From the NCBI RefSeq assembly GCF_964355755.1, contig NC_092674.1, positions 17,980,001 through 18,044,000 on the forward strand: a DNA stretch of 64,000 nt. Reading direction: 5' to 3'. The position numbers and the translations under genes are program-made. This document shows positions 1-64,000 of the stretch, in pieces; positions within the stretch are counted from its first letter, which is position 1; each line of letters opens with the position of its first letter. The notes under the pieces were generated by a model, which was not told the DNA's origin, searched no databases, and was given only the letters and a program-made list of their open reading frames with translations. The DNA is from Antedon mediterranea (lineage: Eukaryota > Animalia > Echinodermata).

Positions 1-764
1 GATAATAGTTGGGTTAAATTTAATTACAACTTTCATGAAAGTGAATTACGTAATTTCTTGCTGGTTTCATTGCATAGTACTAGTAGCTTGTTGTGTGTAT
101 ATCAAAACGGCAACTTCATTTTAAATGATGACGATAACATGTGGGAGTGGTCCCACAAGAGGGCGCTAGAGCGGATTGTCCCATTCTTAAGAAGGTGAAC
201 TTCGGTAAAATTCTTCTTTTCAAAATTCTTTCGCACTTCGTGGAAAAGGGCTATTGTCGGGTTTATCCAGGTAAGCAGGCACGTAATAGACTAAAATGTT
301 CGGCTACAGGTTTATTGAGGTTTGAAAGCTGATCTGTGTTGCGTCATTCTCATATGGAGAGTGTTTTTTTTTCTCCGACGTAATATTACAGTATATGAGA
401 TAAATTACTTTTTGGTTAGACAATTAATTGATTGTCTTATCCGAAAAATGCAGCCAGTTTGGTTACTCCTAAATTTTTCAGTAGAGTCAACCAATGGACA
501 AGTTTTTATAGCATACGTACTTAAAAACCCAGCGAAAAAACTTCACTAATTTTCAACATTTTTTGAATAAATATATATCTATCAGAAATAACAGAAGAAA
601 GCAACTACCATCCAGAATTGGAATTCAATTTTCATGGTGATTTTCAGTCTTCGTAAGTGTTATTATGAGATACGTTTGTTTACGAGGCCAGTTTGAATTT
701 ACTAACATTTGATCAAAAGGCGGTAAAGTGTCTATACCTATTGTTTCTAAAACCGTTTTTTACT

Positions 765-1915
765 ATGACTACTGTAGAACAAATAAATAGAAACAATGTC
801 AAACCATATTCGTTAAAGACGACGAAATTCGTAAAAAAGAAGAAGAATACATAAAAGATGAGGATATATACTTTGCTCTGAATAATATCATAAACTGTGA
901 CCACCTTATTGGAGCCCAAAAAGTTAAAAATCTATGGCGTATATATATAGATGATCACGGTGAACGAGTAAAAGCAATTTCTTCAGGTCTCAACATAAAA
1001 GGGAAACAAGCTAGCATGTATGATACGAATCCATATCTTAACAGAAACGAAAATGCTGTAAGAATCTTGATAAAAGATGTACCTTTGTCTGTGAGAAACG
1101 AAGAAATCCTAGACGCATTGAGAAAACTTGGTTGTAAAAATGACATACAATATGTAAAATTCCGTATAAATGGGAAACTATCACGCTTCTTAAACGGAGA
1201 TAGAGCAGTACTGGTTGAACCTTTCAAAGGGAGCCTACCCAGGTTTACCAAAATTAAAAATATTAACGCCAGAATTTTCCACAAAGAACAAGTTACACAA
1301 ATAATATGCTTTGAATGTGGGTTGAAAGGACACAAAATAAATGCATGTCCGAAAAAGTTAAATCAAATAGTGTGCTACACCTGTAACAAAACAGGACATA
1401 TGGCGTATAACTGCGAAGAAAAACACATAAGCGAACCCATGATTGAAAAAATTGGAATACCCTCAACGGAATTGTCATTCCCTAAAGAAAAAACCAAAAC
1501 GATTACGTCACGATCAGAAGATACAGAAACAGAAAGCGAAAATGAAGAAGATGAAGTTCTTTCATGCAGCAAAGAGAGTAGCAATGAGGACGAGGCTGGA
1601 AGTAAAATAATATCAACTACCAGTAACAAGATCAGACAAAATGAAGATGAAGCTTCTAATACTGGATATGTTCTAGAGGTGCTGAACGATCTCCTCACTC
1701 AACCAACAAGACCAGGAAATACAGTCGATTCAATGGAGCTGGTAGAAAAGGTTCAAGAAATTATGCATGAAACAATTCAAAAAGTAAAAATGATCAGCAA
1801 AGACAACGTGTGTGCAGAAAAACAAGAAGGTCATCAACTGACCAAGAAAGCAAAGAAAAGACAAAAGCAAAGAGAAAGAGAAGTCAAGGTATGCGACCGA
1901 TCATTGACTTTGTAA
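765..1915 (+). pseudogene. Tx1/L1 ORF1 gag-like zinc-knuckle protein, frameshifted N-terminus
   Basis: CFECGLKGHKINAC and CYTCNKTGHMAYNC. The upstream in-frame stretch GAQKVKNLWRIY is typical of Tx1 ORF1. Probable ATG at 765 is separated by frameshifts. Confidence 0.8.
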
Positions 1916-2196
1916 CTGTTGAAACTGATGCAGATGCCGCAGCCGTAGCAAGGCAAACGTTTGTTACTCATGGCAAAAGGAAAAAACTTACAGAAAGTGG
2001 TGAAAAAAATGTGGGAAAAAAATAAAAAAAATCAGATTCTGTAAGTTGAATCAATATTATTCTAAACTATATGCTTATTATTATCTTTGTAATAAACATA
2101 TCCTGTGTAAACAGTTCACATGTGTTTAGATAAATTATATAAAATATAAAATAATAAAAAAAAAATAAATAAACATGAAAAAAAAAAAAAATAACC

Positions 2197-5100
2197 TTTT
2201 ACATTTAATATTGCTAAATGTAAGAGGCTTGAGAGATAGTCATAAAAGAAGAAAGTTATTTAAATGGTTTGAAGATCAAAATGTTGATATTTTATTTTCG
2301 CAAAGACACACTTTGATAAAAGGTTAACTAGTCATGATATGTCATGGAAGGGAGAATCATACCATAGTTTTGGTTCGACCAACAGTAGGGGAGTTTAGAT
2401 TTTAATAAAATCAACTCTATATATAAAAAATGTTAATTGTAAATATATAGATGAAGGCGGCAGAATAAAAAAATGTATAACTTAATAAATATATATGCTC
2501 CAAATAACCTTGTTTTTTCGAAAAGTTGATAACTTATGTAACATAAAAGATGAATACGTTGTAATGGGAGGAGATGTTAATTGCATTTTGCAACATAATC
2601 TAGATCAGAGAAATAGTCTACCTACGCCTAAATATGACAAGTCTCCAAATGCTCTAAAAAAATGTATTATAAAAAATAAATTAATAGACATATGGAGGGA
2701 ATGCCACAAGAATGAAACCCGTTCACTTGGAGGAAAAAAGATACCTTTAGAAGATTAGATATATGGTGTATATCCAACTCCCTTTATAAAAACGGTGAAA
2801 TTCGTTCTACAGATATCAGACCATCAATTCTATCCAATCACCAGGCAATTTCTCTTAAAATTTTCACCAACCACTTAAAAAGAGGACCAGGTATCTGGAA
2901 ATTAAATAACAATATTTTAAAAGATGAGGTGTATGTTGAACGTATAATCTCCATGATGAAAGATACACAACAAAATAAACACAATTTAACCCCAGATTTG
3001 CAATGGGAGCATCTAAAAGTTAAAATAAAAGAGTTTTCTTGTAAATATTGTGCAAGAAAGAAAAAAGAAAGAAATTCAAACAAGTACAAATTAATTAAAG
3101 AGGTTAAGGAGCTTACCACTACGTTAAATATACTGTATGACGAGAAAATTGATAAAAAAATTGATAAAATAGGAAAAGAGTTAAGTGATATATACTCCAT
3201 AGAAGCAGACGTAGCTAAGATAAGATCAAGAATCGAATGGTTCGAGAAGGGAGAAAAGAACAATCAATTTTCTTAGGATTAGAAAAGAATAATGCTAAAA
3301 GAAAACATATTACGTCTTTGTTGAAGGATAATGGTAAAATAACAACAGAAATAGATGAAATTTTAGAAGAACAGGTTAAATACTACAAAAAATTATATAA
3401 AAATAAACATATTCCAGTTGAAAGAATAAATACATACTTATTAAATTCTAAGGTTAAAAAGTTATCAAAAGAAGAAAATTCTGAATGTGAAGGACTGCTA
3501 ACTGAAGAAGAATGTACAAAAGCAGTCTTTAAAATGAAACTTAATAAAAGCCCAGGAACAGACGGCTTAAGTGTTGAGTTCTACCTTAAGTTTTGGGTTT
3601 ATATTAAAATGATTGTATGTAATGCACTGAATTATTCATACTCCCTCCAAAGATTATCTAACACTCAAAGGAGAGGAATAATAAACTTAATATTCAAAAA
3701 AGGGCAAAGAGAGAGTCTTGATAATTGGAGACCCATAACTCTATTGAACGTTGACTATAAGATAATGACACATGTTCTATGTAATATATTACAAAAAATA
3801 ATAGGATCTATAATTAATCATGACCAAAAAGGATATAATATCATGGCAGGTTTGGAGGTGAAAACGTAAGATTAGTTGAAGACATACTAAATTACTCAAG
3901 TAACAAAGACAAACCTGGAGCAATTGTATTTTTAGACTTTGCTTAAGCTTTTGATTCTTTAGATAGAATTGTAATACTTAAAGTGCTGGTTCACTTTGGT
4001 TTTGGAAATTCTTTAATTAGTTGGATAAAAACAATATACACTGATACTGAATGTGTAATAACAAATAACGGATATGTATCTGAAAGTTTTAACATGGAAT
4101 GTGGCATACGCCAAGGATGTCCTATAAATCTGCTTTATTATTCATACTAGTAGTAGAGCTAATGGCAGTAAATGTAAAAGATAACCCTCAATGCACAGAT
4201 TGCACTACAGAGCATAGAGAAGAATGACAATAATATAGTTAAGATTGCCCAACTAGCTGATGACACGGTAATTTTTACACAATATGGAAATAGTCTGAAA
4301 TACTTTTTTAATGAAGTTGATATTTTCTGTAAGGTGTCTGGTTTGACTTTAAACAAATATAAAACAAAAGGTGTGTGGATTGGGTCAAATAAAAATAGTT
4401 GTTTAAAACCATGTAACATAACATGGACAATTGAACCAGTAAAATTTTTGGGAATTTATGTAGGCTACAATAAAGATAAATGAACTGGGACAATAAAATT
4501 GTTAAACTAGAAAATGTATTAAAGTTATGGGAGAAAAGAAACCTCACATTCTTTGGTAAAATTACAATCATTAAGACACTTGCCATTTCAAAAATTGTAT
4601 ATAATGCAAGTATAATAAATGTTCCACACTACGTCTATCCCAAAGTAGAAAAAATAATATATAGTTTTCTTTGGGGAAAGAAAAAAGAAAAAATTAAAAG
4701 AACAACACGCATCAAGCAAGTGTGTGAAGGTGGTCTTAATATGATTAATGTTAAGTCAATGGTAAGTTTGGTCAAAAGGCTTTTAAGTCCAGACCCCGGT
4801 AAATGGAAGTACATACCACTCTATTATATGTATCCCATTGAATATACTGTAAATACAAGCCTACTCAATTTAGAAGAACACATAGTTTTAAGAGGTTTAT
4901 CAGACTTTTATGTAGAAAAGTTAAAAGATGTGGTACACATCAACAATATTTTAGGTCGACATCCAATAAATGTAGCAGAAATTAAAACACAACATACCTA
5001 TTGAATGGAAAGAATCTATAGCGAGAAACCAATACGATGACGAACAGGTGAACACAATTAAGAAATCCTTGTTCCGAAAAAAGAACAAAGGTCAATTTTA

Positions 5101-5697
5101 TTATAGGCATTTTGTAAATGAAATAGCTACCAATCCCATTGCAGAGGCAAAATGGAAAGTAGTGTTCAATAATGCTGAACTAGATTGGTATGAAGTATGG
5201 ACAAATAAAATACACAACTTTAAGCACATAAATAAAATTGCACAATTTAATTTTAAATTACTACACAACATTTTACCTTGTAAAAAAAGGCTTAAAGATT
5301 GGGAAATAGTAGAAAACAATATATGTGACAGGTGTAAACAAGAAATTGAATGTGAATTACATATGCTAGTTGAATGTACAGCAATTCAAAATGTATGGCT
5401 TAAATTGAATGACCTCATAATTAAGTGTTTTCCAACAGAAGGTACTATCAATTGGTATAAAATAATAACAGGTACACGAAACATAATTGTAAATGAACTT
5501 ATTTCATTATTCACATTTTGCATTTACAAATCATGCATTTTGGAAAAATTTGAAAATTAGAAAAAACATAAAGTGATATGGAATTTGTTTGCATTTGAAT
5601 TGAAATCCTTAATTACAAATGAATACGGATGCAATTTTATTAAAGCAGACAAAAAATGGAAAAATGTAAAAACTAGCATTTTAGAGAACTTACCTTA
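2197..5697 (+). pseudogene. Tx1/L1 ORF2 (APE endonuclease, RT, zf-RVT), multiple frameshifts and stops
   Basis: LNVRGLRD, MGGDVN, GPGIWKLN, KSPGTDG, NWRPITLLNVDYK, GIRQGCP, QLADD and C-terminal CDRC..E..LHMLVEC. Confidence 0.9.
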
Positions 5698-8139
5698 ATT
5701 TGACTTCATTCACTATTTTAATGTATGCAATATTTTCATTTATCTGTACAGTACAATTTGAAATATGCAATATGTATAATGTATATTTTTTCTATTATAG
5801 CTTCATCTGTATGGTCTATTTACCTTTATGCCAACTATGACGTATCTATATCGTTTAAGAATTACATAATTATTTAAACTATTATACATTGGTTCGTAAA
5901 TGAATACGTTTATAAATACCTGTTAAGTCATGTTAATGAAAATGAGAAGAAATTACAATAAAGGTGGGCGAATCCCACGAAAGATAAAAAAAAAGAAAAA
6001 TGTAAGAGTAACCAAACTGGCTGAATTTTTCGGATAAGACAATCAAGTAATTGTCTAACCAAAAACCAGGACATTTCAATTTTAAAGTTCAATGTCAAAA
6101 GTTTAAAATTTCAAGGACAAAAACTTTTTTAACAGAATAAACAATTATAAGGATTACATAGTTATGATGTTTGTCAGAAAATTCAAGTACTGTAGCCACT
6201 AAAACATACAGTAAAAGGTATATCTTATGAAGTTTATGAATCATCAATTTTACGAATAGGTTGTGACGATGACATCATCGACGAACAAATAAATGTTTAA
6301 ATAATTGATTTCTAACTTGAATTTAAAGTCCACGTATCGGCGTATGGCCTAGAAAAACAAAATTAGTAGCTATGTAAACTACATACATATATACTTCATA
6401 GCTACACATACATAAATACTGTCTCGGTACCGCAGCATTGGCATTTATGTTTGAGGTCTATAAACACTTTATGCAAGCCAGTGATATAAACAGAAGGTGG
6501 TATGCACATGTCTGGTAGTGTCTCTTTGTACAAATCGTTTAACTTTCATGGCCCAGATCATTGCGATTTACACGTCCATCTGGGCTGTATCATGTTCCAA
6601 CAAAGAACAAAACTTCTAGTTATTTTCCAGGTGGTAGTATTCAGCATTAGAAATTTACCAAGTTCACTGCACCCATTGCATGTGCTTCTACTGGTAGTCA
6701 TTTGTGGAAATTTATGTTTACAGTAATTATATTCGCTATTGCTTTTAAATTATTATACACGACCGATACGATTAAAATTATTTGCGTTGGTTCCGTTTTG
6801 ACCAAGACGTACAGCATTTTGCCAGTGAAAAGGTACGTGATTATCGGGAGTTGTCCCTTTGTACGGAACAGTTCAACATATCTGGGCTGTGTCATGTTAA
6901 ATCCAGGGACCAAAATGCGTATCGGAATTATCCTATAGTCGATCATATAATATCAAATAAATTTAACAAAAAATCAAACCACTCACTAACTTTATTTGGA
7001 ATATCATGTACACACATCTGGTTTTTATTTTTTAGCAATAATACATTCTTTGCGTCGTATTGTTTGCTTTGCTCGATTTGTTGTTTATGCTTTTTATCGT
7101 TTGATGAGATATTTATAAATAACGGCGACCATACCATGCTGGAGATGTTTTTCTCCATACTTTAAACTTGCCTCCATTTTTGATCGATGACGTACGGTCA
7201 ATCCACAAGGGAAAATAATATTTGCAGTAATTGATTATATTTATTACTGTACCGGAAGTACCACATTCATCAGGGATTGTTAGTTTTCCGCCGTAAAAAG
7301 TAAGCTACGATAGTTTTGCTGTTTTCTAGTGCCATTTCCAGCCATATAGTCACGTAACAAAATGTGGCACATGCAAGCGAAATCGGACATAAGTCGCATT
7401 TGTAGATTTGTAGAAACAGCCAAAAACATTAAAAGGCTGAAAAATTACATTTTTTTATTTTTACAGAAAATGATAGCTGAAACAATATTTATTTACATTG
7501 CCTTGGTGTTTTTCTATTTTGAGACAAATAAATAGATACATTTTAAAATTTTGTGTAGTATGTTGGTTAAAAAGATGGTGTAAATTATCATGTTTTATGC
7601 TTAATTTGAAAGTGTTCTATTGAGTTGATTTTAATGAAATTTTGCATAACAATAGAACAATTGTTAATTAAGGAAGGTGCGAAGTTTCATTGAAATAAAA
7701 CAATTAGAATACCATTTTGCTAAGGCGTAAACTTACACGCCCTGTTTATTTTTTTGTTGTTGTCATTTCCTGTTACTTAACTTTAAAAGCATTTTTCTCA
7801 AAACACAGATTGTAACAACCAAAACTTTAGACCGAGATATCCTCTGGAAGTAGACATGGTATCAAGATATTTTTTTCAGTATTTTAAATCTTGGATTATG
7901 TAGTTTTAGTATTTGCGGAAATCTCAATTTTGAAAATTCCGACTTGCAGATGCCACAAATGAAGTAATACTTTTATTATTGTTCAGAGTTTTAAAAACAT
8001 TATTACAAAGAATTCATATTACGTTTCTGTATTATACAAATTTTGAGGACATTCAAATGTCAATTTCAAGGACTTTCCAGTACCTGAAAAAAGTAATTCA
8101 TTTTCCATGACTTTCAAGGAATTTAAGGATTTAGCTATC

Positions 8140-8581
8140 AAAATATTAAAGCTTGATCAACCTGTAGCCGAACATTTTAATTCAGATGGTCACTTGATTG
8201 CAAATTTCAGAGTTATTGCAATAGAACACGATGTCAAATGGAGCGACAAAACTCGTAAGAAAACCACTGGGAATTACTACTTAAAACCACAAAACCTTTT
8301 GGACTAATAAAATTAGGAACATAATCCCAGATCAGTAATTATTCAATTGACTACCTAAAATTAAGTTTCAATTAAACACCATTTAATCTGTTTTTCTAGT
8401 TCCATTCCCAAATTGTTTATATATACCAAGCTATCTTCTTTGTTTTCTACTCTTACTCTCGCCACCCTCTATTCACCAGCCTGTGCCTTCTTTGTTTTTA
8501 TTTCTTTTATTCCAGTCCACTAAGGCAGCGCTTGTCTGCTTAATACTATCTAAATTGTTCAAGTAATCTCACTTCCACTGA
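8140..8581 (+). mobile_element. Penelope-like element remnant (GIY-YIG C-terminus and 3' region); resumes at 12309
   Basis: PVAEHFNSDGHLIANFRVIAIE and, in a shifted frame, HWELLLKTTKPFGL match the PLE endonuclease C-terminus. Followed by a split hammerhead-like motif. Confidence 0.65.
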
Positions 8582-9842
8582 TAGTCCAGTATGAAATGTA
8601 GCGATATGATAAGTTGCATTTTTTTTTGCTATATTTGGTAAAAATTGGATATGTTGTAGAATACACATCACTGAATCCAAAAAGTATTTGCTCCATTTTT
8701 TTTTTCAAACGCAAGGGGGGTTGGCAGCCATTTCAAAATGGCCGCCATTTTTGACAAAATATTGTAAGTATATGGCATTAAAAGATGTTATCGAGATTGA
8801 AATTCAATCATAAAAGTAACAATAAATGTTCAAATAATATTTCACACCATTTTTGTAACTGAACAAGCCAAAATGGCCGCCATTATGCCCAAAATGGCTG
8901 CCATTTTATCCAATATGGCCATCATTTTATCTAAAATGGCCACATATATCAATCAAATATTTCTTTCAACTTTTATTCACATATATTTGGTAAAAATTAG
9001 ATATGTTGTAGAATAGACATCACTGAATCCAAAAAGTATTTGCTCCATTTTTTTTTCATACGCAAGGAGGATTGGCAGCCATTTAAAAATGGCCCCAATT
9101 TTGGACAAAATTGTTTCAAATATTGTAAGTTTATGACATTTAAAGATGTTATCGAGATAGAAATTCAATCATAAAAGTAACAATAAATGTTCAAATAATA
9201 TTTCATATTTGTGTAACAGAAAAAGCCAAAATGTTAACATCTCGGTACATTATAGATCCATATATCGGCCTGGAGATGTGCACGTAGTATGTGCTGGTGC
9301 AACGCTCCAGAAGTTGGTGGCAATTTTTCCACACCTTGATTATTTGGCAGTGTTTTGAACCGCTGACACCCTTTTAGTTCCAAGATGACTGCACAGAAAC
9401 TTCTCGCATCCTGCCTTCCCATTGAAAGATGGCATATTGTCTTTTCCGAGTTTGACTAGAGCTTCTATGATGTGAGGAGGTGACTTCATATACAATCTTA
9501 AAAGCTGTTTTTTTCCTGTGACCCGTAACACCACATCCAGTGATAGCATAGAAACCTGGTAGTCCGGCTGCCTTTTCTGGTCCAAGGTGATCGTATATTG
9601 GTTGAAGAGTAATTCTTCTTCCTGTTTCAGCTGTGCCTGAGTGTTAAAATTCCAGTATTTTCCCCCAACTGTTGTAGGCGCCTTAGAATTAAAACAAACC
9701 AGTCGGTATCTTGCGTGAAGAAGTCGACTTCATTTCCTGGTGTAGATGATATTTCAATGCCATGAGGGATCATTAGTGTGTCTACCTCTTCTTGGGTGTT
9801 CACGTGACTGTTACAATAGGATGATTAATATCACCTCAGCCT

Positions 9843-11090
9843 GTGAATTGCTATCTCATCATCGATGGAATGGCAGTTGTTCAAACTCTTATGAATGTTC
9901 AGACTTTTACCACCTGCAAAGATTTTGTGGAGGCATTTGTAGCCTGCATAGATTCTCTACTTAACAAATACATTGATGTTGGTGGACGTGTTGTCTTTGA
10001 CAATTATGAGAAGACACTTTCGCTTAAAGACGATATCCGATATCAATCATCTCCTCCTAACATTGTGGAAATTATTGTGGAAGATTCCACACTGATTAAA
10101 AACAAAGCAATATTCTTGTCAAGCAACACAACAAAAGATCAACTCACAATTTATCTTGCCGACAAATCAGTACGAAATTGTAAACATCCTATTGTAACAG
10201 TCATGCGACAAGATGAACACAAACACACCTGAACATTCCCCAACAACACCTGTGAGCACCCAAAGAGGTAGATATACTAATGATCCCTCATGGTATTGAA
10301 GTAGCATCTACACCAGGAAATGAAGTCGACTTATTTGTTTTAATTTTAAGGCGCCTACAACAGTTAGGGGAAAATTCTGGTATTTGAACAGGCACAGCTG
10401 AAACAAGAAGAATTGCTCTTTAATCAATATACGATCTCCTTGGACCGGAAAAGGCAGCCAGACTACCAGGTTTCCATGCTATCACTGGATGTACACAGGA
10501 AAAAACAGCTTTTAAGATGTATATGAAGTCATCTCCTCACATCATAGAAGCGTTAGTCAAACTCGGAGAAGACAATGTGCCATCTTTCAATGTGAAGGCA
10601 GGATGCGAGGATTTTCTGTGCGGTCTTATTGAAACTAAAAGGGTGTCAGCCAAAGATTCATCAACCCTGAGATGGAAACGGTTCAAAACACTGCCAAATA
10701 ATCAAGGTGTGGAAAAATTGCCACCAACGTCTGGAGCGTTGCACCAGCACATACTACGTGCACATCTCCAGGCCAATATATATGGAGCCATGTAACTATT
10801 GACCCAATAATTCCCGATCCATGCCAAAACTTGGCTGGTTTATAGAGAACGGTAAACTAAGACCAGTATTATACGAGAAGCAAACTGCTCCAGAAGCAGT
10901 TGTGGAGCTAATACGGTGTTCATGTTTAAGTACATCTTCCCATAATACATGCACGTGCAAGAAAAACAATCTACAATATACCGAGATGTGTAAATGCGAA
11001 ACAGACGAGAATAACTGTCACAATATATGACCATTGTTGTCTACATCCGATTCGGACAGTGATAGTGATAACGAAAGTGACGACGAATAA
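9843..11090 (+). pseudogene. Academ XPG-like nuclease / Cys8 finger C-terminal remnant
   Basis: ORFs 9843-10232, 10517-10795 and 10821-11030 are collinear fragments of one protein. Confidence 0.75.
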
Positions 11091-11201
11091 GTAAAGTAAT
11101 TAAACACAAATATTATTATGTTGTTATGTTGGTTCCTTTATAGCCCATGTATTAAATCAAAGTTAAAGAAAAAACAATTTTATTATGTGGCCATTTCAGA
11201 T

Positions 11202-11302
11202 CAAAATGGCGGCCATGTTGGATAAAATGGCGGCCATGTTGGATAAAATGGCGGCCATGTTGGATAAAATGGCGGCCATGTTGGATAAAATGGCGACCAT
11301 TT
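11202..11302. repeat. 21-bp tandem repeat (AAAATGGCGGCCATGTTGGAT, about 4.5 copies) in the Academ subterminal arm
   Basis: Directly visible; it produces the spurious NMAAILS-repeat ORF. Confidence 0.85.
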
Positions 11303-12308
11303 TGGTTGAAATGTCAGCCATTGTTCTGTTACACAAATGATGTGAAATATTATTTGAACATTTATTGTTTACTTTTATGACTGAATTTCCATCTCGATAA
11401 AACATCTTTTAATGCCATAAACTTACAATATTTTTAAAAAATTTGTCAAAAATGGCGACCAATTTGAAATTGATGCCAATCCCCCTTGCCTATAAACACA
11501 AAATGGAGAAAATACTTTTTGGATTCAGTGATGTCTATTCTACAACATATCCAATTGTAACTATAGGTGAATAAAAAAATATTTGATTGATATATGTGGC
11601 AATTTTAGATAAAATGGTAGCCATATTGGCTAAAATGACAGCCATTTTGGGCATAATGGCGGCCATTTTGACTTGTTCAGTTACAAATATGATGTGAAAT
11701 ATTATTTAAACATTTATTGTTACTTTTATGATTGAATTTCTATCTTGATAACATCTTTTAATGTCATAAACTTACAATATTTGAAACAATTTATTCCAAA
11801 ATGGCGGCCATTTTGAAATGGCTGCCACTCCCCCTTGCGTATGAAAAAAAAATGGAGCAAATACTTTTTGGATTCAGTGATGTCTATTCTACAACATATC
11901 TAATTTTTACCAAATATATGTGAATAAAAGTTAAAAAAAATATTTGATTGATATATGTGGCCATTTTAGATAAAATGGTGGCCATGTTGGATAAAATGGC
12001 AGCCATTTTGGGCATAATGCCGGCCATTTTGGCTTCTTCAGTTACAAAAATGATGTGAAATATTATGTGAACATTTATTGTTACTTTTATGATTGAATTT
12101 CTATCTTGATAACATCTTTTAATGCCATATACTTACAATATTTTGTCCAAAATGGCGGCCATTTTGAAATGGCTGCCAACCCCCCTTGCGTATGAAAAAA
12201 AAAATGGAGCAAATACTTTTTGGATTCAGTGATGTCTATTCTACAACATATCAACATTTTATCAAATATGGCAAAAAAAAATGCAACTTTCCAAAATATC
12301 CTAGACTA

Positions 12309-12345
12309 TGATGAAGGGCTAGTTTTGCCCGAAAACACATCAGAC
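12309..12345 (+). ncRNA. 3' part of a Penelope-type minimal hammerhead ribozyme motif, interrupted
   Basis: Removing the Academ element and one TSD gives cCTGATGA-a-GGGC-tagtttt-GCCC-GAAA-acacatcag. Stems I and III are poorly defined. Confidence 0.55.
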
Positions 12346-13237
12346 ACAGAAAATTCTACCTGCAAAAAATTGTTTGGGGATTTCAACCATTCATCAGATA
12401 CGGTAGGACTAGGTCTATGTCTTTTGTATTTCATTTATTATGTGTATTTACGATCCATATAAATAATAAGGCACAATGTTTAACATTTACAGTTTACCGT
12501 TCTGTGTTTAAACTCACGAAATCCCCGGCGCACACTGTGAGCGAAGTGTTACTCGTGCCAGTTGGCTTAGCCGAAAGCTCTAGTGTGTACCAGGCTTTAG
12601 TTTAAAATAATGCATGCATTAAAAAAGCATGTGATAAAGCCAACCAAGGCCCAACAGCTAAAAAACGTTGACCCTAACAACACAGCAAGCTGCTTAGCTA
12701 GCAGCGGATGGAGAAAACACGATACAAAAACAATTTCTTTGTACAGTAGGCCTTACCTAACTATTAATACACACAGTTTTAACCACTGTAAAATTCAAGC
12801 CAATGGCATGATGTAGTAGAATATAAATGATATATATTTTCTGAATTTCGATTTCTGAACCTTTTTTTGTTAGTACTGTATAATCCATATTTATAAGAAT
12901 TCAAAACATGTTTCTTTAGGAGGCCATGGTGGATGCCAACCCCTCTCACCCACACTACTCTTCACATGTATTGGACTATACCATTTCCTTGAATTTGGTA
13001 AAAACGTGTTTGTTTTATTATATTAGTGTACAATGTTAAATAACATTTTTCGATGGTCGCTGGATTATTGAGGTGGGTGGGATAAAATACTTTCACTGAT
13101 CTTCGGGAAGAGGCACTTTGGTACTAAAAGTGGACACCATGCAGGAACGTACATGGTATTTTCTTATCAGAGGGTGCGTGTATGCTAAAGCTACTCCACA
13201 GTAAACAATTACAATAATAATAATAAAAAGAAGTTAC

Positions 13238-13407
13238 CGCAGCTGAAATTAAAGCAGATTGGCCATTTTTATCAGTAACATTTACATTTACTTGATTGTT
13301 ACTCAATAGACTGGTGAGAGATTCATAATTTCCCGATGCTGCGGAGCAGATGAGCTTTTCTGATGCAACTTCTAATTGACCTTTGCAGCTATTATTTCCT
13401 CTTCTAC
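13238..13407 (-). CDS. ANKMY1: ANKMY1-like gene, exon D (first ankyrin repeat)
   Basis: Acceptor attag|GT completes the phase-1 codon from exon C. Encodes GRRGNNSCKGQLEVASEKLICSAASGNYESLTSLLSNNQVNVNVTDKNGQSALISAA (ankyrin-like). Donor GCG|gtaac. Further exons were not found and probably lie outside the window. Confidence 0.85.
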
Positions 13408-15586
13408 CTAATAATAAAAATAACACATTATTAACTAGAATTTAATTCGTCACTTTGACAAATTATAGGTGATCATTTTATAAATTTATTGACATTAATA
13501 TTTTTTAAACATGCACGTATGTTAACATACAATCGGAAAATGTTGATGTATACCATAATATTATACGCTTATAGTGCTTATTGTGCCTATTATATGTCAT
13601 ATCACATTATGTACAGTATACTGTATATCTATATACAGTGTATAGTACAGGAAAGATATGCTCAGAATCAGTAAAAGGTTGAAAAAATTGCAACAGAATT
13701 TTTTTCACCACAATGCATTTCTATAAGGTCCCTATATGAACATACTAAAAGTCTAGAAAAATCCAGGTAGGGGAAATAGGTTTTTTTAAACAAAATGGCC
13801 GCTAATGTCTAAAAATGAACAAAAAACATATATTGTATATCTAATTACCACTTGATAGCAGTTTTTATAATGCTTTCTATATTTCTTTAGTGTCAAACAT
13901 TTAAACTGCAATATACATATTAATTTAAGTGCTATTTAGCAGCAAAAACACAAATTTAAGTATCAAGATATCAATCACCACGGTTATAATAATAGACAAC
14001 GTAGTCCTATGCATTATAATGCAGGACTACGGTGTCTAATAAAACAGTTCATTTACAATAGAATTATACAATCTTACAATCTATTAATCCATTCATTTTC
14101 ATTGTCCAGTTATCATCCTCTGTCTATAGGTAGGAATTAAGCATGTGCTGATGATGCCGTGGTATTCGTCACAAACAGTGGTAACTGGTGGTAATTTTGT
14201 CATCAATGGACACATCACGCCATTTGTAACTTTCCATCCCCCAGTCTGTGGGTTGAAGAGTGATTTCTATCCACTGCTGTACCATGGTAATATACACGCA
14301 GGGAATGACATTTTGCAGCATTTGTTGTTGGGGGGAATAGACTTTATTTCAAGTGCTGTTTTGCTTTTTGCTACTTTCTCCCAGAACGTATTCCTCCATA
14401 GCGCTACCAATGCCAATTCCTCTGAAGCGATGGAATCTTTTTTTTGAAGACGTTTGGTTTTACAGAGTTTGTAAGCATACTACTGCCCAGGTGTTATGAC
14501 TTTTTAAGATTAACACCTTTTTTTTTACCAAATAGATGGGATGTAGCATCACATCCCTGGATTACATGTATAAAAAGCAAATTAATTTTTACAGAGCTTC
14601 ACACCAAGGAAAGACTTTACATGCATTCACAGTGCTCCCCCATCGAGAACATACAGTATTAAATCAATGAATGAAGCAACCGTGACAGAATATTAATTTA
14701 AGAGGAAAGAACATATATTATTACACATGGGTCAAAATCAACTATTTTTATCAATAGAGAAGCAGTGCACATTCCCTCACATATACTATTTCATCATTGA
14801 TGGCTATGTGAGACAGTCATACACAATGCATCATTTGTTCAAAAAGAACCTTGTACTTTTCCTGCAGCCCTCTTTTACTCCATCGACTCCATACACACTG
14901 CTAGACTACTCAGAAACATTCATCTCACTGCCCACTGTATGTTATCAATGGGGGAGCACTGCTACATCAAACCTCTTGGCCCGAAACACCAACATTTCAA
15001 GACATTTATTATGTACCATGTATGTTTGTTACGTTATGTGAAGGCAAAGTAAACTCTTGTGTTTTTATATAATTATGGGCCGTAAGTAAATTTGGTTTAG
15101 GAAAAGCTGGAAAATCATCACAGTTGGAGTTGTATGTCAAATTTTGTAAACCAAACAGTTTCCAAAAAAAAGAAAACATTGCATCAGGAATTTGGCATTG
15201 GTAGCTCTATATGGAGGGAAGTCAATGGAGACTTTAGACAGCCTACTTTTCTTTGAGAAAGTTGCAAAAAGCAAATCTATTCCCTTGCTGCAAAATGTTA
15301 TTTCGTGAGTCTTTATTACCAGGTATAGCAGTGGATAGGAAATACTCTTCAACCCACAGACTAGGGATGGAAAGTATTGATGACAAATTTACTACCAGCA
15401 CCAGAGAAACTATTAAAGTTGATTAGATGTACCTGTAAATAAGGTTGTAGTTAAATGAATTGCAGTTGCAGAAAATATAGGTTGGACTGCTGCTCCACTA
15501 TTTTTTAAGAATGCCACGGCATCAGCACATGCTCAATTCCCCACCAATAGATGGAGGATGAGATACTGACAAGATGAAAGTGAAAT

Positions 15587-15971
15587 TACCGCATTTATTT
15601 GAATAAATGCCCTTGGTGGTTGGGGTAGTGGGGGCGTGTAATCGTCGTGAGGAGTTTATTCGGAGAGGCGTTTATTTTTGTGGGTGTAATGTGGTAACAT
15701 GTATTAATCAAATAAATACACCCTTTAGATATGAACAAATACAACACCATCATGTCATTCAGTGAATTCTATTACAAATAGAGATGTGTTAAAACACAAT
15801 ATTATGTATAATATGAATGTGGCGAGTCGTACATTCGACGAAATAAATTCAAAATGATGTCCGATGGGGGCAGGGGAGGGGGTGCGCTGGTGTAGGTTAT
15901 TCAAAATGATGTCTTATGGGGGAGTTTATTCGATTTTTCTAAATGTAGCATTTATCCGAATAAATACGGTA
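15587..15971. mobile_element. Tc1/mariner (pogo-like) MITE
   Basis: Inverted ends TACCGCATTTATTTGAATAAATGC and GCATTTATCCGAATAAATACGGTA, with TA at both borders. Confidence 0.6.
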
Positions 15972-15988
15972 ATAGATTGATTGTAGTC

Positions 15989-16313
15989 CAGTGATGGCGC
16001 AAGGATTTTGCTGGGGGGGGGGGGGGGGAGAGCGCAGCTAGCATCAATTGGCTGGGCCATCAATGGGAGCGCACCCAGAAGTTCCAACAATATTATACCA
16101 GTAAAGGGTAGTTTTAGTCACTTTTAAAAATGAAAATCCTTGAAACAGCACTCAATGGGGTATTGTTTTATATTAGGAATTATCATCATATTGTCTACAT
16201 ATACTCCCGAAAATAGCCAATTGGGGAGAGGGGATGGGGGGGCTGGACAGACTCCCTCACCCTTCCCATATGATCTCCCATCCCTATACCCCTCCCCACT
16301 GGTACCACCAATG
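15989..16313. mobile_element. Putative hAT MITE
   Basis: Imperfect TIRs CAGTGATGGCGCAAGG / CTGGTACCACCAATG. Flanks ttgtagtc and ttgtaata may be a degenerate 8-bp TSD. Confidence 0.4.
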
Positions 16314-16341
16314 TTGTAATATATTGTTATAACAGTACAAA

Positions 16342-17996
16342 CAGGGCCGTAGCCAGGATCTGTCAAGGGGGGGTTCGCACACTAAGTATTTGGGTCACCC
16401 CACCCCCATACCGTGGACTATTTAAAATGAGTCATATGGCCGAGCGGTTAAGGCAGGGGCGCCGTTTACCGTACCTAAAGAGCCAACAACATCGGCAATG
16501 GTTCGAGGCCGACTCGCTCCTAGTTCTGGTGGTGGAACAAGTCTTCTCGGATAAGGACTATAAACCGTAGGTCCAGTGTACACAGTTATAACCTGTGTGT
16601 ACTTTAAAGAACCCAGTTCATTATTCGAAAAAGAGTAGGGGGTTACCCCGGTGAACTGGTTTACACAATATCCCCTGTATCAGGGGGATTACCACCTATC
16701 TGATAGGACAGTGATTAATTCACTATTGGTAATCCTTGGCCACATTGCCTAAAGACATAAAATAAAATAAATAAATAAAAACATTTGTTGCCGTATGTTA
16801 GATGCGCGTGCTCTGTGCGGAACCGCCGATTGTTTGATCATTTACTCGATATTTTGTTTTGCGTTCAAGTTCAATGCGAACGTACGTCTAGGAGAAGCCC
16901 CGAAAAAAGCACACTGGATGAAGGCAAATGCAATTCTTATTATAGCTCTATCTATAATATTTATTTACAGCAATTTGTTGAGGAAATTAAATATGCCAAT
17001 GTAAATAGGTGATATTGATACATTTGAGTACGTATCGGCGAAGCAAATTTTGTTAAATGACACCCCTAGATGGCCGGAAAAGACACTCTCATGCAGCATG
17101 CTACCAATGAGCAAAACGATCGTACTTGGACTCGTGGACTATTTAAACGATAACATTTGTTGCCGTATGTTAGATGCGCGTGCTCTGTGCGGAACCGCCG
17201 ATTGTTAGATCATTTTACTCGATATTTTGTTTTGCGTTCAAGTTCAATGCGAACGTACGTCTAGGAGAAGCCCCGAAAAAAGCACACTGGGTGAAGGAAA
17301 ATGCAATTCTTATTATAGCTCTATCTATAATATTTATTTACAGCAATTTGTTGAGGAAATTAAATATGCCAATGTAAATAGGTGATATTGATACATTTGA
17401 GTACGTATCGGCTGGTGGTCTAGAAAAAAATAATCGGATGCCATAATGTGAACTACAGTACATGATACCATAGATATTATAGTGTAAAATATTAATATTC
17501 ACTATAATCCTCTACTTCATAGCCACACATAAATACTGATGTATGTCGGAAGGCTATATACTTTATGCATGCTGCCTGACTGCCAGTGATCTAAACAATT
17601 GGTACGCAGTTGTCTGGCGGTGTCCTTTGTACGAATCGTTCGTCCCCCAGCTCGCTGTGAGACGCGTCAATATCATGTTGAATGCAGGGACCAAACATTT
17701 ATTTTTCAGGTTAAAATCGGCAATTCATTTGCAACTCTTAGAAATTTACAGACTATATCGCTCGAAGTACGCTCATACAGGGAAGAAGGTACTGTATGAG
17801 TTATTCCGAACGAGTTTACGAATTTTTTAATTTACGAACAACTTTTTGTACTGTGGGGCACGTATTTGGACGATTTTCGGAGATGAGGGTGAGGTATTGG
17901 GCATGTCGGGGATGGGGGTTCGCAGTCGGTTAAGGGGGGTTCGCTGTAAAGGGGGGTTCGCCCGAACCATAAAAACCCCCCCTGGCTACGGGCCTG
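16342..17996. mobile_element. hAT-like non-autonomous element with internal ~370-bp tandem duplication
   Basis: TIRs CAGGGCCGTAGCCAGG / CCTGGCTACGGGCCTG, with ACAAA on both flanks. 16781-17040 is nearly identical to 17153-17411. Confidence 0.65.
16429..16780 (+). mobile_element. tRNA-derived SINE with Deu/Nin-type central domain
   Basis: A box TGGCCGAGCGG and B box GGTTCGAGGCC. Core GGATAAGGACTATAAACCGTAGGTCC..TAAAGAACCC..TTCGAAAAAGAGTAGGGG resembles the DeuSINE domain. (TAAAA)n tail. Absent from the second copy of the host tandem duplication. Confidence 0.75.
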
Positions 17997-19533
17997 ACAA
18001 ATGTAAACTGATTTATTATTAGACACCGTAATCCTATGCATTAAGCATAGGAAGGACTGCGTTTTATATATTATTATAACAATAGGGATATATCTAGATA
18101 CTTAAACATTTGTTTTGCGGCCATTTTCTAATTAACAGCACTTAAAATAATGTGTATATTGTAGTTCAGATCTTCAAAACTGTAAAGAAATATAAAAATC
18201 ATTGTAAAAACCGCTATAAAGTGGATTATTAAATTGAATTAGATCTACTATTTATGTTTTTTTGTCCTTTTTTAGGCATTTTCGACATTGGCGGCCATTT
18301 TGGTTAAAAAAACCTATTTCCCCTACCTGGATTTTTCTAGACTTTTAATATGTTCATATAGGGACCTTATAGAAATGCACTGTGGTGAAATAAATTCTGT
18401 TGCAATTTTTTCAACCATATTTCATAGTTTTCCTGTACTAGTAGCATTGGTGAAATTACAGACACACATCATGTTCTAAGTTTTCGGCACTGATGAAAAT
18501 ATAAAAATAAACTTGTGGATAACAATATCGAAAGATAATGAATTGAGCAATAAAATATAACATTTGGAAGAAAATTTGGCACGTAGAAGCGCGGTGCGCG
18601 CTCTTTAAAATTTGTAAAACTTTGTCGAAAGAGACGAAAAAACTATTTTTTAACTTCAACTGGCCAAATGATAACTTCACAACATTCGATAGGCATAATT
18701 TTTATATGAATTCATATCTACATTTCACCAGCTCTCATAATAAGTTATAAACATCAAGGTCAACTTTAATTCAGAAGAGCTGTAAGGTATTCAAATATAC
18801 TTTGTAGGTGAAATTACGTAACCACCGTTATTAAAATTTTAAGACATGATGACGTCATCAAAATGAAAATATTGGAAACTCAAGAGGAGTTTTCCATTTG
18901 CAATAAATGCCAAATCAATTAACATGTGTATCCAGTCCATAAAATCCAGTAATAAGGAACTTGGCTAAGAGATTAAAAGAAAGCATATTACAATGTAATA
19001 ATAAGATGATCCCTGGAATCTCTCGGCTTTGTATATGTTGTGTTGTGTTGCTGCAAATCAGTTAGTAAGAATGTGGCTACCAAGGCCACCAGTGAATTCC
19101 CTGACATTTTCCCCTCGTCTGAAATATTCAGTTTTTACCACCCACCCCAATCCCCCAGCACAACTAGTATTTTATATTAATTATATTTAAAGCATCTTTG
19201 CCTCATCTGTTTTGAACCTCTTGCTCAAACTTGACACCGATTACAGGTCCGCAGCAATTACACAGATTTTACACATGCGTCAAAAGTTGGTCATGGTATA
19301 CGATTTGTAGTCAGTACTGTACTTTTACCGTTATCTGGCCAGTTTGCCTAATCCCAATTTGCCACGTTGAGCAAACTGGGATTCGGCAAAAAGCTAGTGT
19401 ATGTGGAATAACTTTATCAAATATAAATACGATCTGCAGTTTTGTACTGATGAGATGACACTTTCCAACTTTTCCTAGTGTCGCTTCTAGTTTAATTCTA
19501 ATTTAGTATTCTGTATAATTCACAAAAACTTAC

Positions 19534-20020
19534 CATTTAATATATCGGATATTTGGCACAAAAAGGTAGGTTCCTGCTTCTTATGCTTCAGAATATGTTT
19601 CTGCATTTCAAGAAAACTTGGTGTGTAGTTAAATGGAATAACAGTTTTAGAACATTGATCAATATTCTGAAAGACTCCAAAAAACTCTTTATCATATTCA
19701 TCTTTATCATATTGCAATGTGTGCATATCAACACTCTTTGCTTGAAATGTATGTACAGTTTGTTGGTCATTAATTAACTCACTTCCATCAGTAAACAAAT
19801 TTGTTTTGGATTTATTACCATGAATAAATTCTTGCGATCCAATCGCAGTATATTCTGAAGTAGAGTAATCAAACTTGCAGTGGCTTTGGATGGTAAAATC
19901 ACTCTTAATTTCACTTGTGAGTTTAATTAATTGTTCTCCTTTCCAAAGCCCAATGTCTTCTTTCCCATTTGGATATGTTAAAATGCCTGGGCCTTCTCTT
20001 TCATCTTCTTTATAAAGGCC
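19534..20020 (-). CDS. ANKMY1: ANKMY1-like gene, exon C (last MORN repeat and linker)
   Basis: Bounded by tttcag|GGC and AATG|gtaagt. Begins GLYKEDEREGPGILTYPNGKEDIGLWKGEQLIKL, resembling the recalled ANKMY1 pattern GLYK.D.R.GPG..TYP.G..D.GLW..EQLIKL. 487 bp, ends in phase 1. Confidence 0.88.
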
Positions 20021-21935
20021 CTGAAATAAATTTAAACTGAATATTCTTATATTGAGATATGCATTATTTTACAGAATACATGTATTGCTTGCTTACAGCT
20101 GTAATATAACCTTTGAAATACTCTGTGGTATGTAAGTATATTTTCTCAAGAGAAAACATAAAAATTATAATTTCCAAAGAGGATCTCAAATTTTATAACA
20201 TGGCAAGGCAATATTTGTTATCATATAGCCAAAATCATTACCAGTCTAAGCCTGGCTAACCGTTAGCTTTTAGTACCCCGGCTAGCCCGGTAGTAGTTAT
20301 GTCTTTTTAATTAGGCTGACCATGAGTAATCATTTTACCGTGATATATTAGGTGCAATCACTACCACCGAAAGGCTATTCACTATGCATCAGTAAACACA
20401 AGAAATTTGAGAATGCCTCTTTCTCTCAGTGATTAGATTGTTATTGAGCGCGAAATTTAGTAGATGAGTGATCGGCTATTCCATTTTCCGCGGGCATTAC
20501 AATATACTTATACCATTCCTTCTGTGTGAATTGTTATATTCCACTTTTAATAAAAAATGTACAATACACCAGAATAAGAAATCTCGCCAGTCCAGGCCAG
20601 TGTTATATAGCAACGTAAAATCCAAACGTTTAAATCGGAAAGCAATGAATATTTGTCTCACCCACGTTTGGAATATGTATGTCATGTGACCAACCACCAG
20701 GCTATCCAACCAATCATGGTATAATCTGCAGGGTAGGTATAGTATTGCTTTAATAGTAAGGCAGCTCTTAATATTGTACCATTCTCAAACACTTCACAAT
20801 CGGAATTATTATTATTATTATCGAATTATTTTCTATCATTTCAAAGTTAAAGATAATAATGTAGGCGCGGTTTATATAATCTTAATCAATCCATTAGTTT
20901 AAACATGGCACTGCAACACACTGGGCATCTTAGATGGCCAATAGATAATATCCCTTGCATCGAAAGGAATGGTGTTGTGTACCTAGAAGTTAGGGAATCG
21001 TTTCAATTCCTTGGAATATGGCGTAGAAAAAAAAAGTATGGGTACGGACAAATTGATAAATTTCTGAATGAGAACGGAATTGTTGTGAGAAATGAAATAC
21101 TGACCAGCAATACTGGCAAAAGAACACATATAAGCATTTCTATATTTTTGTCGATACTGTTTAGCGGTTCGTGTTTGACCGACAGTGATTTAAAAAAACA
21201 AATCTATACAGACATTCAAGAACATACACTAAAAATATTTGAGTTACGAGACTTTCTCCTATTAAAAGCCACTACCGCAGTAAACCAAAGGGTTGTTATT
21301 GACGAAGATGACCCTATTATTATTAATCAAAACACAAGGCAAAAAAAGTCCACTTCCAATCTAGTAAGTGCCCTGGACCGAGCACCTGGAGAGAATGGGT
21401 ATTTGCAACCCAGAAGTCCATCCCAAAGGCAATCTGTGTGGCGTTTGAATCGTCGAATCGATACGCAGCGAACTGCCTTAAAGAAACTTGCTTCCGATGT
21501 TCATGGGGGCTCAAAGCAAGACCTACTTCAGGGACTGGTTTGGTATGTATCATAACATATTTAAATTCAAATAATAAATTCGTTAGTCGTCGCAGTAAGA
21601 CGCCTCTAATAATAATATATTTACTAAATTAAGTTCATACCGGTAATAAGCAAAAGTTAAAATTTCTAACATAGCAGTATAATTTGCATAATTGAGTACG
21701 AACAAACCTAAATAATAATTCAACTCATATAAATTAATTATAGGGAGTTATCACGACCGGTGCTTGACAACGAGCCTGACGATTGGAATGGTCGTCTCCG
21801 TGCAGATGATCTTGTGTGGGTGTTAAAACAGACTAAGTCATCGTATAACAAAGATCCGTCACTTTTTGATGAGATAGTCAGGTAAAATACAAAATAGTTT
21901 ATTTTAATAAGATGTAAATTCTTAAGTAATATACT

Positions 21936-23426
21936 ATGTTTTATTCCATGAACGCAGTCGTTCCAATAATAACGGAAATCATTAACCATTCTCTTAATAC
22001 CGGCATAGTGCCAGATGAACTGAAAATTGCTCACGTTCGTCCTTTAATAAAAAAGCAAAACTTGGATCATAACACGCTGAAAAATTACCGCCCGGTGTCG
22101 AATCTTTCTTTTCTTGGAAAGACTCTGGAGCGTGTAGTGACATCACGCATTACTCCATATCTTCAAAAGCATAATTTAAATGAGAATTACCAGTCGGCAT
22201 ATCGTGCATGTCATAGCACGGAGAGTTCCCTTTTAAAGGTACAGAATGATTTGTTACAAGGAATGAATGATGGGAAAATAACGCTATTGGTGTTGTTGGA
22301 TTTGTCAGCAGCGTTTGATACAGTTGATCACCAAAGACTGATAACCCGTCTGAGAAATCGCATTGGCATAAATGGTGTTGCTCTTAACTGGTTCCAGTCA
22401 TATCTTACAGGAAGACGTCAGCTAGTCTGTATCAATGATGCATTCTCAGATGAAGCTTGCCTGGAATATGGTGTACCACAGGGGTCAGTAATTGGGCCTG
22501 GCCAGTTTTCCATTTATACGCTTCCCCTTGGTGACATTATTCGCAAACACAGTCTACATTTCCATTTCTATGCAGATGATACACAGATTTATGTGTCAGT
22601 AAATCCAGTACAAAGGGATGTTGCTGCAGCAATCAGTAAGATGGAAGCCTGTATAGAAGATGTTCGCAATTGGATGACAACAAATTACCTAAAGTTGAAT
22701 GATGGAAAGACAGAGTTTATTATCGTCGGGTCTAAATGTAACATCTCCAAAATCAACATCACGCATATCAGAATCGGAAACTCTAACATCGCTCCCTCAT
22801 CGGTGGTCCGGAATCTGGGAATCATGCTGGATAGTAATCTCACTATGGAAGCACAAATAACAACTGTATCCAAAGCAGCATGCATATCGATTAGGAACCT
22901 TGGTCGTATTCGCGGTAATCTTAACAAGAAAACAGCTGAATTGATTGTACACTCATTTGTCACTTCTAAAATTGACATTGGTAATGCCTTGTTGTTTGGC
23001 ATACCAAAATCTCAAATACAACGTTTGCAGCGCTTGCAAAATATGGCAGCTAGAATTGTAACTTATACAAAATCAAACGCTCACATAACTCCTGTCCTGA
23101 TGGATTTGCATTGGTTGCCTGTTCAACAACGTATTAAGTACAAACTTGCGTTGTTTGTATTCAAGATCCTAAATGACAGTGCTCCTGCTTATTTATCTGA
23201 CCTTGTGGATCGTTACGAATCATCCCGCAGAGGCCTACGATCATTGTCACAAAACCTTCTTCAAGAGCGTAGAGCGAAAAATCAGTGGGGTCAGAGATCT
23301 TTTTACGTTGCGGCCGCAAGTGTATGGAACAGCTTACCAGCAACAGTTAAATGCTCAACTAGTCTAAACAGTTTCAAGACCAACCTAAAGACGTCGCTAT
23401 TCGCTGATGTTCTCGCACGTTGTTAA
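21936..23426 (+). CDS. L2 reverse transcriptase, C-terminal part of ORF2, uninterrupted
   Basis: NYRPVSNLSF, QSAYR..HSTES, LDLSAAFDTVDH, GVPQGSVIGP, YADDTQ, HITPVLMDLHWLP. The N-terminal Met probably derives from flanking DNA. Confidence 0.88.
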   Translation: MFYSMNAVVPIITEIINHSLNTGIVPDELKIAHVRPLIKKQNLDHNTLKNYRPVSNLSFLGKTLERVVTSRITPYLQKHNLNENYQSAYRACHSTESSLLKVQNDLLQGMNDGKITLLVLLDLSAAFDTVDHQRLITRLRNRIGINGVALNWFQSYLTGRRQLVCINDAFSDEACLEYGVPQGSVIGPGQFSIYTLPLGDIIRKHSLHFHFYADDTQIYVSVNPVQRDVAAAISKMEACIEDVRNWMTTNYLKLNDGKTEFIIVGSKCNISKINITHIRIGNSNIAPSSVVRNLGIMLDSNLTMEAQITTVSKAACISIRNLGRIRGNLNKKTAELIVHSFVTSKIDIGNALLFGIPKSQIQRLQRLQNMAARIVTYTKSNAHITPVLMDLHWLPVQQRIKYKLALFVFKILNDSAPAYLSDLVDRYESSRRGLRSLSQNLLQERRAKNQWGQRSFYVAAASVWNSLPATVKCSTSLNSFKTNLKTSLFADVLARC

Positions 23427-23504
23427 TGCACAAAGCGCCATGAGCGCCACATGGGTGGAGGATACCGGCGCTATATAAGTTTTCATTTATTATTATTATT
23501 ATTA
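21948..23504 (+). mobile_element. 5'-truncated L2-clade LINE
   Basis: Open RT frame, an L2-type 3' end (GCGCC..GGCGCTATATAAG) and a (TTA)n tail. TATTCC occurs at both borders. Confidence 0.88.
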
Positions 23505-26221
23505 TATTCCGCAATGTCTATATACCCTGCCTATATGCAACTCCTTGATTTATTCCAAAGGCGATCGACCGAGTGCATCCGGAACGTATCTTTGATATTA
23601 AGCTGGAAAATATGGGGATATGCATTGATCATGCGATCACCAGAACTATGGAGTATGAGCTCGAGAAGTTGGTTAATGAAGTTCACCAGTAAGTATTCAT
23701 TCTTTACTTGATCCATGGATAACATATTGTTTCAAACTATTATTTTGCTGCAATTAGGCTATGTAAAACAACAGGGAATTGTAAAATAAGAAATACAATA
23801 CTGTTGAGGGATACAACTGGTTTGGGAACTGTAATATCAAAGAACAGTACCTTGATAACACATTGTTAATACTGTTAAGTGTTGTAAACCAAATCGACAA
23901 CTGTTTTTTGTTGTATTTATAGGACAACTTCGTTAATTGCTGGAAGAGAGGGCGTCCGATTTCGTTCTGCAAGATAAAGAAGGTTCGAAGCCAACATTAA
24001 AGCCCGAGGTGTACATCATGACAAAGACGGCGGATTCCACATCCGCTTTGATGAAAATGATAAGCTTCAAACAATTTCTTTGAACAAGTCGTCAGCCCAG
24101 CTAATTCTGTACCCTGCCAACAAGACCTTTTTTGCATATGAAAATGATTGTCCATTTACAGATATTTTTGACGGAGTTCTGCCGGACGAACATTTTCAAA
24201 ACAACTTGCCCGACGATTTGCAAATTTTGTTAAACTTGTCAACGTCAACTATCACTTACAAAAGAGTGCATCAATTAATATTTTACCATCTGGCTATGAT
24301 GTATAAAATTCTACGACAATGCCCACGTACAGCGCGAGATGAAAATCTTGTTGAAAGCATTAATGAAGACGATTATGAGTGGGGCCTCAGCAATGACACC
24401 ATCAAAGAATACACAAGGCACGCCGATTTATTTCATCGTCTTCAGGTGTTCCGGTTCGGCAATAAGTTTTCTCCGTATGTTAATCGATGTGGTACCAATT
24501 TTGCTGAAATCGCTTCCGTTTCACAGTTTGATGCCTTTGTCGACTGAAGGGGGTGAACGTTCACATTATGTCGACATGTGTCATTTTTATCAGCACACGA
24601 TGCGTGGTGGTGGAAAGGGAAAGGAAGATCCAATACTGAAACTATTTCAGTGGCAGTGGAGAAAACTTATATCAGAATGTTTGGACACCGTACAGGAACG
24701 TTTCACTAAATTGGTAAACGACTCGGTAGCAGAGAACGATGAAACAGATAATAATTTAGATGAAACAATAGGCCCGAATGACGTGGAAATACACGATTTC
24801 ACCAACCAACAATTAGATAGTGAAGAAGCAGCTCAACAATCATCGATGTGTGTTCTTAGTTGGAAAACAATCGTTCTTGCTGGTACGCTTTACAAGTCGC
24901 AGAAGAAAATAGCTTCAACGAAACTTATTACGAAATTCGGGGGAACACTCTGGTCTATATCAAAGTCGACTTTGCCATCCCCATACATTCCACATCATAA
25001 CCTAATCGTTGTGTCAACACAAAAAGAGTGCGACAAGGCCCATGGAAAAGTCCCTACTTTGCTTGCGGAGGCAGCACGACGCAGGGTTACAATTGTCAGC
25101 GATAACTTTTTGAAAGATATTGAGAACGGATGTATCGGAACACGGTCTCATAAGGATTACCTCCTTGATACATCGACATTAGAAAATGCACCAACAATGA
25201 CTTTGCAGAGTTTACCACAGGATACTACACTTCAACAATATAGAAGGTACGTCAGGCTTCTTTTATAGTAAACAAACTAAATAATTATTTAATATTTTTT
25301 GTATGAGCCGACATACGCGTTAAAGTAGCAAAATCGTTTAATGCACATTACAGTACGTGTTATGTTTAATGTGATATCTAACCACCGGTGATCTAACACG
25401 ATAAACAAACCAAAACTACAATGGTTCGAAATACATAACACTGGGCCCATTAAAGATAACATTTAAATAATAATATATAACAAATTTACTAATATGTATT
25501 GTTAAATTTACAGTAAAATGCCAAGTGCATACACAATGCTGAAAAGAAAGGAGCGCATGGAAAGATTACCCCTTCAGATTATTCAACAAATAACTGATAC
25601 ACCTAAACGAAAGCATAACGCAACACTCAACAAGAACAAAAGAAGACGAACAAGTGGATGGAATTTGTTTAGGCAATCAGGCGGAAGGGTAAATCTAGCT
25701 CTATAATACTTATATTGTATTAATAGGCCTACATTAAAAGAAACGGTATAGATAATAATAATATAATGTTCTTTTGCAAACTTGTGGATAAATATCTATA
25801 ATGTTTTGCGTTTAAAGTTGATATATACTGTATCCGTGTCGCAGTACAGTAAGTAACTTCCAATGCGCATTACAGTACCTAGTTTTAATTGTATTCGGTG
25901 TGTAAACGCATTTTAATTCATTTTTTAAGGTTCAAGTTCAAGATGAAAATACACCTATCATAGCACAGAATCGCTTGACTAGTCAAAATCGAAGACACGT
26001 TGAAAGATGGAATAATCTGACAAGGGACGAGAAGGAAGTGTGGAATACCAGAGCGCGTCTACTTAATGACAACAGACCGTAGGTAAAACAGTTATTGAAG
26101 ATGAAATAATTAAACTAAATTGGTAACAGAAACAAAAAACGCAAACTCCTGTATTTATTTATAAAAATATTAATATTTTACTATACGGTATTCACTCAAT
26201 ATTTAATTACCTAATTTAAAT

Positions 26222-27395
26222 AGTGTTCTATCCAATTGAAGTGTGCTATCCAATTGAAGTAGTGTGCTATTCATTTGGAATGATGTGCTACCCAATTGAA
26301 ATAGTGTGCTATCCATTTGGAATGATGTGCTACCCAATTGAAATAGTGTGTTATCCATTTGGAATGATGTGCTACCCAATTGAAATAGTGTGCTATCCAT
26401 TTGGAATGATGTGCTACCCAATTGAAATAGTGTGCTATCCATTTAGAATGATGTGCTACCCAATTGAAATAGTGTGCTCTCCATTTGGAATGATGTGCTA
26501 CCCAATTGAAATAGTGTGCTCTCCATTTGGAATGATGTGCTACCCAATTGAAATAGTGTGCTATCCATTTGGAATGATGTGCTATCCAATTGAAATAGTG
26601 TGCTATCCATTTGGAATGATGTGCTACCCAATTGAAATAGTGTGCTATCCATTTGGAATGATGTGCTACCCAATTGAAATAGTGTGCTATCCATTTGGAA
26701 TGATGTGCTCCCCAATTGAAATAGTGTGCTATCCATTTGGAATGATGTGCTACCCAATTGAAATAGTGTGCTATCCATTTGGAATGATGTGCTACCCAAT
26801 TGAAATAGTGTGCTATCCATTTGGAATGATGTGCTCCCCAATTGAAATAGTGTGCTATCCATTTGGAATGATGTGCTACGGTACCCAATTGAAATGGTGT
26901 GCTATCCAATTAAAGTGTGCTATCCAATTGAAATAGTGTGCTATCCAATTGAAGTGTGCTATCCAATTGAAATAGTGTGCTATCCGTTTGGAATGATGTG
27001 CTACCCAATTGAAATAGTGTGCTATCCATTTGGAATGATGTGCTACCCAATTGAAATAGTGTGCTATCCATTTGGAATGATGTGCTACCCAATTGAAATA
27101 GTGTGCTATCCATTTGGAATGATGTGCTACCCAATTGAAATAGTGTGCTATCCATTTGGAATGATGTGCTACCCAATTGAAATAGTGTGCTATCCATTTG
27201 GAACGATGTGCTACCCAATTGAAATAGTGTGCTATCCATTTGGAATGATGTGCTACCCAATTGAAATAGTGTACTATCCATTTGGAATGATGTGCTACCC
27301 AATTGAAATAGTGTGCTATCAATTTGGAATGATGTGCTATCCAATTGAAGTAGTTTGCTATCCGTTTGGAATGACGTGTGCTTTCCAATTGAAAT
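26222..27395. repeat. Higher-order tandem array: 42-bp unit made of two related 21-mers
   Basis: CCAATTGAAATAGTGTGCTAT + CCATTTGGAATGATGTGCTAC, roughly 25 units, with an irregular block at ~26880-26970. Confidence 0.95.
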
Positions 27396-29402
27396 TTGTG
27401 ATATCAGGGAGTTGTAATGATTATACATTTGGAATGAAAAAAAATGTGTTTTATTTGCATATTAAAATAACTTTTATTACTGTTTTGTTAGCTAACATTT
27501 AAGATTATTTGCATTCTTGGTGCTGTATATTTGTTTCTCTCTGTTGTTTAGACCTAGTTACTTTATAACGTATTCGCCATTGTAACTCAACAAGCACTCT
27601 TAATTATCCAGACTACTGTCCATTTTAGTTTTGATTACTTACTACCAAACATAATAACTTCATACAATTATTATTATGAAGATAACAAATGTTTACATGG
27701 TATCGTTGGAATTATCACTTTTTAAGCATCGTGATATAATATAAACATAATAACAACTATGATTTATTATTTTTAATTCAAGAATAAACTTTCTGTAGAT
27801 TAGTTCATTTCAAAGGTAAACTAGTTACATTATTCATGGTTGGAAGAAGTTTTATTACTGTATTTTATGTTTTTTAACCATTGGCTTATGGTTGAACAAC
27901 CTATGGTGCAACTTTACAAATTAAATATTGTTATTATTAGTACTGTGTCTATTGTAATATTTTTGTTTATAATGTATAGTCCTATACATATTAACACGAA
28001 ACGCACCATAAACATTTATTGAAAATAATCTTAATTAATAATCAAAAACTAAATTAATACGGCGCTTAGTGAAAGCGGTAAGCGTATTACAATGAATGAA
28101 GTATCGACTGGACTTAATATTGCTGCGCATAATACCCCTTTGTTTACAGGAAGGGTCTGTAATCTACATCAACAGCGTTATCAGTTGATTATGTAATCAA
28201 AGCAGTGGTGCCGAGGGTTTAACATTAATACATTAGAAATTATTAGAGAGAAAAGCTCCTAATGTATAAACATGCGAATTAATAGCCGTCATCACTACTG
28301 CGCGTGTTTTAGCAAATTATAAAGGGTATGAAAACCGCATTAAATATGTTTTAAAATTAACAATTAAAACAACATTGTATCGTAACCTACTATGCTATAG
28401 GCATACGAAAATTTGTTTTATCAAGAGTAAAAGCATTTATACTTTTACAGGATTTTGCAGAAGTGACAAATGTCGTGACCAGCAAAGCGTAAAAAACAAA
28501 ATAACATACTGTTTAAATCCAAGGAGTTTTCGAACACCCATGTTAATAAAGTGTATGGATACCGTACAGGCCTACACTTAAACAACAAGTGTTAGATTAA
28601 ATTAGTTTCAACGCGATATTTGTAATAAAAAATGTATAGGCCTAAGCCTAATTTTTCTGAAATATTTTTTTAACACCCATCAATAGTTAAATAGTATGCA
28701 CTTCATTTTAAAGTCGAAAGAACCAAGTCACCGACTAGCATGTTTACGATTGGATGTACTGCTACATTATTCCCAACCAAGACCCGCCTCAGTTGTCAAT
28801 CTTAAATATTTTACGACGTACCCCAAGGATAAGATAAGTAAAAACAAACAAGGTTCTGCCTTAAGCACCAAACCTTAAAGCTAACGGTTAGCCAGGCTTC
28901 GACTGGTAATGTGTTGGTGCGGTCTGTAGGCTTTAGGCAAGAATGACTATAGAAATGCTAATTGATTATTCATTGGCTTTCCAATATTCACTCAGAAAAT
29001 TTTGTAAGCAATCAAAGTAGCCATGTGATGTAATTTCGACCAATCACGTTTTGCTATTTATGCTATACTATGTAAGAAACATCATAAAGATGAAGGAAAT
29101 GCTGAAGTTGCTATTTATGCTATACTATGTAAGAAACATCATAAAGATGAAGGAAATGCTGATGTTGAAGTTCTACACGGCTATGAGAAGGAACTCCATG
29201 GGAAGTAATTGCGCATGCGTCAACCAGTAGTTTACACTTCGTGCAAAAGACAAGACGAACAGAAAGATACAGTAGTGTCTCAAAAACAATCCGAAAATTG
29301 ACCAAAGTTTAGTTCTTTCATCTGTCACGTGAGTGTATAAATAAAGTATATTTACTCTAGAGTACTGTAGTAATTCTATTAAGGATGGGAGCTAATATTG
29401 AT

Positions 29403-30123
29403 TGTTAGTGCCACTTTGACCCTTTAAGTCAAAGGTCAATAGTACAAAGAATCTTTAAAGTATCTAATTTCATCTACATCTCATATGCTAACTGAGAAAC
29501 TTCATGGATAGACAAACCTTTAATAGTGGACAAAATCATCAAATTTAAGATAGCACAACGTCTTGTAAGTACCCATAGTGTTATGAGTTATAAGTTTATA
29601 TTTAGTAGTTTAGTTTGAAATAGTTTGTAGGATGATAATACTTTTACATGATTTGAAATAGGCAAATATTAATGTTACTGTATCTAGTATATAGGCTACT
29701 GTTTTACATTGCTACACAACCTTGAGTGCATAGCCTGCTGTAACAACCTTGAGTGCATAGCCTGCTGTAATAAGATATACCAAGGGAATCTTTGTTTTAG
29801 ATCTGTGGTCAAGTATTTGTATGCTATCTATAGTACCACAGTATTCACATTTTATATGAAATTATATAATGCTTTGATTTAATAGTATAATTTGTAGTTT
29901 GATGTTACTATAGCTTACTACAGTAGATAATTATAGATAGTTTATTATAAACATTTGTAGTTACACGTTTTTTATATCCTTTGTTTGTAGTCAATCGTGA
30001 TACTTTATGGGATTTGGAATCTGATTATATTGAGGAACAGAATAAACTTAAATCACGCATTGAAACCGTTGGCTTTATATTGTATGGTGTATTTTGAAGT
30101 TTGTTTAAATATTGGAGCCAACA
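29403..30123 (+). repeat. BEL 5' LTR
   Basis: TGTTAGTGCC..GGAGCCAACA; matches 35977-36697 with no difference seen by eye. Confidence 0.95.
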
Positions 30124-30185
30124 TCATTGAAAGACGATACAATTTTGAACTTATCCAACTTATCGAAAGTTAATCATAGGACGCG

Positions 30186-33100
30186 ATGGACTATGGAAGG
30201 CCCGCAGTTGGCGAAGGTCAGCAATATAACAGCATGTTCTCTGAAAATGCAACCTCGCATGTAGCTATGGAGCTACAAAGTATGGGCGGCCAAGAAAACC
30301 AAAATCAGAACCCATGGAGTATAAATAATAGAATTCATAGTATGAGAAAGGAGACGGATGTCCATCCCGAAGATAGCATATCGCAGACAGGATCACGAGT
30401 AAGTCGTGTGTCAGCAGCATCGAGCAATCGAGTGAAAGAGTCAGCAAATTTAGCCGGACTTTTAGCAAAACAGGAGGCACTCAAAAGAAAACGCGAACTG
30501 CAACAAAAGGCATTAGCCCTACAATTGGAAATGGAAGAACTTGCGTTAAAAACTCAGATTGAGATCTCTAGTGCTCGGGAACGAATTTATACAGAAGCAG
30601 AGATCGCCGAAATTAAAGAATTAGAAAATGAATGCGGGATCGGCGAAACAAATGTAAATACAGACGGTTATGAACAACCAGATAATGAACAGTTGCAGAA
30701 CGTGCCAGTGATGTTACCCCAAGTGAGTAACAACAATAATAATCATCAAGGAAACATTCCGGACGAGAGAATATATACTCATGATATTGTTAATGGACCT
30801 CCTGAGTTTCAACACCCTGTAGGGACAAACCCATATGCACCAACATATGCACCAATATATGCACCAACATATGATCCACTACCACATCAAGCTCTATACG
30901 AGATCATCAATCAGATGACTGCATCTCAGCAAACGCAACAGCAACTAACCCAGTTAATAGTTGATCAGCAACAAAGAAATCTCTTGCCACCTACCAATAT
31001 CCCCAAGTTCAAAGGTAATCTGGTAGAGTTTCGGTCCTTTGTGAAGGCCTTTGAGAGTAGGGTTTCTACCCGTACTCAGCGCACAAGTGAGAAATTGCAT
31101 TACCTAGAACAATATACAATGGGAGATGCAAACTCCCTAGTTCGAAGCTGTATGCACCTAGACGCCGAAACTGGGTACAAAGAGGCTTGGCGTTTATTAA
31201 AGGAGAAATACGGAAATGAGTATAAAATTACTCAGGAATACATTGAGCAACTTACAAACTGGAACATCATCAAACCAGATGACGTTGAAGGACTGGAAAA
31301 GTTTTCAATATATTTAACCACATGTAAAAATGCAATGGATGATTTAAAATCAATGAGGGAAATGGAGCACCCCAAGAATCTGCAAACCATCGTGAGAAAG
31401 CTCCCATATTACATTCAAGACAGATGGAGTCGAAAATCGCTTGAGATACGAGACAAACATAACCAAATAACCTTCGCAAATCTCGTCAACTTTATCACAC
31501 AAGAGGTTAGAGTGGCTACTGATCCGGTTTTCGGAAGACAGACAAAACGAGATAAAGTAAAACCTGAAACAAAACCAGATCGAAAACACACACAATCCTT
31601 TGCCGTTGATGTGAAGGAAACAGCAGGGCGACGACCGATAAGTGCTCATTGCAATCCTTGCTTGTTCTGCAAAGGTGATCATACCATGGAATTTTGCCGT
31701 GCCTTGCAGAAGAAAACTCACAGTGAAAAGATAGCTTTCCTTATGTCTATGGGTCTCTGTTTTAAGTGCCTGATACCCGGCCATAGAAGCAGTGATTGCA
31801 AAAGAAAGATTGTATGCGAAACGTGCAATAAGGAACATGCAACTATCCTACATCGTGAAGAAAACCCACAAACCACTCAATCCATCTCCGAAAAGGATGC
31901 CTCTGTTGCTCACGAGCCAAATTCAACTCAAACTGGTCAACAGCCAAACAGAGTGGCCAATGGAGCCATAGGGGCCGGCAGCAACCTGCGAAGCTGCATG
32001 GCTATCATACCTGTACTGGTACGGGCAAACACATCTGGAAAGACCATTAAGACATATGCATTTTTGGATAATGGAAGCTCAGCTACATTTTGTACTGAGA
32101 GTCTTATGGAGCAGCTGAGCGCAGAAAAAAGACAAACTCGGTTAATACTCTCGACTATAAATCACAGGGATCAGCCAGTTAATAGTCACATTGTATCATC
32201 GCTGGAAGTTAGCAACCTCGTGGGTGGTACTCCTATAAAGTTACCAAGGTTGTACACCGTAAAGGAGATTCCAGTAACAAAGGAAGAAATACCCTTGCAG
32301 AAAGATATTAGAACCTGGCCATATTTACAAGACCTTAAGATCCCAGAATTGGACGCTGAAATTGGACTTCTTATAGGAAATGATGTTCCGAAAGCGATGG
32401 AACCCTGGGAAGTGATAAATAGTCAAGGTGATGGTCCTTACGCAACCAAAACCCGCCTTGGCTGGGCTATAAACGGACCAATAAGACGTTCAGAACTGAC
32501 AAACGACGAACGTGTCAATCGCATTGCTGTGAAGTCAAATCTTGAAGAGCAATTTCAAATCTATGCCAATCAAGATTTCAACGAACGAAGCTACGGAGAG
32601 AAATTGTCCCACTCACGAGAAGACAAAGAGTTTATGCGTAAGGTAGATGGCAGTGCTTCCTTGATCGATGGTCATTATCAAATTGGTTTGCCTCTGAAGG
32701 ACCACGTTCTTATGCCGAATAACCGAGCTCAAGCACAACAACGAGCAAGTCAGCTCAAGAGAAAATTTGATAAGTCCCAAACCTTTTATGAAGACTATAA
32801 ACGTTTTATAACCAAAGTTATTGAAGCTGGTTATGCAGAAAGAGTGAAGGACAATATTATCCGTAACGATGGTATGGTGTGGTATCTACCACATCATGGG
32901 ATCTACCACCCAAATAAACCTGGAAAAATACGCGTAGTGTTTGACTGCGCTGCCCGTTATCATGGTACTTCGCTCAACGATCAACTACTGCAAGGACCAG
33001 ACCTAACCAATTCTTTAGTAGGTGTACTCCTGAGGTTCCGTGAAGAGCAAGTCGCTATTACTGGTGACATAGAGTCTATGTTCCACCAAGTTAGAGTGCC

Positions 33101-35888
33101 GAATGAGCATAGAGATTTATTAAGATTCCTGTGGTGGACAAATGGAGATCTTACTAAAGAACCGGAGGAGTACAGAATGGCTGTTCATTTGTTCGGGGCA
33201 AAATCATCACCAAGTTGTGCCAATTACGCTCTGCTGAAGACGGCCAAAGACAACATGGTTGACGCTGAAGTAGCAGAGTCTGTAGAGAAAAACTTCTACG
33301 TTGACGACTACCTCAAATCAGTTGCTACAGAAGAAAAAGCGATTGCTATGATAAAGGAAGTGCGATCACTTTGCGCTCAAGGGGGGTTCAATATTACCAA
33401 GTGGAGCAGCAACCGACGTAATGTCATATCATCGATACCTGAAACAGATCGTGCCAAGGAATTAAGTGGTCTCGACTTAGACCGAGATGCCCTTCCGATA
33501 GAACGTGTACTCGGAGTTCACTGGATGATAGACACGGACAGTTTCAGCTTTAAGGTAGCTGCCAGAGAAAAACCTGTATCCAGACGAGGAATACTGTCAA
33601 GCGTTTCTTCTGTATATGACCCTCTTGGCTTCGCGGCACCATTCGTCCTTCCTGCAAAAAACTTGTTGCAGGATCTATGCAGACTGAATCTTGGATGGGA
33701 TGAAGAGATACCAACGTCTATTAGGGACCGCTGGTCGGTATGGAAAAGTGACCTTGCGAAACTTGAAAAGCTTTCGGTTTATCGTTGTTACAAGCCAACC
33801 AACTTTGGAATGGTAAAACATTCACAAATTCACCATTTCGCAGATGCCAGCGAAGGAGGTTATGGTTCTGTTGCCTACCTTCGGTCAGTTAACCAATCTG
33901 GTGATATTCATTGCAGTTTCCTAATGGGTAAAGCAAGAGTAACCCCTTTGAAGAATGTTACAATTCCCAGACTTGAATTGAATGCTGCCACAGTAGCTGT
34001 AAGACTTGATGCACTTCTAAAAGAAGAATTACAAATTGAAGTTGAGCCAAGCGTCTTTTGGACAGATAGTACTGCGGTCCTCGGTTACATAAACAATACC
34101 ACAGCTAGATATCAAACATTTGTAGCTAATCGTCTTGCTACCATTCATGAACGATCAGTACCATCACAATGGAAATATGTACCTACCGACTTGAATCCGG
34201 CTGATGATGCCTCCAGAGGTCAGACCGCTGAGGAATTCTTAAATTCTAAACGATGGATTAATGGGCCAGATTTCCTGTGGACCATTGAAGAAAATTGGCC
34301 AAAAGACAGAGTTTTGCTTGAACTAAAGGATAATGATCCAGAGGTGAAGACACCAATCTTAGCGAATGTTATTCTAACAAAAGAAGCAGAAGGTACCATT
34401 AATCAACTAATTAACACATTTTCCGACTGGACCAAGTTAACGAAAGCTGTTGCTTGGTTGCTAAGATGTAAACGAGTCCTACACGCAAAGATAAAGAACG
34501 AAACAGCAAGAGCTGTTCTTGAGCCTCTAGATTTAGCCGAAATCGAGGAGGCTGAAAAGGAAGTGTTAATATTTGTTCAAAGAAGTGCGTTTAAAGAAGA
34601 GATTGAGCATTTAAACACTAATGCGACCAAACCAATAAAGAGAAAGAGCCCAATAACCAAGTTAGACCCGAAATTATCCGACGGGCTACTAAGAGTCGGA
34701 GGGAGGTTATGTAGAGCTAGCATGCCAGAAGAAAGCAAGCAGCCCATCATCCTACCAAACAAATCACACGTGTCTGAAATAATCATTCGCCATTTGCATG
34801 CCGTAGTAGGACACAGTGGTAGAAATCACGTCATTTCGAAACTGCGACAGAAATATTGGGTCATCAATGCAAACTCAGCCGTTCGCAAAATTATAAGTAA
34901 ATGTGTTATCTGCCGGAAATTACGAGGTAAAACATGTGAACAAAAGATGGCTGACTTACCAGTCGATCGCATCACACCCGATGAACCTCCGTTTACTCGA
35001 GTCGGCACAGATTACTTTGGACCCTTTGAGGTTAAACGGGGACGATCCTTAGAGAAGCGCTACGGTGTTATCTTCACATGTCTGGCAACTCGCGCTATAC
35101 ACATCGAAGTGGCACATTCTATGGACACTGACTCTTGCATCAACGCTCTCCGTAGATTTGTTGCAAGAAGAGGTCAAGTGAAACAAATTCGTTCCGACAA
35201 TGGCACCAACTTCGTCGGAGCTAACAAGTGCTTAAAGGAAGCTATAGCTGAATGGAACCAAAACAAAATTCACAATGCAATGCTGCAAAGGTGTATAAAT
35301 TGGTCATTTAACGCCCCAGGAGCTTCACACCACGGCGGAATATGGGAACGACTGATTCGCTCCATAAGAAACATCCTATCTTCACTGCTGAAGGAGCAGA
35401 ACATTAATGATGAATGTTTGCATACTTATTTGTGTGAAGTAGAGGCTATTATAAATAGCAGACCATTAACATCCGTCTCAGGTGAACATAATGATCTGGA
35501 ACCTCTCACGCCAAATCATCTACTCCTACTTAACAAGAAAACAAGTTTACCTCCAGGAATATTCGAAAAGAACGACATCTATGCTCGTCGCCGTTGGAAG
35601 CAAGCTCAGTACATGGCAGACGTGTTTTGGAGAAGATGGCTGAAAGAGTATTTGCCAGCCTTACAAGAGAGACAGAAATGGATGAGATCAAAGAGAAATG
35701 TTGAACCTGGTGATGTCGTACTTGTAGTCGACAATGCAGCACCTAGGAATGTATGGCTATTAGGAAAGATAACGAAAGTTAAACCAGACAGCAACGGAGT
35801 AGTTAGAATCGTTGAAGTACAGACAAAGAATTCTGTATTGGAACGTCCAATATCGAAATTAGTAATTTTATTGGAAAATGATAACTAG
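30186..35888 (+). CDS. BEL/Pao Gag-Pol polyprotein
   Basis: Three Cys/His knuckles (CLFCKGDH, CFKCLIPGH, CETCNKEH), protease FLDNGS, RT RVVFDCAA..FYVDD, RNase H FADAS/FWTDS, integrase HAVVGH..CVIC, DYFGP and SDNGTNF. Confidence 0.97.
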   Translation: MDYGRPAVGEGQQYNSMFSENATSHVAMELQSMGGQENQNQNPWSINNRIHSMRKETDVHPEDSISQTGSRVSRVSAASSNRVKESANLAGLLAKQEALKRKRELQQKALALQLEMEELALKTQIEISSARERIYTEAEIAEIKELENECGIGETNVNTDGYEQPDNEQLQNVPVMLPQVSNNNNNHQGNIPDERIYTHDIVNGPPEFQHPVGTNPYAPTYAPIYAPTYDPLPHQALYEIINQMTASQQTQQQLTQLIVDQQQRNLLPPTNIPKFKGNLVEFRSFVKAFESRVSTRTQRTSEKLHYLEQYTMGDANSLVRSCMHLDAETGYKEAWRLLKEKYGNEYKITQEYIEQLTNWNIIKPDDVEGLEKFSIYLTTCKNAMDDLKSMREMEHPKNLQTIVRKLPYYIQDRWSRKSLEIRDKHNQITFANLVNFITQEVRVATDPVFGRQTKRDKVKPETKPDRKHTQSFAVDVKETAGRRPISAHCNPCLFCKGDHTMEFCRALQKKTHSEKIAFLMSMGLCFKCLIPGHRSSDCKRKIVCETCNKEHATILHREENPQTTQSISEKDASVAHEPNSTQTGQQPNRVANGAIGAGSNLRSCMAIIPVLVRANTSGKTIKTYAFLDNGSSATFCTESLMEQLSAEKRQTRLILSTINHRDQPVNSHIVSSLEVSNLVGGTPIKLPRLYTVKEIPVTKEEIPLQKDIRTWPYLQDLKIPELDAEIGLLIGNDVPKAMEPWEVINSQGDGPYATKTRLGWAINGPIRRSELTNDERVNRIAVKSNLEEQFQIYANQDFNERSYGEKLSHSREDKEFMRKVDGSASLIDGHYQIGLPLKDHVLMPNNRAQAQQRASQLKRKFDKSQTFYEDYKRFITKVIEAGYAERVKDNIIRNDGMVWYLPHHGIYHPNKPGKIRVVFDCAARYHGTSLNDQLLQGPDLTNSLVGVLLRFREEQVAITGDIESMFHQVRVPNEHRDLLRFLWWTNGDLTKEPEEYRMAVHLFGAKSSPSCANYALLKTAKDNMVDAEVAESVEKNFYVDDYLKSVATEEKAIAMIKEVRSLCAQGGFNITKWSSNRRNVISSIPETDRAKELSGLDLDRDALPIERVLGVHWMIDTDSFSFKVAAREKPVSRRGILSSVSSVYDPLGFAAPFVLPAKNLLQDLCRLNLGWDEEIPTSIRDRWSVWKSDLAKLEKLSVYRCYKPTNFGMVKHSQIHHFADASEGGYGSVAYLRSVNQSGDIHCSFLMGKARVTPLKNVTIPRLELNAATVAVRLDALLKEELQIEVEPSVFWTDSTAVLGYINNTTARYQTFVANRLATIHERSVPSQWKYVPTDLNPADDASRGQTAEEFLNSKRWINGPDFLWTIEENWPKDRVLLELKDNDPEVKTPILANVILTKEAEGTINQLINTFSDWTKLTKAVAWLLRCKRVLHAKIKNETARAVLEPLDLAEIEEAEKEVLIFVQRSAFKEEIEHLNTNATKPIKRKSPITKLDPKLSDGLLRVGGRLCRASMPEESKQPIILPNKSHVSEIIIRHLHAVVGHSGRNHVISKLRQKYWVINANSAVRKIISKCVICRKLRGKTCEQKMADLPVDRITPDEPPFTRVGTDYFGPFEVKRGRSLEKRYGVIFTCLATRAIHIEVAHSMDTDSCINALRRFVARRGQVKQIRSDNGTNFVGANKCLKEAIAEWNQNKIHNAMLQRCINWSFNAPGASHHGGIWERLIRSIRNILSSLLKEQNINDECLHTYLCEVEAIINSRPLTSVSGEHNDLEPLTPNHLLLLNKKTSLPPGIFEKNDIYARRRWKQAQYMADVFWRRWLKEYLPALQERQKWMRSKRNVEPGDVVLVVDNAAPRNVWLLGKITKVKPDSNGVVRIVEVQTKNSVLERPISKLVILLENDN

Positions 35889-35976
35889 AAGGAGTTGCAT
35901 TACCATTTAGATTTAGTGTGGCGTTTCGTATTTTAAGCTTTTAGATAATTGTTATTAGACAATTAAGGGGCCGGGA

Positions 35977-36697
35977 TGTTAGTGCCACTTTGACCCTTTA
36001 AGTCAAAGGTCAATAGTACAAAGAATCTTTAAAGTATCTAATTTCATCTACATCTCATATGCTAACTGAGAAACTTCATGGATAGACAAACCTTTAATAG
36101 TGGACAAAATCATCAAATTTAAGATAGCACAACGTCTTGTAAGTACCCATAGTGTTATGAGTTATAAGTTTATATTTAGTAGTTTAGTTTGAAATAGTTT
36201 GTAGGATGATAATACTTTTACATGATTTGAAATAGGCAAATATTAATGTTACTGTATCTAGTATATAGGCTACTGTTTTACATTGCTACACAACCTTGAG
36301 TGCATAGCCTGCTGTAACAACCTTGAGTGCATAGCCTGCTGTAATAAGATATACCAAGGGAATCTTTGTTTTAGATCTGTGGTCAAGTATTTGTATGCTA
36401 TCTATAGTACCACAGTATTCACATTTTATATGAAATTATATAATGCTTTGATTTAATAGTATAATTTGTAGTTTGATGTTACTATAGCTTACTACAGTAG
36501 ATAATTATAGATAGTTTATTATAAACATTTGTAGTTACACGTTTTTTATATCCTTTGTTTGTAGTCAATCGTGATACTTTATGGGATTTGGAATCTGATT
36601 ATATTGAGGAACAGAATAAACTTAAATCACGCATTGAAACCGTTGGCTTTATATTGTATGGTGTATTTTGAAGTTTGTTTAAATATTGGAGCCAACA
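35977..36697 (+). repeat. BEL 3' LTR
   Basis: Direct copy of the 5' LTR, preceded by the PPT. Confidence 0.95.
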
Positions 36698-36702
36698 TTG
36701 AT

Positions 36703-37345
36703 AATACAAATTGTAACGATTCAGCGGCATCACCTACCATGTGCGATGTTACGCCCGTCAAATAGCCTCCGGGCCTAGAAACAGTTTTATTTGGTATGCA
36801 TGAATCAATGCTCAGAACAAACCAGCTTCTCTTACAGATGCAAAGTTCAGGTCACACAAATAAGGTTGCAGTCAAACCTACAGGCCTAGGGTTAGCTGCA
36901 GAGACAGCACAAATTTTGGCCGCAGGGTCAGCATTCAGGCCTAAAGAAAAGGTGGTTGGGCAGTGACCTTGTTGACTCAGATAAAGAAGAGGGTATGGAG
37001 GAATTATTAGAGCAATTAAATGCCAACCTCCAGCCCTCTAATGCTCATGGCCTGGCAGTATCAGAGAAGAGGCCAAGATTATAAATGAAAATTTTCACCT
37101 GATTTGAGTTTCGAAAAAAGAAAAGAAATTTGGAGAATCACAGAATTCCCACAAATTATTGTGATCTAGTTGTCTCAAGGGTAATTGCACAAACTTGGGA
37201 GAAATTACAAAATAACAGTAGAAAGAGAGATTTACAAGTGTCTACTTAACAAGATAATATAACACATATATAGCCCGGCACACTAGCCCAAAGCATGGAC
37301 CAGCTACTTAAAGGGAAACAGAATAATACAAAGCTGGATCCTAAG
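36703..37345 (+). mobile_element. DIRS-like gag remnant, probably interrupted by the BEL element
   Basis: ENHRIPTNYCDLVVSRVIAQTWEKLQNNSRKRDLQV resembles recalled DIRS gag ..RPENC..L..P.VN.EIW..L....R.RDL; heavily degraded. Confidence 0.4.
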
Positions 37346-37629
37346 GCTATTGCATTGCATCTACAGTATTTTAGTTTTAGTCAACTTACAGTGTGTGTAT
37401 ATATGCGATATAATAATAATAATAATGAATGCATAAATTATTTCATACTTTTGTTCTTATCAACTTACATCACATAGCTATAGTCTAACATTCTCATAAT
37501 ATAAAAGGAATAATTGTGATTGTGATGAACAATCTTGAGTTTAAAAAGTTATAAACACTAGACCTTCAATTTTTGACATTTTGTAAAAATAATGCATACT
37601 GTATAAAACATTAAACCATGTCATTTCTT

Positions 37630-40500
37630 AAATGTGCAATCTAAGGTTAATTATGATAAAAAGAGACAGAATTAAACTGTACAGTACATTCTGTGTAGTA
37701 GGTCGTCCTAATTGGTCATACGTCAGCACATTCGGCATGTACCACTTTGTTGACATCTTTCTTCCAGTTTGACTTTGGTTAGTATTCGGAGCATGTTCAT
37801 GTTCGCTTAACCTGCCCGTTGCTTTCAGGATGGTATGGTGAAGTTCTGGATTTTCTGATGCCACAGTAGTTTGCAAATGGTGGAATAGTTGATTTTCAAA
37901 CTCCCTGCCTTAGTCATGATGGATTCTCTATGGGAATCCAAGGTCCAGAACGTATTAATTGAACATTTTCTCTGCAGCAGTTCTGCCTGATTTGTTGGTT
38001 ATGGGGTATGCCTGTGCAAACTTGGAGAAAATCTATTAAAACAAGTTCAAAAGGTGCAGTAGAGACGATGCTACTGTGATTTTGGTAAAAACATGTGGTT
38101 TCTTGCTCTTTAGACAGGAACATACCTTAGTAATATGATTCTCTATGTCTCTTATGTGTGGCCATTGCTAGATTGAATGCATTTCTCTGTAAATTAAAGG
38201 ATAGAGGCTCTTTGGAATTACAAGTTGTGATTTTGATTCCAGTTTTCGATTCAAGATACCCTCATCAAAAGATCTTGTGTTGGGTGTCTCACCATGTCTC
38301 TCTTTATTGGTATGTTGACGATTCTTGAGTTTATACTTGATCACTCATCCGATGTCCAAATCATTGCGTTGGGCTATTTGCAAGGCTTTCTTGTCAATTG
38401 CAGGAATAGTTTGTGAGACTTCAGCTATCATTGGATCAACCCATGCTGTGTATGTATCTCCAGTTGAATACCAGCTACAGTTGCATGGGCTACATCTTGT
38501 TTAAATTCCTCAGTACATGACTTCATGTAATCCTCCACCGCCGTTGGATTTTTCCCCGTCGATACATAATGGTGAAGTTGAAGTCTGCCAACTTGCCTAC
38601 CCATTGATGACCAGTTGCATTTAGCCTTACTGAAGATTACACATAGGTTAGTGGATTGTTATCTGTGTACACCTTTTCCAGAGTGTATGTATAGGACTGC
38701 TCCAAGACCGTCCTGTGATGCGTCCATGTGAACTATATACGGCATGATTGGAGGTTGGACTAAGCATTCGATTAGGTCTTCGAGAACCTTTTGATGTCTG
38801 GTGGTCCAAACAATTGATTCCTTGGAAGTCATTTGTCCAGTTTTGTTATTCTTTCCTGTCATTCTTTATTCTGCTTCTGTTTCTGTCTCGTGCATAGGCT
38901 GACAATTAGACTCCTTGGGGACAGTAAAGAGTTCATATAGTGGTTTTGCTAATCTTGCAAAGTTCTGGATGTACTGCCTAATAATAGCCCAAAAGTTCCA
39001 AAAGTTTTCGTACATCACCCGCCGTTGCTGGTTGTTTGTCTTTTAAAGCCTCTGTTTCAACAGAATCAACCAACCTCTTCCCAAATATAATATATGTTTT
39101 TCAAATAAGTTGCATTTGTGGCACGGACAAGCCAAACCAGTTGCTTGTCGGTAATCCCCGACTGAGATACAGCATAGAATAGGCAAAATCATGTTGACAA
39201 AAAAAAAATTTAACAAATATTTTCTAAGCGAAATCTGGCTTGTTTACTAACTATGAATATAGCTAATTCAAAGAGGTGTATTTCTATTGGAGAATGATTT
39301 CAGTTGTTCTTCATCCTAACTAAACCAATGATAACGACTTTTAGTGATATAAACAACAATATTTTCGACGAACGCCGTATCCGGCGCTGTGATTGGCCAA
39401 TTATGCTTACATGGTTTTAAAGCTGCACAATGTCGTAGCTGTCAAAATTCCACCCACTTGTGCAGTGGTTCAAAAGAGGACACAACGCGAGAGCAGTGTA
39501 TACTGAGATTTTGCATGTTACAAGAGTAATATAAAAAAATGATTCCCGAATTTTATTAACATCTGATAACTAAAACAATAATAAAACCGTGTCCTCTTGT
39601 CCGTTGCTAGGGCGTTCATTCAGCCTCACTGCCCAGCAGCACATCGATAAACTTTCAACACACATTTCTCCGAAATATAATCCAGAGAGTTCCAACACAT
39701 ACATGTTTTAACATAAAATTGTAAGTAAAAGTCGGATTACAATAATTGTTTTACCATTATAAAACAGATAATTAGTTGCATAATAATATAATATTATCTC
39801 CAAATTAAATATTTGCGACACATTTGCTAGGCTTAAGTTTTATGCCATTTTGTTGTAGGCGGCGAAGTAAAACTCTTACATGTATATTGTGTTCTTTAAA
39901 AGTTCTGTTATGTACAAGGATATCATCTAAATAGATTTCACAGAAAAGAGAATCCAGAGAATTTTCCATACATCGTTGGAAAGCTGCTGGAGCGTTCATC
40001 AATCCAAATGGAATCCGGACCCATGGAGTGACAAATGCGGTGAATGGTCTGAATGGTCGGCTTGCTGCTTGAATAAATCCCTGATGATATGCTTTATCCT
40101 TGGTCCATTGTGGTAAACCACCTAAACTATTGAGGACATCTTGGACTCTATATATTGCTTGTCGGTCTGGTATAGTTTTCTTGTTGAGTTCCCGGTAATC
40201 TATACACAACCGGAGGTTACCATCCTTCTTCCGCACACAAACAACAGGTGAAGAGACCGACGATTTTGACTTTAAACTGATCCATTATGTAGACGGATGG
40301 TCAGTGTAGCCTCTATCCATCTATCAAAGGGATAATAGTCCCATTCGCGGCCTTCAATTGGATGTTATCTAAGAAACGAGAGAGGTTGGATGGCTGGAAT
40401 ATTCTGTTTGATTCAGTCTCTGGGTAGAATTGATACTTGGGCTCCTGTATCCCAGAGAGCCTTGGTTGATCCTACAGTCCATCATATATTTCTGTCTTAC
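37630..40500 (-). mobile_element. Gypsy LTR retrotransposon pol remnant
   Basis: In PR-RT-RH-IN order on the minus strand: ALWDTGAQVSI (~40430-40460), [20 protein letters not shown] / [13 protein letters not shown] / [34 protein letters not shown]. Confidence 0.85.
39119..39820. mobile_element. Unclassified 702-bp insertion within the Gypsy RT
   Basis: CATTTG is repeated on both sides (39113-39118, 39821-39826) and the ends are TG..CA. Removing it restores KLKPSKCNLF. Confidence 0.6.
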
Positions 40501-40589
40501 CAGTCGGCTCACACAGTCATGTCGCTTGTATCTTGATAATGGAGACTGTTACTGCTACTGGTCGTCTCTGGTCAGCAACCTCTTCAAAT

Positions 40590-41110
40590 GATACTTAACA
40601 GGGTGATCCGTCTCCAGTTTTTTAGATACCCATACGGTTTATTTCCAGATGGGAGTAACGTGATTATTCCTGACTTTTGAGAAATGACCTGATGTATCAG
40701 ATTCATTGATAGCTCTTAAAAGATGGCAACCCAGATCCTCGAAGAAGAATTTAAAAAACTCATAGCTGAAACCGTCAATACTCTGTGATTCTCTGATCTG
40801 TTAAGGGAGGTTAAAAGTTCACTATAAGTGATTGGTCCATCGATTTTAATTTTTTGTCTTTTTGATAATGTCGGTACATTAATTATTTATGGTTTTAAAA
40901 AATGTTTCAATATTTTCTTCGTCAACTGTATTGTGACTTGAAGAATAAAGGTTTTCATAAAACTCCTTGAGAATTTCATTTGTGTTTTGTAGTGTTCTAT
41001 TTCTTTCTTTTATTATTTTATTTATATTTTTATTAAATTTTTCTTTTCCGGTTAAGAAAAACTTTTCCCCTTCTTCAAACCATTTAAGTTTAGTTTTCAT
41101 CAATATTCTA
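40590..41110 (-). mobile_element. Tx1/L1 ORF2 fragment
   Basis: KWFEEGEKFF, EILKEFYENLYSS, DGPITYSELL, KNWRRITLL. Confidence 0.7.
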
Positions 41111-41230
41111 TCTATTTTTACTCGCTCATCTTCTCCTCCTCTTCCTCTTCTTCCATCTGGACACTATTGAGCCAACTTTCAAGTCCTACTAGTTCTTTAT
41201 GCGTCGTCTGACATGGCATTCATATACTAG

Positions 41231-44200
41231 TAGTGGAGTCTGTTAGGGATATTTTGGTTCACTTTTTTCCAAAAGCATCAAATTTGGTATACAGGTTGCC
41301 CACCCTATACAAATTAAATTTTTGATGGGCGCCAAGCAAAATGACCCCTTGGGTCACCTAATTTGCATAATTTTAAATGGCGGACACTTTCGCTTAAACA
41401 GTCTATATCTCTGAAACTACTGGTCATAGAGAATTGATTTTTAGCTCAAAATGTTCACAACATAAACATTCCTATTTACTCTAATGAAGTATTTTTGAAA
41501 AAAATGACCGGAAGTACCAGTTTTAACCTTTGACCCATATTTTAAGGCATTGCCATATCTCAGTAAATAGTTGTCACAGACAGTTTATTTAAGTGTCAAA
41601 TTGTTCAGAATATATATGTTACTATTTAGTTTAATGAAACATTTTATCCAAAAATGACCGGAAGTACTCAGTTTTGCCTTTGACCGTTACGGTGTAATTA
41701 CCAACCTTTTTATGGTTAATATATTTTGATATCCATAAAACTACTTGTCATAGAGAGTTAATGTTGGTGTCAAAATGTTCAGAACATAAACATTTCTATT
41801 TACTATAATAAAGTTTTTTCTAAAATAATGACCAGAAATACCTTATTTGACCTTTGACCTGTTTTTTCAGGCAAATTGCTATATCTCATTATTGGGTTGG
41901 CGTGGAAAGTTCATTTTGGTGTCAAATTGTTCAGAATATATATGTTTCTATTCTGCTTAATAGAAGACTTTTCAAAAAAATGTCAGGAAGTATAGTTTAT
42001 TGACTTGTTAAATACATAAAATTTATAAATTTGTTCAGTTAATTGTATAGTTAACTGTATATTTATGATATTATTTTGCAACCCACTTTTGAGCACTTGT
42101 CGAAGATGGCTGCTTGCATGTGCAATTGAACAAAGTATACTGAACAAAGCTATATCTCATTATTGGGTTGGCGTGGAAAGTTCATTTTGGTGTCAGATTG
42201 TTCAGAATATATATGTTACTATTATGTTTAATAGAAGATTTTTCCAAAAAATGTCAGGAAGTACAGTTGACCTGTTACATACATAAAATTATAAATTTGT
42301 TCAAGTTAACTGTATATTTATATTATTTTGCAATCCACTTTTGAGCACTTGTCGAAGATGGCTACTTGCATGTGCAATTGAACGAAGTATACTGAATGAA
42401 GTTGAATATAGTCCTATTTGTAGTGAGTCTAGAGTAACGCAAATGAGAGTAAATTGTTTAGACAAAAAATACCCAATCTCATTCTCATCTAATCGAGTAC
42501 TTAAATGAAGTCTTCTACACATTTAGCAATAATGTTTAGGCCTACTGATGAAATCTATTCAAGTTTTGTTTTGGAAAGTTAGTGTTTCCATCACTTGTGT
42601 TTGTTTGGTTGTTACATTCAGGGTAATTTTCCTATATTGCATTTCTTCGCTGAGTATCTTTCTTTAAAGGGCCTTCAAACTGGGGTATAACCTACTAATT
42701 AAAAGGATGGACATTTTCGGGATGCACAATATAAAAACTAGACTACTGTTGCCATATCACGAACCACAACTGAAAAATATATTTTTTCCACCAGACCTAA
42801 AGTAATCCTTGGTCCGCCAAACTTGGCAGAATTCCCGAATTTTAATTTTAAAAAATTTGGCCATCATCTGGACACGATTTGGGTATTACAGTTTTGTTAC
42901 TTATGACATTACGCCTTAGTATCATCTTTTTCATTATTGCCTTTTTACTTGATTTTTGGTTGATTAGTAAATGTTAAATTGTTGTTATATTGGAATTGGT
43001 AACAACTCTTGGCTTGTGTAACATAATGTATTGATGAGCTGTTTTAACCTCATGAACAGATTTACTTTTATTACTTTCATTTCTTTTATGTACATTTTCA
43101 AAGTATTGAATGATGGCAGAAAGAATTATGCGCCTTGAGCACTCTGGAGTGGTATGTGCGCTATAAAAATCTTATTATTATTATTATTATTATTAATGAT
43201 GTGTCCTTTCTCATATCGAGTATTTGGAAAATAATGGCTTATTCAAACTTCTTTAGCAATCCTTGAACAGTCTGGTTGCTTCAGTCACCATAAGCACATG
43301 TATGGTAATTGTAATATTTTCAGTGTTCTCGTAAAGACGAAATGCCCCATCATGTTCTGAGCTTGAGTATGATATTGTTTCTTAGAAATGAGGCTAAACC
43401 TTTTTGTTGATTTTTGCACAACATTTCCATTCATAAAATTTGCATTGTTCACATAGTCAAGGACATGCAATACAGAGTTCATTTTAAGTTTGAAAAAAGG
43501 GCAATATATGAAAAAGAGGATACTAGAGCGTAACATGTCCTTAGTAACAAAACTGTTCCTATTCATCCAATCTCTTCTAGATGATTACTGTATATGGTCG
43601 ATTTCTTTTCTTTTTTTGTTGTTGAAAATCTTTGAGAACCACCAAGCTGGACGGTCCTTGGATGACTTAGGTCTGGAGGACAGAAATCTTCGGTGTCTTT
43701 TCCCCATTCAGTGGTTGTTCGTGTTATGGCAACAAAGAGAAATGTAGCAACATGAAATTGTTATGCAACAGCAAACACAAGTGACGGAAACACTAACTTT
43801 CCAAAACAAAACTTTTACTGGATTTCATCAGTAGGCCTACACATTATTGCTAAATATGTGGAAGACTTCATTTAAAAGTACTCGATTAGATGAGATTGGG
43901 TATTTTTTGTATATACAATTTTCTCATTTCTCATTTACATTACTCTAGACTCACTACAAATAGGACAATCTATTCAACTTTGTTCAGTATACTTTGTTCA
44001 ATTGCACATGCAAGCAGCCATCTTCGACAAGTGCTCAAAAGTGGGTTGCAAAATAATATCATAAATATACAGTTAACTATACAATTAACTGAACAAATTT
44101 ATAAATTTTATGTATTTAACAAGTCAATAAACTATACTTCCTGACATTTTTTTGAAAAGTCTTCTATTAAGCAGAATAGAAACATATATATTCTGAACAA

Positions 44201-44906
44201 TCTGACACCAAAATGAACTTTCCACTCCAACCTAATAATGAGATATGGCAATTTGCCTGAAAAAACAGGTCAAAGGTCAAATATGGTATTTCTGGTCATT
44301 ATTTGAGAAAAAACTTTATTATAGTAAATAGAAATGTTTATGTTCTGAACATTTTGACACCAACATTAACTCTCTATGACAAGTAGTTTTATGGATATCA
44401 AAATATATTAACCGTAACAAGGCTGGTAATTACATCGTAACGGTCAAAGGCAAAACTGAGTACTTCCGGTCATTTTTGGATAAAATGTTTCATTAAATTA
44501 AATAGTAACATATATATTCTGAACAATTTGACACTTAAATAAACTGTCTGTGACAACTATTTACTGAGATATGGCAATGCCTTAAAATATGGGTCAAAGG
44601 TTAAAACTGGTACTTCCGGTCATTTTTTTCAAAAAAACTTCATTAGAGTAAATAGGAATGTTTATGTTGTGAACATTTTGGGCTAAAAATCAACTCTCTA
44701 TGACCAGTATTTTTAGAGATATGGACTGTTTAAGCGAAAATGTCCGCCATTTTAAATTATGCAAATTAGGTGACCCAATGGGTCATTTTGCTTGGCGCCC
44801 ATCAAAAATTGAATTTGTATAGGATGGGCAACCTGTATACCAAATTTGGTGCTTTTGGAAGAAACTGAACCAAACACCCTTATTTCAGCCCTAACAGACT
44901 CCACTA
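41231..44906. mobile_element. Academ-type non-autonomous element 3 with >1-kb inverted arms
   Basis: TAGTGGAGTCTGTTAGGG..CCCTAACAGACTCCACTA with TSD TAG (41228-41230, 44907-44909). ~41255-42605 mirrors ~43770-44872, with an extra internal duplication in the left arm. Confidence 0.8.
43125..43195 (+). mobile_element. Short L2-type 3' end
   Basis: GCGCCTTGAGCAC..GTGCGCTATAAAAAT followed by (TTA)n, like the tail at 23430-23504. Confidence 0.55.
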
Positions 44907-45519
44907 TAGGGTAATAGGTGAACAAAGCTATAGAGAGAAAATATTCCTACTTCAACCGGATGCAGAATTATGACGTCATAAACATGGTACCAATCGTAAA
45001 AAGTGCGATTTATAAAGTACTGCTCATCCCTTATTCGTTGTAGTATTGAGCTGGGATTTGGCATGGGTATACTACAGGGACATGACCTCAAAGCTATAGA
45101 GCCGGATTTTTTAATTTCAAACCGGATGCAGTCATATGAAGTCTCGAAGATGGTACCTTGGTGCCGAAACGATTTTCGTCGTAATACAGCCGTGTTTGGT
45201 GTCATTTCAAAGGTCTTGACTTGAAACCTATTTATGATATTGTGACGTCACTTCTGCTCCCGGAAATGGCAAAAAATCACTTTGAGATTTCATAATTTAC
45301 CGTAATTATGCCATTTCCGGTTATGTGACGTAACTTTTCGGAATATAGCCGTATTTGGTAGCGAGGTTATTGATGTGTATGTGACGTAATATCCCGTCTT
45401 ATGACGTCATTACAGCTTCTTTTGCTGTACCCCGAGTATCGCACATTCGTGCTTGTTACTTTTCGAATAAAGCTCACCAGATTTAATTTCTAGTGTGTCA
45501 ATTAGTGTGGAGTCACCCT

Positions 45520-47200
45520 TTATATTGATTGTTATTTTTTTTATTTCCAATCCTTTTTTATTTTCCATCTTTCTTTCATAGTGAATGTCTTTTATTAGGG
45601 TATTATCAAATTTCCAATATCATGGTCCAAGGTTTACCTGGTACATCGTCATTTTAATATCGACAAGTGAGTGATTTGTTCGATAACCCGGCTTTATATT
45701 ACATTCCAGTATTTTGCTATTTAATTCGGATGAGATTAGAAAATAATCAAGCCTGGCTTTCCTTTGGATTGTTTATACGCCGAACATTGGTAAGATCGAA
45801 TTCTATACAAAAATTTAATTTCTTTTCTCTGCCCTTTTGGTTGTCTTAGGAAATTTTTACAGTCTAATTTTGTCAGTTTCAATCGCCACAAACGATGTTA
45901 TGTGTATTTTCATATTCTAATATAACTTCCTTTACCAAGGAATGGTAATTTAATACACTCCCTCCTCTTTTTGAGCTCAAAACTCATTCATGGAGTTTCG
46001 AGGGGCTAGTATACATGGATGTGGTAATAATCAAGCCACTCCTAGCCTGTAAACAAAATATCATAATGACATAGGACATAATTATTAATAATAACTAATA
46101 ATGGACAAATAACATCCATGTGAATTTGTTTAATTATCTATCCAATATCTAAAATGTCTAACTCACTATTTTCACTAGATTTGGCTTTCTTTCTTTTCAA
46201 AAATTCTTTCCTAACTCGTTTTTCCCTTCTTGTTTTATGAACCTTATCATTAGGAGAATTGTCAATGATTTTATTTATTTTGCCATCTAAATGTCCAAAT
46301 TTAATAAGGAAATTAACCACATCATCTACAGTAACTGACGTGAAATAACCACAGAAGCCTTTTCTGCCTTTAATTCGTTTTCATCTGTCAACTTTTCCTT
46401 CCTAGCCTGACCTCTAGTGATGATGCATAGATGAGTCTTATTCCCCTTTCCTAATAAACTTGGAAAGTTCCTACCAAGAGTTGGTAAAATCCCTTGGTAT
46501 CGCTACAAACGCCAACCAACAAATTGTGGTCGCCATTCCAGACCTTAATATTAATGACTGCAGTAGAATAGGCTTGGACATGTTCTGCGCGATTTATTTT
46601 CTTAGTGTCATGTCAGAATCTATCAAAATTTCACAACACATCCCTTGACTAGGCCTCTACAAATGTAAGGTGTGCGTTGCTTTAAAATAGTGGCCGTCTT
46701 TGTAGACAAGAAGCCATCCTTACTACAAAAAAATCGTTCAATATGGCCTAATTTTTTGCACCGTCTACAAACAAGAGTTTGTCTAGCAGAATGTGATTTC
46801 TACAAGTTATCAGGGGGATTATTATTACCCTTCAGAAGTGCATTTTCAGTGTTGTATCCGGATTGTTTCTATTTTCATTTTTCCTATTTCTCAAAATCTA
46901 CACCTTTCCTAGCCTGAAAATAGTTCCGCAGCATTTAAGCTAGAATCAGGTTTATGTTGTTTAACCTAAATTTGTACCCCTGTGGCAAAATATCTATCAA
47001 TTGTTCTAATATAACAATTTCGACTAAATCATCTTTGCTCTTATCAGAAGGCCTAGCCCACTTTAATAAATCTTTTAATCCAACATACATTTCTCTAGAT
47101 AACGTTCTTAACTTTTCTTTTTAATTGACCTTAAATTTGCCTATTATAGGTCTCTTCAGTTATATCATACGTTTGTAAAATTGTTTTCTTCATCTTCTCG
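45520..47200 (-). mobile_element. Highly decayed Gypsy-like gag/protease remnant, possibly with SCAN-like gag
   Basis: Minus-strand DLVEIVILEQLIDILP near 47030-46980 resembles SCAN-type gag. Little else is readable. Confidence 0.35.
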
Positions 47201-47239
47201 TACTAAGATTTGTATAAAAGAACAGGAGAGACTTAGTGG

Positions 47240-47470
47240 AGTAAGGATGTAAAGAACAGGAAGGCTGACATGGTATGGTCATATACTCCGATTAAAATGA
47301 AAGACACCAGCTAAGATCGCACTCAGAGAGGCTCAGAGAAAGACCAAAAGACTGAAAACAACATGGATGGCAAACATTAAAAAAGAAAGAGAACTTTTCA
47401 CATGCAGACCTATGCACATGTTTGCTCAAAAGCAAAAGTTGAACACCCAAGATTAGATGATGATAATAAT
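47240..47470 (+). mobile_element. RTE-clade LINE 3' fragment
   Basis: RLTWYGHILRL..TPAKIAL..KTTWMANIKKE followed by a (GAT/AAT)n tail. Confidence 0.6.
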
Positions 47471-49340
47471 TTCATTATAATATATCTTGTAAAGAAATAA
47501 TGCATATTTATTTTTTATTACAATATGAATCAATAATATTTAAAACCGAGTTGAAAGTTGAGTTCTAAAAACAACTGGGGTAGTTTGTTTGTACAAATTG
47601 TTGTCATCTGTAACACTGAGGGGCCTGACTTTTCTCTTGAAATTCCTATTTTGAACAGCTGTGCACGTCGGCCACTACTAGAAAAAGAAAAAATCAACAT
47701 GGAGTATGGAGTTTCAAACTTGCAATCTCTAGATGGGAAGACAAATAGTATTTCACTCAAAACTCTCTGCGAATCTGTCAACATCTTTGAAAATAGCGAA
47801 AATAGGTTTTTAAATCTCTTGATGAAGATGAATTTAATATTACTAGAGGGTGAGCTCACTTCGCTCGCTCCCCCTCTAGGAAGTGTAGACGATGGTTCTC
47901 CTTGTACGTTTTCTGTCGGTTACCATTATTGAAAATGCTTGACATTCGTAAAACTAAACTACTTTGTTTCACAGTGTTTTAGATGATTAATAACATTTTA
48001 AAGTATAGTTTTTATTGTTTGGTAGGGCCCTTTGGGGAGGCGGAGTTCATTTGAGGGAGGTGCTTATTCGAGGGATATATGCTAAATTTTTTAGTTTTAA
48101 TAATATCCTCTAATAGATATGAAAAGTGGTAAAAAAGAATAACAAATGCTTGGTAAATTGTAGATAACAGTGCGATGAATTCCACTACAAATAGTATAAT
48201 TGTGTTATTATAAATGTGGATGGACGTTTATTAGATAGTTGGGTTGGGAAGGGGGGGGGATTATTATTCAAAGTGATGTTTTATTGGAGAGGCGTTTATT
48301 CAAATAAATACCATCCTAATAATTAATAATACATTATTTAATTTAAACATCTTTTGAAACTAACTGCCGTGACAGAGTGGGCTCAAGAAAGAAGACATTA
48401 CGGCTTGCAACATGGGCAGACATCTCTGTCCTAACGGGACACAGGAAGATAGCCTACAGTTATTCCTGCCAGCTTACTCAATAAAACTCAGATATCGGGA
48501 TTTCACTCGATTTTAAACAAAATGTCTTATCATCAAATCTCCCTATTTTATAATATATTCTGATTCTTTATGGCGTATATTTAATTTGATCTTTATTAAT
48601 TTGCAGTATAATTTCTATTAACTTAAGCTCCAGTCCTACTATCTGATTTTTTTTTTTTCGTCTTCCAAAGGGACACTGTATTGATTGATGGAAAGTGCCT
48701 GTTTCCAGTCACCTTTAGGGTCAAATCTATTATTTTAACTGCTCCCTTGTGTATAAAAGAGAGAAAATAGTTGAAACCAGGTTGTTGCAAGGTGAACTTA
48801 TCGTAAACCCGGAAATTACTTTGACCGCGAAGAATTGAAAATCTACTGTTGAAATCATAAATTTTGTTTAAAAACTCTTTATAATATCTTCCTAAAATAG
48901 AAATATGGCACAATAGCGTCGAACTGAACACTAATGTTATCAAATCTACGTTTCGCGGTACATCTGAGATAGATAAGGTAGGTATCCAAGGCGGAGATTT
49001 GTACCGAAGTTTTTGCATTGTGCTCGCCTATGTCAGAATTAACCATAATTAGTTATCCGCTTAGTAGCGGATAACTCCTTGTAATCGTCCTGTTTCATCA
49101 TATTTTTTTTTCTTTTTGGTTATCCGCACTTGGCGGATAACCCCTTGTTATTGTCAGGATCTTTTTTTTTTTAGGCTATCGCTCTCTGTAGAGCGATAGC
49201 CTATTGTTATTGTCACAAATTTCATTTTTTCTGCTCAATTTTTGTGCGCAGCAGATCTCAAAAATGGCGGTAGCAGTTATGTTGTAACTTGGCCAGCAGA
49301 TGCACGTATATATGTAGTTGTGAAACACACTTTGGTTTAA

Positions 49341-50571
49341 CCCATTGACCCCTAAGTTTATTTTGCTCCCCTGGGACCCAAAAAGCATATGTCATATAAT
49401 TAACCCTAACTTTTTTTCTAAACACAGACATTAAAAAAATTAAAAAACAAAAATAATTCAAAGGACATTTTATTTCCAAATATGTTATCAAATTTGTGTT
49501 ACAACTTATTTTGGCGGAGTATGGATTATGCAAATTTTAGAAATATTTTAGGAAAATTATTAAAAATTTGTAATTTATCTTTGACTACCAAATGCACAAA
49601 AATTAATAAATATTTCATAATAAAACTCATCTCTTCATCAGAACCTATTTCTTCTCTTCAAAATAAGACCAAACTTGACCATTATGAATGACCGGTTTCG
49701 AAATTATGAAGAAATTAGTAGACTGACTCATCCGACGATGACCATATGGGGCCTAGGCCTATCGGGAGCCGCCCCGAGAGCGTCCTCGCCGCTGTTTGTT
49801 CACCGGGAATGTTAAAAAAAACATCCCGAAAGCGACTTGGAATTCGCGATTCCCACGCGCACCGGCATCCCTCGGGAGCTTAGTCCGCTGTTTTAGACGT
49901 GTAGCTTGCAGAAAATTTGACGAAAATGCGCCGAAAACTTATGAAATTAAAACAAGTTTGGTATCAAAATGTTTGTCAAAAGTTATGCTTCAATAAACTG
50001 ACCTTTGCGCAGAATTTGAACAAATATTTCATGCCCATAATGCATCTGACATGTCAGGGTTCATATTACAATCAAAGGTAAACAATATGGCGCGGCCCTC
50101 GTGAGGACATCTTCACGACTTTTCTCCGGTAGAAAAATCACATTTTTACATGGAAATATGACGATTTAGACACTGTAACTGATACATAATCTTTATTTAT
50201 TATACATTTATTGTATACAAGCTTCAAAATAGTGATTATTAGAAATAAAGATGGATTTTAGACGATTTTACGTTGTATGTTTAGGCCTAGATTCATTCAA
50301 CGCGCCTGTCGCGTTTCGAACAGCGTGCTTCGAAAAACGGTTATATTTTCGAATTTTATTTTCAAACTAACTTCAACAATTGTTTTTATATATTTAGAAG
50401 CATATTTTTAAAAAAAAAGTTGTGAGTATTTTGTATAATTTGTTGTTACGATTCATGCACAGCAAACTGCGCATGTAAATTCGATTTACTTTTTTTTTGT
50501 TGAAAATTTGTTTACAATGACCTTGACTTTTAACCTTTTGAGCGCTTTAAGCGCTTATCGTGGTGAATCGG
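49341..50571. mobile_element. piggyBac-like MITE inside Helentron C
   Basis: TTAA|CCCATTGACC .. GGTGAATCGG|TTAA, imperfect TIRs. Confidence 0.5.
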
Positions 50572-53500
50572 TTAATGAAAATATTGTCGCGTAGCGTAAC
50601 TACGCGCGATTTTCTGAAATTCTTAGATTGACTATAACTTGAAAACCAATAGCTATTTTTAAATACCACTTGAAACACGTATGCTTCATGTCAAGGTTCA
50701 TCTTCCTGTATCATCAGCAAAATTTTGAACATTGGTCAAATCGCGCGTACGCGCGCTTTGAAAGTTAAAAATGCTCAAAATCAATTTCTAATCAACTTTC
50801 TACACGTTTCAGGACATTTTAAGCATTTCACAATTTTCAAAAAAATTTGCGTTGCGCGCGCGCTTTTGCGCACTTCGCTCGTACGCAGCATAGAAAGCCC
50901 GTTTTTGGGCTTGATTATTGTTTTTCATAGTTTTATGATATATTTCTTTCACATTTGATGAATTATGAATGCAAAATAATGACACACGTGCACGTCAAAC
51001 TTTAAAAATCGTGCGCTTGAAAATTGGTAATTTTATGCAAATTTGTGTAAAAATATGCCTATTTTGAATCGATTATAGCTCGCCGGTGACTGGTGACCCC
51101 CAATTTTTTTAACTTAATATGTATTGTAAGCAGATATGTTGTAGATATGAATTCATGCAAAATTTTTACCTCTGGGCTGTTGTGACGTCATCATATGGCC
51201 ACACAAATGTAAAATATAGGGATTTTGTCTCTTTCGACACAGTTCGTCACATTCAATAGAGCGCATACCGCGTAAACGTTATCAATTTTCTTCCAATTTT
51301 CAATATTCTATTACTAAAACAATTCCTCTTTAGACTTATGAACTTTTTTTTAATTTGAAAAGGTCATCATTTTCAAACAATTGAATAAACGTGAGTGGTG
51401 TAAAATAAAAAATAACCATTAACTAAACCGTTTACAATGCTAATACCGTCAACTGTTGACACTTACTGAACGATTTTGATGCATTCCAGCTGTTCGTTAC
51501 AATCGTTGTAGTGCAGCCTATAGACTAAGCATAATAAATAACATGTGCGTGTTACGATGCGTTGGGCGATAGCCTAACTCATCAACGTGACGAGTTCAAA
51601 TCTAGTTCTTTTTTTTTTCTATCTTATTAGTTATCCGCTTAGTAGCGGATAACTCCTTGTAATCGTCCTGTTTCATCATATTTTTTTTTCTGTATTATAC
51701 TTCTTTCCTTCTGTCATTTTTGTGCGTCGCGTTTCTCTGAAACGTGTAAACAGAACATATCGTAACTTTGTCAACATATCGACATTTACGTGAACTTGTG
51801 CACCTCCTATTTTTGAATGACGTCAGAGTTGCGCAACATGACTTACGCGCGATTTTATGAATTTCAATGATTGATCATAGACTAAAAACCAAACATAATT
51901 TTGTTTTGACACTTTGTGAAAATTTAAGTCACATCAAGCGCAAACTTTCTATGGATTAAAAATAGCATCTTTCACAAAAAGTTACGCGCGCACGCGCGTT
52001 TAAAATTTTAGAGTGCGAAAAATCAACTTCTAATCAACTTTCTATGCGTTTCATGTCATTTTGAGCATGTCAAAAATTCCCACGCGCGCGAAACTTTTTA
52101 CGCACGCGGTGCACACGTAGCGTTAAAAACATATTTTTTTCGCGTGATTTATGTTTTTTCAGCCTTTTATAGTAATGTTACCAACTTTTAAACAATTTCG
52201 ACTTAAAATTACGTCATACGAGCACGTCGAATTAAATAATTTGCACGCGTTTCTGGTGAAAAAGTTCAAAAAATCGTCAAAATTATGCCTATTTTTAAAC
52301 AGTCATAGATTCTAAACTACATGGAGAACTTTTTTTTAATTACATATTCTGGAAGTTGATGAGTTGTAGATATCGAATCATGCATTAATATGGCTAACCG
52401 GACATTGTAACGTCATCGTATGGCCACGCAAATATAAAATATAGGATTTTTGTCTCTTTCGTCATAGTTCATCACATTTAATAGAGCGCATCTCCACTTA
52501 TTCGTTGTCCATTTTCACCCCGATTTTAATATATTCTAGGTCAATCAACTATCTTTTGCATGAATTAAAAATTCATCAATATTTCACGTATTCAAATTTC
52601 TTCTACACGTTAATATGTTGTTGCTGAGATAATTTCATTCTGAAATTTCTACTTTTGCATTTCATTTTGAAACCGTCAAGATGTTAAAAATTACAATAAA
52701 ATACGGGTCCCGTAATTTCACCTATTTTACACTGTTTGTGATATGTATACAGATTGTACTGTGTATACTATGTATATGACACAAAATAACAGAATTCAGA
52801 AATAACAACATATCATATTCTTCAGTTCAGGTCATAATGCCTTAATATTTTTCTGTGTGCAATATTCTAACGTATGACGTGCACGTGGCGTTTGTCGAGC
52901 GGATAACTAACTCGTCAAAGTGACGAGTTTCATGTCTAGTTCTTCTTTCTTTCCACGAATTTTGTTCGCAGGGTATCTCTAATTCTGGCCAACATAAGAT
53001 TGTATAACTTTGTCATAAGATTCACCTATAGCTGTAGATTTGCAGCCAAGCTTTTCGACGATATCGGAGTTGCGCAGCGTAAGTTACGTGCGATTTTATG
53101 AATTTCAATGATTGATCATAGATTAAAAACCAAAAGTCATTTTGTATTGAAACTTGTTGAAAATTTAAGTCATATCAAGCGCAAAATTTCTATGGATAAA
53201 AAATGGAAGGTTGCGCATAAAGTTACACGCGCACGCGCGTTTAAAATTTCAAAATGCGAAAAATCAACTTCTAATCAACTTTCTACGCGTTTCATGTCAT
53301 TTTGAGCATTTCAAAAATTCCCACGCGTGCGCAATTTTTTACGCGCGCGTACGCACGTGGCGCAAAAACATCTTTTTTTGGCTTGATTTTTGTTTTTTCA
53401 GCCTTTTATAGTAAATATACCAATTTTCAATCAATTCGGACTTAAAATCACGTCATACGAGCACGTAGAATTGAACAATTTACGCACGTTTTTGATGAAA

Positions 53501-55592
53501 AAGTTCAAAAATTCGTGAAAATTATGCCTTTCTTTAAAAAGTCATAGATTCTAAACTCCGTGGTTAACATTTTCAAAATTTCAGATTCTGGAAGTAGATG
53601 AGTTTTAGATATCAAATCATGCATCGATATGGCTAAGCGGACATTGTGACGTCATCGCATGGCCACTCAAATATAAAATATAGGATTTTTGTCTCTTTCG
53701 TTATTGCTCATCACATTCAACAGAGCGCATCTCGCTTATACGTATTCCATTTCCCCAGAGATTTCAATATTGTCTACGTTAATCAACTATCTTTCGCAGG
53801 AGTTAAAATATTTTAATTTTTTTGACGTCATCATGTCTAAAAATGTAAACAACGTGGGTCACATATTTTCATCTTTACAGTAAATTTTAATCTGTTATAT
53901 CTCGTCAGAATAAAAAGTGATAATCATGATTTAAACGTTTTCTGGAAGTCATTGAATTGTAGATACGAATTCATGTAAATATTTTGCCAACCAGATGTTG
54001 TGACGTCATCATATGGCCAGTTGAATAAAAAAAGTCGTATTTTCATCCTATGCGTCAAAGTTCATTGCGTTTAAACGAGAGCGCATCTCACTTTTACGTT
54101 CCCAAAATTCTTCAAATTTGTTTTAATGTAATTATTTAGATAATTATCTTCTAAAGTAGTTATCTTTATATGTCAATTTGATGATGTCATCGTGTTAATA
54201 ATTGGATTTAATAGATGGGTCTCGTAATTCCGTCTATGCTACACTGTATATAACATACAGTTTATTCTGTAAAATACTGTAATATGGTGTATGCTACATA
54301 ATAGGTACAATTCAGCACTGTAAACATTTTTATTTCATGTCAAAGGATGGCATAATAATTGTCGAGGTTCATATAGTTTAAAGTACGTGCATGTTGCGTA
54401 TGCGCGGATAACCCGAACTCGTCAAAGTGACGAGTTCAAATCTAGTCTGCATTATACTTCTTTCCTTCTGTCATTTTTGTGCGTCGCGTTTCTCTAAAAC
54501 TTGTAAACAGAACATATCGTAACTTTGTCAACATATCGACATTTACGTGAACTTGTGCACCTCCTATTTTTGAATGACGTCAGAGTTGCGCAACGTGACT
54601 TACGCGCGATTTTATGAATTTCAATGATTGATCATAGACTAAAAACCAAACATAATTTTGTTTTGACACTTTTTGAAAATTTAAGTAATATCAAGCGCAA
54701 ACTTTCTATGGATTAAAAATAGCATGTTTCAGAAAAAGTTACGCGCGCACGCCCGTTTAAAATTTTAGAATGCGAAAAATCAACTTCTAATCAACTTTCT
54801 ATGCGTTTCATGTCATTTTGAGCATGTCAAAAATTCCCACGCGCGCGAAAATTTTTACGCACGCGGTGCACACGTAGCGTTAAAAACATATTTTTTTCGC
54901 ATGATTTATGTTTTTTCAGCCTTTTCTAGTAATGTTACCAAATTTTAAACAATTTCGACTTAAAATTACGTCATACGAGCACGTCGAATTAGATAATTTG
55001 CACGCGTTTTTGGTGAAAAAGTTAAAAAATTCGTCAAAATTATGCCTATTTTTAAACAGTCATAGATTCTAAACTACATGGAGAACTTTTTTTTAATTAC
55101 ATATTCTGGAAGTTGATGAGTTGTAGATATCGGATCATGCATTAATATGGCTAACCGGACATTGTGACGTCATCGTATGGCCACGCGAATATAAAATATA
55201 GGATTTTTGTCTCTTTCGTCATAGCTCATCACATTTAATAGAGCGCATCTCCACTTATTTTTGTCCATTTTCACCCCGATTTTAATATATTCTAGGTCAA
55301 TCAACTATCTTTTGCATGAATTAAAAATTTTTTAATTTTTTTAACGTCATCATGCCTAAAAATTTAAATTACGTTGGTCATTAATTTCATCTTCACAGTA
55401 AATTTTAATCTGTTATACCTCGTAAGAATAAAATGTGATAATCACGATTAAAACGTTTTCAGGAAGCTATTGTATTGTAGATACAAAATCATGTGTAAAT
55501 TGTGCCAATTGAATGTTGTGATGTCATCATATGGCCAGTTAAATAAAAAAAGTCGTATTTTCATCTTTTGCATTATATTTCATTACCTTTAA

Positions 55593-56440
55593 CCCTTTCA
55601 CTGCGGAGCATTATTCCCACCTCTGTGCGTAATGTATATTTAAGAAAAACATATGGTATTTTAATAAATTGCAAAAAAATACTAATTGAGATAATTGTGT
55701 AATTATTTTTGTGGTGTGTGATGGGCAAAGGGTTAGTCTACAGTTAGGTATAAAAAAAAATGTAATTTGCATATTGATGACGTCATGTGACGTCATTATA
55801 GGTATTTTGGATTTCGTGTTTTTTATCGAATCAATGATAAAAACTATATTTTCAAAAAGAAATTCTTATGGAATACGTTTTTCCAACTGGATATTGATAA
55901 AGATACGTATAACAAATAAAAATATAACAAAAAAATTGAATTATTTTTATTATTTTATAAAAATTATGCACAAATCAAAGTTTTGGGGCAAAATCATGAA
56001 AATAATGACATTTCCCAAAAATTCACTATAGTACAAAACTAACTATTGTTTCAGAATTTTTTTTTTTTGCGTGTTGTGATAAACACAATGTTGCCCTATT
56101 GGGGCTGGTAAATTTTGGTTACTTTCAAAATGGCCGCCATTACGCTACTCAAAACAACTTTCTATACTATTATATACACTATACTATATATAATATAACT
56201 ATAGAGGGCGCATGATTTTCAAGACAATAATACAGCTATAGAGGGTCGTTTTTTTTGCTGGAAAATTTTTTTAATGACTTGCAAAAATATTCAAGTTCAT
56301 CGAACAAATATAGAGGGTGCTATATATTATAGGCAAATACGATTAAATCATTGTTTTGCCCATACCCGGTATTACCGGGTATACGCACTTCAACGACGTT
56401 TGTTTATACCCGGTAGTACCGGGTATACGCAGTGAAAGGG
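55593..56440. mobile_element. piggyBac MITE inside Helentron A
   Basis: TTAA|CCCTTTCACTGCG .. CGCAGTGAAAGGG|TTAA: perfect 13-bp TIRs and TTAA TSD. Confidence 0.85.
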
Positions 56441-57723
56441 TTAAAAGAGCGCGCATCAATATTTCACGTATTCAAATTTCTTCTACACGTTAATATGTTG
56501 TTGCTGAGATAATTTCATTCAGAAATTTCTACTTTTGCATTTCATTTTGAAACCGTCAAGATGTTAAAAATTACAATAAAATACGGGTCTCGTAATTTCA
56601 CCTATTTTACACTGTTTGTGATGTATACAGATTGTACTGTGTATACTATATGACACAAAATAACAGAATTCAGAAATAACAACATATCATATTCTTCAGT
56701 TCAGGTCATAATGCCTTAATATATTTCTGTGTGCAATATTCTAACGTATGACGTGCACGTGGCGTTTGTCGAGCGGAAAACTAACTCGTCAAAGTGACGA
56801 GTTTCATGTCTAGTTTATATAGAGATTAGTGTAAACAGGAGAATTATTGACTGTAATAATAGTTGAATGTTTTATGACCTAGGAATCATTGTCTGGCAAA
56901 ACACTCTCTTTGTCAGCATTTCGAAATTCACGTAATCAGTCAAAATACGTTCAAATCGACTACCCTGGCAGATTACATGTTTTTGCATTTTCAAAATATT
57001 TCAATATTTAAGCATTGCATGTGTTGCTATGGCGCATCATCGCAATAACTAACTTTATTGGTTAACACGCTAGATGTTATACGCTCTATGCGCGGAAATA
57101 AAAAAGTTTACATTTTTGTGAGGTCAATTTCATTATACACACAGCATGTCGTAAATTGGAATAAAAGCGATTTTAATATTCAAAGTAAAGTGTTCTGCAA
57201 TAGCTGTAACCTGTATTTGTTTATTCTATAGTAAAATAGAAGTCAAAAACAATTCACGTCATAATTCAATTGTATTTTCTATTTTTTTTTTTGGGCTAGA
57301 CCTTATTTTTATTTTGGATGTAGGCCTACTGGGCCTAACTTATTATTGTCAATAAATAGTTTTATTTATACATTTTATATATCCAATCGGCTCTTAATTA
57401 TTTATTTAATTTATTGTCCAGTCCTTTTAATATTACATGTTTTTTTCATTGGATTCAAGCCAAAACATCACAATTTCATTGCAAACTTCAAACGCGATTT
57501 TCTTGTAACTAATGATTTGTAAGTTTTAAGTTTTTAAAATGTAATAACTAAATATTTAGTTAGTTATTTAAATATTTACTCAATTTTTACGAAATAAACA
57601 CCATTGCAAAGCTTATGATTCAAATAATCCAAATATATAAAAAAATACAAAATGAATATTTCCCACAAAAGTAGGGTTTTGCCAGATCGGGTCACATATA
57701 AAATAAAATACAGTTTACAGTAC

Positions 57724-57870
57724 CTTGAAAACATTGCCATTTGAAAAAAAGAAAGTTCCATAACCTTCTTTTTTATCCATATAGAACATTCCTTCAAACT
57801 TCATATTTTCTGGCCATATGTAAATACCATAACCATGACGATAGTCTTTGTAATATGAGCCCTCATAAAT
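57724..57870 (-). CDS. ANKMY1: ANKMY1-like gene, exon B (MORN repeats)
   Basis: 147 bp, phase 0/0, bounded by ttccag|ATT and AAG|gta. Encodes IYEGSYYKDYRHGYGIYIWPENMKFEGMFYMDKKEGYGTFFFSNGNVFK, continuing exon A in frame. Confidence 0.9.
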
Positions 57871-58799
57871 CTGGAATTCATAAAACATTTCACTAAATTT
57901 TGTTGATAGTGTTACTGTATACTGTCGCTTAGTTAATTCAAAACTCAACTGTAGTCTGTCTGTATGTACGTACACGTATGCACATGCGCATTACTTGATC
58001 AGCTTAGCAGTATTATTCTTTTGAAACCTACATTCTGTTATCAACTATGATTCTGCTGGGGCGGATCCAGTAATTCGTTTATTGAGGTTATGAACTTAAG
58101 ACTATATGCCCTTTCGAAAGTTACAGGTATTGATAACTGAGATAGGTACGCGCATTTTCCCACCCTACACTTGGCTAATCAAATTTCTCACAAACCCAAA
58201 TAAACTCTTCAAATTTTTATCAGTTATGAAGTGGATGTGCGGTTAGTTTTGGGAAAAATGCAGATACATATATTGTTATCTTCAAATTTTATTATTTTTA
58301 AAGTATAAATCTGTATTGTTATTTCAAAACAAAAAAAAACATACAAACAATGGTACCAAAATTAGCATTTTCATTATGTATGGTATAATTGATATGGACA
58401 ATTGTAATAATAGCTTCAAAATGATACCAAATCACTGGATGCTTTAAGGTAACTGTACAAATACGATTTTCCTGTAAAATCATTAAAAAAAAATCCCGGA
58501 AGATAGGTAAAAGCACATGACAAATTAAATTAACATTGTGACTGATAACATGCAGATAGATAAAGCAAAATGGCCACTGCTGGACAGTATGCAATGTTTC
58601 CTGTTTCTTTCATTGTATTTTGCTTATTCTTAATGCTAAACTATCTGTTAGTGCACTACATCCACAATGGACTACTGATACAATTTTAGGAAAGTTTCAA
58701 CCGGATAGTATGTACATGGAACCTGTAATTTTATGTGAAAAGCTAGGCCAGGATATGCTTAATCATAGCAAGAATGCACCCAACCTTACTGCGGCAGGT

Positions 58800-61700
58800 G
58801 GTATGGTGATGCCTATATATCGGAGTTCCAGTTCAACCGGCCTAGGCCTAGAATTTCATTGTACTTTCGTGAGTTATACCTTCAACATAGTTATAGCTTT
58901 CCGTGGTCAACTATACTATGGCTTCTGCCCGGTTGTTGTTGCTGGAATTATTAGATCAAAACAGAAACGTAGATTTCTCGGGAAAGCTATTTCGTATTAC
59001 TCAAACGATGTACGTATGTTCTATGTCGAGATCACCTTGTGCGGAGACATAGAACTTAATCTAGGGCCTAGTGCCTTGAACAACAGAAAGCAGAAGGATG
59101 CAATAACAGTCTACTACCAAAATGTTAGAAGTGTTAAAAACAAAATGGAGACATACAAATCAGAGTTGCACAGTCATATGTTTACTAAATATTTAGACAT
59201 GATAGCCCTTACTGAGACATGGCTAAATGACACTGATACTGTTCATGATTTGGTACCTATTTTTAAACCCAAAAGAAAATTACCTCCTTGGTTCGACAAT
59301 GAATTGTACGGTGCACTTAAGCTTAAAGACCCCTTCCCTGCAATTTTGGACGTTTTTTGGAAAATAATACATATATATCACTTTAAAAACATTAAACCAT
59401 GTCATTCCTTGTCTTAAATGTACGTTTTATGGTAAATTATGATAAAAAGTGAGAAACAATGCACTACCTAAGTAGCTCGCGGCGATCGACCTCTCGTGGA
59501 CGGTCTTAGGCCTAGCCTAGCTAGGCTTAGTTTTGTAGGCCTAGCTGGTAAACATCGGTAACGTACGAACATCGTACGCGAGCTATATACCTAGCCTGAC
59601 GTTGTATAGTTGCTGCATTAATTGTCTTTCTATTTTTGCCAGACTCCGTTGATACAAATTGGGGAAAACCCGGTATTTTCGCTGAAAAGTTAGGAGTCTT
59701 CCATTTGTTTTGGCCTCACGATCGATCGAAAAGTGGGCGAATTACAGGTGAAAAACAAAAATATAAATCCGCGCGCAATGCATTTTGGGATTTATAGCGG
59801 GCCGCTATAATTATTAGAATCGACTTATTTTTCACATTTTTAACCGTTTAAAGACGAAAAAAGTTATCACAATAGGACCATATAGTATTATTTTTACATT
59901 AAATATAGTTTGTGATCTTAAATTAGATCTAAAAAACGTAGGGAATGGGGCTTTAAAGAGCCTTATTTTAAAGATAAGAAAAGAAATGGTAATCGGATGA
60001 ACATTGAGAATTTTCGTTTTGCAAGATCTAATTTTAAGAAGTTATGTAATTTTAAATATTGTAAATATGTTGATTCTTTATGTCGTGATGTTGTAAATAA
60101 TCCCAAACGATTTTGGTCATGGCTCAGATCTTCCCGTAAGTCTTCAAGTATTCCTTCTGAGCTTCATTTTAGTAGTCAATCTGCACATTTGCATTTAATT
60201 GTTTTTTTCATTCTGTTTACAGCTGTAACGACGGAGTTCAGGACCATCCGAATCTCCCTGAATATCCCATTGACAGTTTTAATTTTGTAAAGATTGAACA
60301 AAATGAAATTAACGTACATAAAGCCTCGGGTTGTGATGGCATCAGCAATGTTATGTTATCTTTGGCTTCTCAGCCTCTTTCTATACCTTGTAAGAAATTA
60401 TTTGAAAGATCTCTTAATGAAATGTGTTACCCAGACATTTGGAAGAAAGCTAGTGTCTGTCCCATCCATAAGGGGATCTCCAAATCTGATGTTAAAAATT
60501 ACAGACCTATTTTGTTAATACCTTCGTTGTCCAAGATTTTTGAAAGAATTATCCATGATCAAATCTTTAGCCATGTCTGTTCAGTTATTACTGACAAACA
60601 ACATGGATTTTTTCCAGGCAGGTCATGTGAGACTAATCTTTCAGTCCTTTTGTCACATGCTTACTCTGCTATTGATTCCAAAAAGCAATGTGAAATCATC
60701 TACACAGATACAGTATGGCTAAAGCATTTGATCGAGTCCCACACAATTTTTTAGTTTATAAACTTCCTTGGTAAGTATGGTTTTTCTAATAATCTTATTT
60801 CATTTATTTCCAGTTACCTTAATAGACACCAGAAAGTTACAATTGACGGTTGCTCATCTGAATGGCTTCCTGTTTTGTCTGGAGTCACACAAGGTTCTAT
60901 TTTGGGTCCTCTTTTCTTTACTATGTTTATTAATGATTTTTCTTCTGTTCCACATCATTCTAATTTTTTATTATTTGCTGATGACATTAAACTTTTTCAG
61001 ACTATTTCAACTGATAATGATATGTTGCTTCTGCAGGCAGCTTTGGATAGTCTTGTTCACTGGTGTCACAACTGGGGTATGTCTGTTAATGTCTCCAAAT
61101 GTAAATCTATGTCTGTTACTCTAAAGAAAAAACCCATTCAATTTGATTTCAAGATTGATAATATTGTTCTTGAAACAGTTTCTGTTCATAAGGATTTAGG
61201 CGTTATGATTGATTCTTCTTTAAATTTTTGTAAACATGTTGATTATGTTGTAGCTAAGAGTAACAGGTAGCTAAGAGTAACAGACTCCTTGGATTCATTT
61301 GGAGACATTGCAGACATATAAATGATAGTAAGGCATTGATTCTTATGTATAAATCTTTAGTTCGGTCTAATCTTGAGTTTTGCTCTGTTATTTTTAATTC
61401 AATTTCTTCTTCTCAGTCTATTAGGTTACAACGTGTTCAAAATAAATTTTGTATGTTTTATTTTGCTACTTTGAATTGCCCCGTGTGGGATGATTAAAGA
61501 ATTTTGAATTGAATTGAATTGAATTTCCATAAATTTGGTCAAAATCCCGAGTTAGCTTTACTTAAAGATAGAAGGAATATATTTGATTTAATTTTCTTGT
61601 ATAAATGTATGAACTCTGTTGTTGTTGGTAACTTTATTTCTTATTTTAAACTTTCCGTTCCTGTTTATAGATTAAGAAATCCTGGTTTTTTTTTGTTCCA

Positions 61701-61990
61701 CTGGAAAGGGTTAAAGTAACTAGGGATGGTTGGATCTGTCGTCTTCCTAGATTGTTTAATTCTATTTGCTATTGTAATCTGTTTATTGATATTTTTTGTG
61801 ATACTATTTATTTTTTCGTTGTAAGATTACTGTTGCTATTACATCTATTTAATTCCTTTTTTTTATGATAATTTGCTTTGGTATTGAAATACCTGTAATT
61901 TTAGCTAATTGTGTTGTTTAATTAATTATCTATATAAATTATATTTATTGATTCAATCCTGTTGGAAGAAGATGAAATAAAATAAAAAAA
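58800..61990 (+). mobile_element. CR1-clade LINE, decayed, with internal deletion in the APE domain
   Basis: CGDIELNLGP, YYQNVRS, IALTETWL, PPWF, NYRPILL, QHGFFPGRSCETNL, GVTQGSILGP, LFADDIK and an A-rich tail near 61975-61990. The 5' limit is approximate. Confidence 0.85.
59327..59952. mobile_element. Kolobok-like MITE inside the CR1
   Basis: TTAA|AGACCCCTTCCCTGC .. GTAGGGAATGGGGCT|TTAA: AG..CT termini with TTAA TSD. Confidence 0.7.
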
Positions 61991-63605
61991 TCGTGCCTGC
62001 ATTATTACCGGCATATCTATTCACATGTGACTATCGTGTCAGGAATATAACCAGTATACCAACTTCTAATAAGGTCGAGGTATATCCTGCCAATAAATGT
62101 CTTTTAAAATACTATTTGTTGAGGGCATCCTTTATTATGTTTACAGTATTCCCAGCAATTCTGGTGACGAATTTAATTCTAAAGATTGTAGTCTTTTTAT
62201 TGTTTGTTTATGCAATATATGCTATGTACCCTTTTTTCATCACTTGCTTGTTACTTCTTTTAAAGTTTTCAGCAGGAAGTTTTAAAACAATGGAAGCATA
62301 ATACGTGGGCCTCCTCAAACAATCAATACACTTGACTGCACAAGATGTCACAGCACACGGGGATATAACAGCTTTCGTTGTCACAGATTGCCCGTCTCGC
62401 ATTGGAGTAATATTCCTAGTAATATTATTGGTGTTGAGCAGGTCTCGTTGATGCCATTCTAACAGAAAACCATACCGTATATTCCTGGCACACAGTGGGC
62501 TTCAGAGTCACGAGGATTTCATTTAAACTTTTTTCATCTTTTCTTTAGCACATTTTTGAGCATTTTTATTTCATGTTTATGACAGAACACTTCACAAAAC
62601 AGTTTTCTTAAAGCTGAGTTCTGTCTGATAAAAAATGTGTTCATGATGTGTGTACTGTATGTGATCAATTTGATTGGCCAAGGGTGGGCGGGAGTGTGTG
62701 TACCGATCTCAATTATCAATACCTGAAACTTTCGAATGCTCTTAAGTTCGTAACCTCAATAAACGAATTACTAGATCAAGTAATGCGCATGTGCATACAT
62801 GTACATACATACAGACAGACTACAGTTGAGTTTTGAATTAAATAAGCGACAGTATTATAACACTATCAGGAATGAAATACAATCGTGACCAAACCACTCT
62901 TAATAACACATCCTGAACTCATCATCAGACCAACAAGAACACACTTAAACTACCAGAGAAGGATAAAGACTATAATGGAATCAGAGATAAACAAAGAAAA
63001 TGCTGAATGTGAACATTGTTGATATGAAAAAAAATTTAACAAATGATTTATCAAGCAAGTATACAAAGCAAATGTAGCCTAATTTTCTGCAGCAATATTC
63101 ACAGGAATAGAGAGGAGATCAGCTGTCATGGGTCACTCATCACAATAGAATTCACACTTGCATCAGTTCCTTTGGATCGCAATTGAAAAAAGACATGTAA
63201 ATGTGGTATCACTATCAGAGTGTAAAATTAAATTGTATACATATTTCACCTTAAGATAATAAATTGAGGGTGGGTCCCAGAAATTTAAGGATGGCATCAG
63301 AAAGAAACTATGTATTGTTATGCGGGCCTTGCTAGCATTGCAAGATGTACTGTAGAAATTGTGCAAGCTGCGCTGAGTTACCAAATTGCCTTGATACCAC
63401 ATACTTAATAGACCTTTATTGAGACGATGCTTTAAATACAGTAAGTGTCTTGTTCCTAGACTGTTGACGGCAAAAACATGGAGTTTTTTGGGGTAATTTT
63501 AGGGCATATTTTAAGGCTGCGTGGAGATGCTTAAAACTGGCTTTAGACTCGACCCTGCATAATTACATCCCCAAACAATATAAAAGTACAATCAATTTTA
63601 TCTAC

Positions 63606-63896
63606 CTCGCCATTCGCCCACTCATGGTAGCCATTTCCATGTCTGGTATCCTTTAGAAAATCTCCTTTATAATATGACCCATCACTCCAATCCTGCCTTC
63701 CTCTTCCTTGGCGTTCATTATGTAGATATTCACCTTCATACTTATCACCAGATGGCCATAAAAATATGCCAACACCTGATTTTGTCTTATTTTGATAGCT
63801 ACCAGAGAAAGAATCCCCACTGATCAAGTTTTCTTGCCTAGTAGCACTTTTTAGATGAGCAAACATGAATTCCAGTGACATAATTTCTTTCAATAT
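63606..63896 (-). CDS. ANKMY1: ANKMY1-like gene, exon A (MORN repeats)
   Basis: FSGSYQNKTKSGVGIFLWPSGDKYEGEYLHNERQGRGRQDWSDGSYYKGDFLKDTRHGNGYHEWANGE are tandem MORN repeats. Donor GAG|gtaga (GT at 63605-63604), phase 0. Acceptor tattag at 63897-63898 is less certain. Confidence 0.85.
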
Positions 63897-64000
63897 CTAA
63901 TAATATAAAGTTTAAAATTTAGAAGGAAAGATCAATAAAACATAGTAAACAAGAAATATTTCTTACAAAAAAACGCTGCTCGACTTTTTGACGCAACAGT

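Follow-up and report, generated by a model that had tools for sequence, protein, structure and literature searches.

To our knowledge, the known relatives of RAG1, which are Transib and RAGL together with the more loosely related CMC groups, all possess a zinc site and all generate target-site duplications of 2–5 bp. ZnC2 and ZnH2 zinc ligands are a feature of RAGL and Transib transposases, according to the available part of PMC7204232, and C(2)C and H(3-4)H motifs, placed after the second catalytic aspartate and before the glutamate, are common to all groups of the CMCT clade in the available part of PMC12730594, whose main text contains neither HMG nor BRCT. Here we analyze a stretch of 64,000 nucleotides from the echinoderm Antedon mediterranea (NC_092674.1, positions 17,980,001 to 18,044,000; hereafter the window) and conclude that it probably contains a dead copy of a transposon family whose transposases combine a zinc-free RAG1-type fold with BRCT and HMG domains.

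Results

The element is bounded by a left terminal inverted repeat (TIR) at 20236–20273 (+ strand), which starts CATTAC, and a right TIR at 28874–28911 (− strand), which finishes GTAATG. The 38-nt repeats are 95% complementary, and 34 of their first 35 bases match, in agreement with a sequence-only reading that had described a pair of ~35 bp with one mismatch; across 200 simulated sequences of similar dinucleotide make-up the top inverted match was 26 of 36, versus 34 in the real region. The six-exon gene that had been placed between the TIRs corresponds to six coding segments, all on the + strand, whose matches to P0046, the nearest protein, run in the same order (E 7e-52 to 5e-7). Exon 1 (20905–21542) encodes an N-terminal domain of ~80 aa and the start of a helical pre-core region, and exon 2 (21744–21881) encodes pre-core helices (P0046 residues 207–249, E 5e-7). 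Exon 3 survives as a remnant (23552–23688) in which the C(2)H motif (CIDH) is kept and ~219 codons upstream are gone. Exon 4 (23923–25246) carries the helical insertion domain, the catalytic glutamate (STEGGE), an acidic linker and the BRCT domain; exon 5 (25514–25688) a basic linker and the first helix of an HMG-box-like domain (P0046 residues 934–987, E 4e-10); and exon 6 (25930–26082) the remainder of that domain and the stop. The motifs CIDHAITR (23621), FSPY (24467), LIDVVP (24480) and STEGGERSH (24540) all lie where they had been described. The proposed splice phases fit at introns 1, 3, 4 and 5 and fail at the junction of exon 2 with segment 3, where a phase-2 donor misjoins the nearest acceptor (phase 0) because of the deletion there.

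That this copy is dead and lacks its central catalytic region is confirmed by a stop at 23975–23977 and a frameshift near 24479, both in exon 4, and by a deletion of ~219 residues that took both catalytic aspartates, leaving only the glutamate of the triad. P0046 residues 250–468 have no match anywhere in the window, and positions 167–389 of the family profile (of 985) are uncovered. Pfam searches of the exon pieces returned no transposase, RAG1 or BRCT family, and the copy has no second long frame. Intron 2 contains a 5′-truncated non-LTR retrotransposon (LINE; 21952–23504, + strand; RVT_1, PF00078, E 7e-30) with a reverse transcriptase frame reaching 23426, a TTA tail and TATTCC on either side; contig depth over it is ~2,900–6,800, versus 26–54 elsewhere, in run X1, and loose ends occur at 21952 in all four runs. 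A 1.2-kb tandem array of 21/42-bp units lies further downstream within the element (approximately 26200–27400). The LINE, the array and the missing target-site duplication described below are absent from the sequence-only reading. Run X5, presumed to be RNA, extends over introns and flank, behaving like DNA.

The fusion of BRCT and HMG domains to the transposase in a single chain was borne out, with a weak HMG box in the window copy. Judged by sequence profiles, the BRCT assignment is solid, scoring 38.8 bits against the family profile when the best of 500 shuffles reached 5.3. The HMG box appears solid in some relatives and weak here: the match in the window copy (PF00505, E 0.09) was equalled by 2 of 500 shuffles and, in another run, by 2 of 1000, and it occupies the same place as the HMG domain of the relatives. 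Scores over the Pfam cut-off were obtained for 4 of 27 relatives and for none of 27 more distant ones, and a family profile matches NHP6A (E 2e-6) and HMGB1 (E 7e-6). The N-terminal domain was modeled with a pLDDT of 80; its best match, Dachshund/Ski (Z 6.2), falls under the tool's reliability level, and Foldseek gave no match at E≤0.001. A winged-helix-like fold is a weak structural lead for this domain.

Relatives of the protein share a core laid out as D..D..(D/C)xxH..ExxE. D-D-H-E is kept in 76 of the 78 proteins that span the core, and all 78 have C or D three residues ahead of the invariant histidine. The zinc motifs are missing: C(2)C was found in 0/78 and H(3-4)H in 2/78, so that neither the ZnC2 and ZnH2 ligands of RAGL and Transib nor the corresponding CMCT pair characterizes the family. 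The segment resembling the RAG1 histidine motif before the catalytic glutamate is without histidines, and by motif the family is therefore not a member of Transib, RAGL or CMCT. A candidate for the residue that takes the place of the zinc site is the invariant aspartate of a PYMxKxxD motif. No relative scanned matched a Pfam transposase or RAG1 family, and THAP, BED, RING and NZD fingers did not appear in Pfam scans of the family.

These observations bear on whether we are looking at a divergent branch of one of the named CMCT groups (Chapaev, Mirage, EnSpm, Plavaka, ESTA, Lanisha or Transib), deprived of its zinc ligands and perhaps already listed in Repbase under one of these names. CA..TG termini are the norm in that clade, PlavakaB ending CATCA..TGATG in the available part of PMC12730594; duplication length is labile inside Transib itself (5, 3 or 2 bp, in the accessible part of bioRxiv 10.64898/2026.08.26.747230); and Atlas neighbours of the family include a DUF1280 cluster (0.93–0.94) and Transposase_21 clusters. 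We nevertheless regard such an origin as unlikely, given that both motifs common to all CMCT groups are missing, that Pfam transposase and RAG1 families went unmatched in the relatives scanned, and that a duplication is missing at both complete elements. The comparison with named groups covered motifs, ends, duplications and predicted fold, and the family may already have a name in Repbase or Dfam.

CATTAC..GTAATG ends are common to family members whose transposases are 32–38% identical. The CATTAC end occurs in the window element, L008, L009, L015 and L005, and at all five loci it stands in place of the CAC with which RAGL and Transib TIRs begin; the 5′-CA..TG-3′ termini typical of CMCT are present in the window element and its relatives. 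Single CATTAC/GTAATG matches in L001 and L006 were rejected as element ends, being at chance expectation (p ~3e-4 per site). Neither of the two complete elements (window and L008) has a target-site duplication of 2–12 bp, whether the 5 bp of RAGL and Transib or the 2–5 bp of CMCT. Insertion flanks vary (AAAT/TGTT, AAAA/CTTT) and do not conform to the AAA/TTT target of Spy and the PHIS group; those of the window element, L008, L009 and L015 matched no other locus retrieved. In run X6, one contig's match ends at 20235 and another contig's match starts at 20236. From the two complete elements and the one X6 contig leaving the left flank at 20235, the family likely inserts without duplicating its target.

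The missing duplication would be illusory if the true ends lay inside the apparent TIR, with TA duplicated in a strict CATTAATG target, or AT in CATG. The letters at all ends seen fit either reading, and TA duplications are known from the RAG1-like fungal group ESTA (PMC12730594, available part). Under this arrangement, each of the five loci seen would have to carry precisely that 8-bp (or 4-bp) target, and the X6 match would run on to 20238 or 20240, rather than ending at 20235, if the empty site were CATG or CATTAATG; we consider it quite improbable.

It was a relative, P0002, and not the window copy, whose fold was predicted. Foldseek matches listed for this model at E≤0.001 (at least 47) were all RAG1, HzTransib or BbRAGL. 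By VIA, RAG1 scored Z 21.4 (rmsd 4.1, 406 aligned, 12% identity), followed by HzTransib at 19.2 (hairpin-forming complex), BbRAGL at 18.7 and the P element at 13.2; a search independent of Foldseek gave RAG1 20.2, BbRAGL 18.7, the P element 13.6, apo HzTransib 13.1 and Hermes 7.9. CACTA, Chapaev and Mirage structures were not among the matches listed, nor was an IS5/Harbinger-type core among the top structural matches listed. A core profile found nothing in the PDB by sequence at E≤10, and RAG1 was absent from PDB sequence searches of the family (one judged on the best 60 of 99 matches). The family core is predicted to have a RAG1-type fold, covering RAG1 479–1007, and the model agrees with the original suggestion of a RAG1/Transib-like transposase. 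Membership with P element, hAT and MULE, whose C/D(2)H transposases do without zinc, might be argued from the universal C or D before the invariant histidine, the missing zinc motifs and the position of the P element as next structural match (Z 13.6). RAG1 scores ~7 Z units higher over ~100 more residues, Pfam scans revealed no THAP or BED fingers, and the 7–9 bp duplications of P element/hAT/MULE-type transposases are missing, leaving this assignment very improbable.

The intact copies sought elsewhere were found in other marine invertebrates, where they are common, including a crinoid, a sea cucumber and a hemichordate. Family proteins run to ~900–2,100 aa with additional domains, and L005 (2,101 aa), P0016 and P0020 are intact in a single frame. 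In quick IQ-TREE runs without an outgroup, the window protein nests within the family, its sister being the crinoid P0046 (55%). Among 86 matches, 13 are distinct loci in one sea cucumber. The complete element L008 spans 9.3 kb and has a TIR of 33 bp, and L009 is 99.8% identical to it across 7.7 kb with a different right flank; over three core exons, L003 and L009 differ by dN 0.11–0.14 and dS 1.1–1.6. The TIRs, the differing flanks of L008 and L009, the 13 loci and the X6 contig break at 20236 uphold the transposon nature of the element. That it is a decayed host gene between chance inverted repeats, as its introns and low copy number in run X1 (depth 38–49 inside, 26 in the flank) could suggest, is scarcely credible against a TIR above chance, six terminal bases shared around transposases 32–38% identical, copies with different flanks and 13 loci in one animal. 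Viral contigs contained no relatives of the transposase or of the second gene described next.

A second gene, which encodes a Tudor-like domain, is present in two subfamilies and has a convergent orientation in L008 and L009. The second gene of L008 and L006 gave Tudor-like matches only and did not match kelch; a convergent RAG2L (kelch propeller) gene, a RAGL feature, was not found. No trace of a second gene was seen in the window, L001, L005 or L015 (short 3′ flanks in L005 and L015). A complex prediction for the L006 transposase core with the second protein, run with alignments unused, scored 0.00 and speaks neither for nor against an interaction.

Discussion

The family to which we assign the window copy appears RAG1/Transib-like in its predicted working, yet lacks the motifs, ends and duplication that mark RAG1/Transib members. 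New here are the missing zinc motifs, the shared CATTAC..GTAATG ends, the absence of a duplication and the Tudor-like second gene in two subfamilies. The literature searched, which took in bioRxiv preprints apart from their supplements and a small part of the PMC12730594 supplement, contained no description of a RAG1-like transposase with BRCT and HMG domains and without zinc residues or duplication. More tentatively, with the chances slightly against it, the family may constitute a marine-invertebrate sister lineage of RAG1/Transib, of superfamily rank and unnamed, with a zinc-free RAG fold, duplication-free insertion, an HMG bending domain of its own together with BRCT, and an independently recruited second gene for a Tudor-type chromatin reader, paralleling RAG1 with HMGB1 and the RAG2 PHD finger.

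In a possible mechanism, a transposase dimer would bind the TIRs, with CATTAC as a heptamer-like end, and N-terminal winged-helix-like repeats could contact sub-terminal DNA. Excision may proceed in the manner of RAG, by a nick and a flank hairpin, and both ends would then be joined at opposite, unstaggered target positions. The HMG box could provide in cis the bend that HMGB1 gives RAG, and the single BRCT might bind DNA ends or repair proteins. The window copy could make no active enzyme and would move only in trans.

If this reading is true, a lineage with the same predicted fold but without zinc ligands or duplication would provide an outgroup for tracing the origin of RAG1 and, as a natural test, would show what governs the strand-transfer spacing of a RAG1-type fold. 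Does the fused HMG box act in place of HMGB1, what is the role of BRCT in the transpososome, and could a duplication-free enzyme serve as a clean-insertion tool? Intact single-frame relatives (L005, P0016, P0020) make these questions directly testable. Annotation pipelines based on target-site duplications would miss such elements, which may explain why they are labeled only as 'BRCT domain-containing' or uncharacterized.

Among described systems, the P element has a CA-type end, like the family, and an 8-bp duplication, which the family lacks. It shares the D/C(2)H motif and a large helical insertion with the family (Z 13.2–13.6), although its structural score is far below that of RAG1 and the family has no THAP domain match. 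Spy (PHIS group; PMC4122938) is likewise a TIR element without a target-site duplication; unlike the family, with its RAG1-like core and varying flanks, it is IS5/Harbinger-related and inserts at AAA/TTT. The CMCT clade (EnSpm, Mirage, Chapaev, Plavaka, ESTA, Lanisha; PMC12730594, available part) has in common 5′-CA..TG-3′ termini and a RAG1-like catalytic core, and differs in possessing C(2)C, H(3-4)H and a 2–5 bp duplication. Transib (HzTransib) resembles the family as a single-gene TIR element with a similar fold (Z 19.2 to the hairpin-forming complex), whereas the family's proteins run to ~900–2,100 aa, with extra domains and no zinc motifs, and its insertions lack the 5-bp duplication of Transib (3 or 2 bp in some Drosophila-lineage elements). 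In contrast to RAG1/RAGL (ProtoRAG), the family has no ZnC2/ZnH2 ligands, no RING/NZD finger by Pfam and no 5-bp duplication, has CATTAC rather than CAC heptamer-like ends, has BRCT and HMG fused to the transposase, and carries a Tudor-like second gene that is missing in the window copy. With RAG1/RAGL it shares the predicted fold, the D..D..(D/C)xxH..ExxE layout, a TIR starting CA, marine-invertebrate hosts and, as far as two subfamilies are concerned, the possession of a second gene, which is convergent in L008 and L009.

The window copy and its surroundings

The terminal inverted repeats (TIRs) proposed from sequence alone are genuine: the left (20236-20273) and right (28874-28911) repeats span 38 nt each and are 95% complementary, 34 of their first 35 bases being identical, whereas the best inverted match in 200 simulated sequences was at most 26/36. 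Between them, six coding segments match P0046, the nearest database protein, collinearly and on a single strand (E 7e-52 to 5e-7), as expected of the six-exon gene that had been read here; the claimed splice phases fit at four introns, but exon 2 and segment 3 could not be joined. The gene is dead, as also claimed, because it carries an in-frame stop at 23975-23977 and a frameshift near 24479 and lacks the region corresponding to P0046 residues 250-468, which has no match anywhere in the window. Positions 47-166 and 390-954 of a 985-position family profile are covered. Contigs from sequencing run X1 break at 21949 and 23552, with an inner depth 1.5-1.9 times that of the flank, a hint of a further copy that is unlike this one across the deleted core.

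Intron 2 holds a 5′-truncated LINE (RVT_1, E 7e-30), overlooked in the sequence-only reading, with a depth in X1 about 100-fold over its surroundings. This high-copy fragment (21952-23504) shares its start with contigs in all four runs compared, and one contig under a third organism label shows 0 differences in 383 bases. The transposon lies 170 bp from a MORN-repeat host gene exon (19520-20068, minus strand; PF02493, E 6e-4) and probably sits in an intron of that gene. Elsewhere, a BEL/Pao LTR retrotransposon (29403-36697) is very young, with identical LTRs of ~720 bp and a target duplication of 5 bp (TTGAT); its single frame stays open for 1,902 aa and contains Peptidase_A17, DUF1759, DUF5641, RT and integrase. 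Five more long inverted-repeat pairs have arms of 71-897 nt: 409-6065, which surrounds zinc-knuckle and RT frames; 8611-12289; 13677-18416; 41253-44874; and 57919-62855, which surrounds a 285-aa frame with no Pfam match.

A family with a predicted RAG1-like fold

Successive searches returned 2, 29, 387 (best 150 of 387) and 86 relatives. The window protein is sister to P0046, from the crinoid Anneissia japonica (55% over 286 columns); named hosts include the hemichordate Glandiceps talaboti and the sea cucumber Holothuria leucospilota, which accounts for 13 of the 86 relatives in the last search, and the top Atlas clusters consist of unnamed eukaryotic proteins, most commonly from Cnidaria. 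Among 135 proteins longer than 380 aa that were fetched, 78 span the core. D, D, H and E are kept in 76 of these, and C or D sits three residues ahead of the His position in all 78.

Sequence profiles of the core did not reach RAG1. The RAG1/Transib-like fold claimed for the element was borne out by a model of a relative, P0002, built from a 60-sequence alignment (mean pLDDT 88): Foldseek matches in PDB at E<=0.001 numbered 47, and all among those listed were RAG1, HzTransib or BbRAGL. In VIA, RAG1 scored Z 21.4 (rmsd 4.1, 406 aligned, 12% identity), HzTransib 19.2, BbRAGL 18.7 and the P element 13.2. A separate search of 48,161 chains scored RAG1 at 20.2, BbRAGL at 18.7, the P element at 13.6, apo HzTransib at 13.1 and Hermes at 7.9, with BRCT domains reaching 12.4 for P0002 residues 641-745.

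The predicted BRCT domain is well supported: the window copy scores 38.8 bits, whereas none of 500 shuffles rose above 5.3, and many relatives exceed the Pfam cut-off. The HMG box stands in some relatives, passing Pfam in 4/27 closer members (0/27 more distant ones), with a family profile that matches NHP6A (E 2e-6) and HMGB1 (E 7e-6), but its signal in the window copy is weak and was reached by 2/1000 shuffles. Self-built sub-profiles, which are partly circular, found BRCT in 65/78 and HMG in 53/78. Several relatives have an IQ-like motif between the catalytic Glu and BRCT (PF00612, up to E 7e-5).

Longer members carry one to four added copies of the N-terminal ~80-aa domain. An N-terminal SCAxD-type motif occurs in 20/78 core-spanning proteins, all longer members, and Pfam matches there (ubiquitin, E 8e-9; cysteine proteases, weak) offer only a lead to a deubiquitinase-like module, which the window copy lacks. 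Cysteine-protease-like regions occur at the N-termini of the database proteins P0043, P0047 and P0056 and of the metagenome locus L005, and a ubiquitin domain fronts P0043.

Ends, mobility and a second gene

A single scan of metagenome contigs yielded 21 loci. One, L008, contains a complete element of 9,279 bp, bounded by 33-bp TIRs that match at 97%; it shares CATTAC..GTAATG ends with the window element although the transposases are only 38% identical. Over 7.7 kb, L009 and L008 are 99.8% identical, but their right flanks differ; the left end of L015 matches the L008 TIR at 22/30 positions, and L005 has CATTAC from its second base and a frame that runs unbroken for 2,101 aa. The GT-AG introns present in L008, L009 and L015 are missing from L013 and L003, which suggests that the latter two are spliced transcripts of relatives; both contain breaks. 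Between the core exons of L003 and L009, dN is 0.11-0.14 and dS 1.1-1.6 (three exons with measurable dS, of six compared).

No direct repeat of 2-12 bp flanks either complete element (window, L008); the matching bases at the ends number one in the window and none in L008. A TA or AT duplication could in principle be hidden within the apparent TIR, but contigs from run X6, under another organism label, argue against this by their match limits. One tracks the left flank with 3 differences in 536 bases and loses its match at 20235 with 1,300 bases remaining, and a second starts exactly at 20236, which makes the C that opens CATTAC the boundary.

Some relatives hold a second gene: in L008 (7862-9124, minus strand), and also in L009, a convergent frame of 421 aa, enclosed by the TIRs; in L006 (3452-4870, plus strand), whose transposase groups in the window copy's subclade, a 473-aa frame on the transposase strand. 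These match mutually in two segments (tblastx E 1e-11). Their N-termini are Tudor-like (Agenet, E 0.002 each, below cut-off; Polycomblike Tudor, E 0.001; PHF20L1, E 0.007). The L008 and L006 genes also have in common a C-terminal region of no known family. The window holds no trace of the gene. RAG2 carries a PHD finger (PMC12337333), which a putative chromatin-reading partner would parallel.

Proposed mechanism

RAG and Hermes excise by a nick and flank hairpin (PMC6900584), and because the predicted fold is RAG-type we infer that this family would do likewise. The flanks suggest that strand transfer would be unstaggered, as proposed earlier for Spy (PMC4122938). ProtoRAG reactions are supplemented with HMGB1 (PMC8289069), which is also present within RAG structures among the structural matches, so the fused HMG box would plausibly perform in cis the task that HMGB1 performs for RAG. 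Alternatively, it could bend the target, as tighter insertion spacing would require. DNA ends or repair factors are possible binding partners of the BRCT domain; its nearest sequence matches among those listed, ligase IV, Mdb1, PARP1 and RFC1, are too weak to choose between.

Relationship to known transposons

The architecture is undescribed in the literature searched in full text, and BRCT and HMG are absent from the main texts of PMC12730594 and two 2026 preprints. Since Repbase, Dfam and most subscription literature lay outside the search, an existing name is possible.

The family would resemble RAG1/Transib in how it works but departs from the RAG-like transposons (RAGL), Transib and CMCT (the clade that includes Transib, Chapaev, Mirage, EnSpm, Plavaka, ESTA and Lanisha, the last a moss group (PMC8245031)), in that the zinc motifs and, at the two complete elements, the duplication are missing. 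The motifs C(2)C and H(3-4)H are given for all CMCT groups and RAG1 (PMC12730594); among the 78 core-spanning proteins, none has C(2)C in the stretch from the second Asp to the His motif, a CxxC lies farther downstream in 8 (7 near-identical), and only 2 have H(3-4)H. The duplication is a weaker criterion because target-site duplication length varies within Transib (bioRxiv 10.64898/2026.08.26.747230), and the passages of that preprint give no zero-length case. RAGL and Transib differ further in their CAC ends (PMC7204232), in contrast to CATTAC here. The present family stands a fair chance of superfamily rank.
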